IMG/VR virus record: IMGVR_UViG_3300020112_000969
Location: 7,438 to 71,437 of that record
Reading direction: 5' to 3' (one strand)
Length of the DNA stretch: 64,000 nt
Source: a virus
Shown: piece after piece, positions 1 to 64,000 of the stretch
Position numbering within the stretch: the stretch's first letter is position 1
How the letters are laid out: every line of letters starts with the position of its first letter
Notes under the pieces: generated by a model
Seen by the model: only the letters and a program-made list of their open reading frames with translations
Database searches by the model: none
What the model was told of the DNA's origin: nothing
Made by a program: the position numbers and the translations under genes

Positions 1-1326
1 ACTGTTCGCAACATTTGTGCTGACAGCGGACGCTTTTGCGATTTCGCCTTGCCACTTTCGAATGGTTTGATTTGCAGACTCTGCTGCTTTATTCTTATCT
101 ATTTCGGAGTCAACAGGTGTTTCTGTTTTCTTCATTGCAGCAGCTTCTTGCTCAAGCGCGTCCGTCAGCTCTTTGGAAGCTTCCTTTTTCTTTCTTTCAG
201 ACTTTGCCGCTTTTTCGACCTTGCCACTGTGTTTGTCGTATTCTTCTCCAAGCTTCTTTGCAGCGGCCTCTTCTTCATTCAGAGAGTCCGTTGTTTCCTT
301 AGTTGACTTCTTTTTACGCGTCTTTTTTGTCGCCGCATCCTCTTTTGCAGAAAACTGCTCAGATACCTTCTGCAGCTCATCATAGTACGCACGGTATTCC
401 TCAAGCTGTCTGGAAAGATCACTTGAAAGACGAGCATACTGTTCTCCGCTGAACAGCCCATCATTCTCAGAAAGTCTTGATGTAAGAGACTCCTTTTCTG
501 CGATGGCGTCCTTGAGCTGCGCCATATACTCCTGCAGCTTGTCCGCTCCGTCAAACACAGACGCCTTGGCTTCATTCTGTGTCTGATCGCCCCATGACGA
601 GAATGCAATCTCGTTGATAAGCGCGTCTCTTTCTTCCAGAGCACCGGTCGTCTCGATATTAAGACGATGCATCATTCGAAGATTTTCTTCCCAATTATAG
701 ATGTAATAATCAAGACCGTCCACGTCGCTCATTACAACATTGTTTGAGAAGTACTCTCCGTCATTCGGAGATATCGTGTTCAGCTCGGAAAGAGCACTCT
801 TCAGATTGCGCACCATATCAATGCGCTCTGACAGCTCGCTCGTTGTCATATTTGAACCGAACAGATTGCCATCAAACTCAACGCCGTCCATCCTGCTGAT
901 CTCTCCGAGGATTGCGCTGATGCTGCTCTTGATATTCTCCGCTCTTTCTCCAAGGTCTGCAGCGACCATACTCATGTTAGAGCTGATATTCTGCGCGATC
1001 TCGTCAAATCCACGAGCGACCACACGGTCGCTTCCGTCTGAGAACACAGCGACAGTGTTGTCGATCATGCTCTTAAACTCGTAGATCGAATCCTTGATAC
1101 CTGACTTATCAAAGATACCTGCCATGCCAGGAGCCTCGCGATTGACCCTGTCGATCTCATATTCAACGGATTGAATCGCCTTGACGACATCGACAAGCTG
1201 ATTGGTATCTACGCGAGCTCCGATATCTATTGTATATCCTCCGTGGTCGCTTTGAAATCTATCCAGTATCGCATTTGCGTTATTTAGTGTAGTTTGGTCA
1301 ACCTTCGTGCTGACATTTACTACCAT
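1..1326 (-). CDS. tape measure protein candidate, N-terminal 442 aa (3' end of gene lies outside window)
   Basis: Open minus-strand frame from ATG at 1326 to window edge with no stop (hence absent from ORF track). Lys/Glu-rich coiled-coil-like sequence. Lies after a putative major tail protein and two small acidic ORFs, as tape measure genes do in siphoviruses. Confidence 0.5.
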   Translation of the reverse strand, partial: MVVNVSTKVDQTTLNNANAILDRFQSDHGGYTIDIGARVDTNQLVDVVKAIQSVEYEIDRVNREAPGMAGIFDKSGIKDSIYEFKSMIDNTVAVFSDGSDRVVARGFDEIAQNISSNMSMVAADLGERAENIKSSISAILGEISRMDGVEFDGNLFGSNMTTSELSERIDMVRNLKSALSELNTISPNDGEYFSNNVVMSDVDGLDYYIYNWEENLRMMHRLNIETTGALEERDALINEIAFSSWGDQTQNEAKASVFDGADKLQEYMAQLKDAIAEKESLTSRLSENDGLFSGEQYARLSSDLSRQLEEYRAYYDELQKVSEQFSAKEDAATKKTRKKKSTKETTDSLNEEEAAAKKLGEEYDKHSGKVEKAAKSERKKKEASKELTDALEQEAAAMKKTETPVDSEIDKNKAAESANQTIRKWQGEIAKASAVSTNVANS

Positions 1327-1363
1327 TTCTCTTTTTAGCTTCTGATTCAACCTCGTTCACCTC

Positions 1364-1867
1364 CTAATCGATCAAAGCAATCTCTTCATTGATAATGTCT
1401 TCAATCTCATTATCAAAGTAGTCATCCAGCATGTCAGACATTTCATCCTCCACACTTCCGGAGTTCACGCCTGTGTTCGGATGTTCGCCTTCCATAAAAT
1501 TTTCGAAGATCAGACTTTCTTTCGCGCGTCCTCTTCCTGACTTTTTATGACGCATCTTTTTTGCTCCATAATTCGGCGCATCTGTATCAATTCCGAACGG
1601 TACTGAAAAGCTGTCTCCGTTTTCTACCACCTCTGAATATCCACCAACAGAATTGTAAAGCTGATGTGTGCGCTCATAGCTCTTCGGCGTGTACCCTCTG
1701 TAATAGTTGTCTGTTGCTTCTTTTGCGATCTTTTCCATATCGGAATGGATACGGCTGTTCGCGCGCACGACTGCGGACTTCACCTTTTCGCGGTATTCCT
1801 GCACAACATCATCCAGATCCGACGCGGAGATAAAATCCGCCATAAGTTTCACCCCTCTATAAAACAA
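1364..1867 (-). CDS. hypothetical acidic protein (tail assembly chaperone candidate by position)
   Basis: ORF track. 167 aa with an acidic C-terminus, directly upstream of the tape-measure-like ORF. Confidence 0.35.
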   Translation of the reverse strand: MFYRGVKLMADFISASDLDDVVQEYREKVKSAVVRANSRIHSDMEKIAKEATDNYYRGYTPKSYERTHQLYNSVGGYSEVVENGDSFSVPFGIDTDAPNYGAKKMRHKKSGRGRAKESLIFENFMEGEHPNTGVNSGSVEDEMSDMLDDYFDNEIEDIINEEIALID

Positions 1868-1894
1868 AGCTCTACCGAAAGGTAGAGCTTATTG

Positions 1895-2119
1895 TTATTT
1901 CTTTTCTTTTTCTAAGATGTAGTCGACGATCTTTTTCTCGTCAATTCCTCCTGTCACTGCCTTCATTATTCCTTCAACGTCTGCATCCTCCATGTCTGAA
2001 AGAAGTGAAGAAAGCATCGTTTCAATCTTTTCGGCAATGCCAAGAATGTCATCCATCTGTTTTTCAACAAGCTCAATCTTAGGCTTTGACTTCGTTCTTG
2101 TTGTCTTTTTCTTTTCCAT
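1895..2119 (-). CDS. hypothetical small acidic protein (tail chaperone candidate by position)
   Basis: ORF track; 74 aa. Confidence 0.3.
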   Translation of the reverse strand: MEKKKTTRTKSKPKIELVEKQMDDILGIAEKIETMLSSLLSDMEDADVEGIMKAVTGGIDEKKIVDYILEKEKK

Positions 2120-2128
2120 ATTTTCCTC

Positions 2129-2566
2129 TCATTCCTTTACGCATACTGTGATCTCAGTCCTTGGATTTTTTATATCCACAAAGCATTCAAGTGTTAGTCT
2201 CGTCAAGTGTACACTGTCATCGTCAACGATAAATCCGCTTTCCACGAGACCGTCAAGGATCGCCTTTGGGCACGAATTATCTACGTCGTGCCTTCTGTTA
2301 TTTGGATAATAAACAGCAAATCTCAGTTCGCATTTTTCAATGCGCAGGTTAGTATAACCTTGCTGATCGATATACCAAACGATAAAGTCCTTCCACTTCT
2401 GCTTCCACGCATTCATCTCCGGGCGGTGCATGATCATCCACACATTGATCGACTCGTGATACGGGTATGGAATAGGCTTCTTGTGCGCTCTCGGGTGCTT
2501 TTCAAAGTAGAACTTCTCATAATCACTCAGCGTTTCATTGTTAATGGTAAGCTTGATCTTTTTCAT
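2129..2566 (-). CDS. rusA: RusA-like Holliday junction resolvase
   Basis: Motif NRRHDVDNSCPKAILDGLVESGFIVDDDSVH resembles the RusA catalytic Asp cluster (RRRDLDN...KA..DAL...GF..DD.QV). Start chosen at internal ATG 2566, preceded by RBS AGAGGGAGAG. Confidence 0.5.
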   Translation of the reverse strand: MKKIKLTINNETLSDYEKFYFEKHPRAHKKPIPYPYHESINVWMIMHRPEMNAWKQKWKDFIVWYIDQQGYTNLRIEKCELRFAVYYPNNRRHDVDNSCPKAILDGLVESGFIVDDDSVHLTRLTLECFVDIKNPRTEITVCVKE

Positions 2567-2629
2567 TCTCTCCCTCTTATGGAAAAAGGAGACGGTCTCC
2601 CGTCTCCTTTTTATCAATGTCTGTGCGCC

Positions 2630-2947
2630 TTATTCTTTTTCCTGCTCTTCGTCCTCGATTCCGAGTACGTCGATTTCTGCGGAGTATACGGCGCAAAAGG
2701 GAGATGCGGCTTCCGCTGCATCCTCCTTTGCCACCTCTTCCTCGTTTACCTCGGAAGGCTCCTCATAAGGCATTTCAAGCCTTTCTACAATGCCGCGCGC
2801 GGCATTCACCTTGGCAAGATATTCGCTGCCGCACTCCGGAGAGCAGGCAACCTCCTGCCAGCGAAATACGCCCGGCATCTGTTTCGCGCTCAGGCATACA
2901 TCATACGGTTTGCCGCATACGCGGCAATTCATTGTTACGCCCGCCAT
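2630..2947 (-). CDS. small Cys-rich acidic protein (zinc-ribbon-like CxxC...C..C)
   Basis: ORF track; 105 aa; CRVCG and CSPECG Cys pairs; acidic tail. Confidence 0.35.
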   Translation of the reverse strand: MAGVTMNCRVCGKPYDVCLSAKQMPGVFRWQEVACSPECGSEYLAKVNAARGIVERLEMPYEEPSEVNEEEVAKEDAAEAASPFCAVYSAEIDVLGIEDEEQEKE

Positions 2948-2967
2948 TGCTTTCCTCCGTTGGTATC

Positions 2968-3771
2968 TTATTCTACGTCTTCTGCGTTAGCGCCGAAGAC
3001 AGTATAAGTCCACAGAGCACCGCCGAGACCGCAGGCGCCGGCAAGAGCTTCTGCGGAGAAGGCATGGACAGTCTGGTCTCCGCCCATATCGAATGTGAAC
3101 TCGCCGCTGAAGTCAGCCTTGGGGATATAAATCTGAACGCGATAGACGTTAGAGCACTTGTCCTCGGCGAGAGCGTCGATGTACAGGGTAGCCTTCTTGG
3201 AGTAGCTGTCGCTGTTGTTGGCGAGGACGTCTCCGGAGATCTTGCGATCATAGTGGACGACGATCTCAGTGCCGTCTTCATAGGCGCCTGCAAGGAAGGT
3301 GAGCTTCTTTGTGGTGGGAGCATAAGCAAACTTGCCTGCAGCGGCAGTAGCGTCCTGAGTCAGGACTTCTTTGATGGTGCCGTCAGGGTTCTTCACGTAG
3401 ACGCGCTTGATCTCATTGCCGGTGGTTCCGATTGCCTTGAAGCAGATGGTGGCGGAGTCGCCGGAGATCTCCAGATACTCGCTCCACTTCACTTCGGTGT
3501 TCTTGTTCTCAAATGCGCCGCCGACCTGCAGACCCATCAGTCCGCCGGAGATAAGGCCATTGTTGCCGCTGATGGTGACAGACTTGTTCTTCTTGAGAGA
3601 GTTCAATTTGCGACCCTGCTTACCGGTGATGTCGCTCTTCTCCTGTGCCTGTGCGATGGAAGCGCTCTGCAGCTCGTCGAGAGTGAACAGATAGCCTCCG
3701 GTCAGAACGTCAAAGGCGTTGATCGTCTCAAGGCTTGTAATAGCCAGATCGTTGATATTCATCTTGGACAT
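2968..3771 (-). CDS. major tail (tube) protein candidate
   Basis: ORF track; 267 aa. Position between head-tail ORFs and the chaperone/tape-measure ORFs; Gly/Thr-rich beta-type sequence. No sheath gene is present, consistent with a siphovirus tail. Confidence 0.45.
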   Translation of the reverse strand: MSKMNINDLAITSLETINAFDVLTGGYLFTLDELQSASIAQAQEKSDITGKQGRKLNSLKKNKSVTISGNNGLISGGLMGLQVGGAFENKNTEVKWSEYLEISGDSATICFKAIGTTGNEIKRVYVKNPDGTIKEVLTQDATAAAGKFAYAPTTKKLTFLAGAYEDGTEIVVHYDRKISGDVLANNSDSYSKKATLYIDALAEDKCSNVYRVQIYIPKADFSGEFTFDMGGDQTVHAFSAEALAGACGLGGALWTYTVFGANAEDVE

Positions 3772-3791
3772 TTTGGATTTCCTCCTGTTTT

Positions 3792-4517
3792 TTATTTATG
3801 TGTCAGCCAATTCAAGTCGTCCTGACTCAAATCTTTTGCGCTGACTGTTCCGGCGTAAATGCCGTGCATTCGGTTGTCAAACTCAACCTTTTTGATAATT
3901 TGGTGAACACTTTCATTGAACTGATAAATTGTCAGATCAAGCGCTGAAGTATAGTTATACTTAAACTGTTCTGTATTCACAATTGCTACGATAAGTGACT
4001 CGAGCTGGGATTCTTCTGCTCGGTTCTTTTTCCTCTGCATCTTCTTTCGCGCCCGCTCGATCATATATTCCTTCGCTTCCGCGTTTCCGGGTTTGCGATC
4101 ATCTTTTTTCAAGTGGTTTGTAAGCCTAAGCGCGTCTGCGATCATGCGGTGTATTTCACTGTCGATCACCGTGCCGTCTTTTTGGCTTCTTAGAACCACA
4201 TCCCCTGTATTCGGATTGACCACTGTGCGGAAGTCATTAAGATTTAAGCTCCCGAAAATGAGACTTGTGTCAGACTCCTTAATCACATCAAACAGCAGCA
4301 GAAACAATGCAAAGTCATCGATTTCCGTAAAGTCTACTCCGATGTCATCAAGTTGTACCATCATGTCGATCGGAGACGCAGTCAGCATCGCGACAAGATT
4401 AAAATACTTGTCTTCTCCGCATCCGTCATCACCGACGATATCTCCAACCGTCGGTACGATAACAGATATGTTATCGTTTATCTTGATTGATCTGCGGTAG
4501 AGAGCGGTGCGTGTCAC
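3792..4517 (-). CDS. hypothetical head-tail joining / tail completion protein
   Basis: ORF track; 241 aa. Assigned by position between the capsid and tail genes. Confidence 0.3.
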   Translation of the reverse strand: MTRTALYRRSIKINDNISVIVPTVGDIVGDDGCGEDKYFNLVAMLTASPIDMMVQLDDIGVDFTEIDDFALFLLLFDVIKESDTSLIFGSLNLNDFRTVVNPNTGDVVLRSQKDGTVIDSEIHRMIADALRLTNHLKKDDRKPGNAEAKEYMIERARKKMQRKKNRAEESQLESLIVAIVNTEQFKYNYTSALDLTIYQFNESVHQIIKKVEFDNRMHGIYAGTVSAKDLSQDDLNWLTHK

Positions 4518-5026
4518 TCCTCATCCCTCTTTCTGTTGCTCGGGATTTTGTGCCCGTTCGGCTTTGGCTTATTGAAGTCGTTCATGCGGAAGGTGAGCAC
4601 CTTCCCTTTGTAATCCTGCATCGGAGAGAAACGATGCATGGAAGACAAATCAAGCTCTCCAAGACCGTAATACCTACTTCCGTTGAGAAGCTTTACAATC
4701 TCGTGCGCAAGCTTATCTACTCTCACGCCGCCCTCCGGCAATCGCATCTTCGACTTATGCGTAAAGATCCAGACATACATCACAGGGGACAGGTATGTCT
4801 TGTCGTATACGCGGTCAAGGTCTACGTCAAAGCAAATAAAGGTTTGTGCATGTTCTACCGTGTCCGGCATATACTCATACGGGAAAACCTGATAGTACGC
4901 AAGCTTACCTGCTTCAGATATTGAAAGATCTTCATCAAGCAATGCTACAACATCATCGCTCGTCAAAAGATCCATCATCATTCTGTTTTTGTAATCAAAC
5001 AGCTCTTCCAGTTGCATTACAGCCAC
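4514..5026 (-). CDS. hypothetical head-tail connector region protein
   Basis: ORF track; start/stop overlaps with neighbouring ORFs suggest translational coupling. Confidence 0.3.
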   Translation of the reverse strand: MAVMQLEELFDYKNRMMMDLLTSDDVVALLDEDLSISEAGKLAYYQVFPYEYMPDTVEHAQTFICFDVDLDRVYDKTYLSPVMYVWIFTHKSKMRLPEGGVRVDKLAHEIVKLLNGSRYYGLGELDLSSMHRFSPMQDYKGKVLTFRMNDFNKPKPNGHKIPSNRKRDEE

Positions 5027-5829
5027 ACCATCTTTCCGGAGCCCGTCGTATTCTCATTTGGAGATATGGCAGGACTCTTCGGCGGTTTCGTTTCCTTCCT
5101 GTCAACCACAACTGATTGCGGGAAGTGTTTATAATAATCGGCAATGCGCATCTCTTGGTTATCTTCGTCCGTCGTGTTCGTTTCGTGCAGGATAAACTTA
5201 TATACACCTTCGTCGTTGTAAACAAACCCGACCTTCAGCGGCTTAGTCAGCTCATAAGCGAGCACGTGCTTTCCGCCATCGTCGTCGATCAGAAAACGCA
5301 TCGTGCGGTCAAAACGCTTCGTATGCTCGTTTCTGCCGATGATGATATAAATTCGCGTGTCGCCTCTTGTTGCGATCGACTCTTTTCCTTCTCCCTCGCC
5401 GATGAGGTATTTTGTACCGTCCTCGATCACGCACCACTGCGACCGGATCACATCGTCATCGTCGACCCAGCGGAGCTCATAATTGCAGCGAAGCATTGTC
5501 GCTTTTGTGTAAAGCTCGTCATCTGCGTCTTTCTCCGTAATGAGCCATTTGTTGTTTTTCCAATCAACTATAGCACCGCACTTGATATCCTCTCCGGGCA
5601 GCGAGCATATCTTTTTCTGATCCGTCAAATCAGAGCTAATGACGGTCACTTCTCTCTGCTCGCCTTCTATCATAACCTTTTGAAACGCGATTGATGATCT
5701 TGCTTCTTCCGCAATCCTTCTTTTCTCGCGAATCAGCGATGCCTCACGCTGCGTCTTACCAACAGAAGCAATGCGCTCTGCATAGTCGTCAAATGTTCCC
5801 ATGCGCATCACCGCCCTTGCCGTCGTCAT
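5017..5829 (-). CDS. hypothetical structural protein
   Basis: ORF track; 270 aa. Confidence 0.3.
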   Translation of the reverse strand: MTTARAVMRMGTFDDYAERIASVGKTQREASLIREKRRIAEEARSSIAFQKVMIEGEQREVTVISSDLTDQKKICSLPGEDIKCGAIVDWKNNKWLITEKDADDELYTKATMLRCNYELRWVDDDDVIRSQWCVIEDGTKYLIGEGEGKESIATRGDTRIYIIIGRNEHTKRFDRTMRFLIDDDGGKHVLAYELTKPLKVGFVYNDEGVYKFILHETNTTDEDNQEMRIADYYKHFPQSVVVDRKETKPPKSPAISPNENTTGSGKMVWL

Positions 5830-6151
5830 AGCGTGCTACCATCTTGTTGCAAACGGAAATGCAGTGGAACACCTCCCGGCGTACCTTTTTCTTTTCGCAT
5901 TCCGGATTGTCAATAAAAAACTGCAAGATGGACACAAGCTCCATACACTCCGGATAAACACTTTTTTCTTTCAGCAGCGCAGCGCAACCCATAATTTCGG
6001 ATTGCAAACTTTCCATATATTGAGGGAGTGTCTGATCTCCCTCTTCCCAAAGCGGGAGGATTTTGAAAAATCTGCTGACACAGGAGCGAAAATACTCGCT
6101 CAAAAAACGGGCAGATTCTTCCTTGCCCGAAACCGTATCAATCTTTATCAT
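5789..6151 (-). CDS. hypothetical head-tail connector region protein
   Basis: ORF track; 120 aa. Confidence 0.3.
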   Translation of the reverse strand: MIKIDTVSGKEESARFLSEYFRSCVSRFFKILPLWEEGDQTLPQYMESLQSEIMGCAALLKEKSVYPECMELVSILQFFIDNPECEKKKVRREVFHCISVCNKMVARYDDGKGGDAHGNI

Positions 6152-6615
6152 AGGTGCAGCTCCGATAAATCTCCGTGCCGATAAGAGTACTCACGCTTTC
6201 TCTGTGTGTAGTCAGCACCGGCTTTTGTGTAAACATTGTGTATGGCATTCAAAAGGCCGGACGGAGAATATGCGCTGTAATCTCTTGTGCTCAGCAGGTT
6301 TTCCATATTTTCCTGCTTGAACACATAGGGGCGAAGCCAGTGCAGTACCATTCCGTCCGTAACAATATCTGTGATCTCATAGAGATCCTTCTGATCAATG
6401 TCCGCGTCAAGCTCTCTCAGAACATCATCGAAATTTGTCAGGTCATACGCGCACACCTCGTCAAAATCAACCAGTACGCGCTTCATGTATCCGTCAATCA
6501 TTCCTCTTGCCGTATCTGCATTGATCGCAAGAAACTTGTATTCCGAGATCTTTTCGAGGAACGCCTTCGCGAACACATCATACGAAACACTCATAGCGCA
6601 CCTCTCAATGCTCAA
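6148..6615 (-). CDS. hypothetical head-tail connector region protein
   Basis: ORF track; 155 aa. Confidence 0.3.
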   Translation of the reverse strand: MSIERCAMSVSYDVFAKAFLEKISEYKFLAINADTARGMIDGYMKRVLVDFDEVCAYDLTNFDDVLRELDADIDQKDLYEITDIVTDGMVLHWLRPYVFKQENMENLLSTRDYSAYSPSGLLNAIHNVYTKAGADYTQRKREYSYRHGDLSELHL

Positions 6616-7135
6616 TCAGTTCCACATTCAGATACTTTTCCAAAAGAGCAATCTTCTTGTTCGAATCAATCTCTCCGCTTGCGATCATCTGCTTTGCGCG
6701 GTAGACAACTGACTTTTTCTGTCCGTCTGAAAGCGTTGCAAGTCTCTTTGCAAGCTCTCCGTCAGAAAGAGAGAACACCTCATCAAACTGATCGACAGTC
6801 AGTGCAAAGCGATAGTACTGAGCAACGCCGAGGTAATCGATAAGCTCAGGGTCGTCAAACATAAACCAGTTGTTGATGAAGAAATCCTTCGCGGAGGATC
6901 TCGCGCTTCTCAGCTCACCGACCTCCATATCCTGTTCATCTCCGAACTCGTCCCATACAAACAGCTCTCCGGTTTTGCTGCTCTTATAAACAAGCTTCCC
7001 CTGAAAACCGTTTCTCACGGTAACGATCTGGTTGATGTCAAAAGCCTTCGGAACAAGCTTTACTGCTTCTTCTTTTACCTCCTCTGTCTTTACAGTGGAG
7101 GGCTTTGTATACTGTGTAGTTCTTTTTGTTGCCAT
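6605..7135 (-). CDS. hypothetical protein downstream of capsid gene
   Basis: ORF track; 176 aa. Confidence 0.3.
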   Translation of the reverse strand: MATKRTTQYTKPSTVKTEEVKEEAVKLVPKAFDINQIVTVRNGFQGKLVYKSSKTGELFVWDEFGDEQDMEVGELRSARSSAKDFFINNWFMFDDPELIDYLGVAQYYRFALTVDQFDEVFSLSDGELAKRLATLSDGQKKSVVYRAKQMIASGEIDSNKKIALLEKYLNVELIEH

Positions 7136-7195
7136 GTTATTCTCCTTTTAATCGTCGGAGGCTCCCATTGCGGGAGCCTCCTAATCTGTTTTGTC

Positions 7196-8212
7196 TTAGT
7201 TTGTGGTGTCGTAACGACCGATACCGGAGTTGCCGCCGGCAAGGACGATACCAGTACCGTACTTGCAGCCGTACAGATATTCCTGAGTGAGGTCGGCGTT
7301 GTCAACGGGATTACCCATGATGACCAGGGGATCGCCCTCGTAGACGAACTTCAGTGGCTTGTCATCGCCTGCGATGATGGTAAGGGACTTGTCGTTCATA
7401 ACGAAGTCCTTGGTACCCCACTTATGGCGCTGCGGAGTGACAACAACAGGAGTGCCATAGAACTTGCCATAGTAACCCATGTTGTAGATGTCGCTGCGGG
7501 AATCGGTGCCCTGGATGGAGGGAGCAAGCTTGCGGACTGCCTTCTTGGTGCCGACGATAGTGGCGGTCTTTCCGCCAGCGGCAGCCTCGACATGGGCAAT
7601 CAGGTCAAGCAGAGTGTCCTCGTTATAAACACCGGCAACAGGGAAGTATTCCACGCCGCCGAGCTGTTCTGCGGTAGCGGAGCTCCACAGGGTATAGATG
7701 TCGTTGAGAGTCTTCTGACGGAAGGACTCAGCGACCTTGTTGATGAAATAGTTGAAGTCAACGCGTCCTGCGAGAACGCGGTTGAGCTCTTCATAGATGC
7801 GAACGTACTTCATGGAAGTGGGGATCGCAACTTCAGACTCACCGCCGAGACGCTGGCGACGAATGCCCTGAGTGCCGTCAGCAGCATCAGCAACGACAAA
7901 CAGGTTGCTGTCCTTCACGACGAACAGGTTCTGATCGCCCTCGGCGACATTGCGGAAGTCAACCAGAGCGTTGAACATTTCATCGCCCTGCAGACCTTCG
8001 ATCACGGTGCGGTCAAGAATGGTCTCAATCAGAGCAAAGAGACCGGTGCACTTGCCATCGCGGATGGCCTTGTAGTTCAGCTTATCGCTGCCGCCGTTTG
8101 CCTCGATCAGAGCCTTGCGAAGCAGTTCCTGAGACTGACCAACAGAGTACTTTTCAACATTGCCATGATAAGCATCAACGGCAATCTTCACGATATCATT
8201 CATTTCAGCCAT
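7196..8212 (-). CDS. major capsid protein candidate
   Basis: ORF track; 338 aa; strong RBS AGGAGG. Position after a portal and a scaffold/protease-like ORF; size typical of HK97-fold capsid proteins. Confidence 0.55.
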   Translation of the reverse strand: MAEMNDIVKIAVDAYHGNVEKYSVGQSQELLRKALIEANGGSDKLNYKAIRDGKCTGLFALIETILDRTVIEGLQGDEMFNALVDFRNVAEGDQNLFVVKDSNLFVVADAADGTQGIRRQRLGGESEVAIPTSMKYVRIYEELNRVLAGRVDFNYFINKVAESFRQKTLNDIYTLWSSATAEQLGGVEYFPVAGVYNEDTLLDLIAHVEAAAGGKTATIVGTKKAVRKLAPSIQGTDSRSDIYNMGYYGKFYGTPVVVTPQRHKWGTKDFVMNDKSLTIIAGDDKPLKFVYEGDPLVIMGNPVDNADLTQEYLYGCKYGTGIVLAGGNSGIGRYDTTN

Positions 8213-8233
8213 TTTCTTTTTCCTCCTTCTTGA

Positions 8234-8722
8234 TTAGTCCACGAAGATGACGTAGTAGGTGTAGCGGCCTGCGGGCTCGATAGCGATGCAGGAGCCGAGG
8301 GGCTTTGTGGAAGCAGCATCAAGCTTGCCGCCAGTGCCGATACCGACAGAGCCGCCAACGGCGGGAACGGTGCCGACAAAGCCCTTTGCGGTAACAGCGA
8401 AACGGTTAGCGCTGCGAGGAATATAGCAGCGGCAGTTCTTGCCAGCTTCGTTGACGAACTCGTCGAGATTCTTCTTGCGTTCGTCGTACATCACTTCGGG
8501 AGTAGCGACAACTGCGCAGTGAGCCTTGTTGCTGTTTGCGGTGGCGAGCTTGGCCTTCATGACCTCGCGCTCGCCGGAGACCATGCCGACGATTTCAACG
8601 ATGGTTCCGTTTTCAACAGCAATGGGTTTGTCCTGTGCATCAAAGACGCGGCAGGTAACGACAGCGGATCTGTCGTCAGTACCGGACATAGCGTCCGTGC
8701 GGATAACGGTATACATATCCAT
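8234..8722 (-). CDS. hypothetical head protein (decoration/accessory candidate)
   Basis: ORF track; 162 aa; between the scaffold-like ORF and the capsid gene. Confidence 0.3.
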   Translation of the reverse strand: MDMYTVIRTDAMSGTDDRSAVVTCRVFDAQDKPIAVENGTIVEIVGMVSGEREVMKAKLATANSNKAHCAVVATPEVMYDERKKNLDEFVNEAGKNCRCYIPRSANRFAVTAKGFVGTVPAVGGSVGIGTGGKLDAASTKPLGSCIAIEPAGRYTYYVIFVD

Positions 8723-8795
8723 AATGATTTCCTCCTAATTTGTTTTTGGGCAGTAAAAATCCCGCAGAGAACTCTGCGGGTTCTGCCATGGTGAT

Positions 8796-10415
8796 TTATC
8801 CGATGTTATACTCCACGAATGCACCGCCGTACGGTTCACTCACATCGCCCGCTTCCTGTCTTGCAACAGGAAGCTTGGGAGCCTTTTTCTGTTCCTGAAC
8901 AGAGAAATTCATCGTCTGCTTTCTTCCGCGCAGAGCGTAGCACTTCTCCTCAAGAGCTTCCTTGGAAAGCTCGCAATTTTCCTTCATCGCTTCAAAGGAC
9001 TCATCTCCTTCGAGATCGACAAACTGTGCAAATACTTCCTTGCGTTCCGCATCTGCCTGTTTCTTTTCAGCCTCAAGCTTAAAGGATTTGAGCTCATCCA
9101 TCTTTTTGTTGGTCTCTCTGCACTTATCAACAATAAGATTGAATGCCTGCGCAACAGAGCTTGCGCGAGAGCCCTCATCAAAGTCGACATAGGCGCACTT
9201 TTTGCGCTTCTTGCATTCGTAATTCAAAACGACATAGTCTCCGTCCATAGAATACTGGATCCCATAGATGTTCCAATCGTCGCCCAGATCGTAGCAATAG
9301 ACTTCTTTTGCTTCAGGATCATAGTCGCAGTACCAATAGCGCGGTACTTCAAACGACTCTCCGCATCCGCAGTCGATCACGACCTTCTCTTCGCTCAGCG
9401 CCTTAACAAGCTCGTTTACAAACTGTTCGGCAAGAGCAAACTCAGCGTCAGCGCCGCCGGAGTTTCCTTCACCGTCACCGTCGTTCGTCTGGCTTCCGCC
9501 CTGATCGTTATTTTCCCACTCATGGTCGTCGCCTTCGCCGCCGATGTCTTCCATCTCGCCTTCGCCCTGGCCGCCGCCGCCTTCGCCCTGACCGCCTTCT
9601 GTCTGTCTGTCAAGCTCGTCAGCGTCGTCCACATTGTCTTCTTCTGTCTGATTGACCGTCTTGTTCTCTTCGTCAAGTTCGGCCTTCAGCTCATCTTTCT
9701 TTTCAATTTCCAACGTCGTGTTTCCTCCTTCCGAATAGATTGTTTTTATGCCATCTTCTTTTTCAGAAGCCTGCATACCATTCAGTTCTTCCTTCAGTTC
9801 TTTCATCATGCTGCTCCACTTCTGCTTGAACTCATCCTGCGCAAACGACAGCAGCGCTGCGCTCTCATAGCATGGTTCAGCCGTACCGAGAAGACAGAAG
9901 GCGGTAAATTCAAAATCATCAATGATGTATATCCCGTTCTCGTTGTGCCCTCTTGTTACGCTGATTTCCATGCTCTCATCTGTGATGCCGTTTTCTTTGA
10001 TCTTCTTATACGCTTCCTGTCTTTTCCAGATCAGAGCCTCCGTATAGAGGTACTCATGAACCTGCCCGTCGTCTTCTACGACAGTGTCCCAGTACTGCGT
10101 TGCAGACTCAGGGATCACGCCGACAGGAGTTGTCAGGTTGACAAGACTAAGCTCGCCGTCTCCGTTCTTCACGACATCCATGTCGTGAGCGCCGATCTCG
10201 TCTTCTTCTCTGTCATATCGGCAGACAATAGGGACATTCCGTATCGTTTTCATATTTCTCTCGAATGTCTCTTTGCTGATATAACTTCCGTTTCTGTTTT
10301 TGCCTGTATAACAGACACGCATAATACCTTTGTCAAAAGACTTGTTTGCGCTCACCATTTGTTCAAAACCAGAGGAGAACACGATCCGCATTGTCTTGCT
10401 TTCCAAATGCAACAC
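8796..10415 (-). CDS. head morphogenesis protein (putative prohead protease / scaffold fusion)
   Basis: ORF track; 539 aa. N-terminal globular part, extremely acidic Gly/Glu/Asp low-complexity linker, C-terminal Lys/Glu coiled-coil-like region. Lies between portal and capsid genes. Confidence 0.35.
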   Translation of the reverse strand: MLHLESKTMRIVFSSGFEQMVSANKSFDKGIMRVCYTGKNRNGSYISKETFERNMKTIRNVPIVCRYDREEDEIGAHDMDVVKNGDGELSLVNLTTPVGVIPESATQYWDTVVEDDGQVHEYLYTEALIWKRQEAYKKIKENGITDESMEISVTRGHNENGIYIIDDFEFTAFCLLGTAEPCYESAALLSFAQDEFKQKWSSMMKELKEELNGMQASEKEDGIKTIYSEGGNTTLEIEKKDELKAELDEENKTVNQTEEDNVDDADELDRQTEGGQGEGGGGQGEGEMEDIGGEGDDHEWENNDQGGSQTNDGDGEGNSGGADAEFALAEQFVNELVKALSEEKVVIDCGCGESFEVPRYWYCDYDPEAKEVYCYDLGDDWNIYGIQYSMDGDYVVLNYECKKRKKCAYVDFDEGSRASSVAQAFNLIVDKCRETNKKMDELKSFKLEAEKKQADAERKEVFAQFVDLEGDESFEAMKENCELSKEALEEKCYALRGRKQTMNFSVQEQKKAPKLPVARQEAGDVSEPYGGAFVEYNIG

Positions 10416-10442
10416 CGTCCTCTTCTGTGCGCATTGCGCATT

Positions 10443-10637
10443 TTATAGCGTCAGCATATCCGACTCGATATAGCTGACATCATTTAACGCGAAGCACTCA
10501 GACTCTCCTCTTGCAAACACATAAATACCAGCACCTTCGTCTTGTCCGACAAGGCACATACCGCCGCAGAGAAGCTTCTTCTTTGCTTCCTCGTTAAACA
10601 CATAAATAAAAGGCTTCATTGATTTCCCTTCTTTCAC
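10443..10637 (-). CDS. hypothetical small protein
   Basis: ORF track; 64 aa. Confidence 0.25.
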   Translation of the reverse strand: MKEGKSMKPFIYVFNEEAKKKLLCGGMCLVGQDEGAGIYVFARGESECFALNDVSYIESDMLTL

Positions 10638-12145
10638 GAAAGCTCTCTTGTCGCTTCCCCTGCTTCTGTCAGCTCGTCATCGCTTTTTGTCGGCGCTCCG
10701 GCGTCTCCGCTGGACGCAGCAGACTGCGTCGATGAACTCTTGAGCGGCATAAACTTCTCCTTAATCCCGAGCACATCGTCCTCAAGGAAGTTCATGCTAT
10801 CCAACTCCGCCTGCCCGAGTCCGACCGTTGCCGCGTACATAGATACCGTCGGCAAACCAAACTGCGCAGCCTTAATATAAAGGTCTGCCATTTCCTTGCG
10901 GTTATAGGCAGACACATCCAAAAATGTCACCTTGAAGTTTTTGCCGTATGTCGTGCTTCGAATGTATCTGTTCACGACGTCCTCAATGCTCTTCACAATT
11001 CCGAATGTCAGCGCCTGATCCGCCTTGATGGAAAGAAGCAGCGCGTTTGCGCTCGCCTTCGTGTTGTTAAACAAAAGCGAAGATACGCCGGCGGCAGAGA
11101 ATAAATTCTGCTCTGCCTCTGAGATCGTGTCAGTATCTCCTGTGTGAGATCTCTCAAAGCTGATCTTATCGATGCTCATCGGAGAAAGAACAGATCCGAT
11201 CTCTTCCGGAAGAACAGAGTCGAGATTTTGCCAGAACTCTTTTGCCTTTCCGAGATCCATCGCCCACGATCCGTCCTGAGCCATGGCAAGCTTCATTACA
11301 AGGATGGCGTAGTTTTCAAGCTCTGTCTTTGTGAGTTTCAGCGACCGGTAGTCCTCAATGTCGTACACCTCGCGAAGCAGACCTGCAAACGGAGGCATTG
11401 CGTAATCCAAAATATCGTTGTTGCACTTCACAGCGAACGATGTCGGGCAATCAAGCCCCTGATACTTCATAGTCGTGCGGTTCTTCTTGTAAAGCTCGTA
11501 CTTTACAGAGAACTCCTTCGGATAAAGCGGGAGGTACTCCTGATTGGCGTCGAAGTAGGAAAAGTCAAACGTCACATTTGCGACATTCCCCTCGATGCTC
11601 GATATCTCGCAGTGATCGAATGGGAGCTGCTGAATTGTGATGTTCTCTTCAGATACCCACATCGTCCCGTAAAAGGTATCTTCTCTCAGACATACTGTCA
11701 GAATTTTCGGGAACTGTGTCTTAATGCTCATTGCATTCATCGCATCAAGCACTTTCCTGTAATCATTTCCAACAATGTTCTTGCTCTTCTTTTTCGGTGC
11801 AACACCGCTCGGCGAAACGATGTAGCTCAGATCGGAAAGCGATGTAAAATACTGAATCAGTCTGCGGAAGTGCGAGCTCGCGCCATAAATATAAACAACC
11901 GCCTTGCGAAGTTCCTTGCGGTACTTGTATGGGTTCTCAAGGTATTTTGCGATATCGTCCTTCGTATACTTTGAAAATGTCGGGGACGATTGTTTCCCGT
12001 TCAGGTCTCGCAAAATGACCTTGCTCAAAACAGAAAAGTTTTTCGGGATATTGATTGCGCCGAGAAACTCGTCGCTGCTATGCGCAGTGACTGGTTTTGC
12101 TTGAGTGCCAAGCTCAGCATTTTTTCTTCCCATGAAGACCATCAC
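10634..12145 (-). CDS. portal protein candidate
   Basis: ORF track; 503 aa, immediately downstream of the large terminase. Confidence 0.55.
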   Translation of the reverse strand: MMVFMGRKNAELGTQAKPVTAHSSDEFLGAINIPKNFSVLSKVILRDLNGKQSSPTFSKYTKDDIAKYLENPYKYRKELRKAVVYIYGASSHFRRLIQYFTSLSDLSYIVSPSGVAPKKKSKNIVGNDYRKVLDAMNAMSIKTQFPKILTVCLREDTFYGTMWVSEENITIQQLPFDHCEISSIEGNVANVTFDFSYFDANQEYLPLYPKEFSVKYELYKKNRTTMKYQGLDCPTSFAVKCNNDILDYAMPPFAGLLREVYDIEDYRSLKLTKTELENYAILVMKLAMAQDGSWAMDLGKAKEFWQNLDSVLPEEIGSVLSPMSIDKISFERSHTGDTDTISEAEQNLFSAAGVSSLLFNNTKASANALLLSIKADQALTFGIVKSIEDVVNRYIRSTTYGKNFKVTFLDVSAYNRKEMADLYIKAAQFGLPTVSMYAATVGLGQAELDSMNFLEDDVLGIKEKFMPLKSSSTQSAASSGDAGAPTKSDDELTEAGEATRELS

Positions 12146-12154
12146 CTCCTATCT

Positions 12155-13918
12155 TTAATGATAAATTTTCGGAGCGCGGAAATGAAACTCGCGCTCTGCC
12201 TGCGCATTCAGCATACTTGACTGCCTCCTGCTCATTTTGTTTTCAATCTGTGTTGCCACATAGTAGTTGTAGGACAGCGAAGAATATCTATCCTTTCTCG
12301 CGCCGGCCTTCTCAAATACGCGAACCTTTCCGTTGTTCTCCTCATGCTCCAGCTTGATCAATTCGTCAATCAGAAGCGTTGTATGAACGTACGGTAGTTG
12401 TATGCGCATCTGCTCATCCGGAGTTAATGCGCTATAGCCCTTCAGATCGCTGAGCACCTCTTCTCCGTCATACTCGGAAACCAGAAGGCGGATACGACCG
12501 CTCTTAAACCCATCGCGTAATAAGAAAGCACAGTCCGAGTTGAACTGTGCGTTTGCCTTAACAGACCAAATTACCTTTGGTGCATCAATGCTCGAGCAGC
12601 GCTCAGCCATCGACTTATCGTTGATGCAGGAAAGTGCAGGATATACCTCTCCTATTTCCTGATCTACAATGTCCTTTGCAAGACAGTCATAAACTCCAAG
12701 ACCAATTCCGTTGGTATCAAGTACGATGTAATCGCAGTCGTACTCGTCAAAGAGTTTACGAATGACAAGCGACTGTTCTTCCGTGCGCAGCCCCTCGTTG
12801 GATGCGCCGTAAACGATATTACTCATATATCGTCCTGCCTTGGTCGGTGACATCTGGTTGATGAAAATTGCCGTTGCGTCGTTCTTATTTTTCTTGCTCG
12901 ACATCAACGCAATATCAGCAGACAGTATGCGTATCTCTCCGTTCTGCTTTGGCGGTATCTGCATCTCCTTGCATGATAACCTTGACGATAAATCGCTTGG
13001 CAGCATCGGGTATTTGATCTTTCTGTTTTTTGCAACTGCATCAAATTCAAAGAACGATCCGTCCGAAGCGCCGTACCAAAGCGCCTCGTATTCCATACAG
13101 AACTTTAGCTCATTAAAGTCAGTTTCAGACATTTCGTCACGAATGGTATCTTCGTCCAAAAGTCCTTCGCTGAGTGATAGCTGATACGGGAGACCGCACA
13201 CGAACTGCTTCCCTCCGTCCGCCATCATCATCCTGAAAGCGTCCTTACACTTCAAAAAGCTCCAGTGGTCTGTAAAATACGCAGAGCTTAAAAACATCGT
13301 CAAGTTCTTTTCCTTTGCGTATTCTTCTTTTCTCTCTGCCTTGCTCAGCTCGCTGTAGCGCGGCATTCTTCTCTGTGTAAGAAACTTCTTAAAGATAACG
13401 TCAATAACATCCTTCGGGATCAGTCGGAACTCATCCAAGAGAAGGACGTTCGCTCGGTTACCGCGCGCAGAGTCTCCTGATGTACATACCTTTATATAGC
13501 TTCCGTTATGGAACACGACCTGCGCGTTTGTGTTATTCAGCTTCGTTTGCTTGTCGTCTATTTCTGCTGCAAGCTCAGGAGATATCAGCCGAAGCTCAAG
13601 CACGATCTTTTCAAGCACCTGCATCGCCTGCCCTCGCGTGCCTGACGCGATTACAATCTTTGTGCCAGGGTATAAAATACATCGAACGCAGCAAAATACT
13701 GCGCTCAGAAATGTTTTTCCGATTCCTCGCGCACCGATGAAAACGACCGTTGTTGAAATCGTCATCATCGTAATGACAATGCGCTGGAATAGTCTCAGAT
13801 CAAGATGCAGGTAATCCTTGCAGAACCTTGCCGGGTTTGCCCTGTAGTACGCAGCCCACAGCGCAGCACCATTCCGTATCTTTTCAGCTCTCGTCATTTT
13901 CGTCTCCTCCGTAATCAT
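12155..13918 (-). CDS. terL: terminase large subunit
   Basis: Walker A VVFIGARGIGKTF near the N-terminus; size about 590 aa. Start placed at ATG 13918, preceded by RBS GAGGTG. Confidence 0.75.
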   Translation of the reverse strand: MITEETKMTRAEKIRNGAALWAAYYRANPARFCKDYLHLDLRLFQRIVITMMTISTTVVFIGARGIGKTFLSAVFCCVRCILYPGTKIVIASGTRGQAMQVLEKIVLELRLISPELAAEIDDKQTKLNNTNAQVVFHNGSYIKVCTSGDSARGNRANVLLLDEFRLIPKDVIDVIFKKFLTQRRMPRYSELSKAERKEEYAKEKNLTMFLSSAYFTDHWSFLKCKDAFRMMMADGGKQFVCGLPYQLSLSEGLLDEDTIRDEMSETDFNELKFCMEYEALWYGASDGSFFEFDAVAKNRKIKYPMLPSDLSSRLSCKEMQIPPKQNGEIRILSADIALMSSKKNKNDATAIFINQMSPTKAGRYMSNIVYGASNEGLRTEEQSLVIRKLFDEYDCDYIVLDTNGIGLGVYDCLAKDIVDQEIGEVYPALSCINDKSMAERCSSIDAPKVIWSVKANAQFNSDCAFLLRDGFKSGRIRLLVSEYDGEEVLSDLKGYSALTPDEQMRIQLPYVHTTLLIDELIKLEHEENNGKVRVFEKAGARKDRYSSLSYNYYVATQIENKMSRRQSSMLNAQAEREFHFRAPKIYH

Positions 13919-14942
13919 TGGAGAACACCTCGTTGAACAGAGCCTCGTCTTCTTCATCACCAAACTCCGGCTTTTCTACGCGGAGTCTTTCTATTTCTTT
14001 TTCGTACATCTTGCTGTAAGCCGTCTTGAGACCGAGCATTTTTGCTAAATGACCTTTGAACCATATCTCGATATACTTAACGATTCCGTCCACATCTTTC
14101 AGCTCCGGATCAATTTCCGGCAGCGGCCTCTCATTTTCCCACCTGCGTATCCATACTCCCAAAGGAGTAGTCTCAACACCATCTGCAAGCTCTTCCTTTT
14201 TCTGCGCCGGCTTCAGCGCAGCGCTTCCCAAAAGTGCGTTGAGTGCATTGACACTCTTATCCACGCTCTTTCCGGCCATTCTGTCTCGGTTGATATCAAG
14301 CTCAAGCGAGCAGATCTGTCTGAGAAGTGCCTTTGTTCCGATGTCAAGATCGTCCACGCTCTTCCCGTGCTTGCTGCTCTCTAACCAGTAGGAAAGTCTC
14401 TGCTCTAACTGCTGATACATGGACGGCGTATATCCGGCGCCCCAGAACGCAATGACATCTTCTCCGATTTCAGGAATATCCTCTTCCTGTATAGGCTGCT
14501 CTTGCACCGCCTGCTCTTCTTCCTTTTGCGGCTCCTCGTAAACAACAGCGCCGCCGGAGATATCTGCAAACTGCCAGAACGTCTTTCTTTCTCTAAGTGT
14601 GTCGTCATAACATTTACCGGCGTACTTCAGCGCATTGACCTTCATCATATATGCGGTCATCATCGTTCGCGTTGCGTTCTGCTTTTCAGCAACCTCAAAC
14701 AGCTTTTCATTCCAATACAGATCGAGCTTTCTGCACATCTGCATCACGGCAAGTCTTGCGCTCTTACTCTCGTCGAAGTACTCGTTATACATCGTGTCAA
14801 TGCATTCTCTGCAATACGGAATAAATCCTGTCCCCTTGTATAGGACAGCGTAGCTGATCGGGAAATACCCCTTCAGCCTCGTATATGCAGTTCCGCACCG
14901 TCTGCATACTGCGTGCATTGAGTTAACGTCAAATGTACTCAT
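13884..14942 (-). CDS. terminase small subunit candidate
   Basis: ORF track; 352 aa. Directly upstream of and overlapping terL; N-terminal CxxC...CxxC zinc ribbon; acidic C-terminus. Confidence 0.4.
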   Translation of the reverse strand: MSTFDVNSMHAVCRRCGTAYTRLKGYFPISYAVLYKGTGFIPYCRECIDTMYNEYFDESKSARLAVMQMCRKLDLYWNEKLFEVAEKQNATRTMMTAYMMKVNALKYAGKCYDDTLRERKTFWQFADISGGAVVYEEPQKEEEQAVQEQPIQEEDIPEIGEDVIAFWGAGYTPSMYQQLEQRLSYWLESSKHGKSVDDLDIGTKALLRQICSLELDINRDRMAGKSVDKSVNALNALLGSAALKPAQKKEELADGVETTPLGVWIRRWENERPLPEIDPELKDVDGIVKYIEIWFKGHLAKMLGLKTAYSKMYEKEIERLRVEKPEFGDEEDEALFNEVFSNDYGGDENDES

Positions 14943-15433
14943 TCTTCGTCAGCCTCCTCGTCTACCTCCATGTCATAACGAGGCTCAGGAGGGCGTATTT
15001 TGTATTCGGAAAGAGACTGTTCATAAAACTTAACCGCTCTTTTGATCCTTGAACCAAACCAAAACTTCGGGATCAGTCTCTCGTTGATATCAACAACGTC
15101 TCCTGTTTCCGGAAGCTTTGCCCATCTCTTCTTATAAACCATGTGTCCTATCGTGCCAAAGCCTCCGAAGGATACCTTTTCTCCTTTTCTCAGAGCTTTT
15201 TCTGCGGCGATCAAGAGTGCATCCAAAACGACCTCAACGTCCTTCCTTGTATAAATGACGTCCTTTTCGATCCTATCTGCTTTATAGTTATGGCTGACAC
15301 CATTCTCGTTAGAGATCGTGAACACCTCGCTTGGCACGTTAATATTTTTGCGCACATTTGCGCTGCGCAAAACCTCTGCCGCGCTTGCGGCCAAATCTCT
15401 CCTATCCATTCCTCTCATCCTCTTGTCCTGCAT
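14939..15433 (-). CDS. HU/IHF-family DNA-binding protein with acidic C-terminal extension
   Basis: GFGTIGHMVYKKRWAKLPETGDVVDINERLIPKF matches the HU arm pattern (GFGxF...R.GRNP.TGE...I.....P.F). Confidence 0.6.
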   Translation of the reverse strand: MQDKRMRGMDRRDLAASAAEVLRSANVRKNINVPSEVFTISNENGVSHNYKADRIEKDVIYTRKDVEVVLDALLIAAEKALRKGEKVSFGGFGTIGHMVYKKRWAKLPETGDVVDINERLIPKFWFGSRIKRAVKFYEQSLSEYKIRPPEPRYDMEVDEEADEE

Positions 15434-16410
15434 TAGTAGCAGAACTTATCCTTTGTCTCTCTCAGCTTTGACGGATCGAACTTGATGTAAAATTTCGATG
15501 TGACATCCGTGCTCTTGTGGTTTAACAATCTGGAAATATCCTCCAGCTCCATTCCGAGATTCTTCAAAATTGTCGCGCCGCTGTGTCTGAAATCATGCGG
15601 GTGAAGCGTCGGCACATCAATCATCGCACCGATGTCATTGCACCACTTATTCAGCGTCCCCTTTGTGATGCACTTTCCCTTCTCTCCCGCGAACACATAT
15701 CCTCCGTCGTCTATCCCGTTTTCCTCGCGATAGCGTTTTAGATCAGTCAAAGCGTCTTTTGTTTCATCGTTGAAAAACAGATCTACAAGATAGCCCTCTT
15801 TTTCAAGAACCTCTGTCACGATCTTTTCTTCAAAATCGATCTGCTCCCAACGTACGCTGCTCACCGCATTAACTCTCGCCATCGTGGAAAGAGAAAACAG
15901 TGCGTAGGTTCTCATTTGCAATGCCCTGTGCTTCTTTCCCGGCGTAGCTGCATTTCCCACCTGGTCTGAAAGAGTGCGGCGCATCTGAGCAACTTGTTCA
16001 AGACTCAGGTATGTCTGTGTCACAACATCTGTGTCCTTTTTGGGACGATCAATAAATTCCATCGGGTTGCTCTCAATCAGCTTCTTCTTTCTCAGAAACT
16101 TATAGAATGCAGCAATCGAGCTCATACGTCGCTTCATTCTTCGAGAGTTGTTCCCCTCTGACTTGCAATAATACAAAAACTCGGTGATTTCATCCTCACC
16201 GAGTTCAGTAACAGGGCGGTTGCCCTGATTGTCATAGATGAACAACCACCATTGCTGAAGGTCGTTCAGATATCCGTCAATCGTTCCTGCGCTCAATTCG
16301 CGCAGCGTCATATCGATCTTGTATTTGTTCCAAAGGCGCAGTGTCTCCGGATTGATTTTTTCCAGCTTCTGCGCATCGTAGAACCGAAGCGATTTGCTTT
16401 TTTCAGCCAT
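15433..16410 (-). CDS. tyrosine recombinase (Xer-like)
   Basis: C-terminal HPHDFRHSGATIL...LLNHKSTDVTSKFY gives the R/HxxR/Y catalytic motifs. Start at ATG 16410 (MAEKSK) with RBS AGGGGG. Confidence 0.7.
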   Translation of the reverse strand: MAEKSKSLRFYDAQKLEKINPETLRLWNKYKIDMTLRELSAGTIDGYLNDLQQWWLFIYDNQGNRPVTELGEDEITEFLYYCKSEGNNSRRMKRRMSSIAAFYKFLRKKKLIESNPMEFIDRPKKDTDVVTQTYLSLEQVAQMRRTLSDQVGNAATPGKKHRALQMRTYALFSLSTMARVNAVSSVRWEQIDFEEKIVTEVLEKEGYLVDLFFNDETKDALTDLKRYREENGIDDGGYVFAGEKGKCITKGTLNKWCNDIGAMIDVPTLHPHDFRHSGATILKNLGMELEDISRLLNHKSTDVTSKFYIKFDPSKLRETKDKFCY

Positions 16411-16430
16411 CGCACACTGCCCCCTTCTTC

Positions 16431-17732
16431 TTATTCTGACAGCGGAATATCGTAGTGGCAAATAATTCCTTTATCGTCACACACACAGACGATCTGTTCC
16501 TGCCGTCCTACAATTCTCTTGCTGACGCAGTAGTCATCCATACCAATAAAGCTTCCGCTCATCACGGCCTTTACGCCCTGTACGCTGTCCACCTTATTGT
16601 GGTGCAGGTGACCGGACAGTACGGCGTATACCTTTTTACCTACCATCGTCTGCAGCGTCTGCACCTTCGATGCGGAATCGTCGTAATCGCCATGTACGCC
16701 TGCATAAGTCTTTCCGCGCACGTCGATCGTATAGATCGTATCGTCAATTCTTTCTCCGGCGCCGATCACAACATTTTCAAATCCCTGCAATCTTGCTTTC
16801 AGATACCACTCGACCAGATCGTCAAGACGCTCTCTCGTTGTCACCATAGACTTGTCAGGGTTGAGTCTGCTGTGGTTCCCTGAAACGCTGACGTATTTCA
16901 CTACATTGAAATGCCTGCTGAGCTGCGCCAAGAACTCCGCAATCAGCTCAGACACGCCTTTGATCTGGTCGATAACAGCTTCCTTGTTTGTCACGGCAAT
17001 GCTGTAGTGTATGTTACCATGTATGCTGTCTCCGTTTTGGTAGACGATGCACTCATCGCTTCCATGCAGCTCTGCAATTTTAATCACGCGTCTCAGATAT
17101 CTGCTCATCATTTCTGCGCATATATCAGAGTTATATTTGTTCCAGTAGTTATCGACATTTGCACCGTAATGAATATCATTGAGCGAAACAAGTACGCTGC
17201 TTTCTCCGTTTGGTATATCCGTCTCTTCATATTCAAGGCGAGGAAGAGTACCGTATTTTACGGCGTTCTCCAAAATCTCGTTGAGTTCTTCTTCTCTTGC
17301 ACGATCTCGTATCACCTTGTTGTATGCGTTACGCTCATCGAAAAACTTCTGTCTCTCCTTCTGAAGCTCGATCTTCTTCTGCTCAAGCGCCGTAATCATA
17401 TCAACAATCTCAGGGTCGGCGCTTCCTGTATATCCGACAGCGGCGATTTCTCTTTCAGAGTCAAGAAGCTCTATCGTCTTGCATGATCCGTACATCATTC
17501 GTCTTGCGACATCTGTGCTGTATTCTTTTCCATAAACAAGAGGAGCAAGCTCGGCGTAATCATATTCTGCAAGTGTCTTGTCAACGAGCTTCCCCTCAAC
17601 AAGCCTTTTGTGATATTCGTAATCAGACTCGGACGGTTCGCGAATTAACGGGCTGCACTTCTTCCAGTTACACTCTTTCGTTTCGCCCATTCTTTTCACC
17701 GTCAATATACTTTCCGCTGCGCATCGCCGCAA
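16431..17732 (-). CDS. metallophosphoesterase (calcineurin-like) with N-terminal extension
   Basis: Motifs VSLNDIHYG, GDSIHGN, GNHS, GHLHH in the canonical order of metallophosphatases. Confidence 0.55.
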   Translation of the reverse strand: MRRCAAESILTVKRMGETKECNWKKCSPLIREPSESDYEYHKRLVEGKLVDKTLAEYDYAELAPLVYGKEYSTDVARRMMYGSCKTIELLDSEREIAAVGYTGSADPEIVDMITALEQKKIELQKERQKFFDERNAYNKVIRDRAREEELNEILENAVKYGTLPRLEYEETDIPNGESSVLVSLNDIHYGANVDNYWNKYNSDICAEMMSRYLRRVIKIAELHGSDECIVYQNGDSIHGNIHYSIAVTNKEAVIDQIKGVSELIAEFLAQLSRHFNVVKYVSVSGNHSRLNPDKSMVTTRERLDDLVEWYLKARLQGFENVVIGAGERIDDTIYTIDVRGKTYAGVHGDYDDSASKVQTLQTMVGKKVYAVLSGHLHHNKVDSVQGVKAVMSGSFIGMDDYCVSKRIVGRQEQIVCVCDDKGIICHYDIPLSE

Positions 17733-18002
17733 TAACTGCCATCGCTCTGCGCGCTTCCTCCATGTAGTATTTACCTCTTCCGGAGTTACCCTTCATCGTG
17801 CGAACGATATTTACATCAGGGTATTTCTTGCTGATAACATCCTTCTCGCGTCTTGTAATGCAAATCAAAAACAATCATCCTTTTCATCATTATTTGAGAA
17901 AAAGCAAAAATGCTATTCCCCCTTCATTATTAACAATACCTCAAGGCGGCTGCGAGGCGTTGCAGCCCAACGCCTCGTGCCAACTTTGATCTTGTATTTT
18001 GC

Positions 18003-18782
18003 TCAGAAAACGCAAACCATTTTCTGCACACGTTTTCTCTCAACGATGTTAACGTGCTGCTGCATCCACACTGTTCCGGCGCAATCCTTGCAGTATTTCA
18101 CATGGTTATCGCTCGAAGGGTGCTCCTTCTTCACGGTAATTCCGCAGTGCTTGCACACATAGTACGGTTCTCCGAGATACATCATGTACTGGTATCCGAG
18201 GTTGCGGAAGTCCGTCACGCGCACGGCGACATCCCCTCCGTCCTCCGCAAAGTCAACGCGGACATTGGTGTTGTCGATCTGCTTTGAGAAGGTAATCAGT
18301 CCGGCGTCTCGAAGCTGACTGTACATGGCGCACTGTCTCCGTATTGATGTCTTGATGTTTGCCATCCTCGCGATTTCTCCGTCCGGAATACTCACCCAGA
18401 AATTGGAGTCCTTATTCACTGCGTTTTGGAACTTGGCAAGGCACAGCAGGGTGAAGGCGAGTCTTCTCGCCTGCCTCCCTCCGACCTTCTCTATCGACTT
18501 CATTTCGCCGTCATAAACGTCAACGCCGTCCAGCATAACAAGCGGACAGTTCTTCCCTCTTTTCACTGCACGCTCCACGATAATGTCGATGCCGCCCTCC
18601 GTCCCGTTATAATCCGAAGAACGAAGGAACTCTTCAATGCACCGTGCGACCTCACGCTTTGTCTTTCCTTTTTGGTAGTAATACTTTGCAAGAAGAGTTG
18701 CCGTTTCCGTCGGGCTTCTTCCTACGGTCTTCTCGCGCAGCGTATCCTCCACCCATTCCTTTTCATTCAAAATCACATTCAT
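18003..18782 (-). CDS. hypothetical DNA-binding protein (wHTH-like segment, C-terminal CxxC..CxxC)
   Basis: ORF track; 259 aa; IARMANIKTSIRRQCAMYSQLRDAGLI helix-turn-helix-like segment; CKHCG/CKDC zinc ribbon. Confidence 0.3.
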   Translation of the reverse strand: MNVILNEKEWVEDTLREKTVGRSPTETATLLAKYYYQKGKTKREVARCIEEFLRSSDYNGTEGGIDIIVERAVKRGKNCPLVMLDGVDVYDGEMKSIEKVGGRQARRLAFTLLCLAKFQNAVNKDSNFWVSIPDGEIARMANIKTSIRRQCAMYSQLRDAGLITFSKQIDNTNVRVDFAEDGGDVAVRVTDFRNLGYQYMMYLGEPYYVCKHCGITVKKEHPSSDNHVKYCKDCAGTVWMQQHVNIVERKRVQKMVCVF

Positions 18783-21456
18783 CTGTATCCTCCGCGACCA
18801 CCGTCTTCACGGTGTATCGTTCACCGCCATATGTAAACTCACCCCCGTCGCATCTCGTCGGGAATGAGATTTTCCGTTCACAATTTTCAAGAAGGTTCTC
18901 AATCATCTGATCCGCGCACACACTCCACGCAAACGCCTTTGTTGCGCTTTTTGTATAGCACACATCCAGCACGACATCGCACATTACCTTCCTGTTTTGG
19001 CACACCTCGCTGCATCTGCGAATAAAGTCTGATCGCATTGCGCCCATTTCAACGCGCATAGTGTCTGTGTCAACCTTTTCATACTTCGCAAACATTGCAT
19101 AGGAGCGTACCTCGCGATTGTACTCCTCATATATTTCAGCAATCTTCTTTGCCTGCGACACGCTGTACTGTGTTCCGCTTTTCATCATCGAGTAATCGAA
19201 CTTAGTGTCCTCCGGCTTTCTCTCGCACCTTCCGTCAAACCGCTCTTCAAACCGTCTGCATATCTGGTTCATTACGCATTTCCCGTCTCCGACAGGAAGT
19301 CTTTTATCGTACCAGTGCAGGAACTCTTTTTGACGCTCCGTCAATTCTTCATACGGAAGTCTCTTCATCTCGCACACCGTCATTCCGAACTCGCGTAGTG
19401 CGTTCTTGTCTGTGCTGTTTCGGTATGTATTGAATTCTCTTGCAAGAGACGGATAAATATATCTCATGAAGTACGGCTTCTTCTCCGCAAGGATGGAGCG
19501 GTAAAACCGTTTCTTCTCTTCATCCTCAATCATGTTGACGCTGTGCCAGTCGTGCCACGATCTCGGCATCGGCTTACACACGATCCCCTTCGCCTTGTCG
19601 ATGGCGTTTTGCTGGAACAGTTGTCCGCACTGTATTCTGTAGGACAGCTCCTCGTATTCCTTTGAGTCCTTTTCATATCGTGAGCGAACCTCATACATCG
19701 ATGTGATGTAGTTCGTCGTCTTTCCAATATCATTGCCAAAACTATCGATGTTGGACTGGATGACATCCTCCTCTGTCACGACCTTCTTCTTTGCTTTTCT
19801 CTGTGCGCACACAAGCGCCGGCATCTCTTCGTGTCTTCTAAGGAGAACGCTGTTGTCCGTCAGCATCACAAGGTCTCCGTCAAAGTCCATTCCGTTCAGC
19901 GCAGCCATGGAGTTATCCCATGCGTTCATGACAGTGCAGGCATTCATATAACGGAACCACGTGTCAACCTCTTCCCCTCTTCGCACCTTCACCTTTCTCA
20001 CGTTGTTGTGGCACGACATCGGTGCGCGGAAGCAAACAAGCTTTTCCGCATCGCTCTCAGCCCAGTATCTGTTAAAGATCTCTCCGCGTCTAAGAAGACC
20101 GGTTACATCCATTCCGAACATACTCTGACAAAGCGCATACGGGTCTCCGGAAGCGATCGAGTAATTCCCATGCACATTCAGCACGCCGACCTTTGCCTCG
20201 TCGATCCTGTTTTTGATCATCTGCCGTATCTTCCCGTACACAAAAGGATCCTTCAGAATTTCAGGCCATATCATGATCGCCTTTGCAAAGTCGTTTTCCG
20301 TTTTTACTGCGTTGCTTTCAGTAAGCCCGGATCCTTTTAGAAACAGAACTGTTCTTCTCCAGTCATCACTTAGCACATCACTCATCTCGTTCATCGTAGG
20401 AGCGATGAGCTCTTCTATATCGTCGTCGTCCATGCCGAATGACTGGATGAACTGATAGTTCAGTCTTCTCTCATCCTCAAGCCTCTCTGGGCAGGTCTTT
20501 GCAACACCAAATGTGTAGTTGTTGCTTTTGCAACACTTTATGTACGCCTCGCAGCTTTCATAGCTATCCCAAAGCTTCAGCATACTTTCCGTCAGTACGA
20601 GCTGCACTTGTCGTATGTCAAGTACGTTTCCCCACACATCCTTTACCTCGAAGCTCTTTGCCTTTTCCTGCGCGAACTTCACGAAGTCGAAGGTAAATAC
20701 CATACCCTTTGTAAATGCACATCTCGTGTTTACGCCGCTTGTCACATAGCTAAGACCAAGCTCTCTGCTCCACCTTTCCGCAAGGTCTGGACGCATCATA
20801 CCGAACCCGTCTGAAGCGTCAAGCTTGATATCCGCATCCTTGCGATGCTCTACCATCGGCTCTTCTCTTCCGTCATCGTCCATATATATGATGTCGTCCT
20901 TGAATGCCGTTTCGCAGTCGTGTATTACGAGAATTCCGTCCGGCCATGATACAGGGATAGACGCGCTGCAGGTCAGTGCCTTATATGCTTCCAGCTTTGC
21001 CGGAACAAGCTCTTTGCTCATATCGCGTCCGTTATCTACGCGTGACGCAAGCGCATCATGCAGCCTGTCGCTGACAAACACGATCGTTGAGTTCTTGATA
21101 CCGCCGTTCGTCCCAAGAAGTCTTCTGTATGTTACGCCGTTGATGCTGAAGCCTCGAACAGCTCTGTGGTAATCCTTCTCCTTGTCGATGATCAGGCACA
21201 TATAGTCACTCTTAAACTGAATGGCATCAAGCTGCTCATACTTTGCGCGAAGCTCTCTTCTCTTCTGCAGGCTCTCTTCTTCGCTCCTCAGCTTCTTAAT
21301 GGAACGCTTCAACGCAAACGCTCTCTCGTCCGCATCCTCAACGCCGTTCAGCTCGTCTATCCATCGCAGCATTTGGCTGTCCGCAAGTGAGATAACTTCG
21401 TCATTTCGTCTCGCCTCTCGCAGCGGAAGTGTCATGTTCCATCTCGCCTTCCGCAA
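18763..21456 (-). CDS. large protein with DFDGD metal-binding motif (single-subunit RNA polymerase candidate, YonO-like)
   Basis: ORF track; 897 aa. Motif LNGMDFDGDLVM resembles the universally conserved NADFDGD / DxDGD Mg-binding loop of the double-psi beta-barrel in multisubunit RNAP beta-prime, YonO and cellular RdRPs. No helicase or polymerase A/B motifs seen. Confidence 0.4.
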   Translation of the reverse strand: MRKARWNMTLPLREARRNDEVISLADSQMLRWIDELNGVEDADERAFALKRSIKKLRSEEESLQKRRELRAKYEQLDAIQFKSDYMCLIIDKEKDYHRAVRGFSINGVTYRRLLGTNGGIKNSTIVFVSDRLHDALASRVDNGRDMSKELVPAKLEAYKALTCSASIPVSWPDGILVIHDCETAFKDDIIYMDDDGREEPMVEHRKDADIKLDASDGFGMMRPDLAERWSRELGLSYVTSGVNTRCAFTKGMVFTFDFVKFAQEKAKSFEVKDVWGNVLDIRQVQLVLTESMLKLWDSYESCEAYIKCCKSNNYTFGVAKTCPERLEDERRLNYQFIQSFGMDDDDIEELIAPTMNEMSDVLSDDWRRTVLFLKGSGLTESNAVKTENDFAKAIMIWPEILKDPFVYGKIRQMIKNRIDEAKVGVLNVHGNYSIASGDPYALCQSMFGMDVTGLLRRGEIFNRYWAESDAEKLVCFRAPMSCHNNVRKVKVRRGEEVDTWFRYMNACTVMNAWDNSMAALNGMDFDGDLVMLTDNSVLLRRHEEMPALVCAQRKAKKKVVTEEDVIQSNIDSFGNDIGKTTNYITSMYEVRSRYEKDSKEYEELSYRIQCGQLFQQNAIDKAKGIVCKPMPRSWHDWHSVNMIEDEEKKRFYRSILAEKKPYFMRYIYPSLAREFNTYRNSTDKNALREFGMTVCEMKRLPYEELTERQKEFLHWYDKRLPVGDGKCVMNQICRRFEERFDGRCERKPEDTKFDYSMMKSGTQYSVSQAKKIAEIYEEYNREVRSYAMFAKYEKVDTDTMRVEMGAMRSDFIRRCSEVCQNRKVMCDVVLDVCYTKSATKAFAWSVCADQMIENLLENCERKISFPTRCDGGEFTYGGERYTVKTVVAEDTDECDFE

Positions 21457-21545
21457 CCTCGAGGAGTGGATTTTATATATGTATCTCTGACAGGTCTTTT
21501 GTTTCGCCAGAGTACTCGCCTCGCTTTCGTACTGTACTGTTACTG

Positions 21546-21728
21546 TCAGTTAAATTGACCGACATACTCTTCCCACTCGGCACGATATGCCTCTATGCCA
21601 TCCTGCCAAAGTGCCTCATGCTCCGTATCTTCAACGGGGTCTCTATAATCGCATCCCCTGCATTCTTCTCCGCAGATATCTGCATAAATGCACGTTCCTC
21701 CGCACGAACTATTCGCCAACGCCAACAC
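21546..21728 (-). CDS. small Cys-rich protein
   Basis: ORF track; 60 aa; seven Cys. Confidence 0.25.
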   Translation of the reverse strand: MLALANSSCGGTCIYADICGEECRGCDYRDPVEDTEHEALWQDGIEAYRAEWEEYVGQFN

Positions 21729-22989
21729 CTCCTTCGCTTACTCGTTCTACCCAATCCTCCAAAAGCTCTCGCATTCTTCTGGACGGGATGTATATGTAGA
21801 TCTCTCCGCCGTCTCTTATCGCTCCACGCCATATCCACTGCAGCATTTCGGAAAGCGCCCATCCGTCCGCATCAACCTTAATTCCGCGCTTTGCAAAGAA
21901 CCCTGACACCTCAGGTGGGAAGAATCGGTTGACGAGATATGCAAGCACTGCACGTTCGCGATATTCATTTGTCGCTCGGATATTGCACGGGATAAACCCT
22001 TTTGCATATCCCTGCGGAGAGACCATTGGCTTTCCGTTTTCTCCAATGAACGACGTGAACAGAACGTCTGATGTGTGAGCGTCGTTTCGATTGCGAAGGA
22101 AGTTATACGCGTTCGATGCAAGCCTTTTCCCGATATCCGTCTTTGCATTTCTCTCATACCACCCCTTGCCAAGCGCGAACTTGTCCTCACCGATAAAGTT
22201 CATCTTCTTGTCGTAGCATATATGGATCTTCTCGCGAGCCTCAGGTATCACATATTTCAACGGCCTGTCTGTTACGCGGAACTCCTCAGGAGAATTTCCT
22301 TCCACATAGCGGTACTCGAACGGGATACCAAACATATCGAAGTAGTATCGCTGAAGCTGGCAGTGGAACATATAGGTCAAGATGTAGATATCATCAAATG
22401 CGTCGAATGCGATCTTCGGCATCATGCGAACGATACTCGTATCGTTGTAATACCACAGGCATCCTGCATCGCACATTTTCTTTCTCTCGTCCAACACACC
22501 GTAATAGAACCGCTCATCGTTCAGCCAAAACAAGCGACCGTCATCGTCTCTACCGCAATACTTTGTGTTGATCATCTTCGCGTCGTACGGCGATATGTCG
22601 TACTTAAATACAACGGAAGCGACCTCGTCCATCACCAGCGTATAGCCTCCGTCCGATATGAGCTGAACGGTCTCCTCGTCGAACTTCCCGAAAAGCGCGT
22701 GTGTGGTCGCTATGTTTTTCTTTTTGCGAAGCATATTCTTCAGACTAACCAGCTTGCTCAGCGGCTTATACTCGTTCTTCTTATTTTTCATCGCCTCCGG
22801 CGTGAGGAACTTTCTTGTCGTGCAGTTCTTTTTCACGCGCTCTATCTCGCTCAGATAAGGTGTGACGAACATATACCGCTTGTCGCTCTTATCTTCGTTA
22901 ATGAGCCGTATCATAGCGGTTGTCTTACCGAAACCCATCGGTGCGTCAACTACCTTTACCGGATTTCTTTCTTCCATAATTACCTCCAA
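21709..22989 (-). CDS. P-loop NTPase (putative helicase/ATPase)
   Basis: Walker A APMGFGKTT at residues 16-24; Walker B-like LVMDEV; TTHALF motif. Confidence 0.5.
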   Translation of the reverse strand: MEVIMEERNPVKVVDAPMGFGKTTAMIRLINEDKSDKRYMFVTPYLSEIERVKKNCTTRKFLTPEAMKNKKNEYKPLSKLVSLKNMLRKKKNIATTHALFGKFDEETVQLISDGGYTLVMDEVASVVFKYDISPYDAKMINTKYCGRDDDGRLFWLNDERFYYGVLDERKKMCDAGCLWYYNDTSIVRMMPKIAFDAFDDIYILTYMFHCQLQRYYFDMFGIPFEYRYVEGNSPEEFRVTDRPLKYVIPEAREKIHICYDKKMNFIGEDKFALGKGWYERNAKTDIGKRLASNAYNFLRNRNDAHTSDVLFTSFIGENGKPMVSPQGYAKGFIPCNIRATNEYRERAVLAYLVNRFFPPEVSGFFAKRGIKVDADGWALSEMLQWIWRGAIRDGGEIYIYIPSRRMRELLEDWVERVSEGGVGVGE

Positions 22990-23237
22990 ATTGATGGCAC
23001 TTTACTGTGTTAAAGTTTTTACTACGTTTTTCGCCGAAACTTCAGGGTTCTCTACTTGTTCCGGTGCTCTCTCTCCCCAATTCTTTGTTTCATAGACCGT
23101 TTTGAAAAAACCCTGCTGTACCAAGGCTTTCAAGGCACGAAAATCGCGTTTTACTATATTTGATGATCAAGAGACACCATGCCGACACGCCTTCAGCCCA
23201 GTGATACCAATGCTTACAGGCTACTAAGGCGTTTTTC

Positions 23238-23298
23238 AAAAAAAAAAAAAATGAGAACCGGCTCTGCGCGAATATCCTTCGCATAGAATCGGTTCTCT
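23238..23298 (-). terminator. rho-independent terminator downstream of integrase (minus strand)
   Basis: 8-bp stem GAGAACCG/CGGTTCTC with loop, followed on the minus strand by a run of 14 U. Confidence 0.5.
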
Positions 23299-23369
23299 TC
23301 TATTTCAAACTATATTAAATTAAAAATTCTCAGAGCCGCAGCAATAGCGGCGCCTCAGCAGAGCATCTA

Positions 23370-24419
23370 TTACATCGCCCTCGCGCTCTCATCCTCTCTT
23401 TCTGTCACAGAGCTGTCTACGAGGTAGTTGTGCGTCTTGCTGCCAAGGTTCAGATTACGATAGGCTTCCTCAATCTCTTCTCTTGTAATGCCGATGTAAT
23501 CCAGTGTCTGAGCAGCGGAGCTGTGTCCCATGGCTTTCTGAAGAAGCAGAAGCTTTCTCGGATCGTTGTTGCTCATCACCATCTGGTGATACGCCCATGT
23601 CTTACGAAGCGAGTGCGTGGAAAGCTTCATCGTCAAATCAAGCTCCTTCGCAAGCGAGCGGAGCATATGATCCACTCCCTGTCTCGATACAGGTTCGTTC
23701 TTATTGGAGCCTCTGTTGCTCTCAGAGCGGAACATATAGTCGCTCAGTTTCACGTTCTTCGTATTCTCCAGATACAGCGTCACAGCTTCAACGATAGCCG
23801 TATTGATTGTCAGATATCTGTTCTTGCGATGGGTTCTGGTGTTCTTCGTCTTCTGCTCTAAAACGGGAAAGCTGTCCTTGAATGTGTAGTTGTCATTGAT
23901 AAGATTACAGAAGCGAAGCACTCTCAAGTCGCTGATGCGAAGTCCAAGGTTTATACCAACGATAAAAAGCATATTGTCGCGGTAGCGACCGTTACGCTTC
24001 ATGTAATCAGATATGCGCTCGATTTCATCCATATCCTTGATAGGCTCAGCAGCGTGATCTACTGCAAGCTCCTGCGTAACAACTTCCTCAGACGGAGCAA
24101 TCAATCCAGACTTCAGCTTTCTGCATTCCTTCTGGATGGATCTCACGTCAATGTAGCTTTCTTTCTCTCCGCCGGCAAGGGAAGCTCCCGCTTCCATACT
24201 GCCGGACGAACGCTCTTCCGCAGCTTTCTTTTCGTACTCTTTTTCAGAATATATCTCCGTTCCTTTTACCAAGGATCTGCAGCCTGTGCCATTCGCACCT
24301 TTACTTGTCTGGCTGGTAACCTTTACCTCTTCAGCTCTCTTGTCTTGCCGAAGGAAAGCTCCCGCTTTCATGTTCTCTCCCGCTATTCCTTTTCTGTTAA
24401 AATCCAGAGTGATGACCAT
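23370..24419 (-). CDS. int: tyrosine integrase
   Basis: C-terminal HSLRKTWAYHQ...LLQKAMGHSSAAQTLDYIGI (HxxR...H...Y). Start at ATG 24419 with RBS AAAGGAG. Confidence 0.75.
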   Translation of the reverse strand: MVITLDFNRKGIAGENMKAGAFLRQDKRAEEVKVTSQTSKGANGTGCRSLVKGTEIYSEKEYEKKAAEERSSGSMEAGASLAGGEKESYIDVRSIQKECRKLKSGLIAPSEEVVTQELAVDHAAEPIKDMDEIERISDYMKRNGRYRDNMLFIVGINLGLRISDLRVLRFCNLINDNYTFKDSFPVLEQKTKNTRTHRKNRYLTINTAIVEAVTLYLENTKNVKLSDYMFRSESNRGSNKNEPVSRQGVDHMLRSLAKELDLTMKLSTHSLRKTWAYHQMVMSNNDPRKLLLLQKAMGHSSAAQTLDYIGITREEIEEAYRNLNLGSKTHNYLVDSSVTEREDESARAM

Positions 24420-24854
24420 ATCGTATCTCCTTTGCTGTACGCTTCGCCGTAAGACGATCAATGACAGAAGAACCATCGCAGTTCATATATCTTCTCGCCC
24501 AGTATTCTTTCTCTGGCTGCTTATCTATACCAACCAGAAGAGGAACCGCATCTTGAACTATCTATCATTCCACTGTATCAGATGCAACCTAAAAGCAACC
24601 TCAAAGCAGCTAACATTGTTTCAGCGTACCATATATCTGTTATGTATCCGAAGCATCTCTATTTGCTCTTTTCAGAACTGTCTCCCTTCCCAATGTAAGA
24701 GCTGAGACGCCGCACTTATCGTTCCAATGTTTATATTTACATTATAACAGATTTTGTGCGAATTGCAAGTATTATTTGCAATTTCTTTGTTATTTTTTCA
24801 CAAATTCTTCAAAAACAATATCTTTCTTTTTGACAGCGGTTATTGCCGATATAT

Positions 24855-24870
24855 TGTTGCATCTGCAACA
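24855..24870. promoter_or_regulatory. operator-like perfect palindrome TGTTGCA-tc-TGCAACA
   Basis: Seen in sequence within the int-proximal non-coding region. A second inverted repeat ATTGCAA...TTGCAAT lies at about 24762-24782. Confidence 0.3.
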
Positions 24871-25301
24871 TATTCCATAAAAAGCAAATAGCCTTTTCAA
24901 CCTGGTTTCTTCCGCGTCCTGAAGGATCACTGAATGCAGGTCAAAAAGGCTTAACCGTTGAAAGCGTTGGTATGAGTGGATTTTTTAATGATTGCTGGGA
25001 AGGAAAGCTCCTATCCATTTTTGTCGCGCTGTCTGCCCCTGTAATATGGTAAATACCCCCCTATTTGACAATGTGGCAAAAAAGCAAATAGACCGACCGC
25101 CGGACAGCCGCCGCCGGACAGCCGCCGGAACATTTTTTACTTTTTCCGCCTGTTCTATAAGATATTTTTCTTTACAAGCTTTTACCAATGTGGTACAATA
25201 TTGATATGGAGATAGGGCGCGGCTTCCCCTTTTCCACAAAAAGACAGCCGCACCCCTCTGCAAATTTACAGCCGACGGGCTATAATCGTTTGGAGTATAC
25301 C

Positions 25302-26234
25302 ATGCACACAATGATTTGTCAAATTGTCAGCTTTAACGCAGACGGCACGACCGAGGGCAAGCGTCTGACGCTCTGCAACTCCCTTGCAGACGCTTACAGA
25401 AATGAGAGCAGAACAACGCCCCGCGGCTCTTTCCGCGTCTATCCGTTTTGCGACCGCTCAGATGGTGACAGCATTATGGACTTTGCAGAGTATGCCGCAC
25501 GCCAAAAAGCGGCTTGGCTTGTCTGTAATGACAGCGCTGGCGCGGACGCTGTAAATAAGCCCGCTTACGACTATGAAGATATGCGGCAAGACGCGGCGGG
25601 GTATGTATTGGCTTGCGATAACGCCGCCGATATGCGGGATCTTTTACTTGCCGCCCTGCGCGGCATAGACAGGGAGCGCCGCGCAATGTACCCCGCGACT
25701 GGTCGAGACGCGAGTTATAACCCCGCATGGGCGGCTTGCAATGTATGCGACCGCATAGCAAGCGCGACTTTTCCCGCGCTCAATAAGCTTGTTTCCGACT
25801 GTCTGCCCCGCTTGACTGACGCGGAGCAGGAAGCCGTGGAGATGTTTGCAAGCGGTACGACAAAACAGGATATAGCCGACCTTGCTGGCATTTCCCGCCG
25901 CTCTGTTCGCGGTCGTATAGACAACGGACTATTTACCCTCTTGCGGTATATGGACGCTCACAAAGACGCTAACGCGGCATTTGCAAGCGCGGGGATAAGT
26001 AAAGCCGACCGCCTTGCCGCTCTTGCCGTACTTGCAGAAAAAAACAAAGATATCCCACGCGACCGCGCCGCCGCCTATGCCGCCGCCGCAAGAGAAGCCG
26101 CCGCCGCTCCCGCTCCCGCCCCTGTTCCCGCTCCCGCTCCCGCCCCTGTTCCCGCTCCCGCTCCCGCCGCCGACCATGCCGACCGCCCCGCCTTGCTTCG
26201 CATAACATGGGCAACGGCTATCCCGCTTAACTGA
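25302..26234 (+). CDS. sigma-70 region-4 / LuxR-type HTH protein with Ala-Pro repeat tail
   Basis: LTDAEQEAVEMFASGTTKQDIADLAGISRRSVRGRIDNGLFTL matches the sigma-70 region 4 pattern. C-terminal APAPAPVP repeats are encoded by a 21-bp tandem DNA repeat. Local GC is markedly higher than the flanks. Confidence 0.45.
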   Translation: MHTMICQIVSFNADGTTEGKRLTLCNSLADAYRNESRTTPRGSFRVYPFCDRSDGDSIMDFAEYAARQKAAWLVCNDSAGADAVNKPAYDYEDMRQDAAGYVLACDNAADMRDLLLAALRGIDRERRAMYPATGRDASYNPAWAACNVCDRIASATFPALNKLVSDCLPRLTDAEQEAVEMFASGTTKQDIADLAGISRRSVRGRIDNGLFTLLRYMDAHKDANAAFASAGISKADRLAALAVLAEKNKDIPRDRAAAYAAAAREAAAAPAPAPVPAPAPAPVPAPAPAADHADRPALLRITWATAIPLN

Positions 26235-26245
26235 CATAATACACA

Positions 26246-26275
26246 AAAAGCCGCCCTATATGGGCGGCTTTTTTG
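26246..26275 (+). terminator. rho-independent terminator
   Basis: AAAAGCCGCCC-tatat-GGGCGGCTTTTTT hairpin followed by a T run. Confidence 0.6.
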
Positions 26276-26951
26276 TCTATTTTTTTATGCTATTTCTGTT
26301 ATTATGTAAACCTTTTCCCCGCCGCTTTTTTGCCCTGTTTATGCAAGGACAAAGACAGCGAGACAGCGGAAACGCTGACAGCCGCCGCCGCTCCCGCCGC
26401 GCATAAAAAGCAACGCGGACAGGGTGTACTTGTGTTCAAACTTATCACCAATGGGATACCCAGAGCGCCATTGGGTTACTTCTGACAGCAGAAGAAGGAC
26501 AGCCTAAAATTGGGCGGATTAAACGCCCTGAGCGCGGTCACTTACGCGGGTAGTGTTGAGGACTCGGCAACCGATTGATTCCATTGCAGTCGATATAGTA
26601 TTGCTTCTGGTGGTACTACGATGGATAAGTGTTGAAGCAAGAATGTAGCATTGACCGGATTGACGGTCGAACATACTGGGCGCGGCTTTGCACTCAAGGA
26701 GTGAATTGCCGTTGGTATGAGCGAACGCTTTTAGAAAGCTTCGATGAGGTGAGTATATTTGGTATGATGGTCGTTGTGAGCAGACTTGTGGAAGCATGAT
26801 TGCATAGTTGTTAATCTTGTGGACTCACTTGAGTTTGCAAGTTCATATCGGAGCCCTCTGGCAGATAGGCATTGCCGCTCTTGCGGTCGCTTTTATGCCA
26901 GAGGGCTGTAGTATGGGCTTGCCCATAAGATTAAATAAAGGAGTTACTAAA

Positions 26952-27950
26952 ATGGCAACGAAAGAAACGAAAGCCAAACTCGTCGAAAGCTATGCAGAGC
27001 TTATCAAAAAGGTCAATGGCGCTATTTGCAACCGCCGTCCTATCAATGAGGTCGATGGACTTCTGAGCAAACTCGTTGATGTTGAACAGGAGTACAAGGG
27101 TATCGTTGAGAAGGAATTCTTTGCTTCCTGTGAGGACTGCCGCGAAGCCATCATCAAGCACGACTTTGTGACTATCAGCCACAAGAAGAGCATGGAGAAT
27201 GGTATTCTCACCGGCATCGAAAAGGACGACAAGCAGGTTCGTGTTGACCTGAAGAAGTATTGCGAGTACAAGGATATCTCCCTTGACTGGTTCTGGGAAA
27301 TGCAAGCCCTCAATAAGCGTCTCACTCTGAAGACTGCTATTGAGCTTGGAATGTCTCCGGAAGAGGTCAAGAAAATCAATGACTCCTATCTGTTGGATAA
27401 GCTTGCAGAGCAGAAGAGCCTCGGCGCTACTCCCGATAGCAACACTCAGGTTGTCAAGCATATGCAGAAGGTCTTTGATCTGTTGGTCGGCGAAGACAAT
27501 GGCAAGATTACCAACTATGGCATGAACTATGTTCTCAAGTGCTACACGAAGCGTAGCAATCGCGATAGCCTCAAGGTGGTTTGCTCTAAGCATACCATTC
27601 TGATGAGCCTGCTCACTGATGCGTTCCATGCAACGCTGACAGAAAAGGGCTTCGGCGTTGAGTACAAAAAGCGCACACCGGCAGAGATCTCAGTAGAAAA
27701 TGCCGATGCAGCCGTTGATGGAGCCTCGGCAGAGGTTCCCGTAGCAAACGCCGACTCAGCCGTTGAGGAAGCAAAAAAGGAAATCGCGGCAGATGAAATC
27801 GTGGCAGAGGAAATCGTGGCAGAGGAAGCCGCGCCCGCGAAATCTGAAAAGCCCGCAAAGCGTTCCGGAAAGAAATCCGCAAAAAAGTCCGATGATGGCG
27901 TTACCGCTGTTGCTATCGTTGCTCCCGTAGCAGAACCCGCCGCTCTGTAA
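26952..27950 (+). CDS. hypothetical protein with basic/Ala-rich C-terminal tail
   Basis: Start at MATKETKAKL after RBS AAAGGAG; in frame with track ORF 26808..27950. Confidence 0.45.
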   Translation: MATKETKAKLVESYAELIKKVNGAICNRRPINEVDGLLSKLVDVEQEYKGIVEKEFFASCEDCREAIIKHDFVTISHKKSMENGILTGIEKDDKQVRVDLKKYCEYKDISLDWFWEMQALNKRLTLKTAIELGMSPEEVKKINDSYLLDKLAEQKSLGATPDSNTQVVKHMQKVFDLLVGEDNGKITNYGMNYVLKCYTKRSNRDSLKVVCSKHTILMSLLTDAFHATLTEKGFGVEYKKRTPAEISVENADAAVDGASAEVPVANADSAVEEAKKEIAADEIVAEEIVAEEAAPAKSEKPAKRSGKKSAKKSDDGVTAVAIVAPVAEPAAL

Positions 27951-27988
27951 TCAGAGCGGCTTTTTAATCAGGCGAATGGAATTTCATC

Positions 27989-28017
27989 TTGCGGCAATCT
28001 GATGCGCGTGCTATAAT
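27989..28017 (+). promoter_or_regulatory. sigma-70-type promoter (TTGCGG - 17 nt - TATAAT)
   Basis: Seen in sequence directly upstream of ORF 28023..28469. Confidence 0.5.
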
Positions 28018-28022
28018 GTCCG

Positions 28023-28469
28023 ATGGAATTCGAATTTGAAAACAGAGGTGAGCGCGTGTCATACAATCGCGATATGGATGCTCAGATGAACGCCATGATT
28101 GAGTCGATTTGCACTCAGCACGGCGTAACTCCGGAGCAGCTTAAAACGGCTATTTCTGAAGCCGTCATGCACGGTGGAGATGGAAAAGAAGTCGATAATG
28201 AAAGGCTTCTTGATTTAATCGAAGTCAAAACGCAGATGGAATTTCTCTTTGGTGATTGCGCGGAAATCACAACGAAGCTTCGCCCCGCGTTTGATACCGG
28301 AAGCGTAAAGGTTTCTGCTGAGGTTATTAACCTCGATGCAGAGAAAATAGCAACTCTCAGAAGCATTCTAAAGGAATGCGAAACTCTTTCAATGGAGCCG
28401 CTCACGAACGGGAAGATTGACTTAGCCGTCACCGTAGTCGGACTATTCAAAGACAAAGAGCCGGAATAA
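28023..28469 (+). CDS. hypothetical protein
   Basis: ORF track; likely true start at GTG about 28056 (RBS GAGGTG) or ATG 28074. Confidence 0.45.
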   Translation: MEFEFENRGERVSYNRDMDAQMNAMIESICTQHGVTPEQLKTAISEAVMHGGDGKEVDNERLLDLIEVKTQMEFLFGDCAEITTKLRPAFDTGSVKVSAEVINLDAEKIATLRSILKECETLSMEPLTNGKIDLAVTVVGLFKDKEPE

Positions 28470-28500
28470 TATTGCCGGTGGAAATTGAAAATTGTGTAAG

Positions 28501-28539
28501 AACCCCGATGGTCGTATCTTGAACCGTCGGGGTTTTCTT
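28501..28539 (+). terminator. rho-independent terminator
   Basis: AACCCCGATGG...CCGTCGGGGTT stem followed by TTCTT. Confidence 0.5.
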
Positions 28540-28561
28540 ATGCCCTTGTGAGGAAATTCAA

Positions 28562-28816
28562 ATGAAACCAAACACAATTTACACGCATGATGAAGCGGCT
28601 CGCATTTTAGAGCTGTTTGAGAATGTGCTGATGGAAAATGGAATTTCAGTTCCGAGTCCTGAAGACGATGAGCGAGATGATGATGATCGTCTCGGTCTGT
28701 ACGGCAGTACATACTCCGACCTGCTTGACTCCGTTGAGGAAATTCTGATTGGAGTTTGCGGAGATGCAGCTTCCGGAAGCGAAGTTGTAAGCCATGAATT
28801 TTCCGGAACCTTTTGA
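28562..28816 (+). CDS. hypothetical small acidic protein
   Basis: ORF track; 84 aa. Confidence 0.4.
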   Translation: MKPNTIYTHDEAARILELFENVLMENGISVPSPEDDERDDDDRLGLYGSTYSDLLDSVEEILIGVCGDAASGSEVVSHEFSGTF

Positions 28817-29025
28817 GAAAGGAGTGTGGAATTTGCTGATCAAAGGAGATGTCGATGATCTGATTTTCGCCGATGGCGGAAAGGAACACAGCACAAAGTA
28901 ACCACTACGCGCGTCTTTTGATGGCGTAGTGATGCACCTACGGAATATTAGATGTGTCACTATTCCATCAAAAATGAATGGAATTTCGCAAAAATAATCA
29001 AAAATTGAAAGAAAAGGAGTTTTAT

Positions 29026-29178
29026 CATGGCAGATTTGATTTTTATGTTGTGTCTCGTTCTCGGCCCGATGTTTGCGTTTTTCTTTATCGGAGATGTCGT
29101 GCTGGAATTCCTCTACAATCATTGCAGAAGATATCGTCTTTGGACTGATGCAATGGCAGACAAAATGGAGGCGTGAGA
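29026..29178 (+). CDS. small membrane peptide (50 aa)
   Basis: RBS GAAAAGGAG; hydrophobic N-terminus MADLIFMLCLVLGPMFAFFFIG. Confidence 0.3.
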
Positions 29179-29324
29179 TGCTTAAAGTCGTGTATCTCAT
29201 CAAGAAGTCCGGCGTACTTGTCACAAAGGAATTTGACTCCGAATATCTGTGCCGAAAGCTTGTTGATAAGCTAAAGCGTTCAAAAACCTGCTCGATTGTC
29301 TCATGCCCTCTTCTTTCGTGGTAG
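29178..29324 (+). CDS. hypothetical small protein (48 aa)
   Basis: ATG overlaps the upstream stop; in frame with track ORF 29073..29324. Confidence 0.25.
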   Translation: MLKVVYLIKKSGVLVTKEFDSEYLCRKLVDKLKRSKTCSIVSCPLLSW

Positions 29325-29337
29325 GCAGGTGGAAATC

Positions 29338-29667
29338 GTGAAACTTTGGGTTGATGATATAAGAACTGCACCAGATGGATATTTCCATGTGTATAGCGTC
29401 AATCAGGCAAAATTTTTCATAAAGATGGCAGAGATATGCGATAGCCATTCGTGGTCTTTGTATGATAGCGAATACCAAATTGAGCTAATCGACATTGATC
29501 ATGACGCAGGCGATTATGCCTATGACGGCGGCGATTATATCAAGCTTCTTGACTGGCTTGAGGAAACTAATCGCAGCTACCCCATACGACTTCATAGCAT
29601 GAACCCGGTTGGAATTCAAAATATGCGAGCGATAATCCAAAGAAACGGGTGGAAAGAAGTAGGATAA
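29338..29667 (+). CDS. hypothetical protein (KLWVDDIR...HSMNPVG family)
   Basis: In frame with track ORF 29296..29667; GTG start after AGGTGG. Confidence 0.4.
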   Translation: MKLWVDDIRTAPDGYFHVYSVNQAKFFIKMAEICDSHSWSLYDSEYQIELIDIDHDAGDYAYDGGDYIKLLDWLEETNRSYPIRLHSMNPVGIQNMRAIIQRNGWKEVG

Positions 29668-29993
29668 TGGATATGTATAGCGATTATCAATATCATGTCG
29701 GTCAACGCGTAGCGTTCAACAGATCTTATTCGTTCAGAGCGGGTAAGTCGGAAATACACGGAACAATATTGGAATATGTTGACCACAGAAACGGTGGTGA
29801 TATATACCTCATAAGGCTTGACGAGAGCCCGTATATCATATTCAGCAAATTTGATATTACCGAATATAACGACATCGAAATGACAATGGGTGTCCATGAA
29901 AAATTCCTATCGCCTCTTGACGAGCCGGATGTGTATATCGTTGAAGAACCTGTGGACGCTGTCAACATCGACAGCGTTCTTTCTATATTGTGA
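29667..29993 (+). CDS. small protein, member A of a paralogous family with conserved C-terminal tail (..VNIDSVLSIL)
   Basis: Shares VGQRV.FN...EEP...D.VDIDSV..IL with the next ORF. Start ATG overlaps the upstream stop (TAATG). Confidence 0.5.
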   Translation: MDMYSDYQYHVGQRVAFNRSYSFRAGKSEIHGTILEYVDHRNGGDIYLIRLDESPYIIFSKFDITEYNDIEMTMGVHEKFLSPLDEPDVYIVEEPVDAVNIDSVLSIL

Positions 29994-30001
29994 GGTGAAA
30001 G

Positions 30002-30310
30002 ATGGGAAAGTTTTCAGTTGGTCAAAGAGTTTTGTTTAACGACAACGGATGCTGTTGGAGAGGCTCCCCTTCCGCTCCTGTTACTATAGTCAGAGAGGCT
30101 TACGAGTACGGGTATGGTGGAGAAGTATATGAATGCAGATTTGACGAAGACCCGCGGGAAATATTTGGAAAATCAAGAGTGACTCCTCGCGAAGGAAATC
30201 TTGTTGATATCCATCAAGATTATTTGATTGCCATTGAAGAACCGGAACAATTTGACGACATTGATAATGACGCTGTTGTTGATATTGATAGTGTCATTGG
30301 AATTTTGTAA
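30002..30310 (+). CDS. small protein, member B of the same paralogous family (..VDIDSVIGIL)
   Basis: ORF track; tandem paralog of 29667..29993. Confidence 0.5.
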   Translation: MGKFSVGQRVLFNDNGCCWRGSPSAPVTIVREAYEYGYGGEVYECRFDEDPREIFGKSRVTPREGNLVDIHQDYLIAIEEPEQFDDIDNDAVVDIDSVIGIL

Positions 30311-30322
30311 AGGTGGTGTGAT

Positions 30323-30727
30323 ATGTCATTATTTCACGAAGGAGACATTGTCACCATCAGAAGCGATCTGAAAGAGGGTAAGCTTTATAGAGCTGTCGAC
30401 GAAGAAACTTTTGAATTTTTCGGATCAGGATGCTTTGTTGTTAATGAAATGGCGGAGATTTCCGGAAAGCCTTTTCTTATCTCTAAGGTATGCATAGATC
30501 ACGATGGAGATATCAGGTATAAAATTAAAGAGGCATATACATTTCCTGTTCAGCCATTCATGTATGATCCGGTTCCAATCGGATCGTGGTACTCTTGGAC
30601 GGACGAAATGTTCGATGAAACATTTCGTATGCACAAAGAATTTCTAAAAGTGCATCACGAAGAAGACATAAAAAGCGTATCTGAAAAAGACATTTCCGAA
30701 GCACTCTCCGGTCTTGGCTATACATAA
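30323..30727 (+). CDS. hypothetical protein, possible distant member of the C-terminal-tail family (..DISEALSGLGYT)
   Basis: ORF track; 134 aa. Confidence 0.4.
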   Translation: MSLFHEGDIVTIRSDLKEGKLYRAVDEETFEFFGSGCFVVNEMAEISGKPFLISKVCIDHDGDIRYKIKEAYTFPVQPFMYDPVPIGSWYSWTDEMFDETFRMHKEFLKVHHEEDIKSVSEKDISEALSGLGYT

Positions 30728-30754
30728 CATTACGATGAAAAAGGAGAATGAGCA

Positions 30755-31081
30755 ATGATAGGAAAAGTTGTTATCGTTGAGCCAAACAAATCTGCACGCA
30801 TAGAGGAAATTGATTTTTCTCTTGAGTCCATGCAAAAAGTAGTAGGTGGTAGCATCGAGCAGCTTTGTCCGTTTGACGAAGATGTATGCATTGTCTGTAA
30901 CGAGGAAGGAAAAATAAGAGGTCTGCCACTCAACAGACCAATCTACATGGACGGAGTTCTGGTCGACATCATCTGCGGAACGTTCTTTATCTGCGATTGC
31001 AGCGGAGAAGATTTTAGCGCTCTTTCAGAGGAGCAGCTCAAAAAGTATTCCGAGATATACAAGTACGATATATTCGAGTAA
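30755..31081 (+). CDS. DUF3846-like protein
   Basis: MIGKVVIVEPNK...VVGGSIE...CNEEGKIRGLPLNR...FFICD..GEDF.SLSEEQLKKY matches the conserved pattern recalled for DUF3846 proteins of Firmicute mobile elements. Confidence 0.45.
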   Translation: MIGKVVIVEPNKSARIEEIDFSLESMQKVVGGSIEQLCPFDEDVCIVCNEEGKIRGLPLNRPIYMDGVLVDIICGTFFICDCSGEDFSALSEEQLKKYSEIYKYDIFE

Positions 31082-31319
31082 GGGCGGATAGAATTACTCT
31101 TCGCCCTTAACATATTCTTCTTCCGCTTTATTCTGTGCGTTTTTCAGTTCCTCTGTAATCTTTTCCAGCTCTTCGATTGCGTCTGTAAGCGCATTAAAAA
31201 GTGTGAAGTTGTACCCCATATTTGCACCTCCTTTCGACGGGAGATAATAGCACATATAAGGATATATATGTGTCGAAATATGTCGGTCAAAATAAAATTA
31301 TGTCAAAAAGGAGAAATCA

Positions 31320-31601
31320 ATGTATAAGGAAGAACTTATCGCCGCTGTCGCCGCGAGAACAACGCTGAATAAGCGAGAGGCTCTTGACGCGATCGACGCG
31401 ATCACAAATACAATCTATGACACTCTCGCGCAGGGCGACTCCGTTCAAATCACCGGGTTCGGTACATTTGAACTGAAACATCGTAGCGCCCGTACCGGAA
31501 GAAACCCTCACACGAACAAGCCTGTGGAAATTCCGGCAAGAGTCATTCCCTCTTTCACTCCTGGCACTCTTCTCAATATGCTTGTCAAGGAAGATAAGTA
31601 A
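31320..31601 (+). CDS. HU-family DNA-binding protein
   Basis: ITGFGTFELKHRSARTGRNPHTNKPVEIPARVIPSF is the classic HU arm. Confidence 0.75.
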   Translation: MYKEELIAAVAARTTLNKREALDAIDAITNTIYDTLAQGDSVQITGFGTFELKHRSARTGRNPHTNKPVEIPARVIPSFTPGTLLNMLVKEDK

Positions 31602-31678
31602 CGGTCATCGCGCATCGGGTGGTGCGTCATGATATACTCCCCTACCGCCGCATGGAAATCGCTTTCCTGCGGCGATCT

Positions 31679-31754
31679 GCTCCCGTAGCTCAGTTGGCAG
31701 AGCGCGGTCTTTGTAAGTCCGGCGTCGGCGGTTCAAATCCGTCCGGGAGCTCCA
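31679..31754 (+). tRNA. tRNA-Thr (anticodon UGU)
   Basis: Manual fold: acceptor GCTCCCG/CGGGAGC, D arm GCTC-AGTTGGCA-GAGC, anticodon loop tTTGTAa, T arm GGCGG-TTCAAAT-CCGTC, encoded CCA. One U-U mismatch in the anticodon stem. Confidence 0.6.
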
Positions 31755-31984
31755 CTGAAAGGATGATATTCACATGGACGAAGAAAGCAACAAGTTCAAA
31801 GAAATGACAGAGCGCGAAGCAATAGAACAGTGCGAACACGAAATCTATGCATTGGCGTTTGATTTAATGAATGCGCACGGGAACTATGCAGGCAAAGTTG
31901 CTCTCACGAGCATTTTGGATAGTTTGGAAGAAAACGGGTATTTCATTTAGACATCATGAGTGTCTCGAAGAGGTTTGATTAACT

Positions 31985-32494
31985 ATGACAGGAAACATTA
32001 GAAGATGGCTCATCTCGCTTTACGAAAACGAGATTGACGCAGCACGCTTAAATCTGTGCTGCGATGAAGAGAAAACACTTTTAAGCATCATGGCTTCGAA
32101 CGAAGTGCGGTTATATATCGAAACTCTCCAAGAGCTAAAGAGCGAGATTTCCATTGATGAAAATGCTGACAGATTTGAGCTTATCGACTTCTTTGGCGAA
32201 CCTGCCCTTTTCGCTGAATTCAAGGTTGACAAGAGTTCTGTGCCACAAGACCTGTTTCTCTACGAGATAAAAGGAGACGATTGGCTCCCGGATAAGCCAT
32301 GGTTCGTTAAAGAAAATGTAACTGAACACTTCATCGGGTGCATCATTTGTATGCACGAAATCAGTCTTGATGTGGCATCTGGAGATAGCAAATTCAAAAT
32401 AATCTCGTCAAAAGATATCGACTTTTACGGCGCAGATATTACAATCGAGGAATTTCAAAAAACTGTTCCTCAGGAATATAAAAAAGCAAATTAA
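31985..32494 (+). CDS. hypothetical protein
   Basis: ORF track; 169 aa. Confidence 0.4.
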   Translation: MTGNIRRWLISLYENEIDAARLNLCCDEEKTLLSIMASNEVRLYIETLQELKSEISIDENADRFELIDFFGEPALFAEFKVDKSSVPQDLFLYEIKGDDWLPDKPWFVKENVTEHFIGCIICMHEISLDVASGDSKFKIISSKDIDFYGADITIEEFQKTVPQEYKKAN

Positions 32495-32514
32495 AATTTA
32501 CATGAAAGGATGGT

Positions 32515-33159
32515 TTGATGGCAGTAAAAATTAACATCCAGCCGAATGAAGTGTGGCAGTTCTACAAAGCCAACTCTGCTCGGCTGAAGAACAGCATGGT
32601 TCCAATCGCCGAAGATGACAAGCGGAAAATCAAGCTGTGTCTCACTGACGGGTATGACTACCCGCGCATTGTCCTCGTAGAGTCCTCAACCGGGAAAATT
32701 ATCGAAGCGTCAACGAAATACATGGAGTCGAGCTGCTGCGAATATGTTTCCGACTCGATCTTTGCGAACATGAAAACGGTCGCAGAGGACAAGAAAGATG
32801 CGTCTATCGCAGAAAAAGAGCTTCCTGAGCAGGAAAATATAGACGATCTGGTCAATTCCATGGTCAGCGAAAATACGTCGAAAGATGCAGGCAAAGATGA
32901 AGAGGCAGAAGATGAACAAGGCGAAGAAAACGACAGAGAAATCGAACTTTACGCATCGTTCTTACAATTTCTTGCCACAGTTTGTGATACTGACATTGAC
33001 GACATTGAAACCTGCTTTGACGCCGATGACATCGGAAATACATACGAGGATGTGCTTGAATTTCTTGCCGTTGAACACGGTATCATGATCCGCAGACCTA
33101 TTGTTACGGATGACGGAGAGGTTATTGAATACCCATATGACGGCGTGTTTGAAAGATAA
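32515..33159 (+). CDS. hypothetical acidic protein
   Basis: ORF track; 214 aa; RBS AAAGGATGG. Confidence 0.4.
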   Translation: MMAVKINIQPNEVWQFYKANSARLKNSMVPIAEDDKRKIKLCLTDGYDYPRIVLVESSTGKIIEASTKYMESSCCEYVSDSIFANMKTVAEDKKDASIAEKELPEQENIDDLVNSMVSENTSKDAGKDEEAEDEQGEENDREIELYASFLQFLATVCDTDIDDIETCFDADDIGNTYEDVLEFLAVEHGIMIRRPIVTDDGEVIEYPYDGVFER

Positions 33160-33170
33160 TCGGTGATGTT

Positions 33171-33470
33171 ATGGTACAGAACGCTGCGGTCGTCTCAGAC
33201 ATATTGAGGATTTTCCTTATCGTAATCTATGCAATAGCTCTTGCGGCATCAAGCTTGTATCTCTTTATGTATGCGTTATGGCTATCCGATAACGATATAC
33301 GAGTAAGGGACTATCTGATATATGGTGCATATTTCGCCATATCATATCTGGAGTTTTACGCAGAGCATTATCTTGTAGGTTCGATCATGTTCGTCCCCTG
33401 TATCCTATTTATCATTACAGCAATCAAGTCAAACAATAAGAACCACCACGGCGGCCCGCTCGCTATTTAA
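33171..33470 (+). CDS. small membrane protein
   Basis: ORF track; 99 aa; three hydrophobic segments. Confidence 0.4.
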   Translation: MVQNAAVVSDILRIFLIVIYAIALAASSLYLFMYALWLSDNDIRVRDYLIYGAYFAISYLEFYAEHYLVGSIMFVPCILFIITAIKSNNKNHHGGPLAI

Positions 33471-33496
33471 TATTCAAAATTTAAGGAGAAAACGAA

Positions 33497-34135
33497 ATGA
33501 CAAATGAAAAAATGACAATCCATCAGGCTCTTTGTGAGCTGAAAATTCTCGACTCACGCATTGGCAACGAAATCCGGTCTGGTCAGTTTGTCGGAACGAC
33601 AAAGCACGCTGCTCAGAAAGTTGGTTCTCAGACGGTTCGTGACTTCAGCGAAAACGCCAAGGCGTCCATGGATAAGATCAACGACCTGATTGCACGCTAC
33701 AACGCAATCAAAAAGGCTGTTGTCCTGTCCAATGCAACAACAAAGGTTCGCGTCGGTGACGAAGAATATTCCGTCGCGGAGGCGATTGCCATGAAAAACC
33801 ACGGCATGGACTACTACAAAGCTCTTTACAACGCCGTCAGCTTCCAGCTTAACAGAGCTGATATGAATGTCAAGGCAGAAAACGACACTCTTGAGGCAAA
33901 GGCGGACAGCTATGTCCAGAGTACGTACGGAAACAAGGATAACAAGGGAAACTCTGCTGAGATTGCTCAGGTTCGCGCCTCCTATATGGAGCCTCTCGTA
34001 GTGGAAATCGTTGACCCCGTCAACGCCCGAGAGTTTATCAAGCAGCTCAACGACAAGTTTGACACATTCTCCGCATCCGTTGACTCCGCAATCTCCGTAA
34101 GCAACGCAATCACGGAAATCGAAATTAGCTACTAA
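33497..34135 (+). CDS. hypothetical protein
   Basis: ORF track; RBS AAGGAGAAAA. Confidence 0.4.
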   Translation: MTNEKMTIHQALCELKILDSRIGNEIRSGQFVGTTKHAAQKVGSQTVRDFSENAKASMDKINDLIARYNAIKKAVVLSNATTKVRVGDEEYSVAEAIAMKNHGMDYYKALYNAVSFQLNRADMNVKAENDTLEAKADSYVQSTYGNKDNKGNSAEIAQVRASYMEPLVVEIVDPVNAREFIKQLNDKFDTFSASVDSAISVSNAITEIEISY

Positions 34136-34253
34136 GCATCAAGATAACGACAATCGCTGCGATGCGAAAACCTTGAAGAATGAGCCTTGGTAATTGGGCA
34201 CGCCAAGTTAAATAAGTGCTTATAAAAGACTGTATCGGTTACAACGGCCGATA

Positions 34254-34324
34254 GGCAGAATAGTCAAATGGTAAAGACGCTGGTATAAAAACCGGTAATG
34301 TCGGTTCGATTCCGACTTCCGCCG
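34254..34324 (+). ncRNA. degenerate tRNA-like element (non-canonical anticodon loop of 6 or 8 nt)
   Basis: Good T arm GTCGG-TTCGATT-CCGAC and a 6/7-bp acceptor pairing, but a 3-bp D stem and a non-7-nt anticodon loop. Either a tRNA pseudogene or a non-canonical tRNA. Confidence 0.2.
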
Positions 34325-34621
34325 CTACAGAAGATTTATGATTGCGATAATTTGACTGATTATCAAATATTGCCTCACTTTACGGGAAGAATTTCTCGTG
34401 CCATCTTAAATCTTAAAACTTACGTTCAGTGCTCAATACTTAACCATTAACACTCCAAACATTCTTCAACCGTCAACAATAAACGCATAAGAAATAAAGC
34501 TTTACAAAACCCGGGAAACAAGGTTTGCGCGTGTCTTATTTTAGCGCAAGGTAATCCTCCCGGTTGCATCGTAGCGATTGTTTTTATATATAACGAAGCC
34601 GGCTTACGTCCGGCTTCATAT

Positions 34622-34688
34622 CCAAGTGTAGCTCAGATGGTAGAGCAGCCGTGACGGCTCGTCGCAGGTTCAAGTCCTGCCGCTTGGC
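34622..34688 (+). ncRNA. tRNA-like element with truncated anticodon arm (5-bp stem, 3-nt loop)
   Basis: Acceptor CCAAGTG/CGCTTGG, D arm GCTC-AGATGGTA-GAGC and T arm GCAGG-TTCAAGT-CCTGC are canonical. The anticodon arm is the AGCCG-tga-CGGCT hairpin, four nt shorter than canonical. Confidence 0.3.
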
Positions 34689-34800
34689 ATTTGCCATAGT
34701 CTCTATGGCTCCTTTCACCCATAGCTGTCGGTGGAATTTGCGGCAGCAGCGGTACAGCTAACGTACATATGGCGGCCTTGCCGGTTCCTTGGCCGCCTAC

Positions 34801-34875
34801 GCGGGCATAGCACAATGGTCAGTGCATCGGCCTTCCAAGCCGAGGATGCGGGTTCGATCCCCGTTGCTCGCTCCA
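34801..34875 (+). tRNA. tRNA-Gly (anticodon UCC)
   Basis: Manual fold with all four arms canonical; anticodon loop cTTCCAa; encoded CCA. Confidence 0.75.
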
Positions 34876-34878
34876 CAC

Positions 34879-34955
34879 AGGGCATTAGCTCAGTTGGTTA
34901 GAGCATCCCGCTCATAACGGGACGGTCTCGGGTTCAAGTCCCCAATGCCCTACCA
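34879..34955 (+). tRNA. tRNA-Met/Ile-type (anticodon CAU)
   Basis: Acceptor AGGGCAT/ATGCCCT, D arm GCTC-AGTTGGTTA-GAGC, anticodon stem TCCCG/CGGGA with loop cTCATAa, T arm with one C-C mismatch, encoded CCA. Confidence 0.6.
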
Positions 34956-35327
34956 TGGCCTACCATGCTGGTCAAACCGGAGCGATATAGAACCCTCCGC
35001 GCGCATGGGGATATTTATAGATGGCTCGTTTCGGGTTCCTTAATCCCGATAGATGCTATATAAGAGCCTTTACGTAAAATGCTTTGGCTGCGTTTCAAAA
35101 CCGCATCCGCCCAAAGGCATGGGCAGTTCTGTTACTATTGTTCATCGCGATATTAGCGGCGTGGCAAAGGAGACAGGCTCGCAAGGTGCAAGCGAAGAAA
35201 TAATACAACGCCGTGATGCACACATGGAAAATGAGGCGAAGGAAGTATTCAGGCGTGGTTCGTGCGGAGCTATGTTCCAGGCACGAGAGTAGTTTTTCAT
35301 GTCACGGAAAACCGGAGGTGATTTATA

Positions 35328-35641
35328 TGCCAACAAACGCGGAAGAGATGATTGAATGGTTGATGTCTTGTGACGATCATACAATCGACGGAACAGGAAA
35401 TGTCAGAGAGGCTGCGGAAAAGGTAGCTGCGCTATTAGAGTGCGATGTTGGAGATTATTACTCTAAAAACTTCAACCACTACCCGAGAGTATATTTTTCA
35501 CGCCACACAGGATCTGTCGAAGGCACTGGTGGGCACGGTGAAGAAGAAATATCGTTTGATGAGTTTTTAGAAATCACTGAGTCGAGAAAATGCGATGATA
35601 TCTCTTCATTCTCTCCGGACGCAATCTCTATTCTATTCTGA
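35328..35641 (+). CDS. hypothetical protein
   Basis: RBS GGAGGTG then ATG; in frame with track ORF 35213..35641. Confidence 0.35.
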
Positions 35642-35653
35642 AAGGAGCAGCAA

Positions 35654-36568
35654 ATGAAATTTGTTATGCCAAACGCGGTCTTGATTGACGAAAAAGACCC
35701 GTTTAAGAAGATTGAACTCGCAGGGAGAACCTGCTATAAGTCGGAAGCAAAAATCACACCAGACAGTGCAAAAACATTTGTCGGAAATATGATTGGGCGC
35801 GGTCATACGGCAATGCTTGAACATTGCGTATTCACATTCATGATCTATCCGAAAGATGGGAACCTTGAATTCTTTGAGGATATGTCGAAATACGCGTTAC
35901 ATATCAAAACGGATAAATACATCATTGTTACGAAGCATAAGGATCGCATTCTCGCTTCTGCGAACCTTCGTGCGATCTGCCAGCGCGGAGAAAACGATCC
36001 GATCTTCCGCGCCGTACAGAACATATACCCATCTCTTGCGTACGGTAACGCCTTGATCAGCGCCAGTTCGTTTGAGAATGTGTGCGCAGAAATTGTCAAT
36101 ATCAACGACATCAATGATTTGACGGACTTTGAAAAAGACGCACATACATATTACACATTCCGCATCACAACAGACCGCGGAGTTACACACGAGCTTGTTC
36201 GTCATCGTCCTGTTTCTTATGCTCAGGAAAGCACCAGATATGTAAACTATCGAGACGGACTTTCCATCTCCTTCCCTGCGCAGTATGAGGAAAAAGATAG
36301 CTGCGTTCAGGCTGAATATGAGAGAGCTTTCTGCGACGCAGAAACACACTATCAGAGACTTATCGAGATGGGTGAAAAGCCACAGCAGGCTCGCGCAGTC
36401 CTTCCGAACGCTCTCAAGACAGAAATTGTTGTTACAACAAATCTTGCTGAGTGGAAACACATTCTTGATCTTCGTTACTTCGGCACAACAGGAGCACCTC
36501 ACCCTGACATCAAAGAAGTAATGAGGTTCGTATGCGAGGTAGTCACAAATGGGAACAGAGAGCATTAA
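35654..36568 (+). CDS. thyX: flavin-dependent thymidylate synthase
   Basis: ThyX signature RHRPVSYAQESTRY (RHRx7-8S); 304 aa. Confidence 0.8.
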   Translation: MKFVMPNAVLIDEKDPFKKIELAGRTCYKSEAKITPDSAKTFVGNMIGRGHTAMLEHCVFTFMIYPKDGNLEFFEDMSKYALHIKTDKYIIVTKHKDRILASANLRAICQRGENDPIFRAVQNIYPSLAYGNALISASSFENVCAEIVNINDINDLTDFEKDAHTYYTFRITTDRGVTHELVRHRPVSYAQESTRYVNYRDGLSISFPAQYEEKDSCVQAEYERAFCDAETHYQRLIEMGEKPQQARAVLPNALKTEIVVTTNLAEWKHILDLRYFGTTGAPHPDIKEVMRFVCEVVTNGNREH

Positions 36569-36902
36569 ATCAGACTTCCACGTCGGAGATGTCGTTATGG
36601 TGTCAGAAAAAGCGCATATGTACAGCATAGATTATAAACTGCGCGGAAAATACGGCATCGTAATGAGCGACACTGAAGACGAGACATGGTACGACTGTGT
36701 CGCTGTTTGTTTCAGTGGAAATGTAGAAAAAGTTGAACTTCGTAGCATGAACACACACTTCTGCGAATTCAATGGTCGAGAATTTACAAAAAACGGTAGT
36801 GGGCAATGGGTCGATCCGTCTGAGCTTTTGCTTATTGAAAAAGCTCAAGAAGAAGTCGTCTCAGATCCTGATATTGACAACGCTCTTTCTTCCCTGCTGT
36901 AG
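36549..36902 (+). CDS. small protein, member C of the C-terminal-tail family (..DPDIDNALSSLL)
   Basis: ORF track; 117 aa. Confidence 0.45.
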   Translation: MGTESIKSDFHVGDVVMVSEKAHMYSIDYKLRGKYGIVMSDTEDETWYDCVAVCFSGNVEKVELRSMNTHFCEFNGREFTKNGSGQWVDPSELLLIEKAQEEVVSDPDIDNALSSLL

Positions 36903-36916
36903 ATTTGAGGTGGAAA

Positions 36917-37210
36917 ATGGATCTTCAAGAAGCAATCGAACTTGTATGTCTCGGAGAGCTTGCAATCCTTGTTGAGACAAAAGAGGAAAAACAACTAATT
37001 ATGGATTCTTGCGATCGACCAAATGGAATTCGAGCATCTACATATTCAACTTATAAGTATGCGGTAAGAGACGCTCTTTCCAGCGGACAGAAAATCACTT
37101 TTTCTCAGGATCCGAGTTCAAGAAAAGTCGTCAAGGCAAAGGATCTCGTCGAGAGCGAGGATAGATTTGTGGATCCTGACATTAACGCCGTTCTATCATC
37201 GCTTATTTAG
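36917..37210 (+). CDS. small protein, member D of the C-terminal-tail family (..DPDINAVLSSLI)
   Basis: RBS GAGGTGG then ATG at 36917; in frame with track ORF 36905..37210. Confidence 0.45.
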   Translation: MDLQEAIELVCLGELAILVETKEEKQLIMDSCDRPNGIRASTYSTYKYAVRDALSSGQKITFSQDPSSRKVVKAKDLVESEDRFVDPDINAVLSSLI

Positions 37211-37317
37211 TTTGATATAAAAGAACGTGCAAACGGGCTTTTTATATTGGCCGACAAAAGCTTGCACGAAAGTGTGTCGGTTAGAACAAGCAATTTTGAT
37301 TAAAAGGAGATTTTACC

Positions 37318-37716
37318 ATGGCAAAGATCACTGTAGCAGGCGACGCTATCGTCGTCACTTCCTCCATCAAGTTCGAGGACATCAAGACTATCGCGAAGTA
37401 TCGCCCCGAGAAGCTGACCCTGATGGGCGGCAAAGATGGTAAGGAACCCGTTTTCGCTCTCGGTGTCACCTCCGGCAGCGGCAGCATCAACGAGTTCGGC
37501 GCTTCCTTCGGTCGCGAGACCAACAACGCGGACAAGCTCGCTACCATGACTCTCGTCTGCAGCGGCATCGTCGGCGATGTCAAGGAGTATGTCGCCGACA
37601 AGATCGGCGGCGCTCTCGCCAAGCTGAACGCTCTCGAAGCTACCCTCCCCGATGTCCTTGCTGAGATTGCCGCCGCTAAGGGCGCTATCATGGACAGCAT
37701 CACTGTGATGCAGTAA
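37318..37716 (+). CDS. hypothetical protein upstream of the Ubl operon
   Basis: ORF track; strong RBS AAAAGGAG. Confidence 0.4.
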   Translation: MAKITVAGDAIVVTSSIKFEDIKTIAKYRPEKLTLMGGKDGKEPVFALGVTSGSGSINEFGASFGRETNNADKLATMTLVCSGIVGDVKEYVADKIGGALAKLNALEATLPDVLAEIAAAKGAIMDSITVMQ

Positions 37717-37823
37717 GCGAACATATCGGAGAAATTGAATTGTGGCGGCGTATGGTTTTCCATATCGCCGCCATAGTCATTTCAAAACAACAACAATTTT
37801 TTGAATAAAAGGAGATACATATC

Positions 37824-38051
37824 ATGATTAAGGTAACTGTTGGTAACAACGTCAAGCGCGAGTCCGTCATCATCGACGAGAACAGCACCCTCCGTTCCTG
37901 CCTCGAGGCAAACGGCATCGACTATACCCGCGGCCAGATCCACCTGGACGGCGCCTCCCTCAAGCCGGGCGATCTCGACAAGAAGTTCTCCGAGTTCGGC
38001 ATCACTGAGAAGTGCTTCCTGCTGAACGTCGCGAAGCAGGATAACGCATGA
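37824..38051 (+). CDS. ubiquitin-like beta-grasp protein candidate (ThiS/MoaD-size; Gly59 followed by a 16-aa tail)
   Basis: 75 aa; MIKVTV start typical of ThiS/MoaD; strong RBS AAAAGGAGATACAT. Gene order with the JAB and E1 ORFs downstream. Confidence 0.4.
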   Translation: MIKVTVGNNVKRESVIIDENSTLRSCLEANGIDYTRGQIHLDGASLKPGDLDKKFSEFGITEKCFLLNVAKQDNA

Positions 38052-38156
38052 TTTCACAAGTCAGCGCCGCTTGGCGCTGACATATCCGGGTGACGGGTAT
38101 TGTCAGTTCAACTCTGACCGCCCGGTCTATTTACCATTCCATCATTTATAAAAGGG

Positions 38157-39689
38157 GTGTTCATTGTGTTTAAGCAAGCCGTCCATTCGACTGCGCTTAC
38201 GAGTAATGTTGCAAATGATTTCTTCCGTAACATTACAGGAGAATACTTCTCCGGAGATGTGTCATTCGTCTCCTCTATGCGCGCTCTTCTTCATTCCCGC
38301 ATGAAAGATGATGACAACATTCATCTTTCCTTCCATCGTTCCTATTGCGACCACGATCTCACAGAAGATGAAAAGAAAAACATCGTAAAGGTCGTCACAA
38401 AGGACTGGTTTGTTCCGGATAATGGAAACCAGTTCTGCATTTGTTCTGTTCGTTGCACGGACGGAGAGGGATCTTCTGTGTTCGACGGAATTGACGGTTC
38501 GTTTGTATCATCGTTCCACGACTATGAGCGCATCGAAAACATCACGAGCGCATATCGCAAACTCTTCCATGTGTCATGCTTTGTAAACAAGAAGATCAGA
38601 ACGACGGTGCTTTTTGTCGAGAATCTTTCTCTTCGCCGTTATCACTATCTGCAGGCAAGCATTCTTGCAGCAGTACCATGGTACTACGACAACAAGGTCT
38701 GCCCTCCGAACGATCTTGAGCTTGAATTGATCAAGTCCACCAGCGATACGGAGTCCGAGCAGAAGTATGTGTCCTGCATTGAAAAGATTGCAGAGAAATT
38801 CGACTTCAGATCCGGAAGAATCCGCAGTATGCTCAAGGGATTTGAAAATAAGTTTTATTATGAGGAGAAGAAGCGTGTCGCCGATCAGATTTCGAGCAAC
38901 AACAGCTCTATTATCTCCTACAATAACGAGATCGGAAGTCTCCTTAAAAAGGTCGCTGAACTTGAAGTAAAGATGATTGGTCTTGAGGCAAAGACAAATG
39001 ACACAGATGGAGACTCTGAAATCATGGAGTATTTCCTTGCCAACAAGCGTCTCATTCTGGAAACCGTAAGCGAAAACAATCTCGACTTCGCTGTCAAAGA
39101 TTATATCACATACTTTGATGAGGACATGGCAAAGCGTGTGATCAAGAACAGGAGCAGCTATGTGTATTTGCCGCACGGCAGAGACAGAAGCGGCGTTATC
39201 TCCGTCGATGATATAAAGCTCCTTATGACGGCGATCTTTGTCGATCAGAAGCTTCGTATTCGAACCTGCGCGGCATACCGTCTCAAGATGAACGGCAATG
39301 TAAGCCCGTTCACAGGACATTCTTTTGACTCTTCCTGCAACAGTTATATGCCGAACCCGCATATTGACCGCTTCCAGTGTATGGGCAATTATACACGCAC
39401 TGTCAATGAGCTGTTGATAAAGCATGACTATGTAGGCGCTATTGAACAGTGTATTGCAAGTGCAAAGAGCCTCAACTTCGGCGACAGCGCCGTTATGACA
39501 GAGTTTATGGAAACTGTATACGGTGTCAGCAGCCGCGGCTATACAAACAACTGTATCGAGCTTCCTGATGGAAGCGTCACAGATCCTTCCGGAGCAATCC
39601 AGTGGCTCAAGGAAAACAGCAAGGAAAAGGAGAAGCCCGATGAAAAGAGCAAAAAGACAAAAGAGAAAGGAAGCGCAGCAGATGTCTAA
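38157..39689 (+). CDS. large Cys-containing protein between Ubl and JAB (E2-like role unproven)
   Basis: GTG start after AAAAGGGG; 510 aa. C-terminal MPNPHIDRFQCMGNY is only loosely UBC-like (no HPN-x8-C). Confidence 0.4.
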   Translation: MFIVFKQAVHSTALTSNVANDFFRNITGEYFSGDVSFVSSMRALLHSRMKDDDNIHLSFHRSYCDHDLTEDEKKNIVKVVTKDWFVPDNGNQFCICSVRCTDGEGSSVFDGIDGSFVSSFHDYERIENITSAYRKLFHVSCFVNKKIRTTVLFVENLSLRRYHYLQASILAAVPWYYDNKVCPPNDLELELIKSTSDTESEQKYVSCIEKIAEKFDFRSGRIRSMLKGFENKFYYEEKKRVADQISSNNSSIISYNNEIGSLLKKVAELEVKMIGLEAKTNDTDGDSEIMEYFLANKRLILETVSENNLDFAVKDYITYFDEDMAKRVIKNRSSYVYLPHGRDRSGVISVDDIKLLMTAIFVDQKLRIRTCAAYRLKMNGNVSPFTGHSFDSSCNSYMPNPHIDRFQCMGNYTRTVNELLIKHDYVGAIEQCIASAKSLNFGDSAVMTEFMETVYGVSSRGYTNNCIELPDGSVTDPSGAIQWLKENSKEKEKPDEKSKKTKEKGSAADV

Positions 39690-40515
39690 GTATATGAGAT
39701 TTACACCGGAGATCTTAAAGAAGCTCCGCGAGGACTTTGAGCAGTCTCTGAAGCTATCAAGCATTTCTGACGGGAAATTCAATTTCACAAAGACCTTTGA
39801 CGCGCCGACAGAAAAGGCGCGTCTTTACTTTACCGCAACGGCATGGACAAAGACGCTGATCCTCGTCAAGAACTTCGATAAGGAAGTTGCATGGCACGGT
39901 CTTTGCGAGCGTGTTGAGGGTGAGGAAAATGCATTCCGCGTCTACGATATTATCGTCTACCCGCAGGAAGTAACCGGCGCTACTGTCAACACAGATCAGG
40001 TCGCATATCAGACGTGGCTCATGGGGCTGGAAGACGAAGTGTTTTCCAACGTCCGCTTCCAAGGTCATTCCCATGTCAACATGGGCGTCTCCCCTTCCGT
40101 AACGGATATCAACAATCAGGGGAAAATCATCGAGCAGCTTGAGGGTGATATGTTCTATGTGTTCATGATCATCAACAAGTCTCTTACACACTATGTCTCG
40201 ATCTATGACTCGGCAAAGAACATCGTCTATGAAAACGGAGATGTATCCGTCATGCTCGACGGAGCAGGAGTTGACCTCGATGAGTTCATGAAGAACTCCA
40301 AGAGTGTTGTCAAGGAAAAGACCTATACAACTCCTTATTATCAGACGCCGTACGACCGCTCCACTCCGTACGACAATCGAAAGATCGAGGAGTTTGACAA
40401 GAGCTGGAAGCAGCCAGGGAAAAAGAAGAAAAAGGTCATAAACGCAGACGAAACATCTGGTTCCGACGCGTACGATGACGATGACAATCCGTATAGCGCG
40501 TTCGGATACGCGTAA
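39640..40515 (+). CDS. JAB/MPN (JAMM) metalloprotease
   Basis: Exact JAMM motif HSHVNMGVSPSVTD (HxHx7Sx2D) with upstream Glu. Start ATG 39640 after AAGGAGAAG; overlaps the upstream ORF by about 50 nt. Confidence 0.65.
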   Translation: MKRAKRQKRKEAQQMSKYMRFTPEILKKLREDFEQSLKLSSISDGKFNFTKTFDAPTEKARLYFTATAWTKTLILVKNFDKEVAWHGLCERVEGEENAFRVYDIIVYPQEVTGATVNTDQVAYQTWLMGLEDEVFSNVRFQGHSHVNMGVSPSVTDINNQGKIIEQLEGDMFYVFMIINKSLTHYVSIYDSAKNIVYENGDVSVMLDGAGVDLDEFMKNSKSVVKEKTYTTPYYQTPYDRSTPYDNRKIEEFDKSWKQPGKKKKKVINADETSGSDAYDDDDNPYSAFGYA

Positions 40516-40536
40516 TGATAACAGGGGTGATATGAA

Positions 40537-41214
40537 ATGAGCATGGATTTGTCAAAAAGCTATGAATACTTCCAGCCCGAAAAGCTGGATGGACGCGTAC
40601 ATATCATCGGCTGCGGAAGTGTCGGCAGCACGCTCGCAGAAAATCTCGCACGCTGCGGTGTCACAAAGATGACACTTTGGGACTTCGATGTGGTCGAGCC
40701 TCATAACATCGTTAACCAGATGTTCCGGCAGCAGGACTTCGGTCATAAAAAGGTCGAGGCACTTCGTGATATCCTCATGGAAATTGATCCTGACATCACG
40801 AACGATCTTGAGGTGAAAGAGGATGGATGGCGAGGAGAAATACTCTCTGGCTATATCTTCCTGTGTATTGATAACATTGAGCTTCGACGCAAGTTTGTGG
40901 AAAATCACTTTGAGTCTCCGTATGTAAAGGCAGTGTTCGACTTTAGAACCGGTCTTGAAGATGCGCAGCACTATGCAGCAGACTGGAGCAACCACAAGAT
41001 GAAAGAGGATCTGCTTGCTTCCATGCAGTTTTCTCATGACGAAGCAAAAGAAGAAACGCCTGTTTCCGTCTGTGGAATTACGCTTGGTGTGTGTCCTACT
41101 GTGCGAGTGATCTGCGCATACGGCGTGTCGAATTTCATCAATTTTGTGCGTGGGAAGGAGCTTAAAAAGCTGCTCCTTGCGAACGCGTTCACATTTGATA
41201 CGATTGCGTTTTGA
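40537..41214 (+). CDS. E1-like activating enzyme (ThiF/MoeB/HesA family)
   Basis: HIIGCGSVGSTLAENLARCGVTKMTLWDFDVVEPHNIVNQ: Rossmann GxGxxG plus the D.D.VE.SNLNRQ-type motif. Confidence 0.7.
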   Translation: MSMDLSKSYEYFQPEKLDGRVHIIGCGSVGSTLAENLARCGVTKMTLWDFDVVEPHNIVNQMFRQQDFGHKKVEALRDILMEIDPDITNDLEVKEDGWRGEILSGYIFLCIDNIELRRKFVENHFESPYVKAVFDFRTGLEDAQHYAADWSNHKMKEDLLASMQFSHDEAKEETPVSVCGITLGVCPTVRVICAYGVSNFINFVRGKELKKLLLANAFTFDTIAF

Positions 41215-41247
41215 ACTTAATCTAAAAAGAAAGGACGGTGAAAAAAC

Positions 41248-42075
41248 TTGGAGTGTACGATTGATCGCCTGAGCATCGGCACAAGGATTTATTTCGGCAA
41301 GTACTCGCCGAACGAAGGAGTTGTCCCACCTGCAGCAATCAGGTGGATTAAGGTATCTGCTGAGAACGATATGTTATCGGAGTGCGTTCTCGGTAAGTTC
41401 CCGTTTGATGCGTCCGAAAGCGACGACAGAAGAGCTTCTGTATACAATCTCGGAAATAGAAATTATGCGGAGTCAAACATTTTTTCCTTCCTCAACTCAA
41501 AGGAAGATGAGTGGTTCCAGCCTATGAATGCAAACGATCGCCCGCCGATTGACAGAAACATTGCATGCGCTCGTTATTACTGGAGAGGTGCAAGCCGTGT
41601 GGACGAATTTGCAAAGCACGCAGGGTTCCTAAAGAATTTTCATGACTACGAAATCAACAGCGTCATTTCTGACATCAATTTACCGTCTAAAGATGAGATC
41701 ATGAGCTGGCCGTACTTTAAGAGAAACGGCAAGAGGCCGCATCCGACCGCCGAATATATTCGTCTTTATTCGGAAGATGAGTTGAACAGTGATTGTTTCT
41801 GCGATTTCTGGCTTAGAACCACTGACATGATCCATAAGGAAGAGGCAATGCTGTTTGCGAGAAACGGTCAGTTTTCACATGAGTATCCATATCATGCCCG
41901 TGGAATTCGCCCTACATGCCGCCTGTCTGCGTCTACTGTTGTGGAAAGCACAGACGACGGTGTCTTTGTAATCAAAAAATCGAACGGAACAAGAAGTGAC
42001 CGTCGAGATAAAGAAGAAGCAGCAGCGAACATATGCGACCTGTTCTCTGCGCTCGGTTTAGGCAGCTCCGATTAA
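41248..42075 (+). CDS. hypothetical protein (possibly lectin/FGE-like; function unknown)
   Basis: ORF track; 275 aa. Its stop immediately abuts the first copy of the conserved repeat module. Confidence 0.4.
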   Translation: MECTIDRLSIGTRIYFGKYSPNEGVVPPAAIRWIKVSAENDMLSECVLGKFPFDASESDDRRASVYNLGNRNYAESNIFSFLNSKEDEWFQPMNANDRPPIDRNIACARYYWRGASRVDEFAKHAGFLKNFHDYEINSVISDINLPSKDEIMSWPYFKRNGKRPHPTAEYIRLYSEDELNSDCFCDFWLRTTDMIHKEEAMLFARNGQFSHEYPYHARGIRPTCRLSASTVVESTDDGVFVIKKSNGTRSDRRDKEEAAANICDLFSALGLGSSD

Positions 42076-42439
42076 AAGCTGCTACGTAACGATATTTCTT
42101 TTGCATTTTTGTAAAAGAGCTTCCGCGTTCCGCGAAAGTATCCATTTGTCCCGAGGAAGAAGATGAGAGGCAGCTCAGAATGCGCATCCCAAGTCGACTC
42201 CGTCCAATCACTGGATGAATTCCAGGGATCCGCCTTCGAGCCGGCACGCGTCCCGGTCAACTGCCACACAACACCTACGCCTGCTGCGCAATGCGCCACC
42301 AAGGCCGAACTCGCGAACAACACCTCCCAACAGCTATACTATATAGCTAATGCTGCAGGTGCCCATCTCCCTCCTCCAGGCCGTTAACTCTATTTAGGTT
42401 ACGGAAATCTTTCAATCAATCAAGAAAGGAGAACCAACG
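42076..42439 (+). ncRNA. candidate retron non-coding RNA (msr/msd-like) element 1
   Basis: Non-coding; begins with the 74-bp conserved module; bounded by inverted repeats CGTAAC (about 42085) and GTTACG (about 42398); internal hairpins such as AGCTATA-cta-TATAGCT. Lies directly upstream of the retron-type RT. Confidence 0.3.
42089..42162 (+). repeat. conserved 74-bp module, copy 1 (100 percent identical to copy 3)
   Basis: gatatttcttttgcatttttgtaaaagagcttccgcgttccgcgaaagtatccatttgtcccgaggaagaag; contains the tandem TTCCGCG TTCCGCG. Confidence 0.7.
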
Positions 42440-43579
42440 ATGGTATATGTAACGCTTCGGCAATCCCCTCAGTACCGCCAGATATCAATGGAAGAGCTTC
42501 TGTTTGGGGATAATACCAGTACATTTATCAATGGCAACGAAACCAATACGAGAACCTATGTTGTTGAGCGCCCAAGCGAACGGCTTATGCGCAGCATTGA
42601 TACCGCAGCGCTCACACGCTGCCTAATGGAATTTAATCAGAGGACAGCACCTCTTCGCGAGAAAAAGCGTTCTGAACTTTATTATACATTCTATATCCCG
42701 AAGCATTCCGGCGGTCTTCGGCGTATCGATGCGCCAAATGAAGAGCTTATGACTGCTCTTCGCGAGCTGAAGATGATTTTTGAGACGAAGTTTCATGCGC
42801 TTTGCCATACCAACGCATTTGCTTATATCAAAAACCGCAGCACGATCGACGCTGTCAAAAAGCATCAGAAAAACGAGAGCCGTTGGTTTGCGAAGTATGA
42901 CCTTCACAACTTTTTCGGTTCAACTACGCTGAAGTATGTTTCAAAAATGTTTTCCATGGTGTTCCCGTTTTCTGAACTAATGAAATATCCTGCAGGAAAG
43001 GCAGAGCTGGAAACGGCTCTGTCTCTTTGTTTTCTAAACGGACATCTTCCGCAGGGAACACCAATCTCCCCTCTCATTACAAATATTATGATGATCCCGT
43101 TTGACCATGCGCTTAGCAAGAAGCTTCACGAGGAAGGAGAACAGAATTTTGTCGTTACCAGATATGCAGACGACTTTATCATCTCTTCGCGCTACAGCTT
43201 CCGGTTCCGCGGCGTTGAGCAAACGATCAAGGATACGCTGAAGTCATTCGGCGCTCCGTTTAACATCAATTCAGAAAAGACGCGTTACGGTTCCGTTACT
43301 GGAAGCAACTGGAACCTTGGCGTCATGCTCAATAAGGATAACGAAATTACGATCGGATGCGAAAAGCACAGGCAGTATCGCTCTATGCTTTTCCACTATG
43401 CAGAAGATAAAAAGAAAGGAATTTCGTGGCCGATTGAGGACGTCATGATGATGAGGGGAATTTTATCCTATTGGCGCATGGTCGAGGGTGACCAACCAGT
43501 TAACGAGTGCGCCGCATCTATCAGTAGGAAAACAGGGGTTAATGTCTTGCGAGCAATCAAAGACGACCTCCGTTCCTAA
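42440..43579 (+). CDS. reverse transcriptase, retron-type
   Basis: RT motifs YYTFYIPKHSGGLRRIDAP (domain 1), RSTIDAVKKH (retron-like), DLHNFFGST, LPQGTPISPLITN, RYADDFIIS (YADD), then VTG after motif C. 379 aa with no maturase or endonuclease domain. Confidence 0.7.
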   Translation: MVYVTLRQSPQYRQISMEELLFGDNTSTFINGNETNTRTYVVERPSERLMRSIDTAALTRCLMEFNQRTAPLREKKRSELYYTFYIPKHSGGLRRIDAPNEELMTALRELKMIFETKFHALCHTNAFAYIKNRSTIDAVKKHQKNESRWFAKYDLHNFFGSTTLKYVSKMFSMVFPFSELMKYPAGKAELETALSLCFLNGHLPQGTPISPLITNIMMIPFDHALSKKLHEEGEQNFVVTRYADDFIISSRYSFRFRGVEQTIKDTLKSFGAPFNINSEKTRYGSVTGSNWNLGVMLNKDNEITIGCEKHRQYRSMLFHYAEDKKKGISWPIEDVMMMRGILSYWRMVEGDQPVNECAASISRKTGVNVLRAIKDDLRS

Positions 43580-43585
43580 TATAAT

Positions 43586-43882
43586 AAGCCTGTAATGATA
43601 TTTCTGATTTATCAGAGCTTCCGCGTTCCGCGAAAGTAACCATTTGCTCCGAGAAAGATGTACAGAAGGAACGCCAGCGGGCCCGTATCCGCGCTGCCAC
43701 TCAGTGTAGGAATTCTCGCATCGCCTGATCATAGGCGCCAACGACAGAACCGAGCGCTTGCAGCGCAACGGAATCCGCGCGCGAAAGTACATGTCATCCG
43801 GAGAAAGCTGAGCAGTCGATTGCTGGAGCTTAGTTTCCACACGACGACTAACCGTCAGCAGCTCAGAGCACATCCTATTCAA
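43586..43882 (+). ncRNA. candidate non-coding element 2 (diverged module), bounded by 11-bp perfect inverted repeat AAGCCTGTAAT / ATTACAGGCTT
   Basis: Starts right after the RT stop. Diverged conserved module at 43597..43668, then a GC-rich variable part with an internal partial copy (CGCGAAAGTA). No ORF. Confidence 0.25.
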
Positions 43883-43887
43883 TTACA

Positions 43888-44236
43888 GGCTTATCTCTTT
43901 CCAGCGATATTTCTTTTGCATTTTTGTAAAAGAGCTTCCGCGTTCCGCGAAAGTATCCATTTGTCCCGAGGAAGAAGGGATGGAAGAGAACCAGAAGACA
44001 CTCTTCCAGCGAGCTTTAACCTACACGAGAAGCTCGTGAACCTTGGCCGTCCAAAATAACCGATTGGTCAACTGTCATACACATTGTGTCTCAACGCTTC
44101 AGACAGGTTATCCCTTCAGGGTCTCGGTGCACTGCATCTCTTAACCCTGCAGCTTACCTAACCCTCCAGATTTAATCGCTCTAAACTTGAGACTATCCTC
44201 AGGAACTTCAGAGTACCCATTCTCTTTGGCTGGAAA
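43888..44236 (+). ncRNA. candidate non-coding element 3 (module copy 3 at 43896..43969), bounded by inverted repeat TTTCCAGC / GCTGGAAA
   Basis: 74-bp module identical to copy 1, followed by a different about 260-bp variable part. No ORF. Confidence 0.25.
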
Positions 44237-44290
44237 ATCATCGCATAAAAGTCACGTTTTATGCAAAAACATTTGAAAGTGAGGACTATC

Positions 44291-44818
44291 ATGACAAGAG
44301 AAGAATTTGTAAACATGCGCCTTGACGACGTAGGAGTTTTTATCGACTTCCTTCGCGGAAACGGCTACTACGATCTCGTAGACGACATCGTTCTTTTAGA
44401 CGATCTCAACAGCGAGATCAACGACGACCTCGACTTCGTCGTTCATTGTGAAGGATGGAGTTGGCAGGAAGTTCAAGACCATCTGCAGGACATCGATACC
44501 TATGGAGACGCGTTTGTCCACGAAAGCGATCTTGTATTCAATCCGATGGATGAGGACGAATTCGAAGAGCTTCTTCGCGATGCTCTTGATCAGCTTGACG
44601 CAGACCGTTTCGAGTGGGATGAGACAGAGGAAATTGAAGATCCGGAATTTGATTTGATGAAGGAATTCAGCATTGAAAACACTCCGTCTGCTTCTGATGA
44701 AGATAAGGAAGCTGTCAGAGAAATGCAGAAGCCAAGCGCCATCATGCCCGTTTACATCGCTCTTAATATCAGCATCGGATCCGGAAAGAACTCTGAAACC
44801 GCCCACCAGACGATCTAA
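44291..44818 (+). CDS. hypothetical highly acidic protein
   Basis: RBS GTGAGGA then ATG; in frame with track ORF 44261..44818. Confidence 0.4.
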   Translation: MTREEFVNMRLDDVGVFIDFLRGNGYYDLVDDIVLLDDLNSEINDDLDFVVHCEGWSWQEVQDHLQDIDTYGDAFVHESDLVFNPMDEDEFEELLRDALDQLDADRFEWDETEEIEDPEFDLMKEFSIENTPSASDEDKEAVREMQKPSAIMPVYIALNISIGSGKNSETAHQTI

Positions 44819-44903
44819 TCCAGTACACTATCGGCGCAAGCCGACAATTATATTTTAACCCCGTATGAAAATTATCTGCATTTACATAGTATCCCATGCA
44901 GAT

Positions 44904-44934
44904 GCTCCTGCGTTACGCGAGAGTAACCATTTGA
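44904..44934 (+). repeat. degenerate fourth copy of the conserved module core
   Basis: gctcctgcgttacgcgagagtaaccatttgag compared with gcttccgcgttccgcgaaagtaaccatttgct. Confidence 0.4.
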
Positions 44935-44964
44935 GTTTTGCATTTCCTCGCTGTGATCACACGA

Positions 44965-44998
44965 GGGTAAATTTTTGCGAACCCGCAAAAATTTACCC
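44965..44998 (+). promoter_or_regulatory. perfect 15-bp stem hairpin GGGTAAATTTTTGCG-aacc-CGCAAAAATTTACCC in the leader of 45115 gene
   Basis: Seen in sequence; no downstream T run, so more likely regulatory or a protein-binding palindrome than a terminator. Confidence 0.4.
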
Positions 44999-45114
44999 AC
45001 AAGTGATCCCTACGCTCAGAAACGGCATTACAAGCACACGAAAAAGAGCGCACAGTCAGATCTGTGCCCTTTTGTCGTGCAGATACGGGAGACTATCAGA
45101 AAGGAGAAGTATCA

Positions 45115-45401
45115 TGCAAAGAGAGGAACTAAAGCCAGGCGCAACTGTGAAGATCGTCGATAGGTGGGATGGCTTCGTTGGTCAGAATTTGTCAGGTGAT
45201 ATGGACTGCTGGCTTGGGAAAATTATGACAATACTTTCAGGAGATATCATTAACAACCGTTTTTCAATGATTGAGGACGGCGGGCGATGGGTTTGGAATT
45301 CCAGAATGTTTGACCTCGACTTTGATGAATGCTCTGCTGACAACGACCCAATCACGGTAGCGCAGGACGATCTTACCTCCGTCATTGGAATTCTGACATG
45401 A
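45115..45401 (+). CDS. small protein, member E of the C-terminal-tail family (..DDLTSVIGILT)
   Basis: RBS AAAGGAGAAG; in frame with track ORF 44865..45401; N-terminal VKIVDRWDGFVGQN. Confidence 0.5.
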
Positions 45402-45407
45402 TCATAA

Positions 45408-45617
45408 TTGTATATGGTTGATTTCTACAGAACTGTTTTTAACGAACATGAACATTATCTCGGATCGTCTCTGAGGTATAGCTCAACATATGGAGAATGG
45501 CAGTGGTTGTCCGAAAACATGTCTATTGATGACACAGAATCACAGAAAGAAAACCTTCTTGAAGATGATTTATCATCATCTGTTAATATGATTACTTCTA
45601 TTTTGGAGGGAGAATAA
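45408..45617 (+). CDS. hypothetical small protein with related C-terminus (..SVNMITSILEGE)
   Basis: ORF track; 69 aa. Confidence 0.35.
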   Translation: MYMVDFYRTVFNEHEHYLGSSLRYSSTYGEWQWLSENMSIDDTESQKENLLEDDLSSSVNMITSILEGE

Positions 45618-45618
45618 A

Positions 45619-45925
45619 ATGGCCGTTGATATTGCATCGTTATCCAAAGGCGACGTCATAAAAATTGTCGATCGCTGGGATGGATTTATCGGACAAAACA
45701 GTCAGGGATATATGGACAAGTATCTCGGCAAAACACTCACGGTAGATGAAGTTCTTCCTATTGGTTTCCCCCGACAGAGACTATGTGCGCGTATATGAAG
45801 ATCACGGGAAATGGGCTTGGTACGGCACAATGATAGAACGCGTCATATATGAAGATGACGCAGGAGATGTTGATCCGCGTGCCGTTGATGCATCCATGAA
45901 AGATGTCGAGGCTTTATTTATTTAG
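45619..45925 (+). pseudogene. frameshifted paralog of 45115..45401 (shift at a C5 homopolymer about 45768..45772)
   Basis: Frame 1 (MAVDIASLSKGDVIKIVDRWDGFIGQN...) stops at about 45798. The +1 frame after the poly-C run restores homology (RDYVRVYEDHGKWAWYGTMIE vs NRFSMIEDGGRWVWNSRMFD) and runs to about 45925. Confidence 0.45.
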
Positions 45926-46082
45926 ATAACAGCGATGCTGTTTTCTATAGGCGCTCCCCTTTTCAAGCGCCGGATGGGCATGGTAAACCTCTAAAGACTA
46001 CGCGAGAAATCGCGTGAGACTATGAAAATCGGTCTTGGCGGCACGGAAGAGACGGCACAAATTTAATATGTAGGAGGGTATA

Positions 46083-46799
46083 ATGTCGATTGCAGGAGAA
46101 TTCTATCGGGATGTCTCGGACAAAAAGAGAACATCCTATGGCGCATTTCATAAAAAGGGCGGTTCAAAAAGCAGAGCGTGTTCACTTCCTTCGGATACGC
46201 TGACCGCAAGACAACTGAAAGAGAGGAATGGAAAAATGTATACATACAATCTTGATGCCCCTATGAGCTGGGACAACTTCAAAAATCTGCCGGATGATGC
46301 ACAGCGCAACTATATTCATGAGATTTGCAAAAAGTACAATGCCAATATTGCTGCCTTTGCAGAGATGTTCGGCGCAAAAGAAAACGCCGTGTTTGCGTAC
46401 TTTAAGAGCCACAACCTGAAGGATATTCTTTCTCGCGGAGCACACGGAAAGTACAACCGCATGAACGCTGAGCAGCGCAAGGCTTGGTTGGAGTTTTATC
46501 ATCCGTCTGCCGAGCCTGCTATTGCTGCCGACGCTGTTTGTGAAGATGACGAGGTGCCAGTTCAGGAACCTGTGTGCGTGGAAATCGCTGAGGAAAATGT
46601 GCCTGTTCGCAACGAAGCGGCGAATGTGCGTTTTGAAGAACCGCAAAAGAAGTCTGCCGTCCGCGCCATGATGTCTCGTTTTGATATCGAGCTTCGCGGC
46701 ATGATTGACAGTGCGATGGTTGCCAACACGCTCCGCTCCATTCTCGGCGAAGGAACTGACGGAATTCTTTCTCTGAGCTTCCACCCCGCCGAAGCGTAA
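46083..46799 (+). CDS. hypothetical protein
   Basis: ORF track; 238 aa; RBS GGAGGG. Confidence 0.4.
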   Translation: MSIAGEFYRDVSDKKRTSYGAFHKKGGSKSRACSLPSDTLTARQLKERNGKMYTYNLDAPMSWDNFKNLPDDAQRNYIHEICKKYNANIAAFAEMFGAKENAVFAYFKSHNLKDILSRGAHGKYNRMNAEQRKAWLEFYHPSAEPAIAADAVCEDDEVPVQEPVCVEIAEENVPVRNEAANVRFEEPQKKSAVRAMMSRFDIELRGMIDSAMVANTLRSILGEGTDGILSLSFHPAEA

Positions 46800-46811
46800 G
46801 CGGGGTGGCTC

Positions 46812-47507
46812 ATGATCTATTGCATTTCAGATATTCACGGAGAAATTGACCGTTTTCATGCCATGCTCGACAAGATATGGTTTACATCGTCAGATACGCT
46901 TTACGTCCTCGGCGATGTAATCGACCGCAAGGAAAGCGGAGTTGCAATTCTGCAAGAGATCATGAAGATGCCGAACTGCAAAATGCTTCTCGGTAATCAT
47001 GAGTATATGTGCCTTAACGCCATGCTCAATCGCGAGGAAGGAGCAACCAGGCTATGGAAGGCAAACGGAAGCTCACCTACATACCGCGCATTAAAATATA
47101 AGTTATCGGACGAAGAACGCGAAAGTGTTCTTCGTTTCCTTTTATCGCTCCCGGATCACGCGGACATTGCGGTTGGCGGCAAAGCCTATCACTTAGTCCA
47201 CGGTTGGTTTGGGAGCGATACTTATTCGCGCGTATGGACGCGTCCGACGGATTTCAATCGCGAAGATCCGTTTGGAAATAATTTCACCATGGTCGTCGGT
47301 CATACGCCGACACCGTTTTTGAGACCGAGAGACTACAGCATGCTCTCCGATGCAGACGAGTTTCCGCCGTTCAGCATCTTCCATGCCACTAAATGGGGCG
47401 GCAGAGAGTTTGACTTCTACGACATCGACTGCGGGTGCGGAAATGAAACGCCGCTCCGGCGTCTCGGGTGCCTCAGGCTCGATGACCTACAGGAATTTTA
47501 TGTGTAA
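46812..47507 (+). CDS. PPP-family Ser/Thr protein phosphatase (metallophosphoesterase)
   Basis: Motifs SDIHGE, GDVIDRK, GNHEY in the order typical of lambda-phosphatase / ApaH-like enzymes. Confidence 0.7.
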   Translation: MIYCISDIHGEIDRFHAMLDKIWFTSSDTLYVLGDVIDRKESGVAILQEIMKMPNCKMLLGNHEYMCLNAMLNREEGATRLWKANGSSPTYRALKYKLSDEERESVLRFLLSLPDHADIAVGGKAYHLVHGWFGSDTYSRVWTRPTDFNREDPFGNNFTMVVGHTPTPFLRPRDYSMLSDADEFPPFSIFHATKWGGREFDFYDIDCGCGNETPLRRLGCLRLDDLQEFYV

Positions 47508-47738
47508 CTTGTCTTTGCGCCACGCAAAAGGAGTTTGAATGGGAATTGAAAACATCTTATCACCAGAGGAAATGTTTCTGTCTGTTGATGATATCACCGG
47601 TACGATCGGCGAGTGGTTCGAATACGATACGTCGGACATTCCGGAAGAGGCGCTTATGTATCTGCGCAAGGCGTACTTTATATGCGCTGACGCATTAGAT
47701 CGCAAGTAAAACGAAACATAGATCGGAGCAACGATGAC

Positions 47739-48338
47739 ATGATCAGTTTTAGTAATCAAATAAACTTCAAAAGCAACATGAATCTTATCGGTGGATTTCA
47801 CTCTAACGGGAAAATTCGCGTCAGTGACCCGTGCTATACGCCTAACACATGGTGCAGCGGTGTCATTGATACAATAAAAGGAAATTGGACTGCCGCTGTT
47901 ATCCGTCTTACCAACGAGGAAACCGGTGGATGTGGAGATCGAGTTGCCGTTCTCGCCATCAAGCACGAGGATTGCGATATTCCGCTCTGCACGGATTCGA
48001 TCAACGAAGCTTGCGATGCTATGAAAAGCATGGATCAGAGCGGAGGATGGAGCGTCTCAGATATTGATGTCGGCGTAGACAGCGGACAGGCAGGATTTTT
48101 TGATGAAGAAGAATTCGTCCGCGTCAAGAGCGGAGACGACACCGCTTGGTATAACAATATTTCCAACGTCACGCTGGGTGTCGATGCCGGCGTCATAGAC
48201 TATGGCGTTGTTTCAACATCCGGATATGGTGACGGAGGCTATAAATGCGTTATCCATACAGGAGAAAACGACTTGGTTGACTTTGCTTTCATCGTTTTTA
48301 TCTCCCCGGACGAGCAGTTGGAGCCGTACGAAATATAA
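47739..48338 (+). CDS. hypothetical protein (DUF4241-like)
   Basis: ORF track; VSDPCY...VGVDSGQAGFFD pattern. Confidence 0.35.
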   Translation: MISFSNQINFKSNMNLIGGFHSNGKIRVSDPCYTPNTWCSGVIDTIKGNWTAAVIRLTNEETGGCGDRVAVLAIKHEDCDIPLCTDSINEACDAMKSMDQSGGWSVSDIDVGVDSGQAGFFDEEEFVRVKSGDDTAWYNNISNVTLGVDAGVIDYGVVSTSGYGDGGYKCVIHTGENDLVDFAFIVFISPDEQLEPYEI

Positions 48339-48355
48339 TATGAAAGGCTGATTTT

Positions 48356-48619
48356 ATGAGAAAAGAAGACTTTGCCTTCGACCACAAGGACGAAGAATAC
48401 CAAGACTATTGGTTCAATGTGTCAGGAGAAACTGCGGACGAGCTTGCGGACAAACACATGGAAATGTGCATGGTCGGCGTGACAGAGGTTGTTTATTCCA
48501 AGGTCGAGGACTTTGTCGGCGTAAAGTGCCTCTTCCCTTTCAACTATCATGTCGTTACGTCGGACGATCCGGCGTTAAAAGAAATGATGTTGTCTCTTAT
48601 TGAGGCAATTCCCGGATAA
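48356..48619 (+). CDS. hypothetical protein
   Basis: ORF track; 87 aa. Confidence 0.3.
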   Translation: MRKEDFAFDHKDEEYQDYWFNVSGETADELADKHMEMCMVGVTEVVYSKVEDFVGVKCLFPFNYHVVTSDDPALKEMMLSLIEAIPG

Positions 48620-48636
48620 GCGAAAGGAATTTCACA

Positions 48637-49056
48637 ATGAACACGATAACATTTTCAAATCAGATCATAGAGGTGCTTGAATATCTTTGTGATAAGTTCG
48701 GCATCGTTTGTGACTGGACAAGCGATTCCGTTGTTCCGTTTGCCAAACAAATTGCAGAGCATTATATCAAATGGGAGATCACAACATCTATCGTTTGGTG
48801 CATCTTTTCCGTTATTGTAATTTCGTTAAGCGTGATCTTGATTATGCGTGGAATAAAAGTAAGAAACGATAGACAGCACTCCGATGATGATGACGGTATC
48901 GGAAGAATAGTTATCGGATCATTTCTTGCAGTGATTGGCGTCGTTATCCTAATGACACAAATCCTCGATATTGTAAAGTGCATCAATTTTCCTGAACTTC
49001 AGGTCTTTGAGTATGTCAAGAGATTGCTCAGCTCCATGCAGAGCAACAAATACTAA
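48637..49056 (+). CDS. membrane protein (two TM segments)
   Basis: ORF track; RBS AAAGGAATTT. Confidence 0.35.
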   Translation: MNTITFSNQIIEVLEYLCDKFGIVCDWTSDSVVPFAKQIAEHYIKWEITTSIVWCIFSVIVISLSVILIMRGIKVRNDRQHSDDDDGIGRIVIGSFLAVIGVVILMTQILDIVKCINFPELQVFEYVKRLLSSMQSNKY

Positions 49057-49687
49057 GCGTAACAAATCTGAAATTCAACGCGTGCAAGCTATATGCGTGT
49101 TGTCTTATATTAGCCAAAGCGGATTAGGGCGTGCAGTCCGCATGGAGAGGTGAAAAGCTATTCCTCTCATCTGCGTCGATGGGATGTAGGCTTAGAAGCA
49201 GCCATCATCTAAGGAGTGAGTGATATTCCGTATGTGACTAAGAAAAGTTTGATTGTTAATCTTCCAAAACTGATAGGGAGAGCCGATTCAGGAGAAAACA
49301 ATCCTTAGATCGTTCAGTCAAGGACGCATATCGATAAGTCTGTTATTTAAGATATGCGCGAAGCGTTGGAGACGATGTCGAAACGGTCGCAAGGGCGGGA
49401 CAGAACATAAAAGACCAATAATCCTTTGTCGTAACAGAACACCATTACAACGCAGAATATGATGATTGCGAGGACACAATGACAAAAGAAAGACAGAGCG
49501 AGATCCTGCGCATCCTGCGAGAACAGGATGTGGAAATTGACCGCATATTCAGCGAAAGATTGGCGCTCGCCAAGGAGTGCATCGCTGAGGGAAGATCGTT
49601 TTATCACGAAATGTGGGACAAGCTTCATTCCGATAAGAAGCAGCACTGGGACTTTTAATTTTCTTCGGAAAAGTTGAGGAGTTAAAC

Positions 49688-49999
49688 ATGAGTAAACAGA
49701 GATTGATTAACCTTGATGATGCTATTGAAATCATCGAAACAAAGCAAAGAGAACTCTGCCCTATGGGAAGATGCTCCAGACAGTATGTAAGTGGAACGGA
49801 CAGAGAAAGATTTGATGAATATGAGGAAATGATAGAAGCGCTGTGTGTTATTCCAACCGTTGATGCCGTTGAGGTCGTTAGGTGCAAGGACTGCAAATAT
49901 CATAGGCTCTATAACGGAGAAAAATTGTGTAACTATTGGGATGATTACATCCAGACAGACGATACTGATTTTTGCTCTTACGGACAGCCAAAGAAGTGA
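49688..49999 (+). CDS. small Cys-rich protein (paralog group with 50672 ORF; PTVDAVEVV)
   Basis: ORF track; RBS GAGGAG. Confidence 0.3.
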   Translation: MSKQRLINLDDAIEIIETKQRELCPMGRCSRQYVSGTDRERFDEYEEMIEALCVIPTVDAVEVVRCKDCKYHRLYNGEKLCNYWDDYIQTDDTDFCSYGQPKK

Positions 50000-50041
50000 A
50001 CTTTCTCGACCAATTTCGAAAAAAGATAACGAGGTGTCTAT

Positions 50042-50311
50042 ATGCGAGAAAAGAGACTGATTGATGCGTCTCCGATTATGGATTTCATCGAGCGTGGTCT
50101 TAATGATGGAACATTCGGACATGACGCTATCGAGATTATGACAGAGATAGAATATGCTCCAACAGAAAAAGCTGTTCCATGTATCAAATTGCTTGAGATG
50201 CGAAACAAATTCTATGAAAACGATGGTATTTCTTTCGGTAATTACAGAATGCTAAACAGGCTCATAGCAGAGTACAACGAGGAAGCGTTTACAAGCGGTG
50301 ACGATGATTAA
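50042..50311 (+). CDS. hypothetical small protein
   Basis: ORF track; N-terminal RLIDASPIMDFI resembles its neighbours. Confidence 0.3.
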   Translation: MREKRLIDASPIMDFIERGLNDGTFGHDAIEIMTEIEYAPTEKAVPCIKLLEMRNKFYENDGISFGNYRMLNRLIAEYNEEAFTSGDDD

Positions 50312-50343
50312 CCTTCTTCTGAAAAAGTAAAGGAGCGAAATGA

Positions 50344-50613
50344 ATGATAACACAAAAATATAATTGCTGTTTTTGCGGCAAAGAGTTTAAGTACAGAACA
50401 CCTGATTTCATTATCGGATTTGACAATATAGCAGGAATTATACCAGCGACGCACGTCGTGCTCCGCCACAGAAAAGAAATGAGAAAGGAAAACTGGAAAG
50501 ACATTTGCAAAATAGTTCTTTTTGCTGTTTCAGAAATAGCATTAGGTGTTGTTCTACTTCCAATCTTCCTGCTGACATACCCGTTTTGGTGGCTGCATGA
50601 AAAATTATTCTAA
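50344..50613 (+). CDS. small membrane protein with N-terminal CxxC
   Basis: ORF track. Confidence 0.3.
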   Translation: MITQKYNCCFCGKEFKYRTPDFIIGFDNIAGIIPATHVVLRHRKEMRKENWKDICKIVLFAVSEIALGVVLLPIFLLTYPFWWLHEKLF

Positions 50614-50671
50614 TTAGCCTTCTCGACCGATAACTATTTCGTGATGTCACGAAAATGAACGAGGTGAAAAT

Positions 50672-50920
50672 ATGAGATTGATTGATGCAGACAAAGTAAT
50701 TATTCCTTTCGAGGAATATTGTGCAAGAATGGCAATTCAAAACGCACCTACCGTCGACGCTGTTCCTGTTGAGCGAAAGAAGCCTATAAAAGAACCTTTC
50801 CATGCTCCGTTTGGCACGGAACTTACAAAGGAGTTTTGCCCAAACTGCAAGGAGATTGTATATAACTGGTATAAATTTTGCCATGAGTGTGGGCAAGGTC
50901 TTGACTGGGAAGAAAATTAA
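50672..50920 (+). CDS. small zinc-ribbon protein (paralog of 49688 ORF; PTVDAVPV, CPNC...CHEC)
   Basis: ORF track. Confidence 0.3.
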   Translation: MRLIDADKVIIPFEEYCARMAIQNAPTVDAVPVERKKPIKEPFHAPFGTELTKEFCPNCKEIVYNWYKFCHECGQGLDWEEN

Positions 50921-50941
50921 CTTTCTCTACCAAGTAATGAG

Positions 50942-51487
50942 GTGAATATGGAATTCCCAAAAAACAAATACAACATCATATATGCAGACCCTCCGTGGAC
51001 ATTCAATACATACAGTCAAAAAGGGAAAGAACGCAAGTCTCCTGAGTGCCACTACCCATGTATGACAAAAAAAGATATACAAGACCTCCCTGTTCCAAGC
51101 ATTGCAGCGGACGACTGTGTTCTTTTTCTGTGGGTTACATTCCCGTGTCTTGAGGAAGGTATTGAGCTGATAAGAGCGTGGGGTTTTGAATATAAAACCT
51201 GCGGGTTTACGTGGGTGAAACGAAACAAAAAATCAGATAGTTGGTTCTGGGGTCTTGGCTATTGGACGAGAGCAAACGCAGAGTTGTGTCTGCTCGCAAC
51301 AAAAGGTCACCCAAAGAGAGCAAGCAGGTCTGTACATCAGGTTTGCGATGCACGCATTCAAGACCACAGTCATAAGCCGGAAGAAATCAGAGAAAGAATT
51401 GTTGAGCTTTGCGGAGATCTACCTCGCATAGAGCTGTTCGCCCGTCAGAGAGCGGACGGTTGGGATTGTTGGGGAAACGAAGTTTGA
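50942..51487 (+). CDS. N6-adenine DNA methyltransferase, MT-A70-like
   Basis: IIYADPPW (DPPW motif IV) near the N-terminus. Confidence 0.65.
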   Translation: MNMEFPKNKYNIIYADPPWTFNTYSQKGKERKSPECHYPCMTKKDIQDLPVPSIAADDCVLFLWVTFPCLEEGIELIRAWGFEYKTCGFTWVKRNKKSDSWFWGLGYWTRANAELCLLATKGHPKRASRSVHQVCDARIQDHSHKPEEIRERIVELCGDLPRIELFARQRADGWDCWGNEV

Positions 51488-51531
51488 CGTTCTCTATCGA
51501 GGAATTCCGAAAAATATATCCGGAGGTAAAA

Positions 51532-51963
51532 ATGAATACAGATGTAATGTTCTCGTCTGCAACAGACATGTGGGCGACACCGCAGGACTTTTTTGACAGA
51601 CTGAACGAGGAATATCACTTTACTCTTGATGTATGCGCCACTACGCAAAACGCAAAATGCGGCAGGTACTATACGAAAGAGCAGGACGGACTTTCCCAAC
51701 CTTGGGACGGAGTGTGCTGGTGTAATCCTCCTTACGGTCGTGAGATTGGAAAATGGGTTGAGAAAGCATATCAGTCAGCAATGGATGGAAATGCAGATGT
51801 TGTGATGCTTCTCCCTGCAAGAACCGATACAAAGTGGTTCCATGATTACATATACGGTAAGGCGGAGATCAGATTTGTAAAAGGCCGCCTGAAGTTTGGA
51901 GACAGCATGAACAGCGCACCGTTCCCGAGCATGGTCGTAATATTCAACGGACAGGCACATTGA
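51532..51963 (+). CDS. phage Dam-type N6-adenine methyltransferase
   Basis: CWCNPPYG (NPPY motif); RBS GGAGGTAAAA; in frame with track ORF 51409..51963. Confidence 0.6.
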   Translation: MNTDVMFSSATDMWATPQDFFDRLNEEYHFTLDVCATTQNAKCGRYYTKEQDGLSQPWDGVCWCNPPYGREIGKWVEKAYQSAMDGNADVVMLLPARTDTKWFHDYIYGKAEIRFVKGRLKFGDSMNSAPFPSMVVIFNGQAH

Positions 51964-51980
51964 CAATATGAGGGAACGAA

Positions 51981-52322
51981 ATGGAACTTGAAGAAGCGAT
52001 CGCGCACTTAAAAGACTATATAGAGACCCACAACTTTGCGTGTGATGGATGCAAAGCAGAACACGAACAGTTGCTGGCGTTTCTTCTCGAGCTTCAAGAG
52101 CGCAGAGAAAGGAAAGATGCGCTCTATTCCATGAGCGAAAAAGTTCCCATTCTGTATCGCGGGAACGGAGCAAACGACAATGAGAAAATTATCGGTTCTA
52201 CGACGGGATATTCCTGTCGTTTTTATTTTGATCAAGAGAACAATGCGTATGTCGTCAATGTAGACGGCGTCGTTTTCTTTGGCGGAACGGAGTGCCTTGG
52301 ACGACACAATCAAGGCATTTGA
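51981..52322 (+). CDS. hypothetical protein
   Basis: ORF track. Confidence 0.3.
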   Translation: MELEEAIAHLKDYIETHNFACDGCKAEHEQLLAFLLELQERRERKDALYSMSEKVPILYRGNGANDNEKIIGSTTGYSCRFYFDQENNAYVVNVDGVVFFGGTECLGRHNQGI

Positions 52323-52496
52323 TATTACGTCCATTGGATTTTCAGAATAATACGGAGGCGAAAATGCACAACAAGAATCACGATCGCTGTATTAACTGTG
52401 TCAATGCAAAATGCGTTGGAAGAAAATGGTTTTGCAGCGAAACAGGAGAGCGGATAGAGATAATTGAAAAATGCCCGGAGGGCATAGAATGGGAGG

Positions 52497-52760
52497 ATGT
52501 CCATGATTGATGCAAAGCTTATGCGAGAGATCGCATTTGACAAACGCGACAGCGAGTATCACAAGCTGAGCGATCTCGTTCAGTATCATATCAAGCGTGC
52601 GGCAGAGAACGGCGATTTTCATATCTTCTTTGTCGTCAAGTCAGATGACTTTTCAGCAAAGACTACAGATACCGTGATGAAGCATCTTCGTATCAACGGG
52701 TTCAGCATCATGATACAGGATGTACCTGATGGAAAAGGAGTGGATATTTCATGGGAGTAA
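52497..52760 (+). CDS. hypothetical protein
   Basis: ORF track. Confidence 0.3.
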   Translation: MSMIDAKLMREIAFDKRDSEYHKLSDLVQYHIKRAAENGDFHIFFVVKSDDFSAKTTDTVMKHLRINGFSIMIQDVPDGKGVDISWE

Positions 52761-53263
52761 ACAGCACTGTCAAGATCGTAGAGATCAATCCTGATGTTCG
52801 ATCCAGAGTAGAAGAAAACGGAGGATACTGCCCCTGCCTCATCGAAAAGAACGCAGATACCAAGTGTATGTGCAAGGACTTCCGCGAGTCCACCGTCGGC
52901 ACAGTCTGTCACTGCGGCAGGTTCCGCAAGGAATATGCCTCTCCGATGATGCCGGAGGTCTTTGAAAAAGCATCACGCGACTGCAAATGTACATGGGACG
53001 AGCTCAACATGAAGTTTGCCGCAAAGTGCAAGCAGTATGACGAGCTGGTTGCGGAAATAAAGAAAAAAGAAATGGCAATGTGCTCATACTGCAATCCGTC
53101 TTCTGACGCCGTTGCCGTTTTCAAAGACGACAAGAGCGATAAGTATTATACGGAGTGCCGTGTCTGTGACTTTGTCCAGCTCGAAAACGCAGAGGATCTT
53201 ACCGTCCGTACCTTTGTCAATAACTGCCCGTGGTGCGGAAGAAAGCTTGTTGATATTACATAG
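52751..53263 (+). CDS. Cys-rich protein with CPC...CMC...CHC cluster (ferredoxin-thioredoxin-reductase-like motif) and C-terminal zinc ribbon
   Basis: CPCLIEKNADTKCMCKDFRESTVGTVCHCGRF resembles the CPCx..CxCx..CHC arrangement of FTR catalytic subunits. Confidence 0.35.
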   Translation: MGVNSTVKIVEINPDVRSRVEENGGYCPCLIEKNADTKCMCKDFRESTVGTVCHCGRFRKEYASPMMPEVFEKASRDCKCTWDELNMKFAAKCKQYDELVAEIKKKEMAMCSYCNPSSDAVAVFKDDKSDKYYTECRVCDFVQLENAEDLTVRTFVNNCPWCGRKLVDIT

Positions 53264-53271
53264 GAGGAATT

Positions 53272-53991
53272 ATGGTCAGGATATTTCAAAAAGAAAGCCT
53301 TGAAGAAATTCTGAATTCTCCACATCGATATGTCAGCGAGGAAAGCGACCTTGCGCTTGTCGAGGTCTTCCCTACCAAGTCTGACAAACAATACTCCGTC
53401 AAAATCATGATCGGATATGATCCGGAGAGGCTTTCATACTACATCGTTGAGGAAGATAACGAGTCTTCTATCGACATCTATCCGGAAGACGGAAAGACAA
53501 TCATCGATGTCTTTGACGAGTCTTTGAAAAGAGTTCTCGAGGACGGCAAAGCGGAAGACCGCGCAAATGGAGAGGCCGACAAAAGCAACGACGTGTTTTC
53601 CGAGCTTCAACCTGTCGAGGAAATGAGACTGGTCGATGCAAATAAACTTCCCGTTAAGTTTGATGGACATACCGTTGGTGTGTGGAAAAACGATTTAGAC
53701 AGCGCACCTACCGTCAAGGCGAAGATACTCTTCTCTGCCCATTGGGAGCCGAGATACGATGCTGCCGAAGACGATGACGGATTTCTTCATCATCGCTGCT
53801 CAAGATGCAAACATGATGCTGTCAGTTTTCCTGATATGCAGGAGGATTTTGATGAAAATATCGACGGTGAATTTGAAAGCATCGGATACCGTCAAATGGG
53901 CATCATCGAGGAGTTGACTCCGTTTTGCCCGTATTGCGGTGCAGAAATGAACGAAGTCGTTGAGGAATACGAAGAAGCGGACGAAGAGTAA
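53272..53991 (+). CDS. hypothetical acidic protein with C-terminal zinc ribbon
   Basis: ORF track; RBS AGGAGGAATT. Confidence 0.35.
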   Translation: MVRIFQKESLEEILNSPHRYVSEESDLALVEVFPTKSDKQYSVKIMIGYDPERLSYYIVEEDNESSIDIYPEDGKTIIDVFDESLKRVLEDGKAEDRANGEADKSNDVFSELQPVEEMRLVDANKLPVKFDGHTVGVWKNDLDSAPTVKAKILFSAHWEPRYDAAEDDDGFLHHRCSRCKHDAVSFPDMQEDFDENIDGEFESIGYRQMGIIEELTPFCPYCGAEMNEVVEEYEEADEE

Positions 53992-54334
53992 TTATTAGGA
54001 GGAATTTGAAATGAACAGCAAAGGTCATCTTGTCATCTCGATTATTAAGTCCATGCTCAGAATTGTCGGCTGCTTTATCGCCATCGATTCCAAAAACTTC
54101 TCGCTCGGATTTTCCATGTTTATGATCGCGGAAGGTCTCGGCGTTGCAGAAGAGCTTGTCGATAAGAGGTAAGAAAAATGAACATTGTATTTTGGATTAT
54201 TGTCATAGCGATCCTCGTCTGCATTTGGATCGTACTGTCCAAGATCTTTTGGCGTGTCGGAGATGGTGTAGAGATCATCAAGGACTCGCTCAAAAAAGAT
54301 ATCAACAAAAATGAAAAAACGGAGGAAAACGAAA

Positions 54335-55228
54335 ATGAAAAGTAAGGGTTTGGTCGGTGCAATCATCACAGGAGTTGCGTTGTTCGCAACGCTTATCTGC
54401 CTCGTGATTTGCATCGAAAAGGTGCCAACCGGATACGTTGGCGTCGTCTACAACATGAACGGCGGAGTCGACGGAGAGGTTCTTTCACAGGGATGGCATC
54501 TGGTCGCGCCGACAAAAAAAGTAACAACATATTCCATCGGACTGGAGCAGTCCTATCTCAGCAGCGAAGAAAAGGGAGATTCGCAGCATGACGAAAGCTT
54601 CAGCATCCCGACATCTGACGGAAAGACCGTAAAGGTCAATCTGGAATTTTCCTACCGCTTTGACGAAGATCGTGTTGCAGAAACATTTGTGCGCTTCAAA
54701 GGAAAGAGCGGTGAAAAGATCAAAGATTCTTTCATTAAGCCAAAGGTCATCGCGTGGACACAGGAGGTTTCTGCAAACTATCCCGTCACTGATATTTTCG
54801 GCGATAAGCGTACCGCAATCAACGCAGAGCTTGATACATATCTGCGCGAAAAGTTTGACAAGTACGGCATCATCATCGACACAGTAAACTTTACGGACAT
54901 TTCTGTTGATGATGAGACAGCCAGCGCCATTCAGAAAAAGGTCACCGCGCAGCAGGAGCTTGAGCTTGCCAACATCGAGGCTCAGACCGCAAAGGTGCAG
55001 GCAGAAAAGGACAAGCAGGTAGCTGAGATTGAAGCAGAAAAGCAGATCATTGAGGCGAATGCAAAAGCAGAAGTAACGCGAATTGAGGCTCAGGCAGAGG
55101 CGGAAGCAAACCGTCAGGTCGCCTCTTCCCTCACAGATAATCTGATCAATAAGATCAAGTACGAAAAGTGGGACGGAGAACTCCCGACCGTGTCCGGCGG
55201 CAGTGCAATCATCAGCATTGAGCCGTGA
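54335..55228 (+). CDS. SPFH/band-7 domain membrane protein
   Basis: N-terminal TM segment; SPFH-like core; C-terminal EA-rich coiled coil. RBS GGAGGA before ATG 54335. Confidence 0.6.
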   Translation: MKSKGLVGAIITGVALFATLICLVICIEKVPTGYVGVVYNMNGGVDGEVLSQGWHLVAPTKKVTTYSIGLEQSYLSSEEKGDSQHDESFSIPTSDGKTVKVNLEFSYRFDEDRVAETFVRFKGKSGEKIKDSFIKPKVIAWTQEVSANYPVTDIFGDKRTAINAELDTYLREKFDKYGIIIDTVNFTDISVDDETASAIQKKVTAQQELELANIEAQTAKVQAEKDKQVAEIEAEKQIIEANAKAEVTRIEAQAEAEANRQVASSLTDNLINKIKYEKWDGELPTVSGGSAIISIEP

Positions 55229-55461
55229 TGAAAACGAAAGACAATTCTCATAGAGAGCCGTTTGATTTTTACAGGCTCCCGAAATGGGCTAAGTGCGCTC
55301 TGTGCTGCATCACAGGCGCACTTATCGCCATTATCTGTATTATTTCACTTATTATGCCGGCGTATTGGGCATTTACAAAAGATAAAATCGGATATTTGCT
55401 TCTTTATGCAGTACAGTTAGGCGCGTTTTGTGGATATAAATTTTACGAAGAGGAGTTTTGA
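55225..55461 (+). CDS. small membrane protein coupled to the SPFH gene
   Basis: ORF track; overlapping stop/start. Confidence 0.3.
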   Translation: MMKTKDNSHREPFDFYRLPKWAKCALCCITGALIAIICIISLIMPAYWAFTKDKIGYLLLYAVQLGAFCGYKFYEEEF

Positions 55462-55464
55462 TCC

Positions 55465-56655
55465 ATGAGAACAGAAGATTTTATCATTGCGGAAAAAGAG
55501 CGTCAGGATTCAGCCGTTGAGCTGATCGCATCTGAGAATTTTGTCAGCAGCCGTGTTATGGCTGCTGTCGGAAGCTGCCTAACCAACAAGTATGCAGAGG
55601 GATATCCGCGCAGACGCTATTACGGTGGATGCGAAGAGGTCGACAGGCTCGAAGAATACTGTCAGCAGCAGTGGAAAAAGGTTTTCCAGACGGATTATTA
55701 CTGCAATGTGCAGCCGCACAGCGGTTCTCAGGCAAACATGGCGGCTATTATGGCGGTATGTCAGCCCGGAGATACCATTCTCAGTATGAGTCTAAACGAC
55801 GGCGGGCATCTCACGCACGGCTCACCCGCCAGCTTTTCCGGCAAGCTCTACAATATTTATCACTACGGCGTAAAGGATGACGGATATATTGACTTTGACG
55901 ATGTCCGAAAAAAAATGTCAGTTCTGAAGCCGAGGCTTTTGGTTGTCGGAGCGTCCGCTTATCCGCGTGAGATCCCGTATGATATGTTTGCACAAATCCG
56001 CAATGAATGCAGCTACGATACCATTATTTTGGCTGATATGGCTCACGTTGCAGGACTTGTCGCAGCCGGCATACATAAATCTCCTTTTGGATATGCAGAC
56101 ATCGTCACAACAACCACACACAAGACGCTGCGTGGTACAAGGGGCGGACTTGTCTTCTGCCGTGAGGAGCTTGCGAGGAAAATTGACTCTGCCGTCTTTC
56201 CGGGTGTACAGGGCGGCCCGCTCATGCACATCATCGCAGGGAAATCCGTCACCGCAGAAGAAGCGCAGGAGCATTCCTTTGCAGAGTATATCTGCCGTAC
56301 CGTTGCAAACGCGAAGGCTATGGCAGAAAAGTTCACAGATCTTGGTATGAGTGTCGTTTCCGGAGGAACGGATAACCATATGTTCCTGCTCGACCTGTCA
56401 AAGTCTCACCCGCACGTCACTGGAAAGCAGGCGCAGGACGCTCTCGACCGGATCGACATCACGCTCAATAAGAATATGATTCACAACGACGAACGAAAGC
56501 CGAGCGAGTGCAGCGGACTTCGTATCGGAACCGCCGCTATGACCACAAAAGGCTTTACCGCCGCAGACTTCTGCAAGATTGCATCCATCATCAAGGATGT
56601 CTTAGACAGATTGGAGAAGGAAAATGAAGAAAAAGAAAGACCAGTTCGAGCTTAA
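55465..56655 (+). CDS. glyA: serine hydroxymethyltransferase
   Basis: ELIASENFVS..LTNKYAEGYP.RRYYGGCE and TTTTHKTLRGTRGG are hallmark SHMT motifs. Confidence 0.85.
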   Translation: MRTEDFIIAEKERQDSAVELIASENFVSSRVMAAVGSCLTNKYAEGYPRRRYYGGCEEVDRLEEYCQQQWKKVFQTDYYCNVQPHSGSQANMAAIMAVCQPGDTILSMSLNDGGHLTHGSPASFSGKLYNIYHYGVKDDGYIDFDDVRKKMSVLKPRLLVVGASAYPREIPYDMFAQIRNECSYDTIILADMAHVAGLVAAGIHKSPFGYADIVTTTTHKTLRGTRGGLVFCREELARKIDSAVFPGVQGGPLMHIIAGKSVTAEEAQEHSFAEYICRTVANAKAMAEKFTDLGMSVVSGGTDNHMFLLDLSKSHPHVTGKQAQDALDRIDITLNKNMIHNDERKPSECSGLRIGTAAMTTKGFTAADFCKIASIIKDVLDRLEKENEEKERPVRA

Positions 56656-56944
56656 TGACGACGATTTTGGCTTGGTTCTCAACGCCGCCGTTCGTTATTC
56701 GCTCGGCAGAAGAACTTATATGCCGAGTGCTGTCACAGGCTTTATCAAGCCTCTTTTAAGCAAGCTAAATAATCGAACGCTCTGGTGCTTCGATCAGGAT
56801 ATCAAGGATAAGAAATACGAGGGCGGATACGGTGACGAGTGCGATGAAAAAACATGGATGGAATTTCATCAAGCGGTTCGCGCAGAGCGAGAAAAGCGCG
56901 GAGAAAAGCTATATGTTTCTTATCGGGAAAGCGAGGAAAAGTAA
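56624..56944 (+). CDS. hypothetical protein
   Basis: ORF track. Confidence 0.3.
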   Translation: MKKKKDQFELNDDDFGLVLNAAVRYSLGRRTYMPSAVTGFIKPLLSKLNNRTLWCFDQDIKDKKYEGGYGDECDEKTWMEFHQAVRAEREKRGEKLYVSYRESEEK

Positions 56945-57195
56945 TGCCAAATACCGTTGCATTTGACCAGTCCAGATACAGGTCGGACGAAGATATGTGG
57001 AGCAATATCACTATGCTCCTCCGTTCTCTTTGCGATGCTGGCTGCGTCAGCATGGTGCGCTATGAGGACGCAGGTATTTACGTCGTGGAATTTGCGAGCG
57101 CAGACCAGTCTCTCGGCGATGTCTACCCGTATTGGCTGACGCCGGAGCAATTTGAGACCGTTGTGTTTGACAAAGAGGAGGAAACTGATGTTTGA
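56944..57195 (+). CDS. hypothetical protein
   Basis: In frame with track ORF 56854..57195; ATG overlaps the upstream stop. Confidence 0.3.
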   Translation: MPNTVAFDQSRYRSDEDMWSNITMLLRSLCDAGCVSMVRYEDAGIYVVEFASADQSLGDVYPYWLTPEQFETVVFDKEEETDV

Positions 57196-57343
57196 GTATG
57201 ACTACTGCTTCTGTACAAGCGAGAAGTGCGAGCACACAGAGTGCTTCCGGCACCGAAGCCGTATGCCGACAGACATACCAATCACCGTTTCTAACTTTGA
57301 AAAAGACAAGAAAATGTGTGAAGCGTCTCTGCTTCACAGCAGC

Positions 57344-57377
57344 AAGAGAGCCGACTAACCGTCGGCTCTCTTTTCAT
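57344..57377 (+). terminator. rho-independent terminator
   Basis: 12-bp stem AAGAGAGCCGAC/GTCGGCTCTCTT, loop TAACC, then TTTTCAT. Confidence 0.55.
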
Positions 57378-57616
57378 TAGGAGTGATACCGTTTGCCAGT
57401 TGTAAAAAATCTTCCGAAATCTGAGTCCGGTGTCGGGATACTGTGCAAATACAAGGGAGAACAGTATCAGATATCGCAGAATCCGGAAAAGATCAAGGGT
57501 CGGTTTACCCTTTGGAAAATTACATCGAGCGGATACGAAAGGCTGCAAAGCGCAGACGATACCGTCACGCTCGAAAACATTGTGTTTCAGCAGAAAAAGA
57601 AAGGGAGTGAAGATAT

Positions 57617-58039
57617 ATGACAAACCAATGGAATATAGGATCTACAACAGTCGCTTCTTCTAAAGATTTTGCAAGAGAGTACCACACGAGATGGAACGGT
57701 GAAGGATCAACTGCAAACGTTATTTACAACGCGTTTAATGCAGGAGCGTTAAATGCTGCATCGGAAAATCGCATCGACAATCTTGAAAGAAATCTTTACG
57801 AACTTACGACCGAAGTAAAAAGACTGCAGATTTTAGAAAGCGACCATCATAATTATATTCTTGGGGAACTCAAAATGAATACCGATTCGTTCGTTGGTCT
57901 TGCTTCACTCCTCCATAGGCTTCTGGGGGAGCTCAAGGAGTCGAATGAGAGAGGTGCGCCTCTCAACATCCAGACATACGACGTCGCTCTTACAGAGCTG
58001 TTCGGAGATCTTTATACAGACGGAAAGGAGAAAGCATGA
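57617..58039 (+). CDS. hypothetical protein
   Basis: ORF track. Confidence 0.35.
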   Translation: MTNQWNIGSTTVASSKDFAREYHTRWNGEGSTANVIYNAFNAGALNAASENRIDNLERNLYELTTEVKRLQILESDHHNYILGELKMNTDSFVGLASLLHRLLGELKESNERGAPLNIQTYDVALTELFGDLYTDGKEKA

Positions 58040-58115
58040 AGAGAGCAGAAAGAAACACGACCGTTATGGTCGTCATCATCCTCGTCGCGATGTTGCTTCT
58101 TGCGGTGAAGACGAT

Positions 58116-58727
58116 ATGACGCAGCACGTCAGCATATCCAGCGGGAACAGCAAGCTCGGCAGTATCTCAAGCGTATCTCTTCCGGCAGGCGGCACTTGCA
58201 TTTCATGCGAGTGTAACGAAAAGTGTTATGCAAAGAAGCTTGAGAGAATTCGGCCAAGCGTACGAGAGGCGTATCAGCGCAATCTTTTCCTTCTTAAAAA
58301 CGATCCGGAAACCTATTGGCGTGAGGTAGAAGCTGCCGTCATGATGAGCCGGTTTTTCCGCTTCCATGTTTCCGGTGACATACCGGATTACGAATATCTT
58401 CTCAGGATGTTTGATATTGCCAAGAGAAACCAGCATTGCGAGATCCTGTGCTTTACCAAACGGTACTCCTTCGTCAATCACTATTATTCCATTCATTTTA
58501 ACTCCGACATCCCAAAGAATTTACATATCATTCTGAGCGGCTGGAGGAATTTGAAAATGGACAATCCCTATCATCTGCCAGAGGCTCATGTGCGTTATCG
58601 CGACGGCACAACGACAGCGAGAGAGGATGCCATACCTTGTGGTGGGAACTGCAGCGAATGTGCCTGCACGGACTCAGGGTGCTGGACGCTTCAGAAAGGA
58701 CAACAGGTGATTTTTGATGAGCACTGA
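58116..58727 (+). CDS. hypothetical Cys-motif protein (possibly phage Gp37/Gp68-like)
   Basis: GGTCISCECNEKCYA near the N-terminus recalls the NP.GC...S.GC..CYA of that family. Confidence 0.3.
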   Translation: MTQHVSISSGNSKLGSISSVSLPAGGTCISCECNEKCYAKKLERIRPSVREAYQRNLFLLKNDPETYWREVEAAVMMSRFFRFHVSGDIPDYEYLLRMFDIAKRNQHCEILCFTKRYSFVNHYYSIHFNSDIPKNLHIILSGWRNLKMDNPYHLPEAHVRYRDGTTTAREDAIPCGGNCSECACTDSGCWTLQKGQQVIFDEH

Positions 58728-59322
58728 TCAGAGAAAGCTTTATATTGCCGACTGGCATTACGGGCACAAAAATGCGATCGCGTTTGATAACCGTCCGTTT
58801 TCCAATACGGATGATATGGATGCAGAGCTTGTGCGCCGCTGGAATGAAGCGGTGCGTCCGTGCGACAGCGTCTATGTCATCGGTGATATGTTCTGGTGCA
58901 CAGAGGACAAGGCGCTCCCGATTCTCAAGGAGCTCAACGGGCAGAAGTTTCTGATACGCGGCAATCACGACAGGAACAACAACAGCAAATTTATCCACCA
59001 GTTTGCTAAGGTAAGCGGGTATATGGAGGTAGATGATAACGGGAACCGTATCGTTCTGTGCCACTACCCTATCCCATGCTTCAAGAACCATATGTACGGT
59101 TGGTATCACTTCTATGGCCATGTCCATACATCTCTTGAGTGGAACATCACGCAAAAGTGCATATCCGACCTGATCGCTACGGAAAACGCGCCGTGCAACG
59201 CAATCAATGTCGGCGCGATGATGCCGTATATGGACTATACACCACGCACCTTTGAAGAAATCGCCGCGCATATCCCTCAGTTTGTCAAGATTGACTACGG
59301 AAAGGAAGATGATGTCACATGA
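58714..59322 (+). CDS. metallophosphoesterase (YfcE-like)
   Basis: Motifs DWHYGH, GDMF, GNHD, GHVH. Confidence 0.6.
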   Translation: MMSTDQRKLYIADWHYGHKNAIAFDNRPFSNTDDMDAELVRRWNEAVRPCDSVYVIGDMFWCTEDKALPILKELNGQKFLIRGNHDRNNNSKFIHQFAKVSGYMEVDDNGNRIVLCHYPIPCFKNHMYGWYHFYGHVHTSLEWNITQKCISDLIATENAPCNAINVGAMMPYMDYTPRTFEEIAAHIPQFVKIDYGKEDDVT

Positions 59323-60467
59323 TCTACTTAGACAGCGCTGCCACAACGAAGATGTCTGACAGCGTTTTAGATGCCATGCTCCCATACTTAAAAGAGCAGT
59401 ATGGAAATCCGGGCACGATGTACAGCATCGGCAGAGATGCAGCAAAGGCTGTGGAGCGTGCACGAAATCAAGTCGCTTCTTTCTTTCGTGCAAAGCCGGA
59501 GAACATCATCTTCACCTCCGGCGGCAGTGAAGGAAACAGCATGGTCATTGGAAGCTACGGAATGAACGGAGGAATTTCCGCTTCATACACCGGTCATGAT
59601 AGTGCGCTTTTTGCAGCAGGATATTGCACGGAGTTAGAGCGGCTCACGCTGATATCTCCCGGCACAGACGGATGCATCGGCGCGGAAGAGGTCAATGAGT
59701 CACTCGATGGAAAAACAGAGCTTGTGTCAGTTGAGTATGTCAACAACGAGACTGGCGTGCAGAACGATATTGAATCGATTGGCAGGCTATGCCGTGAAAA
59801 AGATATCCGTCTCCACTGCGACTGCGTGCAGGCGGCTGGAAATCTGAAGCTCGACATGGAAAAGCTTCCGATCGACTACGCTACGATATCTGCTCATAAG
59901 ATACACGGCCCGAAGGGTGTCGGTGCGCTCTATGCAAGAAACCGCGATGCACTATCGTCCATCGTATTTGGCGGTCTGCATCAGGAATACGGACTGCGCG
60001 GCGGCACGGAAAATGTCGCCGGCATCGTCGGTCTCGGGCAAGCGTGCGAGGAAGCTGACAGAGATATGCACGACAATATTTTGAAAATTTCTCTTATGAA
60101 ACAAGGTTTTTGTGCGAATCTTTGCCGTGCGTTTGAAAAGGACAATTTCAGCGGAACCGGCATCACGCCGAATTTCGGCAGCCACTTTACACCGGGCAAA
60201 ATTCTTTCCCTCTCCATTGACGGCGTGTATGCGCAGTCGCTTGTCCTGATGATGGACGCTCTCGGAATCTGCATCAGCGCAGGAAGTGCGTGTCATTCAC
60301 AGGAGGATACGCCGAGCCGTGTTTTGAAGGAATGCGGCTTTGACGATATGCGTGCAAGGTCTACTGTGCGCATCTCTTTTGACCCAAGCAACACAGAAGA
60401 AGAAATCAAACAGGCAGCCGCCGCGATGGCAGGCTGCATTACAACTCTCAGATCGCAAACAGCATAA
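59319..60467 (+). CDS. cysteine desulfurase (NifS/IscS-like, class V aminotransferase)
   Basis: YLDSAATT; SAHKIHGPKGVGALY (PLP Lys); SAGSACHS active-site Cys loop. Confidence 0.8.
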   Translation: MIYLDSAATTKMSDSVLDAMLPYLKEQYGNPGTMYSIGRDAAKAVERARNQVASFFRAKPENIIFTSGGSEGNSMVIGSYGMNGGISASYTGHDSALFAAGYCTELERLTLISPGTDGCIGAEEVNESLDGKTELVSVEYVNNETGVQNDIESIGRLCREKDIRLHCDCVQAAGNLKLDMEKLPIDYATISAHKIHGPKGVGALYARNRDALSSIVFGGLHQEYGLRGGTENVAGIVGLGQACEEADRDMHDNILKISLMKQGFCANLCRAFEKDNFSGTGITPNFGSHFTPGKILSLSIDGVYAQSLVLMMDALGICISAGSACHSQEDTPSRVLKECGFDDMRARSTVRISFDPSNTEEEIKQAAAAMAGCITTLRSQTA

Positions 60468-60476
60468 CGAAATAGC

Positions 60477-61118
60477 TTGTCACAGCACACATTTTCTGTT
60501 ATAATTAAATACCACACGGCAGAGGAGGTGATGCGTGTGGAGCCAGCACTATGTTTGATGTTTTGGTTGCTCGTCCTCGGTATAAACAGTCTTGTAAGAT
60601 ACCTCAAGAGCGACTTATTTAAGATTGCTTGTTCAGTGAAGGAAACTCATAAAATAAAAGAAGAAGATATCTTGGCTTTTATTGGTTGTATCAGCCGCGA
60701 CATTGAGGAAAAGTATGATAATATGCCAATGCGTGATTTGGAGAATCAGCTTTACGATGTTATCTCAATGCTAAAAGAGGCAAACGGAGGCGAGTTTGCA
60801 CACGATTATTATGGAGACTGGAAGCGGTTTCTTATAAGGCTTGCCATGGCAAAGATAGGCTGTGTCTATAGTGTTGACAGCAACATGGGCGGCGCAAGCC
60901 TTTGGCTCAGCCCTCGCTTTCTGAACATAAACGGATTGAAAGCGTATTATCTGTGGTTAGACCAACAGATGTATTTGAATGGCAGGCCGTATTACCTGAT
61001 CAGGACAAGAAGCGGATGCGTCTGTTGGGATATGACAACAGACCTGCTGAAAAATGGCAAGGTGTATTATTCCAGAGTTAACGCGGTAGAAGAAGTACAA
61101 AAAGCGCAAAGAAAGTAG
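60477..61118 (+). CDS. hypothetical protein
   Basis: ORF track. Confidence 0.35.
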   Translation: MSQHTFSVIIKYHTAEEVMRVEPALCLMFWLLVLGINSLVRYLKSDLFKIACSVKETHKIKEEDILAFIGCISRDIEEKYDNMPMRDLENQLYDVISMLKEANGGEFAHDYYGDWKRFLIRLAMAKIGCVYSVDSNMGGASLWLSPRFLNINGLKAYYLWLDQQMYLNGRPYYLIRTRSGCVCWDMTTDLLKNGKVYYSRVNAVEEVQKAQRK

Positions 61119-61128
61119 AAAAGAGGTA

Positions 61129-61365
61129 ATGCCTTTGAACAAGGCAAGAAGAGAGATCCTGCGGCATGCGCAGGATCATTTAACCATCGCAAAAGGGTAT
61201 CTTGTTTCTGCAAAGGATCAGGAACAGGACGCCATGGACAATGTGCCGGAAGGTCTTCAGGAGTCTGAACGGTATGATAAAATGGACTCCGCTGTCGACA
61301 AAATGGACGACGCACTGTCCGACATCGAAGAAGCACAGCGCTGCATCAATGCGGCTATGGAGTAA
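61129..61365 (+). CDS. hypothetical protein
   Basis: ORF track. Confidence 0.3.
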   Translation: MPLNKARREILRHAQDHLTIAKGYLVSAKDQEQDAMDNVPEGLQESERYDKMDSAVDKMDDALSDIEEAQRCINAAME

Positions 61366-61377
61366 TAAGGAGAAGCA

Positions 61378-61683
61378 ATGACAATACCTGAATATGAAGA
61401 ATACGAGCGTTTATCACCAGAGGAATATCAAAATATCAGAAGTGTGATCAACTCGCTCACGTCTGCTCTGTCCTTGTTCTCACCGAGCGACATCGATGTT
61501 GCGCTGCATGAAAGCGAAGGCTACGCCATCATTTCAGTTCAGTGCTATTCCATTTCCATCCATCACGAGGACATGGATGCGTTTTGTGATATGCTCGGAA
61601 AGATCGAGTGGTTTTCCGCCCGCACAGATGGCGGCGAAGAACCTATGATTTGTTCGTTCCTCGTAAAACTCAACAAAAAATAA
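61378..61683 (+). CDS. hypothetical protein
   Basis: ORF track. Confidence 0.3.
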   Translation: MTIPEYEEYERLSPEEYQNIRSVINSLTSALSLFSPSDIDVALHESEGYAIISVQCYSISIHHEDMDAFCDMLGKIEWFSARTDGGEEPMICSFLVKLNKK

Positions 61684-61722
61684 CAAGATACTTGTATATA
61701 ATAACATTTTTTCACAAAGTTC

Positions 61723-61751
61723 TTGACAATATAGAACACTCGTTCTATTAT
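61723..61751 (+). promoter_or_regulatory. consensus-like promoter TTGACA - 17 nt - TATTAT with palindromic operator AGAACACTCGTTCT in the spacer
   Basis: Seen in sequence upstream of ORF 61832..62143. Confidence 0.5.
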
Positions 61752-61831
61752 TATGCCAAGCCGACCAGAGAGCTGCATCACGGCTCTCTGGTCTTTTTCT
61801 CTCAAGAAATAAACAAAAAGAAAGGAGATAG

Positions 61832-62143
61832 TTGATGACCGCTGATTTGAAACAGCTTCAGTCGTATCTGAAACGACACGTACCGACAGGAATTGTTTTT
61901 TCGCAAGAGGATCAAAACGATAACCTCTTCACTACGATCCGCGTCCACCATCGGTATGAAAATATTTTTATTGATTTACCCGAAGGAGCCATCTATCTTC
62001 TTGACTCCTCCGGAAATCAAATTGGTTTTCACTTCGTGTCTTTTGTTGAGATCACGAAGCATTCTTCGTTCGAGACCGTTCTTATCCACTGTCTCGAGCC
62101 TATACATAATCAGGAGGATATTTACAAAGTTCTTATCATTTAG
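61832..62143 (+). CDS. hypothetical protein (possible antitoxin/regulator partner)
   Basis: ORF track; directly upstream of the MazF-like ORF. Confidence 0.35.
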   Translation: MMTADLKQLQSYLKRHVPTGIVFSQEDQNDNLFTTIRVHHRYENIFIDLPEGAIYLLDSSGNQIGFHFVSFVEITKHSSFETVLIHCLEPIHNQEDIYKVLII

Positions 62144-62156
62144 GCAATATTTTACT

Positions 62157-62185
62157 TGACATCTCTGTCATGCGGTGATATTATA
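62157..62185 (+). promoter_or_regulatory. consensus-like promoter TTGACA - 17 nt - TATTAT
   Basis: Seen in sequence upstream of 62233..62676. Confidence 0.55.
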
Positions 62186-62232
62186 ACTGTATAGTCTCCT
62201 GATATGAATGATGATATAAGGAGACATCGGTC

Positions 62233-62676
62233 ATGGAAAATAAGAATCAGAGAGAGAATTTATGTCCTCGTATCGGTGAAGTTTATATGATGTACTTCAA
62301 CGGGGACGGCTGCGCACAGGACGGATGGCGACCCGGAGTCGTTTTCCAGAACAACGTCGGAAACGAATACAGCCCGAACATTATCGCTCTTCCACTTACC
62401 TCTTCCATCAAGAAGACGACGCAGCCAACGCACGTCATCCTACGGGCAAGCGACACATCGCTTCAGCGTGACAGCATGGTGCTGTGTGAAAATCCGGAGC
62501 GTATGCCGAAGGAGCGTGTCGGTCGGTTTATCACAACGCTCAGCAATGCGTACATGAAGGAAATTGCCTGCGCGAATCTTCTGGCTACGTCTGCCGTGTC
62601 TTTCCTTGACGCACAGACACTCCTCTCTGTTTTCAATCGCGCGTCTAAGCTGAATGCTGTGCGAGCCACCGTTTGA
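62233..62676 (+). CDS. MazF/PemK-like endoribonuclease toxin candidate
   Basis: IGEVYMMYF...RPGVVFQNNVGNEYSPNIIALPLTSS...PTHV...MVLCENPERMP parallels the GDIY.VDF...RPALVVS......VIVAPITS...PTHV...VVLCDQIRT pattern. Confidence 0.5.
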   Translation: MENKNQRENLCPRIGEVYMMYFNGDGCAQDGWRPGVVFQNNVGNEYSPNIIALPLTSSIKKTTQPTHVILRASDTSLQRDSMVLCENPERMPKERVGRFITTLSNAYMKEIACANLLATSAVSFLDAQTLLSVFNRASKLNAVRATV

Positions 62677-62682
62677 CAAGGG

Positions 62683-63648
62683 GTGAGAGATGTGTACAAT
62701 GAGGAACGCAAGTTAAAGTTCATCAAGGAAAAGTTCACAAGCGAAGCCGCGGCTATGGTGTTATACAGCACGTTCAACACGTTTGCCCCTTATGAGGAAA
62801 AATGGGGCGCAGATCTTTGCACAAGAAGCGCCGCGGATCTTCAGCCAATACTCGACTCGTCCGGCAGGATGTCTCGTGGCAAGAAAGCGTATGTCAGCAC
62901 TGTCAAAAAGTACGTATTATGGTGCATCGATCAAGGAATCGAGGATGTAAACAACGACGCTCTTTCCGTTAAGTTTATGGCTGACAAGGATCTTGTCAGA
63001 CAGAAAACAAGAGACACCATGTTCGCATCTCCTCTTCATCTGCAGACCGTTATGGACACGATATTTGAGAGCGAGGATGAAGAAACAGCAGATCTTGCCT
63101 ACAGAGCGTGCCTATGGCTCATCTATTCCGGAGTCGATCCAAACGACGTCGAAATCGTGTTGTCAAGCGATATTGACCTTCGCGATATGACCATTCATTA
63201 CGATGGACGATACCTCCCTATTTACCGCGAGGCGATGCGCTCCATCCGTTTGTGTGTGGAAAACGAGTCGTTCCGCTTCATCCATCCGATCCACGGTGAA
63301 GTTCGTCCACGTGCGCGCATTGATGGGAAAGAGCTTCTGCGCTCCTATAAAGGTGTCGTCTCCACTTATACTGTGCGCATCCAGTCTCACAAGAGGAAGG
63401 AACGCGCAAAGAGCAACGGCGACTTCGTTCTTCGCGAAATCACGCCGAAGGCTGTCTATGAATCCGGTTTGTTCTACCGTGCGTATGAAAAGGAATGCGC
63501 CGGAATTATTCCTGATTTCAAAGACGAGCTTTTAAGAAGATATGTACGGCGCAACAAAAATGTCTGTTTGAGCGAATACGGATTGTCATGCGCTGTCCAA
63601 AGGAAAAAAGAAGACTATCTCATGTGGAAGGATGCATTCCACGGATAA
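62683..63648 (+). CDS. hypothetical protein
   Basis: ORF track; GTG start; 321 aa. Confidence 0.35.
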   Translation: MRDVYNEERKLKFIKEKFTSEAAAMVLYSTFNTFAPYEEKWGADLCTRSAADLQPILDSSGRMSRGKKAYVSTVKKYVLWCIDQGIEDVNNDALSVKFMADKDLVRQKTRDTMFASPLHLQTVMDTIFESEDEETADLAYRACLWLIYSGVDPNDVEIVLSSDIDLRDMTIHYDGRYLPIYREAMRSIRLCVENESFRFIHPIHGEVRPRARIDGKELLRSYKGVVSTYTVRIQSHKRKERAKSNGDFVLREITPKAVYESGLFYRAYEKECAGIIPDFKDELLRRYVRRNKNVCLSEYGLSCAVQRKKEDYLMWKDAFHG

Positions 63649-63752
63649 CAGAATATATTCCATCGTTTACCAGAACCGGGTAACAAGCTAACGCTTGGAC
63701 TCGGTTCTTTTATTTTTCTCTGGTAAAGTAAAACATTTGCAAGGAGGTTATC

Positions 63753-64000
63753 TATGGCAAAAGAAACAGCACAGCAAGAAACTCTCACGCAAAAGCTCGC
63801 GAAGATCCGAAAAATGACAGAGGTCGTGGAAAAGGATAAGGCAGGTTTTTCCTACCGATATGTTTCCGCCGCAGAGCTTTTGGCTCATGTGACGGCAGGC
63901 ATGAACAAGTACCACATTTCCCTTATCCCCTCTATCGTTCCGGACACAGCAAGCGTAACTCCCTATTCCTATCAGAAGGTCAAGATGCTCAAGGACGGAA
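63753..64000 (+). CDS. Erf/Rad52-like single-strand annealing protein candidate, N-terminal part (runs off window end)
   Basis: RBS AAGGAGG then ATG. KLAKIRKMTEVVEKDKAGFSYRYVSAAELLAHV resembles the Erf N-terminus (KLAKIQ..L....KN..G.Y.YRS.EDILEAV). No stop before the window end. Confidence 0.4.

Follow-up and report, generated by a model that had tools for sequence, protein, structure and literature searches.

Among the known relatives of the cellular RNA polymerases, YonO-type enzymes are, to our knowledge, the smallest; a single member has been studied, and they serve in reasoning on the ancestral single-chain RNA polymerase. That member, YonO of the Bacillus subtilis prophage SPbeta, is a strictly DNA-dependent RNA polymerase that transcribes 37 late genes from a single initiation point upstream of yonK (PMC5467207), and which promoter it uses, and which initiation factor if any, were expressly not settled there (PMC5467207, Forrest et al. 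2017). A literature search on that name found no newer mechanistic paper, and the PDB contains no structure of the YonO family. YonO has 839 residues and ends in a CxxC...CxxC zinc ribbon, without a partner gene. Such a C-terminal ribbon in the chain is a feature of YonO and Perkons, and not necessarily defining for the family. Eight positions are invariant in two-barrel RNA polymerases, with D709, R738 and K743 as the first-barrel set of QDE-1, and an R-x-P motif lies about 45 residues before the catalytic triad (Rpb1 R446/P448, QDE-1 R962/P964) (PMC2919709).

The window, the whole 64-kb stretch of viral DNA analysed here, comes from an SPbeta-like phage that has a gut Firmicute as its host, with Clostridium phage c-st and Enterocloster phages as the closest isolates; the lineage is one of very abundant gut phages, with genomes of about 100-125 kb. 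No clearly host gene is found in the window, and the prophage state therefore cannot be shown. The window encodes an 897-aa protein that is a YonO-family single-chain two-barrel RNA polymerase. This enzyme type is already known, and the window adds nothing new on it; what is new here is a putative DNA-binding partner encoded next to the polymerase, together with a conserved candidate promoter just downstream. We regard the family membership, fold, catalytic residues and synteny of the polymerase as demonstrated. The gene and its main parts are as follows.

18763..21510, minus strand: YonO-family polymerase gene (open reading frame, PF05183, YonO BLASTP, model, Foldseek; the N-terminal extension is a probable one)
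20587..20934, minus strand: first (beta-like) double-psi beta-barrel, about aa 175-290 (alignments, QDE-1 spacing, beta-strand pattern of the model)
19852..20184, minus strand: second (beta-prime-like) double-psi beta-barrel, about aa 425-535 (invariant columns)
19864-19899, minus strand: catalytic loop LNGMDFDGDLVM (translation)

The open frame at 18763..21456 (minus strand), which in the ORF list has 897 aa and starts with TTG, contains the DFDGD motif at 19864-19899, just as the original prediction had described. Upstream of the TTG at 21456 the frame is uninterrupted back to a TAA at 21552-21550, and of the in-frame residues there (LAKQKTCQRYIYKIHSSR), 16 of 20 agree with those that begin the related proteins. 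Because this upstream frame is open and its residues match the N-termini of relatives, the true start is probably the CTG at 21510, which has GAGG 8 nt upstream and would give a protein of about 915 aa. The gene call of the public record uses an ATG at 21435 (890 aa).

Pfam PF05183 (RdRP) matches aa 94-605 of the polymerase at E 3.7e-18, with 66 bits where the gathering score is 23.8, and is precomputed on most of its relatives. SPbeta YonO aligns by BLASTP over aa 101-588 (E 5e-34, 27% identity), pairing the DFDGD of the window with the DNDGD of YonO, and is also found by tblastn (E 1e-26); in an end-to-end alignment YonO spans the complete 897-aa protein. Since the entire protein matches PF05183 and YonO, DFDGD is not a chance pentapeptide. 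The AlphaFold model has a pLDDT of 85.7 and a pTM of 0.79, and all 26 matches of a PDB fold search (Foldseek, E<=1e-3) are two-barrel RNA polymerases, namely RDR2, QDE-1, the P23-45-type gp64/gp62 and crAss gp66, with the same outcome for a viral structure library. The proposal of a YonO-like polymerase of the double-psi beta-barrel type was thus borne out by homology, by a Pfam score above cut-off and by fold, and neither the lack of such a barrel nor a different fold, which the original prediction had named as counting against it, was encountered.

The best structural matches are RDR2 (7w82, 1.4e-16) and QDE-1 (about 1e-14), in a range of E 1e-16 to 1e-13 and with a TM of about 0.46 over 840-920 columns. 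These enzymes share with the window polymerase an identical D/R/K spacing in the first barrel and the same order of barrels in one chain, but the sequence identity is about 13-15%, and they are eukaryotic silencing enzymes that use mainly RNA templates, have other accessory domains and lack a phage late-operon context. The P23-45-type gp64/gp62 (8f72, 8f5m) and gp66 of the crAss-like phi14:2 (6vr4) are phage DNA-dependent RNA polymerases with the same catalytic architecture, whereas their fold similarity is weaker (E 2.5e-6 to 1.5e-4, TM 0.23-0.25), their sizes differ, and their roles are early or virion-associated rather than late. Multisubunit beta-prime, Rpb1 and A190 chains appeared in the fold search only at E>0.1 and TM<0.1, and the polymerase has no match to Pfam RNA_pol_Rpb1. 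T7-type RNA polymerases (Pol A family) gave no match in Pfam, the PDB sequence search or the fold search, and no relative of the polymerase was found in the PDB by sequence.

The catalytic residues were mapped onto both barrels. The first carries D216-G217, R245 and K250-G251 (codons within 20707-20811), and the second carries the invariant R477-A-P479 (20020-20028), which stands 47 residues ahead of D524, and the Mg-binding triad D524/D526/D528. An alignment of 40 sequences, YonO among them, shows no variation at D216, R245, K250, R477, P479, D524, D526 or D528, which are the eight two-barrel positions of PMC2919709. The additional barrel with conserved basic residues, which the original prediction suggested looking for, is found in D216, R245 and K250, whose spacing of 29+5 is that of QDE-1 D709/R738/K743; likewise, D524/D526/D528 correspond to QDE-1 D1007/1009/1011, and R477/P479 to QDE-1 R962/P964. 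RNA synthesis by YonO is DNA-templated and processive and depends on the equivalent Asp triad, which is essential to catalysis (PMC5467207). Fold matches, strand pattern and residue mapping together suggest that the two barrels form one active site.

Enzymes of this kind had been thought to be known from few phages, a view that is outdated: relatives of the polymerase number more than 4,900 in protein databases, with at least 532 loci in IMG/VR, and a protein search with a profile from six divergent phage homologues retrieved the same ~60% clade again. Phage c-st (CST179/178 + CST177), the Enterocloster phages PMBT24 and CB473P1-like, and Bacillus phage BUCT082 have the same two-gene form of polymerase plus partner, with full-length identities to the window polymerase of 37-39% for the first two groups (tblastn: c-st 39%, Enterocloster 37%) and 28% for BUCT082. 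The depositors of c-st had noted the similarity to YonO beforehand. In several of these phage homologues introns interrupt the gene and the pieces are annotated as separate ORFs, or the protein is mislabelled as RdRP, whereas the window gene is intact. The introns are of group I and lie exactly in the DFDGD codons and at the invariant D620, a placement that we counted as selection on function, and one of them bears an HNH endonuclease; Rfam missed these insertions at the gathering threshold and called them in E-value mode. Many relatives in the databases are mislabelled 'RNA-dependent RNA polymerase', as in the GenBank entries of PMBT24, TR-TP1 and Perkons, or fragmented by introns.

The surroundings of the gene also follow SPbeta, in the order YonV, polymerase, partner, small ORF, YonJ-like, recombinase, HU, phrog_3314, TerL and portal:

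24741..24768, minus strand: best coding-strand sigma-70-type match, TTGCAA-16-TATAAT with an upstream TG (consensus scan; a pattern match only)
21709..22989, minus strand: YonV-like P-loop protein directly upstream of the polymerase (SPbeta YonV 40%, E 5e-92; phrog_2467)
18003..18782, minus strand: 259-aa partner protein, with an N-terminal helical domain, a winged helix, a C4 zinc ribbon and a long C-terminal helix
17668..17874, minus strand: small conserved ORF of 68 aa in the position of SPbeta yonK (tblastn conservation in relatives)
16431..17732, minus strand: YonJ-like metallophosphoesterase/exonuclease (phrog_284, E 5.6e-57; Metallophos_2; SPbeta YonJ by tblastn, E 1e-16)
10634..15433, minus strand: downstream late/packaging genes (PHROGs; synteny with YonG, TerL and YonD Pfam matches in relatives)
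14939-15433, minus strand: HU/IHF-like protein (NCBIfam IHF/HU similarity)
13884-14942, minus strand: phrog_3314 protein in the YonG position (PHROGs)
12155-13963, minus strand: terminase large subunit (PHROGs)
10634-12145, minus strand: portal (PHROGs)

The polymerase gene therefore heads a late/structural operon of the SPbeta type, in the same genomic module as yonO, with YonV upstream and HU, YonJ, the YonG-position gene, terminase and portal downstream. The predicted vicinity to packaging genes holds, terminase and portal being encoded about 5 kb downstream on the same strand. In relatives the homologue of the YonV-like protein carries Pfam YonV_C; in BUCT082 the gene upstream of the polymerase is not YonV-like. 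Of the large genes in the late block, the YonJ-like one comes first. Apart from the HU/IHF resemblance, no NCBIfam model matched the proteins of the locus. The 68-aa ORF was considered as YonK and is not detectably alike (comparison E 0.47). The sigma-70-type site at 24741..24768 precedes the integrase-YonV-polymerase-partner block and is a candidate entry point for the host RNA polymerase. A phage polymerase had also been proposed to explain a scarcity of host-type promoters, an argument without statistical weight because the 19 sigma-70-like matches in 5001-25000 fit the 21.2 +/- 3.8 of shuffled sequences.

The main differences from YonO lie at the C-terminus and in the gene that follows. 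The C-terminus of the window enzyme, whose length is 897 to about 915 aa, contains no Cys, and its C-terminal helical region has ~130 extra residues; a separate winged-helix/zinc-ribbon protein is encoded next to it, and the enzyme comes from a gut Clostridia-type phage lineage. The polymerases of the window, BUCT082, TR-TP1 and PMBT24 have no Cys ribbon at the YonO-aligned position, the ribbon not being in the chain, and a ribbon of similar signature sits on the separate partner protein (C210, C213, C231 and C234 in the window). The partner gene overlaps the polymerase gene by 20 nt, and abuts or overlaps it in 92 of 96 loci. The C-terminus of the BUCT082 partner resembles that of YonO (40% over 45 aa, E 2e-7), and the zinc-ribbon profile of the clade gave no significant match to YonO (E 4) or Perkons (E 0.06-0.5). 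Fusions of polymerase and partner were absent among the best 150 representatives. We rejected the idea that the partner is the detached C-terminal domain of YonO, which aligns along the whole 897-aa protein; only the terminal ribbon signature is common to YonO and the partner. The combination of winged helix and zinc ribbon offers a functional analogy to archaeal TFE and TFIIE-alpha, rather than membership of that family, and against the partner, winged helices from numerous unrelated DNA-binding proteins reach equal or higher scores. Comparative genomics suggests that the polymerases of this subfamily act together with the translationally coupled partner, which may be a specificity factor, their link being genomic.

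Just downstream of the partner gene we identified two further features:

17953..17977, minus strand: GC-rich hairpin after the partner gene, with a 10-bp stem and a 5-nt loop (sequence)
17915..17945, minus strand: conserved ~31-bp element CTTGAGGTATTGTTAATAATGAAGGGGGAAT, a candidate late promoter and/or partner binding site

The element, with the consensus TTTGATGrGGTGCTTTAATGAAGGGAATATA and the core TTATGA(A/G)GG, stands at a fixed offset after the partner gene in about 51 of the 68 intergenic sequences that are distinct, and in the window the 68-aa ORF is the first gene beyond it. Its matrix, which was trained on the very sites that it scores, occurs once in the 64-kb window, and in 876 kb of relatives all 67 matches fall at the same position and strand. 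The copy in the window is among the weaker ones (score 18.7, against up to 42). Part of this conservation could stem from the phages being related. The matrix has no matches in SPbeta, BUCT082, Perkons or TR-TP1, with SPbeta having a 10-nt core only, in the spacer where the YonO start site was mapped: WTWATGARGG, a pattern of ~10 nt set after both sequences were seen, occurs twice in 13.4 kb of SPbeta, both times within the yonN-yonK spacer. One copy falls between the published P_YonO primer-extension primers, whose positions locate the start-site region, though not to the exact nucleotide. The hairpin is terminator-like in relatives, with a window copy that lacks a T-run, and with a perfect-stem finder, 18 of the 51 intergenic sequences that bear the motif show a hairpin 2-12 nt upstream of it. 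The hairpin sequence is itself conserved (CGTTG...CAACG), which shared ancestry could explain, and we read it only as a terminator. Comparison across the relatives points to the element at 17945-17915 as a candidate initiation site for the phage polymerase.

In our view, the protein is very probably a YonO-family DNA-dependent RNA polymerase of an SPbeta-like phage that serves late transcription as in SPbeta, by analogy with YonO, a 27%-identical relative, for both the DNA template and the late-gene role. The host RNA polymerase would first read the leftward integrase, YonV-like, polymerase and partner block, possibly entering at 24768-24741. The phage polymerase would then take over and read the long late block that lies on the same strand, with the small ORF, the YonJ-like nuclease and the HU, terminase, portal and virion genes, as one unit, like YonO in SPbeta, initiating at the ~31-bp element 17945-17915 just downstream of the partner gene. 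Catalysis would rely on the second-barrel Mg triad D524/D526/D528, on the first-barrel residues D216, R245 and K250, and on R477/P479. That the protein might instead copy or amplify phage or host RNAs, as an RNA-dependent RNA polymerase, is suggested by its best Pfam and structural matches, the cellular RdRPs QDE-1 and RDR2, and by the annotation of the PMBT24, TR-TP1 and Perkons relatives; yet these GenBank names merely copy the Pfam label, QDE-1 also uses DNA templates (PDB titles), the gene heads the late operon of a dsDNA phage with SPbeta synteny, and YonO, the sole characterised member of the phage branch, strongly prefers DNA and is needed for late transcription (PMC5467207). Given this preference of YonO, RNA-templated synthesis is unlikely, and we consider an RNA-dependent enzyme very improbable. 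Equally improbable is that the two-barrel polymerase is active but serves a different purpose, such as replication priming or the synthesis of structural or regulatory non-coding RNA, with late genes read by the host enzyme. The flanking P-loop YonV-like protein and metallophosphoesterase nuclease could be read as a DNA-metabolism module, and DNA polymerase PolD also has a two-barrel core (PMC10770324), but YonV and YonJ flank yonO in SPbeta too, where the late role was shown genetically and by RNA-seq, and the fold search gave no PolD-like matches.

As to initiation, we tentatively propose a two-component enzyme, a reading that we hold to be possible and somewhat short of even: the partner, as a sigma- or TFE-like factor for promoter specificity or DNA opening, would direct the polymerase to the single ~31-bp late promoter, with only the ribbon module fused to the polymerase C-terminus in YonO. 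It competes with a reading that we find rather unlikely, in which the element is an ordinary or activator-dependent sigma-A promoter of the host and the partner a classical late activator or repressor acting on host RNA polymerase, not a polymerase subunit, so that the phage enzyme may start elsewhere or need no factor. The best-conserved TTGATG does resemble a -35 box, some copies have TGnTATAAT or GATAAT at a suitable distance, winged helices are typical of host-RNA polymerase regulators (CRP/FNR, LexA, HrcA), and the absence of fusions noted above fits this reading as well. However, only 9 of the 51 elements satisfy sigma-70 criteria, in inconsistent registers, and the scanner did not call the copy in the window, while the conserved positions include the would-be spacer and start-site sequence (T11, G12, ATGAAGG). 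Moreover, the same core lies in the SPbeta spacer, where the genes downstream are silent without YonO, and the linkage of the partner to the polymerase gene is strict, with translational coupling between them.

If the two-component proposal is true, the YonO branch of two-barrel RNA polymerases would have, in the partner and the element, its first defined initiation factor and promoter. The question of how YonO initiates becomes directly testable, with a candidate factor in the 259-aa partner, a candidate promoter at 17945-17915 and the mapped start-site region of SPbeta for comparison.

The 897-aa product of the ORF at 18763..21456 on the minus strand (six-frame ORF list) is, in agreement with the original prediction, a YonO-like double-psi beta-barrel (DPBB) RNA polymerase; it heads the late/packaging operon and represents a further member of a known and abundant family. 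Its sole Pfam match is PF05183 'RdRP', the QDE-1/RDR family (score 66 bits, gathering score 23.8; E 3.7e-18; aa 94-605), and three PHROG families of 'unknown function' cover it, one along its full length, one over aa 2-526 and one over aa 548-885. A tblastn search against 50,697 phage records matched 40 of them, with full-length identities of 39% for Clostridium phage c-st, 37% for five Enterocloster phages and 28% for Bacillus phage BUCT082, and 27% over aa 101-588 for SPbeta YonO and its close relatives (E 1e-26). Pairwise BLASTP with YonO gave an E-value of 5e-34 and placed the DFDGD motif opposite DNDGD of YonO (19864-19899, minus strand, translates to LNGMDFDGDLVM), and in a six-sequence alignment YonO could be aligned along the entire protein apart from deletions in the C-terminal third. 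A search of PDB sequences returned no chain related to the polymerase, in agreement with a 2024 paper in which QDE-1, crAss gp66 and the P23-45 enzymes are the only solved single-chain two-barrel RNA polymerases (PMC10770324).

Eight residues were defined by Ruprich-Robert and Thuriaux as invariant in all two-barrel RNA polymerases, namely D709, R738, K743, R962, P964, D1007, D1009 and D1011 in QDE-1 (PMC2919709), and the Asp triad is needed for catalysis by YonO (PMC5467207). In alignments of 6 and 40 sequences, D216, R245, K250, R477, P479, D524, D526 and D528 of the polymerase are among the invariant columns; the D-R-K spacing (29+5) is identical in QDE-1, and the distance from R-x-P to the triad is 47, versus 45 in QDE-1. 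A second barrel with basic residues, as expected for a YonO-like enzyme, is present in the form of D216, R245 and K250. We modelled the protein with AlphaFold2 from 35 homologues (mean pLDDT 85.7, pTM 0.79), and all 26 Foldseek matches in the PDB at E<=1e-3 are two-barrel RNA polymerases, so neither the lack of a double-psi barrel nor a confident match to an unrelated fold, the outcomes named beforehand as speaking against the assignment, was found. The top matches were RDR2 from maize and Arabidopsis, together with QDE-1 (E 1.4e-16 to 7e-13, TM ~0.46 over 840-920 columns), followed by phage P32 gp64 / P74 gp62 and then crAss-like phi14:2 gp66, with multisubunit beta-prime chains ranking after them, only at E>0.1; a search of a viral model library was concordant. 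From strand patterns and residue mapping, the two barrels are predicted at about aa 175-290 and aa 425-535.

The polymerase frame is open 5' of the listed TTG start as far as a TAA at 21552-21550, and the in-frame residues preceding the TTG (...LAKQKTCQRYIYKIHSSR) match the N-termini of relatives (MFIISKQLTCQKYIYKIHSSRLRK...) at 16 of 20 positions. Between this TAA and the TTG (window 21457-21552, minus strand) the frame has no ATG, GTG or TTG; translation probably begins at a non-canonical CTG, 21510, which is preceded by a GAGG at a suitable spacing of 8 nt. Public gene calls for the relatives use varied internal starts (885-927 aa).

GC and AT skews indicate that the window is transcribed leftward from 1 to ~25 kb and rightward over the remainder. 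The leftward genes are, in order:

23370-24476 (-), tyrosine recombinase, first in the order listed
21709-22989 (-), YonV-like P-loop protein, 40% identical to SPbeta YonV (E 5e-92)
18763-21456 (-), polymerase
18003-18782 (-), partner, a 259-aa winged-helix/zinc-ribbon protein
Between the partner and YonJ-like genes (-), 68-aa ORF
16431-17732 (-), YonJ-like metallophosphoesterase
15433-16461 (-), second tyrosine recombinase, between the YonJ-like and HU/IHF-like genes
14939-15433 (-), HU/IHF-like protein
Between the HU/IHF-like and terminase genes (-), phrog_3314 protein
12155-13963 (-), terminase large subunit
10634-12145 (-), portal, followed by virion proteins

The proposed proximity to packaging genes is therefore borne out by the terminase large subunit and the portal on the same strand. 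The identical gene order recurs in a relative with 60% identity, on a contig of 120 kb, whose precomputed Pfam matches are YonV_C, RdRP, YonJ_CC, Bac_DNA_binding, YonG_N/C, terminase and YonD_N; this order is that of the SPbeta late module. The window holds three tyrosine-recombinase genes (15433-16461 and 23370-24476, minus strand; 62683-63648, plus strand), and the one embedded in the late operon is also found in the 120-kb relatives.

The right arm carries tRNAs, ThyX, serine hydroxymethyltransferase, a reverse transcriptase and another recombinase; no clearly host gene was found in the window, and therefore 'prophage' cannot be shown. The five tRNA genes are clustered at 31679-34952 (+) (Rfam tRNA, 47-70 bits), and ThyX (35654-36568, +) and serine hydroxymethyltransferase (55465-56655, +) both belong to the thymidylate cycle; a class-V aminotransferase lies at 59319-60467. 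For the 379-aa reverse transcriptase (42440-43579, +; Pfam RVT_1, E 1.5e-19), candidate sources are diversity-generating retroelements, retrons and group II introns. The gene that opens the divergent rightward block (25188-26234, +) has weak matches to sigma-70 region 4, below threshold (Pfam E 4.8e-4), and to phrog_1740 'RNA polymerase sigma factor' (E 1.3e-4), and its product may be a phage sigma-like regulator. Between 5001 and 25000 there are 19 sigma-70-like matches, versus 21.2 +/- 3.8 in shuffles, so the scarcity of host-type promoters invoked in the original prediction carries no weight; the strongest coding-strand match (24768-24741) lies upstream of the entire early leftward block.

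The partner gene overlaps that of the polymerase by 20 nt. Homologues follow the polymerase in c-st, PMBT24, BUCT082 and TR-TP1 (profile E 3e-35, 5e-18, 2e-23 and 2e-3), that of c-st being CST177, annotated 'YonO C-ter' by the depositors. Among 96 loci with enough sequence the partner is found directly after the polymerase in 92, with frames mostly overlapping; the four exceptions are two phages lacking it and two in which it is too divergent for tblastn. The SPbeta and Perkons loci, with polymerases of 839 and 857 aa, have no partner gene. More than 1,100 proteins are close members of the family, which at 50% identity forms 1,461 clusters. Its best 120 close members and best 150 cluster representatives are stand-alone proteins; none of these 120 is named or has its own Pfam family, and the Pfam matches of two of them (GIY-YIG and PF12647) are unrelated. 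Some family proteins (P0246, P0300, P0322, P0329 and others; ~375-383 aa) are extended at the C-terminus by ~120 aa that contain a GIY-YIG nuclease domain (PF01541); this is probably a homing endonuclease, either fused to the 3' end of the partner gene or reached there by read-through.

In the partner model, which is of very high confidence (pLDDT 93.7, pTM 0.86), a C4 ribbon (invariant C210, C213, C231 and C234) and then a long helix are found at the C-terminal side of the winged-helix domain. The ribbon signature, C-x2-C...SN-x2-KYC-x2-C, is also present at the end of the YonO and Perkons polymerases, aligned with a Cys-less stretch in the window polymerase, and the C-termini of the BUCT082 partner and YonO are 40% identical over 45 aa (pairwise E 2e-7, short segments). 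The ribbon profile of the window's clade gave no significant match to YonO, and the link between the partner and the YonO C-terminus is for this reason only suggestive.

In the window the polymerase gene runs without interruption; in relatives it contains insertions that follow aa ~524-532, precisely at the DFDGD codons, with one further case at aa 619/620 (invariant D620):

3909-4902, locus L010
~1570-1830, locus L013
4068-4345 and 4622-4921, locus L014
~9617-9935, c-st (locus L002)

The Enterocloster phages (H4-H8) give multi-piece tblastn matches consistent with this pattern. Both insertions in L014 match group I introns at full length (46.5 and 32.7 bits, E 1.7e-10 and 2.4e-6); in L010, where the upstream exon ends in ...ALNGMD, an HNH-type endonuclease is encoded within the 990-nt insertion. 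These interruptions explain the split PHROG families and the fragment annotations in c-st, and their placement agrees with homing into an essential catalytic site. Further group I introns occur in late genes (L013 8221-8496 and L014 11498-11791; 82 and 74 bits), and a RAGATH-18 RNA (64 bits, L002 13911-13971) adjoins the HU gene of c-st.

In most relatives the partner stop codon is followed by a terminator-like GC-rich hairpin bordered by A-runs and T-runs, and 3' of it by a conserved element of ~31 bp (consensus TTTGATGrGGTGCTTTAATGAAGGGAATATA), which occurs 47-73 nt past the stop in ~51 of the 68 distinct intergenic sequences, the other spacer sequence being variable. With a self-trained matrix and among related phages, 67 of 67 matches in 876 kb fall at one place and strand. 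The window copy (17945-17915, minus strand), which includes TAATGAAGGG, is the sole strong match in the 64 kb, and its score of 18.7 is attained anywhere in 2 of 50 shuffles. Sigma-70 criteria fit only 9 of the 51 copies, in inconsistent registers. We consider the element a probable candidate for a late promoter and/or a binding site of the partner.

YonO is a strict, processive DNA-dependent RNA polymerase on which SPbeta depends; without it 37 late genes are silent, and it transcribes from a single start site upstream of yonK, the promoter sequence and the need for a factor having been left open by the authors (PMC5467207). The primers of the published P_YonO primer extension are located at 8910-8933 and ~9127-9153 of the SPbeta locus (L003); TCATTTATGAGGGTGCGAGG lies between them and TCATTTATGAAGGTAAAGAC 158 nt upstream. 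WTWATGARGG has no further coding-strand occurrence in 13.4 kb of SPbeta, and two or more matches arise in 22 of 2000 shuffles, for a shared core that is short and defined post hoc and a start site located by primers, not to the nucleotide. BUCT082, classified as Spbetavirus, has a two-gene polymerase (924 aa + 278 aa; L004 1716-6870) where SPbeta has yonO (L003 5608-8127), and an unrelated 515-aa upstream gene, and retains a yonN-yonK spacer nearly identical to that of SPbeta, with both TCATTTATGARGG copies (8881-8900 and 9039-9058 in L003), and thus both occurrences of the core. This natural module swap is useful as a test of promoter compatibility.

The view that such enzymes are known from few phages does not hold, with more than 4,900 homologues in the protein database at E<=1e-5, itself a lower bound, and at least 532 relatives in IMG/VR, many on 100-125 kb contigs; the family is not rare, merely unstudied. 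A 71-kb JGI contig carries the exact protein; among the matches listed, the next nearest is ~62% identical. Relatives are often named 'RNA-dependent RNA polymerase' after the Pfam family, as in OQ326496 (PMBT24), PQ571309/10 (TR-TP1/2) and MT325768 (Perkons); YonO, the one phage-branch member to have been characterised, is DNA-dependent (PMC5467207). For initiation by YonO-type enzymes, an unsolved step, the model proposed here can be tested and combines a dedicated winged-helix/zinc-ribbon partner with a single conserved late promoter-like element.

What the first reader, a model, noticed from the sequence alone, without database searches (positions are those of the whole stretch)
37824..41214. 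Phage-borne ubiquitin-like conjugation operon: beta-grasp Ubl, large Cys protein, JAB/MPN protease, E1 (Bil-like gene order)
Four co-directional, tightly spaced genes: 37824..38051, 38157..39689, 39640..40515 and 40537..41214. The first is a 75-aa protein of ThiS/MoaD size and MIKVTV start. The third has an exact JAMM motif (HSHVNMGVSPSVTD). The fourth has the ThiF/MoeB/E1 Rossmann and nucleotide-binding motifs. The order Ubl, X, JAB, E1 matches bilA-bilB-bilC-bilD of Bil-type ubiquitin-like antiviral systems, but here it sits in a phage accessory region next to a retron. Two features are non-canonical. The Ubl has no C-terminal Gly-Gly; Gly59 (..SEFG) is followed by a 16-aa tail, suggesting JAB processing. 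The 510-aa middle protein has only a loose UBC-like motif (NPHIDRFQC), so the E2 is not confidently identified and may be novel. An alternative is a sulfur-carrier (ThiS/MoaD-E1-JAB) pathway, notable because the same phage encodes a NifS-like cysteine desulfurase at 59319..60467 and a tRNA cluster.
Basis: partly seen in the sequence, partly recalled or inferred. Interest (0 to 1): 0.85.

Follow-up and report, generated by a model that had tools for sequence, protein, structure and literature searches.

The report
Phage ubiquitin-like tagging module with retron
A large, undescribed group of gut-bacterial phages carries a conserved gene block for a small ubiquitin-like protein, the enzymes that would trim, activate and probably attach it, and a reverse transcriptase with two or three structured RNAs, so these viruses may run their own protein-tagging system.

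The parts
37318..37716 (+). p132: 132-aa protein of unknown fold, obligate neighbour of the Ubl; candidate partner or target
   Evidence: Present next to the Ubl in 68 of 70 RT-anchored loci and in nearly all X-anchored loci. Fused in-frame to the Ubl in L068/L069. Duplicated together with the Ubl in L001-L003. Codon bias GC3 0.76 against 0.51-0.62 for the enzyme genes. No Pfam, PHROG, NCBIfam or PDB sequence match. K3, K27 and K42 are at least 90% conserved.
37824..38051 (+). Ubl: 75-aa beta-grasp protein with invariant flexible tail VKADNA
   Evidence: AF2 pLDDT 89.9, topology b-b-a-b-b-(3-10)-b, tail residues 70-75. Foldseek matches ubiquitin, SUMO, NEDD8, BilA (8tyx_A) and TtuB at prob 1.00, TM 0.6-0.73. 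469 homologs in the search; the 120 listed are 73-100% identical and almost all exactly 75 aa. Terminal Asn-Ala is kept even at 38-50% identity. GC3 0.84. The L160 ortholog scores ThiS Pfam E 4.6e-4.
38166..39689 (+). X: 507-aa two-domain protein (N domain 1-228, long helix 229-281, C domain 285-491), putative E2-like carrier with Cys408
39682..40515 (+). JAB/MPN+ (JAMM) metallopeptidase, 277 aa, with N-terminal extension and low-complexity C-terminal tail
   Evidence: E68, H129-S-H131, S139 and D142 invariant. PADLOC JAB 1.1e-4. Profile against the PDB hits only JAMM proteins (Rpn11 0.055, JAMM1 0.21) with the motif in register. The L160 ortholog scores Prok-JAB 0.0077.
40537..41214 (+). Minimal E1 (ThiF-type adenylation domain, 225 aa) with invariant Cys179
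   Evidence: Pfam ThiF 5e-22. Profile hits Uba1, UBA5, UBA6, MoeB, MccB, Cap2 and ThiF over residues 10-123. GCGSVGS, DFD, K72 and D112 are invariant; TPVS-x-C179 is invariant. The canonical Arg of NL.RQ is an invariant Asn60. 57-78% identity across the family.
41248..42075 (+). DUF6273 protein, an optional insert between E1 and the retron (present in about half of loci); probably not a core part
   Evidence: Pfam DUF6273 2e-5, PHROG Hoc-like 2.5e-12. Present in 34 of 70 RT-anchored loci.
42070..42417 (+). Retron-like ncRNA unit 1 (a1/a2 closing stem, conserved G at 42091, two 5' hairpins, about 250-nt variable body)
   Evidence: Repeat family D1. Core motif 3 copies against 0 expected. MFE fold pairs 42085-42090 with 42398-42403. 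Hairpin 2 covariation.
42440..43579 (+). Retron-type reverse transcriptase, 379 aa
   Evidence: NCBIfam retron St85 family 1.6e-51 (175 bits, below the 235 cutoff), PADLOC RT_II-A 7.5e-45, Pfam RVT_1 1.5e-19. Always downstream of E1 in related loci.
43584..43894 (+). Retron-like ncRNA unit 2 (perfect 13-bp a1/a2: 43584-43596 with 43882-43894; G at 43597)
43898..44236 (+). Retron-like ncRNA unit 3 (a1 43898-43905 with a2 44229-44236; G at 43906; 5' module 100% identical to unit 1 over 73 nt)

Best explanation
This is a phage-encoded, non-canonical ubiquitin-like protein conjugation module. Shown by computation: a very highly conserved, codon-optimised 75-aa beta-grasp protein (Ubl) with a flexible tail that always ends in Asn-Ala; an intact JAMM/MPN+ metallopeptidase; and a minimal ThiF-type E1. 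Inferred mechanism: where the Ubl is made with extra residues (1-3 residues, or a whole p132 protein fused behind it), the JAB peptidase cuts after the ...DNA motif to release the mature tail. It could also reverse conjugates. The E1 homodimer adenylates the terminal carboxylate (most likely Ala75) and takes the Ubl onto Cys179 as a thioester. The Ubl then passes to Cys408 of the 507-aa protein X, whose C-terminal domain resembles the UBC/RWD fold, with His402 and Asn/Gln400 nearby. From there it goes onto lysines of target proteins. The abundant co-expressed p132 is the leading candidate for partner or target. The module is inherited as one block with a retron-type RT and two or three msr/msd-like RNAs, so the two are probably functionally coupled. 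The likely arena is phage-host or phage-phage conflict in these integrase-carrying phages of gut Clostridia. That biological role is a guess.
For: Ubl fold and tail. Pro-forms and fusion: DNA+A, +R, +LN, +LAA and the 206-aa Ubl-p132 ORF, identical in two metagenome assemblies. JAB active site. E1. Precedent for E1 activation of a C-terminal Ala: E. cloacae CD-NTase ...GRFA-AMP in Cap2 (10.1101/2022.03.31.486616). Precedent for JAB trimming of a single terminal Ala: BilA G97-A98 (PMC10557695). X as an E2-like fold: plus invariant His/Cys and an order of secondary-structure elements a-b-b-(insert)-b-b-loop(PN.H...C)-a-a-a. Co-inheritance: 74 X-anchored loci; 70 of 70 RT-anchored loci have E1 and 66 of 70 have all four genes; a 24%-identity relative keeps the order, while the window's three immediately upstream genes (ThyX, p117, p101) and most downstream genes tested have no match in the related loci. 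High expression of Ubl and p132: GC3 0.84 and 0.76.
Confidence: 0.6

Rival explanations
1. E1-dependent C-terminal chemistry without protein conjugation. The JAB removes Ala75 (and any extension) to expose the invariant Asn74. The E1 then acts like MccB on a C-terminal Asn, or otherwise adenylates the tail, to make a nucleotidylated, cyclised or small-molecule-linked Ubl. X is a scaffold or a different enzyme, not an E2.
For: Asn74 and Ala75 are both invariant, and every natural extension begins after Ala75, which fits equally well with Ala75 being the P1' residue of a cut after Asn74. MccB and PaaA are among the E1 relatives found. BilA is activated only after a single terminal Ala is removed. 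X has no sequence-level similarity to E2s.
Confidence: 0.15
2. The Ubl and p132 are abundant non-enzymatic proteins (for example structural, DNA- or msDNA-binding, or assembly chaperones, like the lambda TAPI Ubl). The JAB merely matures them and the E1 has a separate role. The block is syntenic but not a conjugation pathway.
For: Extreme conservation, codon bias and strong ribosome-binding sites of the p132 and Ubl genes. L073 keeps p132, Ubl and RT without JAB, E1 or an intact X. Phage tail-assembly Ubl plus JAB pairs are a known theme (PMC1779556).
Against: The genes lie in the non-structural arm, far from terminase and portal. An E1 with invariant nucleotide-binding residues and Cys is co-inherited in 70 of 70 loci. 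An invariant flexible tail is typical of an activated modifier.
Confidence: 0.12
3. Sulfur-carrier pathway (ThiS/MoaD/TtuB-like): the E1 thiocarboxylates the Ubl for thio-cofactor or tRNA thiolation, using the phage NifS-like desulfurase.
For: ThiF-type E1 whose best NCBIfam hits are ThiF/MoeB. TtuB is among the structural matches. The L160 Ubl nearly reaches the ThiS Pfam threshold. A NifS-like gene is in the window and sits next to the RT in L073.
Against: No C-terminal Gly-Gly in any ortholog. No rhodanese or other sulfurtransferase domain in the block. NifS lies within the 10-kb flanks in only one related locus, and that locus lacks the E1. All ThiF/MoeB hits are far below curated cutoffs.
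Confidence: 0.04
4. The Ubl module and the retron are two independent systems that merely sit side by side in a conserved part of this phage lineage's genome.
For: No known retron type uses E1, JAB or Ubl partners. An optional gene (DUF6273) and, in L147, about 6.5 kb can separate E1 from the RT. All loci come from one broad phage lineage.
Against: Linkage holds from both anchors and at 24-27% identity of X, while the genes immediately flanking the block in the window are mostly not conserved in the related loci. The partial-loss locus L073 still keeps p132-Ubl next to the RT. This rival concerns only the coupling and is compatible with the main explanation for the Ubl genes.
Confidence: 0.4

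Closest known systems
BilABCD (bacterial ISG15-like) antiphage ubiquitination systems, especially type II (E. aridi)
   Same: Gene order Ubl - E2-like - JAB - E1. Single beta-grasp Ubl. A JAB that pre-processes the Ubl, in Bil by removing one terminal Ala. Separate E1 and E2 genes. BilB and BilA appear among the structural matches.
   Different: Encoded by phages rather than host defence islands. The reactive tail ends Asn-Ala, not Gly. The E1 is a 225-aa single adenylation domain without the IAD and mobile CYS domain of BilD. The E2 candidate is a 507-aa two-domain protein with a long helix, against about 134-170 aa. An extra obligate 132-aa partner and a linked retron. No curated profile match.
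Type II CBASS Cap2 (E1-E2 fusion) and Cap3 (JAB)
   Same: The E1's best defence-library hits are Cap2-type E1-E2 models (PADLOC 4.7e-19; NCBIfam 6A-MBL cap2_3 1.7e-19). Cap2 can activate a C-terminal Ala. A JAB partner is present.
   Different: E1 and the E2 candidate are separate proteins. The conjugated moiety is a dedicated beta-grasp Ubl rather than a CD-NTase. No CD-NTase domain was detected in the block genes scanned against Pfam.
ThiS/MoaD/TtuB sulfur carriers with ThiF/MoeB E1 and JAB (CysO-Mec+, QbsE-QbsD type)
   Same: Small beta-grasp protein, minimal homodimer-type E1 of about 225-250 aa, and a JAB peptidase that trims C-terminal extensions.
   Different: No Gly-Gly terminus and no linked sulfurtransferase. 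There is an additional Cys-bearing UBC/RWD-like protein.
Retrons (RT + msr/msd ncRNA + effector)
   Same: RT most similar to retron RTs. ncRNA units have a1/a2 inverted repeats, a conserved G immediately after a1, and 5' hairpins with covariation.
   Different: Two or three ncRNA units per RT, one upstream and one or two downstream. Carried by large integrase-bearing phages. The neighbouring conserved genes are a Ubl/E1/JAB set, which no described retron type has. The VTG signature is not conserved. The RT scores below NCBIfam's retron cutoff.
Ubiquitin fusion precursors (eukaryotic Ub-ribosomal protein fusions; bacterial BubAB)
   Same: One lineage encodes the Ubl fused head-to-tail to its neighbour p132, implying proteolytic release. 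Bub operons likewise cleave a Ubl-E2 fusion (PMC11601596).
   Different: The fusion partner is an uncharacterised 132-aa protein. The fusion was seen in only one lineage.

Membership tests
Ubiquitin-like beta-grasp modifiers | Beta-grasp fold (b-b-a-b-b-b) with a flexible C-terminal tail | tested here: met
   AF2 pLDDT 89.9; strands 2-8, 12-17, 38-41, 63-69, helix 23-29, tail 70-75. Foldseek prob 1.00 to ubiquitin, SUMO, NEDD8, BilA and TtuB.
Ubiquitin-like beta-grasp modifiers | Reactive C-terminal Gly (Gly-Gly), native or exposed by processing | tested here: not met
   The tail is ...K-[A/T/M]-[D/H/A]-N-A in all orthologs, down to 38% identity.
BilABCD | E1 (BilD) with inactive plus active adenylation domains and a mobile Cys domain (about 500 aa) | tested here: not met
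   225 aa with a single ThiF domain; architecture of BilD taken from PMC10557695.
BilABCD | UBC-fold E2 (BilB) with catalytic Cys | tested here: inconclusive
BilABCD | JAB deubiquitinase with intact JAMM site | tested here: met
   E68, H129, H131, S139 and D142 invariant; only JAMM proteins hit in the PDB.
BilABCD / other named defence systems | Match to curated defence-system profiles for all components | tested here: not met
   PADLOC: only generic JAB (1e-4) and CBASS-type E1-E2 models for the E1; nothing for the Ubl, X or p132. NCBIfam: nothing for four of the five proteins.
E1 / ThiF superfamily | Rossmann-type adenylation domain above the Pfam threshold, with GxGxxG, the acidic residue after strand 2, and the conserved Lys and Asp | tested here: met
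   PF00899 78.6 bits against a 28.1 cutoff; G25-C-G27-x-x-G30, D49-F-D51, K72 and D112 invariant.
E1 / ThiF superfamily | Arg of the N-L-x-R-Q motif (ATP phosphate contact) | tested here: not met
   HNLANQ: Asn60 is invariant where Uba1 has NLNRQ.
E1 / ThiF superfamily | Catalytic Cys in or after the crossover loop | tested here: inconclusive
   Cys179 in TPVS-x-C is invariant, but HMM alignments to solved E1s stop at about residue 123. The correspondence to UBA5 Cys250 and MoeB Cys187 is by eye only.
UBC/E2 superfamily | HPN motif about 8 residues before the catalytic Cys | tested here: inconclusive
   M-P399-N400-x-H402-...-C408 has the same Asn-to-Cys spacing that I recall for UbcH5 (own knowledge). 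The His is displaced, and Asn is Gln in L091.
UBC/E2 superfamily | Sequence-profile membership (UQ_con or Prok-E2 families) | tested here: not met
   No Pfam hit at E<=1 on isolated C-domains; hhalign probability 0.05%.
ThiS/MoaD sulfur carriers | Gly-Gly terminus and a linked sulfurtransferase or desulfurase | tested here: not met
   no GG; NifS-like gene within the flanks only in L073.
PRTRC cassette (ParB-related, ThiF-related) | Matches to the TIGR PRTRC protein A-F models | tested here: not met
   Only PRTRC_ThiF at 23.4 bits against a 144.75 cutoff; no hit for the other proteins.
Retron | RT of the retron clade | tested here: inconclusive
   Best NCBIfam model is retron St85 at 1.6e-51 but 175 bits against a 235 cutoff; PADLOC RT_II-A 7.5e-45.
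Retron | ncRNA closed by a1/a2 inverted repeats with a conserved G right after a1 (branching G) | tested here: met
   Exact a1/a2 of >=9 nt in 99 of 180 units against 9 of 180 shuffled; a1 ends just before the invariant G of TGYAAYG. Feature definition from PMC8632793.
Retron | VTG signature in RT motif 7 | tested here: not met
   The family consensus there is N-W-x-L-G-x-M-x-N. The window has an incidental VTG a few residues upstream that is not conserved. The position was assigned by eye.
Retron | Production of msDNA | not testable with these tools
   Needs nucleic-acid extraction from infected or lysogenic cells.

The most novel reading that the evidence does not exclude
The whole block is one machine: a phage-borne retron whose effector arm is a ubiquitin-like conjugation cascade, or the reverse, a Ubl system whose activity is gated by two or three different msDNAs. 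Reverse-transcribed DNA would then control covalent protein tagging through an unprecedented Asn-Ala-terminated modifier and a new E2-like family.
Probability: 0.25. Interest if true: 0.92.

Novelty: new variant of a known kind. Interest (0 to 1): 0.8.

Why it matters
Ubiquitin-like conjugation in prokaryotes is so far known from host antiphage systems (Bil, type II CBASS, Bub) and archaeal pathways. Here the machinery is carried by the viruses themselves, in a very large and diverse family: more than 2,000 clusters at 50% identity for the E2-like protein, found in gut and rumen Clostridia phages. It has a modifier tail (Asn-Ala) that departs from the Gly rule, a minimal E1, and an unnamed two-domain E2 candidate. 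If the biochemistry holds, it widens what counts as a Ubl/E1/E2 system and gives a tractable minimal cascade. If the linkage to the multi-RNA retron is functional, it would define a new retron type and a first connection between reverse-transcribed DNA and protein tagging. It would also raise the question of what phages tag: host defences, rival phages or their own proteins.

Tried and rejected
1. Megablast of the block against 50,697 deposited phages found nothing. A tblastn with X found a single 24%-identity hit.
2. NCBIfam, Pfam, PADLOC and PHROGs gave no hit for the Ubl, X or p132. The weak EAD11 (E 0.013-0.046) and DUF2604 (E 0.018) hits were treated as noise.
The run carried a stray '-glob 0' option, so local mode was not used and this negative is weak.
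4. Foldseek of X against the PDB had a best E of 0.11. AFDB50 was unavailable.
5. The X profile against PDB sequences returned nothing relevant. The p132 profile against the PDB returned nothing.
6. The E1 homolog search was saturated by the same family, so no outgroup contexts were obtained. The exhaustive X search likewise listed almost only full-length family members.
7. PRTRC membership was rejected.
8. NifS linkage: the single-sequence viral scan was too insensitive, with one hit. A direct tblastn in 90 sources showed NifS only in L073.
9. The idea that the hairpins after the p132 and Ubl genes are intrinsic terminators was rejected: the scan found no T-tract terminators or sigma-70 promoters.
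10. Rfam, at gathering or E<=1 thresholds, found nothing for the RT-flanking RNAs.


Full report
OBSERVATION

The four co-directional ORFs exist. Ortholog alignments correct two starts. The middle gene begins at the GTG at 38166 (MFKQAV..., 507 aa, identical to database protein P0001). The JAB gene begins at the ATG at 39682 (MSKYMRF..., overlapping the preceding stop).

The window is a phage. It has a terminase large subunit (12155-13963, minus strand), a portal (10634-12145, minus strand), an integrase (23370-24476, minus strand) and an exonuclease. No deposited phage resembles the block at the DNA level.

THE FOUR PROTEINS

Ubl (37824-38051). The homology search returned 469 homologs. The 120 listed are 73-100% identical to the window protein and almost all exactly 75 aa, whereas the neighbouring 507-aa protein is only 41-47% identical across comparable phages. 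AlphaFold2 predicts, with pLDDT 89.9, strands at 2-8, 12-17, 38-41 and 63-69, a helix at 23-29 and a disordered tail at 70-75. Foldseek matches ubiquitin, SUMO, NEDD8, the bacterial Bil Ubl (8tyx_A) and the sulfur carrier TtuB at probability 1.00. The beta-grasp claim is therefore confirmed.

JAB (39682-40515). Sequence searches are weak: PADLOC JAB 1.1e-4, and Prok-JAB 0.0077 for a divergent ortholog. A family profile hits only JAMM proteins in the PDB (Rpn11 0.055, JAMM1 0.21), with HsHvnmgvsPsgvD aligned to HSHPGFGCWLSSVD. E68, H129, H131, S139 and D142 are invariant. I accept it as an active MPN+ peptidase.

E1 (40537-41214). It matches Pfam ThiF at 5e-22. A family profile aligns residues 10-123 with Uba1, UBA5, UBA6, MoeB, TcdA, MccB, Cap2 and ThiF. 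GCGSVGS, DFD, K72 and D112 are invariant, as is Cys179 in TPVS-x-C. There are two caveats. The Arg of the NL.RQ motif is an invariant Asn. The C-terminal half could not be aligned to solved E1s, so the equivalence of Cys179 to known catalytic cysteines is inference.

X (38166-39689). It has no hit in Pfam, NCBIfam, PADLOC or PHROGs. An exhaustive profile search finds 2,262 representatives at the 50%-identity cluster level with E<=1e-3, and 992 with E<=1e-30. The 150 listed are essentially all full-length, about 460-570 aa apart from one 383-aa N-terminally truncated entry. The AF2 model is confident (pLDDT 89.4): an N-terminal alpha/beta domain (1-228), a 50-residue helix (229-281) and a C-terminal alpha/beta domain (285-491).

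The C-domain order is helix, two strands, a two-helix insert, two strands, a loop, then three helices. The loop carries the invariant P399-N400-x-H402-I403-x4-C408-x-G410. From my own knowledge, the Asn-to-Cys spacing of 8 equals that of the HPN...Cys motif of UbcH5. His402 and Cys408 persist in orthologs only 24-27% identical, but the Asn is Gln in one of them.

Against the E2 reading: Foldseek (best E 0.11), hhalign against an E2 profile and an HMM search of PDB sequences are all negative. X also has other invariant cysteines that could bind metal. I rate 'E2-like carrier' as probable, about 0.6-0.7, and not established.

THE C-TERMINUS AND PROCESSING

The tail NVVKADNA is invariant in close relatives. 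In the most divergent orthologs it reads VVKADNA, IRKTDNA, IVKTHNA, QKMDNA and PHKANA, so only the terminal Asn-Ala is universal.

Several orthologs carry extra, variable residues after it: +A (L006, L039, L071, P0181), +R (L052), +LN (P0221) and +LAA (L091). In L068 and L069 the Ubl is fused in-frame, with no stop, to the p132 homolog. This gives a 206-aa ORF that is identical in two independent metagenome assemblies.

This is the pattern of ubiquitin precursors, and it implies a peptidase that cuts at the DNA motif. The co-encoded JAB is the obvious candidate. In E. aridi, BilA is unreactive until its JAB removes a single terminal Ala (PMC10557695). A bacterial E1 can activate a C-terminal Ala, as shown by the CdnD ...GRFA-AMP adduct in Cap2 (10.1101/2022.03.31.486616).

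The data do not decide whether the mature end is Ala75 (my preference) or Asn74. If Asn74, Ala75 would be the P1' residue. That ambiguity is the basis of the main biochemical rival, MccB-like chemistry on a terminal Asn.

THE UNIT IS LARGER THAN FOUR GENES

The upstream 132-aa gene (37318-37716) accompanies the Ubl almost everywhere. It is duplicated together with the Ubl in L001-L003, is swapped and fused with it in L068/L069, and shares its strong codon bias. GC3 is 0.76 for p132 and 0.84 for the Ubl, against 0.51-0.62 for the enzyme genes. It matches nothing known.

Across 74 loci found through X, the order p132-Ubl-X-JAB-(p185)-E1-(DUF6273)-RT is almost invariant. The window's three immediately upstream genes (ThyX, p117, p101) match none of those loci, and most downstream genes tested match none or only three. 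Two genes further upstream (32515-33159 and 33497-34135) do recur, in 39 and 34 sources, so part of the wider neighbourhood is shared.

Searching from the RT side, 70 of 70 loci with enough upstream sequence carry the E1, and 66 of 70 carry the Ubl, X, JAB and E1. The exceptions are most simply explained by a contig end, an apparent insertion that moves the module further upstream, or divergence beyond the tblastn threshold.

A 35-kb faecal phage contig whose X is only 24% identical (MT835544.1) keeps the whole order. So does L160, at 27% identity.

One locus, L073, has lost JAB and E1 and most of X but keeps p132, the Ubl and the RT. This cautions that the Ubl/p132 pair may also have a role that needs no conjugation.

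Hosts, judged from MAG labels, are gut and rumen Clostridia: Oscillospiraceae, Acutalibacteraceae, Ruminococcus and Lachnospiraceae. Contigs are typically 60-140 kb, and some relatives carry YonO-type RNA polymerase genes.

THE RETRON

A 73-nt element occurs three times around the RT, at 42090-42162, 43588-43660 and 43905-43977. Its core is found 3 times against 0 expected by chance. An iterative nucleotide HMM finds it in 85 of 90 sources, as 3 copies in 55 and 2 copies in 23. In the eight loci and the window that I printed, one copy lies upstream of the RT and the rest just downstream.

The consensus is a TGYAAYG box, a variable hairpin, a second hairpin GCUUC...GAAGU, then AACAAYUUGA. In the second hairpin, 6 of 8 pairs show compensatory double changes. 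Of all cells, 97.8% are paired, against 82.5% in shuffles and 33-56% when the partner is slid. Sixty-eight cells show double changes against 17.6 expected.

Each unit of about 290 nt is closed by inverted repeats whose 5' arm ends exactly before the invariant G of the box. Exact complements of at least 9 nt occur in 99 of 180 units against 9 of 180 shuffled. This is the retron msr/msd layout, with a1/a2 repeats and a branching G (feature as described in PMC8632793).

The RT is most similar to retron RTs but scores below NCBIfam's cutoff, and the VTG signature is not conserved. Rfam has no match. Neither the RT review nor full-text searches link retrons to ThiF, JAB or ubiquitin-like genes.

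REJECTED OR WEAKENED IDEAS

- Sulfur carrier: no Gly-Gly, no rhodanese, and NifS is unlinked.
- Bil membership: the E1 architecture and the tail differ, and there are no profile hits.
- PRTRC: no matches.
- The hairpins after the p132 and Ubl genes are not canonical terminators.

VERDICT

Three of the four assignments are confirmed, and the fourth is probable. The module is a new variant of prokaryotic Ubl conjugation. It is phage-encoded, has an Asn-Ala tail, a minimal E1, a new E2-like family and an obligate 132-aa partner, and it is co-inherited with a multi-RNA retron-like element. The steps from E1 to X to target, and any coupling to the retron, are inferred. The biological role is unknown.

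Noticed in passing
window 42070-42417, 43584-43894, 43898-44236 (around the RT at 42440-43579): Three retron-like msr/msd units per RT, each with an a1/a2 closing stem, a conserved G after a1 and two 5' hairpins; the second hairpin has strong covariation. There is no Rfam family for it. Related phages have 2-3 units.
   Followed up: yes
L068 6462-7082 and L069 6443-7063: Natural in-frame fusion of the Ubl to the p132 homolog (206 aa), identical in two metagenome assemblies. In these loci the Ubl precedes p132, the reverse of the usual order.
   Followed up: yes
L001 9120-9831 and 17269-17980 (also L002, L003): The p132+Ubl gene pair occurs twice, once before X and again downstream of the RT, encoding identical Ubl proteins. 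It is unclear whether this is a real duplication or an assembly repeat.
   Followed up: no
L073 9182-13546: Partial-loss variant. p132, a diverged Ubl (ending THNA) and the RT (with a long N-terminal extension, 469 aa) are kept. X is reduced to an 81-aa remnant, and JAB and E1 are absent. A NifS-like class-V aminotransferase directly follows the RT.
   Followed up: partly
L004 12471-13028 and homologs: A 185-aa protein family with no Pfam match sits between JAB and E1 in about 20 loci and a few kb downstream of the RT in most others. The window has no copy. It may be a further, movable component.
   Followed up: partly
window 36549-36902 and 36905-37210; L091 1928-2188, 2198-2443, 9511-9714, 9724-9993: Several small proteins flanking the module end in similar C-terminal tails: ...ALSSLL and ...VLSSLI in the window, and ...C-x-C-x-SLL in the distant phage. 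This looks like a recurring small-protein family with a conserved C-terminus near a C-terminus-activating system.
   Followed up: no
window 34254-34325 and 34622-34688: The tRNA cluster has oddities. ARAGORN calls one tRNA with an undetermined, two-base anticodon. Rfam finds a fifth tRNA at 34622-34688 that ARAGORN does not report.
   Followed up: no
window 40537-41214, residue 60: The E1 family has an invariant Asn where E1/ThiF/MoeB enzymes have the Arg of the NL.RQ motif. Either another residue takes over ATP binding or the chemistry differs.
   Followed up: partly
L004 15603-16244 and 9 further loci: An RNase H1 gene (Cauli_VI + RNase_H domains) directly follows the RT and its RNAs in a subset of the phages, consistent with processing of an RNA-DNA hybrid product.
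   Followed up: no
window 37716-37823 and 38051-38165: GC-rich perfect hairpins (GGCGGCG...CGCCGCC; GTCAGCGCC...GGCGCTGAC) follow the p132 and Ubl genes but lack T-tracts. They were not called as terminators, and their function is unknown.
   Followed up: partly

Follow-up and report, generated by a model that had tools for sequence, protein, structure and literature searches.

A gut-phage retron-type reverse transcriptase with a probable array of four msr-msd-type non-coding RNAs

Retrons are usually seen as bacterial three-part defence systems composed of one reverse transcriptase (RT), one non-coding RNA (ncRNA) and one effector, and in known retrons the msr is conserved and the msd variable. 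In the 64-kb stretch of phage DNA analysed here (the window), a single RT gene is surrounded by several non-coding elements, which raises the question of whether one enzyme can serve several templates. An earlier note on this DNA had proposed one retron-type RT serving several msr-msd-like RNAs with a shared 5' module and a differing 3' template, and comparative sequence evidence supported this proposal. The locus was accordingly read, with a probability of roughly 0.75, as a phage-borne retron in which one RT would be served by an array of four msr-msd-type ncRNAs, a natural 'multitron'. The features concerned are listed in Table 1.

Table 1. Features of the RT locus and its surroundings (positions are those of the window)
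Feature	Position	Strand	Internal layout	Remarks
Conserved upstream gene block (ubiquitin-like/E1/JAB-like)	37824..41214	+		Four genes, directly upstream
Beta-grasp-like protein, 75 aa	37824-38051	+		Upstream block
470-507-aa protein	38157 or 38277 to 39689	+		Upstream block; invariant H...C motif
315-aa protein	39568-40515	+		Upstream block; weak JAB match (PADLOC JAB 1.4e-4)
ThiF/E1-like protein, 225 aa	40537-41214	+		Upstream block; Pfam ThiF 5e-22; PADLOC E1-E2 4.7e-19
Element 1	42085..42403	+	a1 42085-42090; G 42091; SL1 42097-42118; SL2 42119-42139; tail 42140-42148; interior 42149-42397; a2 42398-42403	Directly upstream of RT; covariance model 29 bits; fold z = -2.1
Reverse transcriptase, retron-type	42440..43579	+		379 aa; YADD and QGxxxSP present; N-terminal extension of ~75 aa
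Element 2	43584..43894	+	a1 43584-43596; G 43597; SL1 43603-43616; SL2 43617-43637; tail 43638-43646; interior 43647-43881; a2 43882-43894	Begins 5 nt past RT stop codon; covariance model 23.9 bits; fold z = -3.8
Element 3	43898..44236	+	a1 43898-43905; G 43906; SL1 43912-43933; SL2 43934-43954; tail 43955-43963; interior 43964-44228; a2 44229-44236	Begins 3 nt past element 2; covariance model 26.2 bits; fold z = -4.8
Acidic protein gene, 175 aa	44291..44818	+		Context gene between elements 3 and 4
Element 4	44860..45089	+	a1 44860-44866; G 44867; SL1 44874-44903; SL2 44904-44924; tail 44925-44933; interior 44934-45082; a2 45083-45089	Covariance model 18.8 bits; fold z = -8.05; interior with long hairpin 44955-45008

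The RT was assigned to the retron type by three independent libraries (PADLOC, NCBIfam and the best PDB matches). The top PADLOC models were all retron RTs (RT_II-A 7.5e-45, RT_III-A 1.2e-38 and RT_I-A 3.6e-37), as were the six top PDB matches, with Ec83 first (4e-20). The NCBIfam model retron_St85_RT matched at 1.6e-51, and since its 175 bits lay below the curated cutoff of 235, the enzyme represents a separate subfamily. A group II intron enzyme was considered and rejected: TIGR04416 reached 81 bits (6.9e-23) against a cutoff of 300, Pfam returned RVT_1 alone, and Rfam gave no intron RNA family, even at E = 10. The same applied to a UG/Abi-clade defence RT, with Drt2 at 41 bits (1.1e-10; cutoff 390), Drt3a at 24 bits (cutoff 200) and AbiA at 18 bits (cutoff 250). 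Retron models scored best, and the RT fell outside the group II, Abi and DRT models. The RT had earlier been described as having retron-like motifs and no maturase or endonuclease domain; the latter was confirmed in Pfam, where no fused effector domain was found either. The RT type also stood, but the VTG following YADD, taken for the retron VTG, lies 6 residues upstream of the true site and reads SSAG or SRAG in relatives. In an alignment to the Ec83 RT, the VTG-equivalent triplet was NLG in the window RT and ILG, CLG or MLG in relatives, with the G invariant, while the NAxxH position (NAKIH in Ec83) was AVKKH in the window and AVKRH, LLKRH and similar in relatives, with the H invariant and the N and A lost. 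Both retron signature motifs are therefore off consensus, each retaining just its most conserved residue, and the catalytic motifs YADD and QGxxxSP were unbroken in the relatives.

All four elements share a common anatomy, in which a private a1/a2 inverted repeat encloses a G right after a1, two stem-loops (SL1 and SL2), a conserved tail and a variable interior of ~150-260 nt. Three elements had been counted previously; a covariance model of the 5' module gave exactly four matches in the window, all on the + strand (42083-42149, 43589-43647, 43898-43964 and 44864-44934), and the core GCTTCCGCGTTCCGCGAAAGTAWCCATTTG was present on that strand at 42119, 43617 and 43934, with 0 expected in shuffled sequence. 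The supposedly degenerate fourth copy proved to be a complete element with its own a1, G and a2 (CCCGTAT/ATACGGG, 7 bp, abutting the G), and the 15-bp perfect hairpin seen next to it has 25-nt arms (44955-79 and 44984-45008) that are 88% complementary and form part of the element 4 interior. The bounding inverted repeats held for the other three, as CGTAAC/GTTACG (6 bp) in element 1, ATAAGCCTGTAAT/ATTACAGGCTTAT in element 2 (perfect over 13/13 bp, and longer than originally given) and TTTCCAGC/GCTGGAAA (8 bp) in element 3. Elements 1 and 3 were indeed 100% identical, over 73 rather than 74 nt (42090-42162 and 43905-43977), from the last a1 base to 14 nt beyond the tail, and the divergence of the element 2 module (43588-43660) was borne out, at 67% identity in ungapped register. 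What had looked like a tandem TTCCGCG TTCCGCG corresponds to the two arms of a stem-loop, CGCG-TTC-CGCG. Comparison with known RNA families yielded no Rfam match to the elements, even at E = 10. The elements share their strand with the RT and, like it, are tightly packed among genes, so that co-transcription is probable; the a2 of element 1 is followed after 36 nt by the RT ribosome-binding site and ATG.

As the earlier note had anticipated, the flanking repeats paired on folding: a1/a2 closed the MFE fold of all window elements, including SL1 and SL2 in element 1 and a long central hairpin in element 4. The 6-bp helix of element 1 is weak when taken alone (~11% of control sites also attained 6 bp). 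Among 230 homologous copies, the perfect helix abutting the G was mostly 8-13 bp long, compared with a mode of 4 bp at 984 control sites, of which 29 reached at least 7 bp; with a broader motif used to locate the G, a helix of at least 6 bp was recorded in 200 of the 230. Distal helix parts covaried between genomes (for example, AAAACTTTGTAAT/ATTACAAAGTTTT versus AAAGTTTTGTAAT/ATTACAAAACTTT), and the MFE fold was closed by a1/a2 in every one of the 47 elements chosen as representatives (mean z -2.9). The G immediately after a1, a candidate branching primer, occurs in each of the window's four elements and in 57 of the 58 distinct homologous copies aligned, the 58th row being a gap attributed to window element 4, which the model aligned with a gap across its G. 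Of the seven most divergent relatives examined, four (L254, L255, L259 and L261) also have it, and the arrangement of a1 followed by G and a2 preceded by YAG was retained in relatives whose RT is merely 41-43% identical.

The two stem-loops were similarly preserved. Pairing amounted to 99.5% of cells in a hand-made alignment and to 95.6% in a model-made alignment of the 58 distinct copies (33-46% in slid controls), percentages that are inflated because both alignments were fitted to the proposed structure. Changes on both sides affected 16-17 of the 19 pairs in the two alignments (17 in the hand-made one), and the covariation score over the 58 copies was 0.51 versus 0.15 in shuffles, none of 500 of which equalled it. 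SL1 was conserved in shape and not in sequence, with identities of 23% within and 24% between genomes. SL2 and its T-A-A-C-n-A-n-T-T-G-like tail, on the other hand, were the same in every copy of a genome (78% identity within versus 47% between genomes), and their identity was correlated with RT identity (Spearman 0.44). Such homogenisation within genomes, together with co-divergence with the RT, is what a recognition element shared by the copies and bound by one RT would look like.

An unlikely alternative is that the elements are cis-acting structured intergenic RNAs (leaders, processing or stability elements, or translational regulators) and that the RT uses a different substrate. Each a2 lies either 15-55 nt ahead of the next gene's ribosome-binding site or immediately in front of the following element, which would suit such a role, and a regulatory output is made conceivable by Type VI retrons, for which a preprint reports that reverse transcription controls the translation of a downstream gene (bioRxiv 10.1101/2025.10.22.683967). 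Elements 2 and 3, however, follow one another with no intervening gene, the module occurs solely next to the RT (at four sites in the 64 kb), and the geometry of a1, G and a2 together with the co-evolution of SL2 and tail with the RT is specific to the retron mechanism. A cis-regulatory output would in any case be compatible with reverse transcription and would not exclude it.

The multi-copy layout was found again in ~180 related loci, on contigs of roughly 60-150 kb from a large family of uncultured human and animal gut phages, the host probably belonging to the Clostridia. A total of 468 module matches were obtained in 187 loci, every one on the RT strand. The RT usually had a single copy upstream and between one and three downstream, with upstream and downstream copies numbering (1,2) in 82 loci, (1,1) in 45 and (1,3) in 3. 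In the window and in the related loci alike, every copy of the module lay beside the RT and on its strand, contrary to the alternative, raised earlier, of a promoter or operator repeated elsewhere. In more distant relatives (L001, L230 and others), the upstream copy alone was detected with these models. As this matches the canonical retron order of msr-msd followed by RT, and as the 73-nt identity of copies 1 and 3 shows recent duplication or gene conversion, the upstream element might be the only working retron ncRNA and the downstream copies functionless, decaying duplicates. We consider this quite improbable. Downstream copies recurred at matching positions in over 130 loci, their a1/a2 helices still measured 8-13 bp and had undergone compensatory changes, and their stem-loops covaried; their 5' modules evolved 3-15x more slowly than the 4-fold degenerate sites of the adjacent RT gene. 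Taken together, slow modules, kept helices, covariation and fixed positions argue against decaying copies.

The interiors differed strongly even between closely related phages, evolving at ~0.65-3.3x the synonymous rate. Judged by their sequence, the elements are non-coding: the 3-base periodicity of variable sites seen in the RT gene (p = 1e-26 to 1e-52) was absent from them (p = 0.80-0.97). The 3' parts, earlier called GC-rich, had 47-57% G+C versus 37-42% in the 5' modules, and are better described as A+C-rich and T-poor. Those of elements 1-3 have interiors of 235-265 nt with predicted branched folds (z -2.1 to -4.8) and no single long hairpin. In one related clade a central interior hairpin was perfectly conserved, with some compensatory pairs, and in another no conserved interior structure was predicted.

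An RT beside non-coding repeats in a phage, with interiors that vary between close relatives, also recalls phage diversity-generating retroelements (DGRs), which likewise combine a phage RT, a non-coding template-like sequence and local sequence diversity. That the elements are template repeats of a DGR, or of a similar retro-homing system rewriting a distant phage gene, is nevertheless very improbable. The RT belongs to another clade, the retron type, and no template/variable repeat pair, adenine-specific pattern or Avd-type accessory gene was identified here. Within the 64 kb, no interior significantly matched a second site (the best match had 16 nt and E about 0.8), differences between relatives covered all base pairs, and the 'template', which should be the invariant partner, itself varies. 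It is scarcely credible that the elements are MITE-like mobile elements accumulated by chance near the RT, for although they are short (~300 bp) non-coding units bounded by inverted repeats, the terminal repeats differ from unit to unit, and the units keep one orientation and fixed syntenic positions in ~180 loci, solely beside the RT, with no target-site duplications and no copies elsewhere.

Under the preferred reading of one RT with several templates, the private a1/a2 helix of each RNA would place the conserved G beside the 3' end of the variable interior. The RT would recognise SL2 and the tail, prime from the 2'-OH of the G after a1, and copy the interior from the nucleotide adjoining a2 on its 5' side (in relatives, a2 mostly follows a YAG). 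The predicted product is a set of several different branched RNA-DNA molecules (msDNAs), up to ~150-260 nt, from one enzyme. If so, the RT tolerates interiors of ~150-260 nt of almost free sequence and several templates simultaneously, both of which are wanted for retron-based single-stranded DNA production and multiplex editing.

The nearest known systems are the canonical retrons with RT types I-A and II-A (Ec83/Eco4, Ec78/Eco7 and St85/Sen2), with which the phage system shares a retron-clade RT, a same-strand ncRNA upstream of it, a1/a2 bounds, a conserved G where a1 ends on its 3' side, a pair of msr-like stem-loops and an msd-like part that varies. It differs from them in the number of ncRNA genes accompanying one RT (two to four, most of them downstream), in the RT motifs AVKKH and NLG in place of NAxxH and VTG, and in the lack of an adjoining ATPase/HNH, NDT or other known effector. 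It is, moreover, a conserved gene of a family of ~60-150-kb phage contigs and not defence-island cargo. The phage interiors (~150-260 nt) are also much longer than the msd stems of known retrons (10-50 bp; PMC7736814). Stand-alone (msr-msd)-RT 'orphan' retrons, which are effector-less, have been described in RT clades 2 and 11, mostly from Gammaproteobacteria and Actinobacteria, with a single ncRNA (Mestre et al. 2020, PMC7736814). The phage system resembles these in combining RT and ncRNA without a recognisable effector gene, but is phage-borne, probably in a Clostridia host, and has several ncRNAs. Other phages with a retron-superfamily RT (the Staphylococcus jumbo phages Madawaska and MarsHill, P2-like Klebsiella phages and Pf-like Pseudomonas phages) have RTs just 26-29% identical to this one, in another gene context.

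The design of a repeated msr with distinct msds is shared with the engineered 'multitron', an msr-msd array on one transcript whose units are independently reverse-transcribed by one retron RT (Gonzalez-Delgado et al. 2023, PMC10370050). Since such arrays work with a single RT, a multi-template retron is feasible. The 'multitron' is a synthetic, retron Eco1-based construct in which the msd units hold editing donors homologous to chosen targets, whereas the phage interiors have no counterpart elsewhere in the 64 kb. A natural counterpart goes unmentioned in that paper, and no description of natural multi-ncRNA retron arrays was found in the literature, in keeping with the earlier note, to which they were unfamiliar. 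If the system works as its sequence suggests, the pairing of a single RT with multiple templates, until now seen only in engineered constructs, already exists in nature.

As regards function, the retron was conserved to the same degree as neighbouring genes across the large and abundant phage family and has no recognisable toxin, which would indicate that it benefits the phage rather than causing the host to abort infection. A PADLOC search of nine neighbouring proteins gave no retron effector beside the RT, and with no known adjacent effector the usual three-part retron logic is not followed. The sole constant neighbours of the RT were the genes of the ubiquitin-like (Ubl)/E1/JAB-like block, which are no described retron effector. 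The block lay upstream of the RT, with its order kept, in 70 of 71 untruncated loci retrieved via the 470-aa protein, and this synteny held down to 24% identity for the 470-aa protein and 37% for the RT. A ubiquitin-like conjugation operon in such constant proximity is a lead towards a new functional partnership. The block also gave a weak DUF2604 match (0.018) and matches in NCBIfam.

In our best guess, the phage produces A-poor, G+T-rich single-stranded DNA or msDNA in bulk, with little depending on its exact sequence. During infection, such DNA could serve as a decoy or sponge that counters host defence. Alternatively, it could be the sensor part of a prophage-encoded exclusion system with an effector outside the known retron effectors. 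More broadly, a widespread family of gut phages may have recast a host-defence retron as a phage tool, either as an effector-less RT mass-producing several different long msDNAs that blunt host immunity, for instance by diverting defences that sense DNA or msDNA, or as an RT and RNAs partnering the invariably adjacent Ubl/E1/JAB-type operon in an unrecognised retron system, a view that we hold tentatively and with the odds against it.

For the strongly acidic 175-aa protein encoded between elements 3 and 4, no family match was found in Pfam, PHROGs, NCBIfam or PADLOC. Its start at 44291 was chosen for the ribosome-binding site (the mechanical ORF begins at 44261), and homologues occurred, in no fixed position, in 9 of the 14 related loci sampled. 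On the 3' side of element 4 lie a ribosome-binding site and the ATG (45114) of a 95-aa ORF.

Four retron-like non-coding RNA (ncRNA) genes, here called elements 1 to 4, are arranged around a single retron-type reverse transcriptase (RT) gene in the window, each consisting of a 5' arm (a1), a G, two stem-loops (SL1 and SL2), a tail, a variable interior and a 3' arm (a2) forming an inverted repeat with a1. The repeated module described in the earlier note is real: its 30-nt core occurs at 42119, 43617 and 43934 on the + strand, with no occurrence expected by chance, and at 44904 there is a fourth, diverged core. The copies in elements 1 and 3 are indeed identical, over 73 nt (42090-42162 and 43905-43977) rather than the 74 bp reported, and what had been read as a tandem TTCCGCG repeat corresponds to the two arms of SL2. 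A covariance model trained on sequences of relatives gave exactly four matches in the 64-kb window, all on the + strand and at elements 1 to 4. All three inverted repeats reported were recovered, the middle one (element 2) being longer than described (43584-96 and 43882-94, 13/13 bp). The fourth copy, previously regarded as degenerate, is complete rather than a remnant, with a1, G, both stem-loops, tail, a2 and an interior dominated by a long hairpin (44955-45008). When folded, each of the four RNAs was closed by its own a1/a2 helix, as had been proposed for the flanking repeats, with the same two 5' stem-loops inside; z-scores relative to shuffled sequences were -2.1, -3.8, -4.8 and -8.05 for elements 1 to 4, respectively, and the terminal helix of element 1 was short (6 bp). 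The SL2 and tail sequence is of the type GCTTCCGCGTTCCGCGAAAGT in the window and CTCTGTATTGTAAATCAGAG in L038, a related locus of another clade. In elements 1 and 3 the whole msr-like module is identical, starting with the final a1 base and ending 14 nt beyond the tail, and as the flanking a1 and interiors differ, this points to a recent conversion of exactly the msr-like functional unit.

Features of the retron-like locus and its surroundings in the window
Feature	Position	Strand	Remarks
Integrase-like gene	23370-24476	-	phrog_216, 4.9e-41
tRNA cluster	31679-34952	+	five genes, Rfam tRNA 47-70 bits
Ubl/E1/JAB block	37824-41214	+	four genes
DUF6273 / Hoc-like Ig-domain protein	41248-42075	+	between E1-like gene and element 1
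Element 1	42085-42403	+	
RT	42440-43579	+	379 aa
Element 2	43584-43894	+	
Element 3	43898-44236	+	
175-aa strongly acidic (D/E-rich) protein	44291-44818	+	between elements 3 and 4; no family match
Element 4	44860-45089	+	
Element 4 a1 (CCCGTAT)	44860-44866	+	
Element 4 G	44867	+	
Element 4 a2 (ATACGGG)	45083-45089	+	
Calcineurin-like metallophosphatase gene	46812-47507	+	
Integrase-like gene	62683-63648	+	phrog_5830, 6.9e-11

Comparison with known ncRNA models, suggested earlier as a check, returned tRNAs alone at the Rfam gathering thresholds and only chance-level matches at E-values up to 10. Promoter and terminator counts between 37 and 48.5 kb were inside shuffle expectation, and transcription units were thus not definable in this region. 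Two small ORFs following a purine-rich tract, 42163-42387 and 43658-44059, were rejected as genes because they were not kept in relatives and their variable sites were without codon periodicity, and because one of the two runs through the conserved module of the next element.

Retron RTs were the top match for the RT in every library tried, in agreement with its earlier designation as retron-type. The best PADLOC matches were RT_II-A (7.5e-45), RT_III-A (1.2e-38) and RT_I-A (3.6e-37); in NCBIfam, retron_St85_RT (1.6e-51) ranked ahead of group II (6.9e-23) and Drt2 (1.1e-10); among PDB sequences, Ec83 (4e-20) was followed by Ec78 and other retron RT entries, with Ec67 and Ec86 lower; and the only Pfam match was RVT_1. 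The score against the St85 family was 175 bits, under the curated cutoff of 235. Two signature motifs of retron RTs, NAxxH and VTG, have been defined by Mestre et al. (PMC7736814); in an alignment with the Ec83 RT, these positions are occupied by AVKKH and NLG, respectively, while the VTG after YADD singled out in the earlier note sits six residues upstream of the homologous site and is not conserved. The most conserved residues of the motifs, the H of NAxxH and the G of VTG, are invariant across 21 relatives. The protein has intact catalytic motifs and an N-terminal extension of approximately 75 aa. Given the score below the St85 cutoff and the deviating motifs, it was placed in the retron RT superfamily as a divergent member. 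A distant homologue, MT836269, is 28% identical and lies in an unrelated gene context.

The window's module gave no match in relatives even when seven mismatches were allowed, nor were exact matches found in scans of viral and metagenome collections; the same architecture was nevertheless present in related phages with diverged sequence. One copy is located approximately 300 to 370 nt before the RT start and one right after the RT stop, and one or two additional copies are often present. A profile search of 187 fetched loci identified 468 module copies, every one of them on the RT strand, the commonest combinations of upstream and downstream copies being (1,2) in 82 loci and (1,1) in 45. In relatives, a1 forms the 5' end of the copy and ends in TGTAAT, TGTAAC or TGCAAT followed by G (57 of the 58 distinct copies aligned have the G), and a2 is its perfect complement, 220 to 340 nt downstream. 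By a motif-anchored search with its own null, helix lengths were mostly 8 to 13 bp, compared with a modal length of 4 bp for 984 control sites, and the outer a1/a2 helix covaried freely between genomes. Among the most divergent relatives (RT 41-43% identical), the arrangement a1|G ... YAG|a2 was the best upstream helix in four of the seven examined, and in one locus, L248, it ranked second. In most relatives a2 is immediately preceded by a short motif, as a rule TGTAG or YAG; in the window this holds for elements 1 and 4 only. A hand-made structural alignment of 15 sequences had 99.5% of cells paired (slid controls, 38-47%) and a model-made alignment of 58 distinct sequences 95.6%, percentages that are generous as both alignments were fitted to the structure; double changes were nonetheless numerous (17 and 16 of 19 pairs, respectively). 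Covariation in the model-made alignment was 0.51, compared with 0.15 in shuffled alignments (0 of 500 shuffles as high). Compensatory change thus strongly supports SL1 and SL2 as real structures.

Sequence identity of SL2 and the tail was 78% between copies of one genome and 47% between genomes, where it climbed with RT identity (Spearman 0.44), while SL1 identity was 23% and 24%, respectively. This pattern is what would be expected if the single RT of a genome recognised SL2 and the tail on all copies, and only the shape of SL1. The interiors behaved differently from the modules. Between phages with RT genes approximately 96 to 97% identical, 5' modules were 95 to 98% and interiors on average 77 to 85% identical (range 65-85%), with sharp boundaries of divergence approximately 15 nt past the tail and 14 nt ahead of a2. 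Codon periodicity was absent from the variable sites of the interiors (p = 0.80-0.97), whereas 83% of variable sites in the adjacent RT gene fell in one codon position; on this sequence evidence the interiors are non-coding. Relative to 4-fold degenerate sites of the RT gene, taken as neutral, 5' modules evolved 3 to 15 times slower and interiors at 0.65 to 3.3 times the neutral rate, and the interiors are essentially unconstrained in sequence, with a rate somewhat above neutral in one clade. Strong hypermutation was dropped as an explanation given so modest a rate, and no adenine-specific pattern was seen in the differences between relatives. Base composition was A 30.5%, C 29.6%, G 22.1% and T 17.8%, so that a cDNA would be G+T-rich. 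Structure was partly constrained: 33 of 47 elements had folds more than 2 SD better than those of shuffled sequences, and in one clade the central hairpin was invariant and a few pairs showed compensatory change, while a conserved interior fold was absent in another. In the element downstream of the RT in the L002 clade of related loci, a perfectly conserved hairpin, TGAATCCATTGTGnCACAATGGATTCA (alignment A6, columns 156-181), was observed at the centre of an interior that otherwise evolves fast and has two allele classes, which implies that parts of the template region are under strong constraint. A blastn-short comparison of the four interiors with the complete window found nothing significant, ruling out a template/target pair inside the 64 kb.

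Beyond the anatomy, conservation and non-coding nature of the elements, the covariation in a1/a2, SL1 and SL2, and the co-variation of SL2 and tail with the RT, which were established by sequence comparison, the system would work like a retron; the sequence-level features of retron RNA were found, those of a retron RT only in part. Following retron biochemistry as summarised in PMC7736814, an operon transcript would fold into four independent msr-msd units, on each of which the RT would bind SL2 and the tail, prime from the 2'-OH of the G adjoining a1, and copy the interior from the base adjoining a2 towards the conserved segment past the tail, giving up to four different msDNAs. With one retron RT, engineered msr-msd arrays are functional (PMC10370050), and as these are of the same design, the multi-template scheme seems biochemically plausible.

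Among the adjacent proteins, PADLOC detected no known retron effector and no family except E1-like and JAB-like. These two belong to the block upstream of the RT, which in the same orientation encodes a 75-aa beta-grasp-like protein, a 470-507-aa protein with an invariant H...C motif, a JAB-like protein (weak match, 1.4e-4) and a ThiF/E1-like protein (Pfam 5e-22, PADLOC E1-E2 4.7e-19). Of the 71 untruncated loci retrieved via the 470-aa protein, 70 had the RT after the block, down to identities of 24% (470-aa protein) and 37% (RT); in the sole exception, L244 (IMGVR_UViG_3300021431_000092), the block was present and no RT was detectable within 5 kb downstream. This linkage may be functional, or it may only mirror a gene order that the phage family conserves. 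The Ig-domain gene was present in only seven of 14 sampled relatives, so that the junction before element 1 evidently tolerates insertions. Nine of the 14 related loci sampled had homologues of the acidic protein, in differing positions; speculatively, the protein may mimic DNA or be of an anti-restriction type. In many relatives, the metallophosphatase gene starts directly after a2 of the last element (for example, L002, 6739-7437). Debranching enzymes are members of the calcineurin-like metallophosphatase superfamily, and by analogy a role of this gene in msDNA processing is conceivable.

The lack of a known effector nearby, the family-wide conservation, the several copies and the nearly free interiors would fit a product made in bulk whose sequence is of minor importance, and a counter-defence decoy or sponge was ranked first among possible roles. 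Nearly as likely, given the integrase-like genes and the adjacent defence-like Ubl/E1/JAB operon, the system could form the sensing component of prophage exclusion, with an effector that has gone unrecognised. A replication primer or recombination donor is less likely, as target homology was not found.

Most classified retron types have an effector, whereas the system in the window has no known one; it further differs from all described retrons that were found in having several ncRNA genes per RT, mostly downstream, long template regions, conservation across a large phage family and a constant Ubl/E1/JAB-type neighbour. The literature searched, with incomplete coverage, contained no report of a natural retron with multiple ncRNAs or of the retron of this phage family: in the retron classification paper the effector-less cassettes described are all single and belong to other clades (PMC7736814), and the multitron paper mentions no natural precedent (PMC10370050). 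Such a system may possibly have been described elsewhere.

The window derives from a tailed phage with portal, large terminase, exonuclease and integrase-like genes and five tRNAs, its portal being approximately 37% identical to those of Brevibacillus phage Sundance and other large Firmicutes siphophages. The two integrase-like genes suggest that this phage, with a contig of approximately 70 kb or more, is temperate or integrates in some other way. A DNA search of phage records with 41200-45500 gave no match. The RT is a singleton: 4,906 proteins, not all necessarily from this phage family, matched it at an E-value of 1e-10 or better, and among the best 120 listed the closest relatives were approximately 61 to 63% identical. 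Since none above approximately 63% appeared among the matches listed from any collection searched, the four elements were judged via homologues with 43 to 63% RT identity. Further RT relatives comprised 124 from viral contigs, 265 from metagenomes and 26 MAG contigs, mostly on contigs of approximately 60 to 150 kb from human and animal guts. MAG labels, which as binning results are hints only, were chiefly Clostridia (Acutalibacteraceae, Oscillospiraceae, Ruminococcus and Lachnospiraceae) and hint at a Clostridia host. One such contig, L264 (CAPRNP010000001.1, 223 kb), is labelled Acutalibacter muris, hinting at an Acutalibacteraceae host, and carries downstream of the retron (15269-15980) another two genes, for products of 131 aa and 75 aa, which equal in length those of the pair upstream of the conjugation-like block. 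In related loci, tRNA genes were also observed a few kb downstream of the retron.
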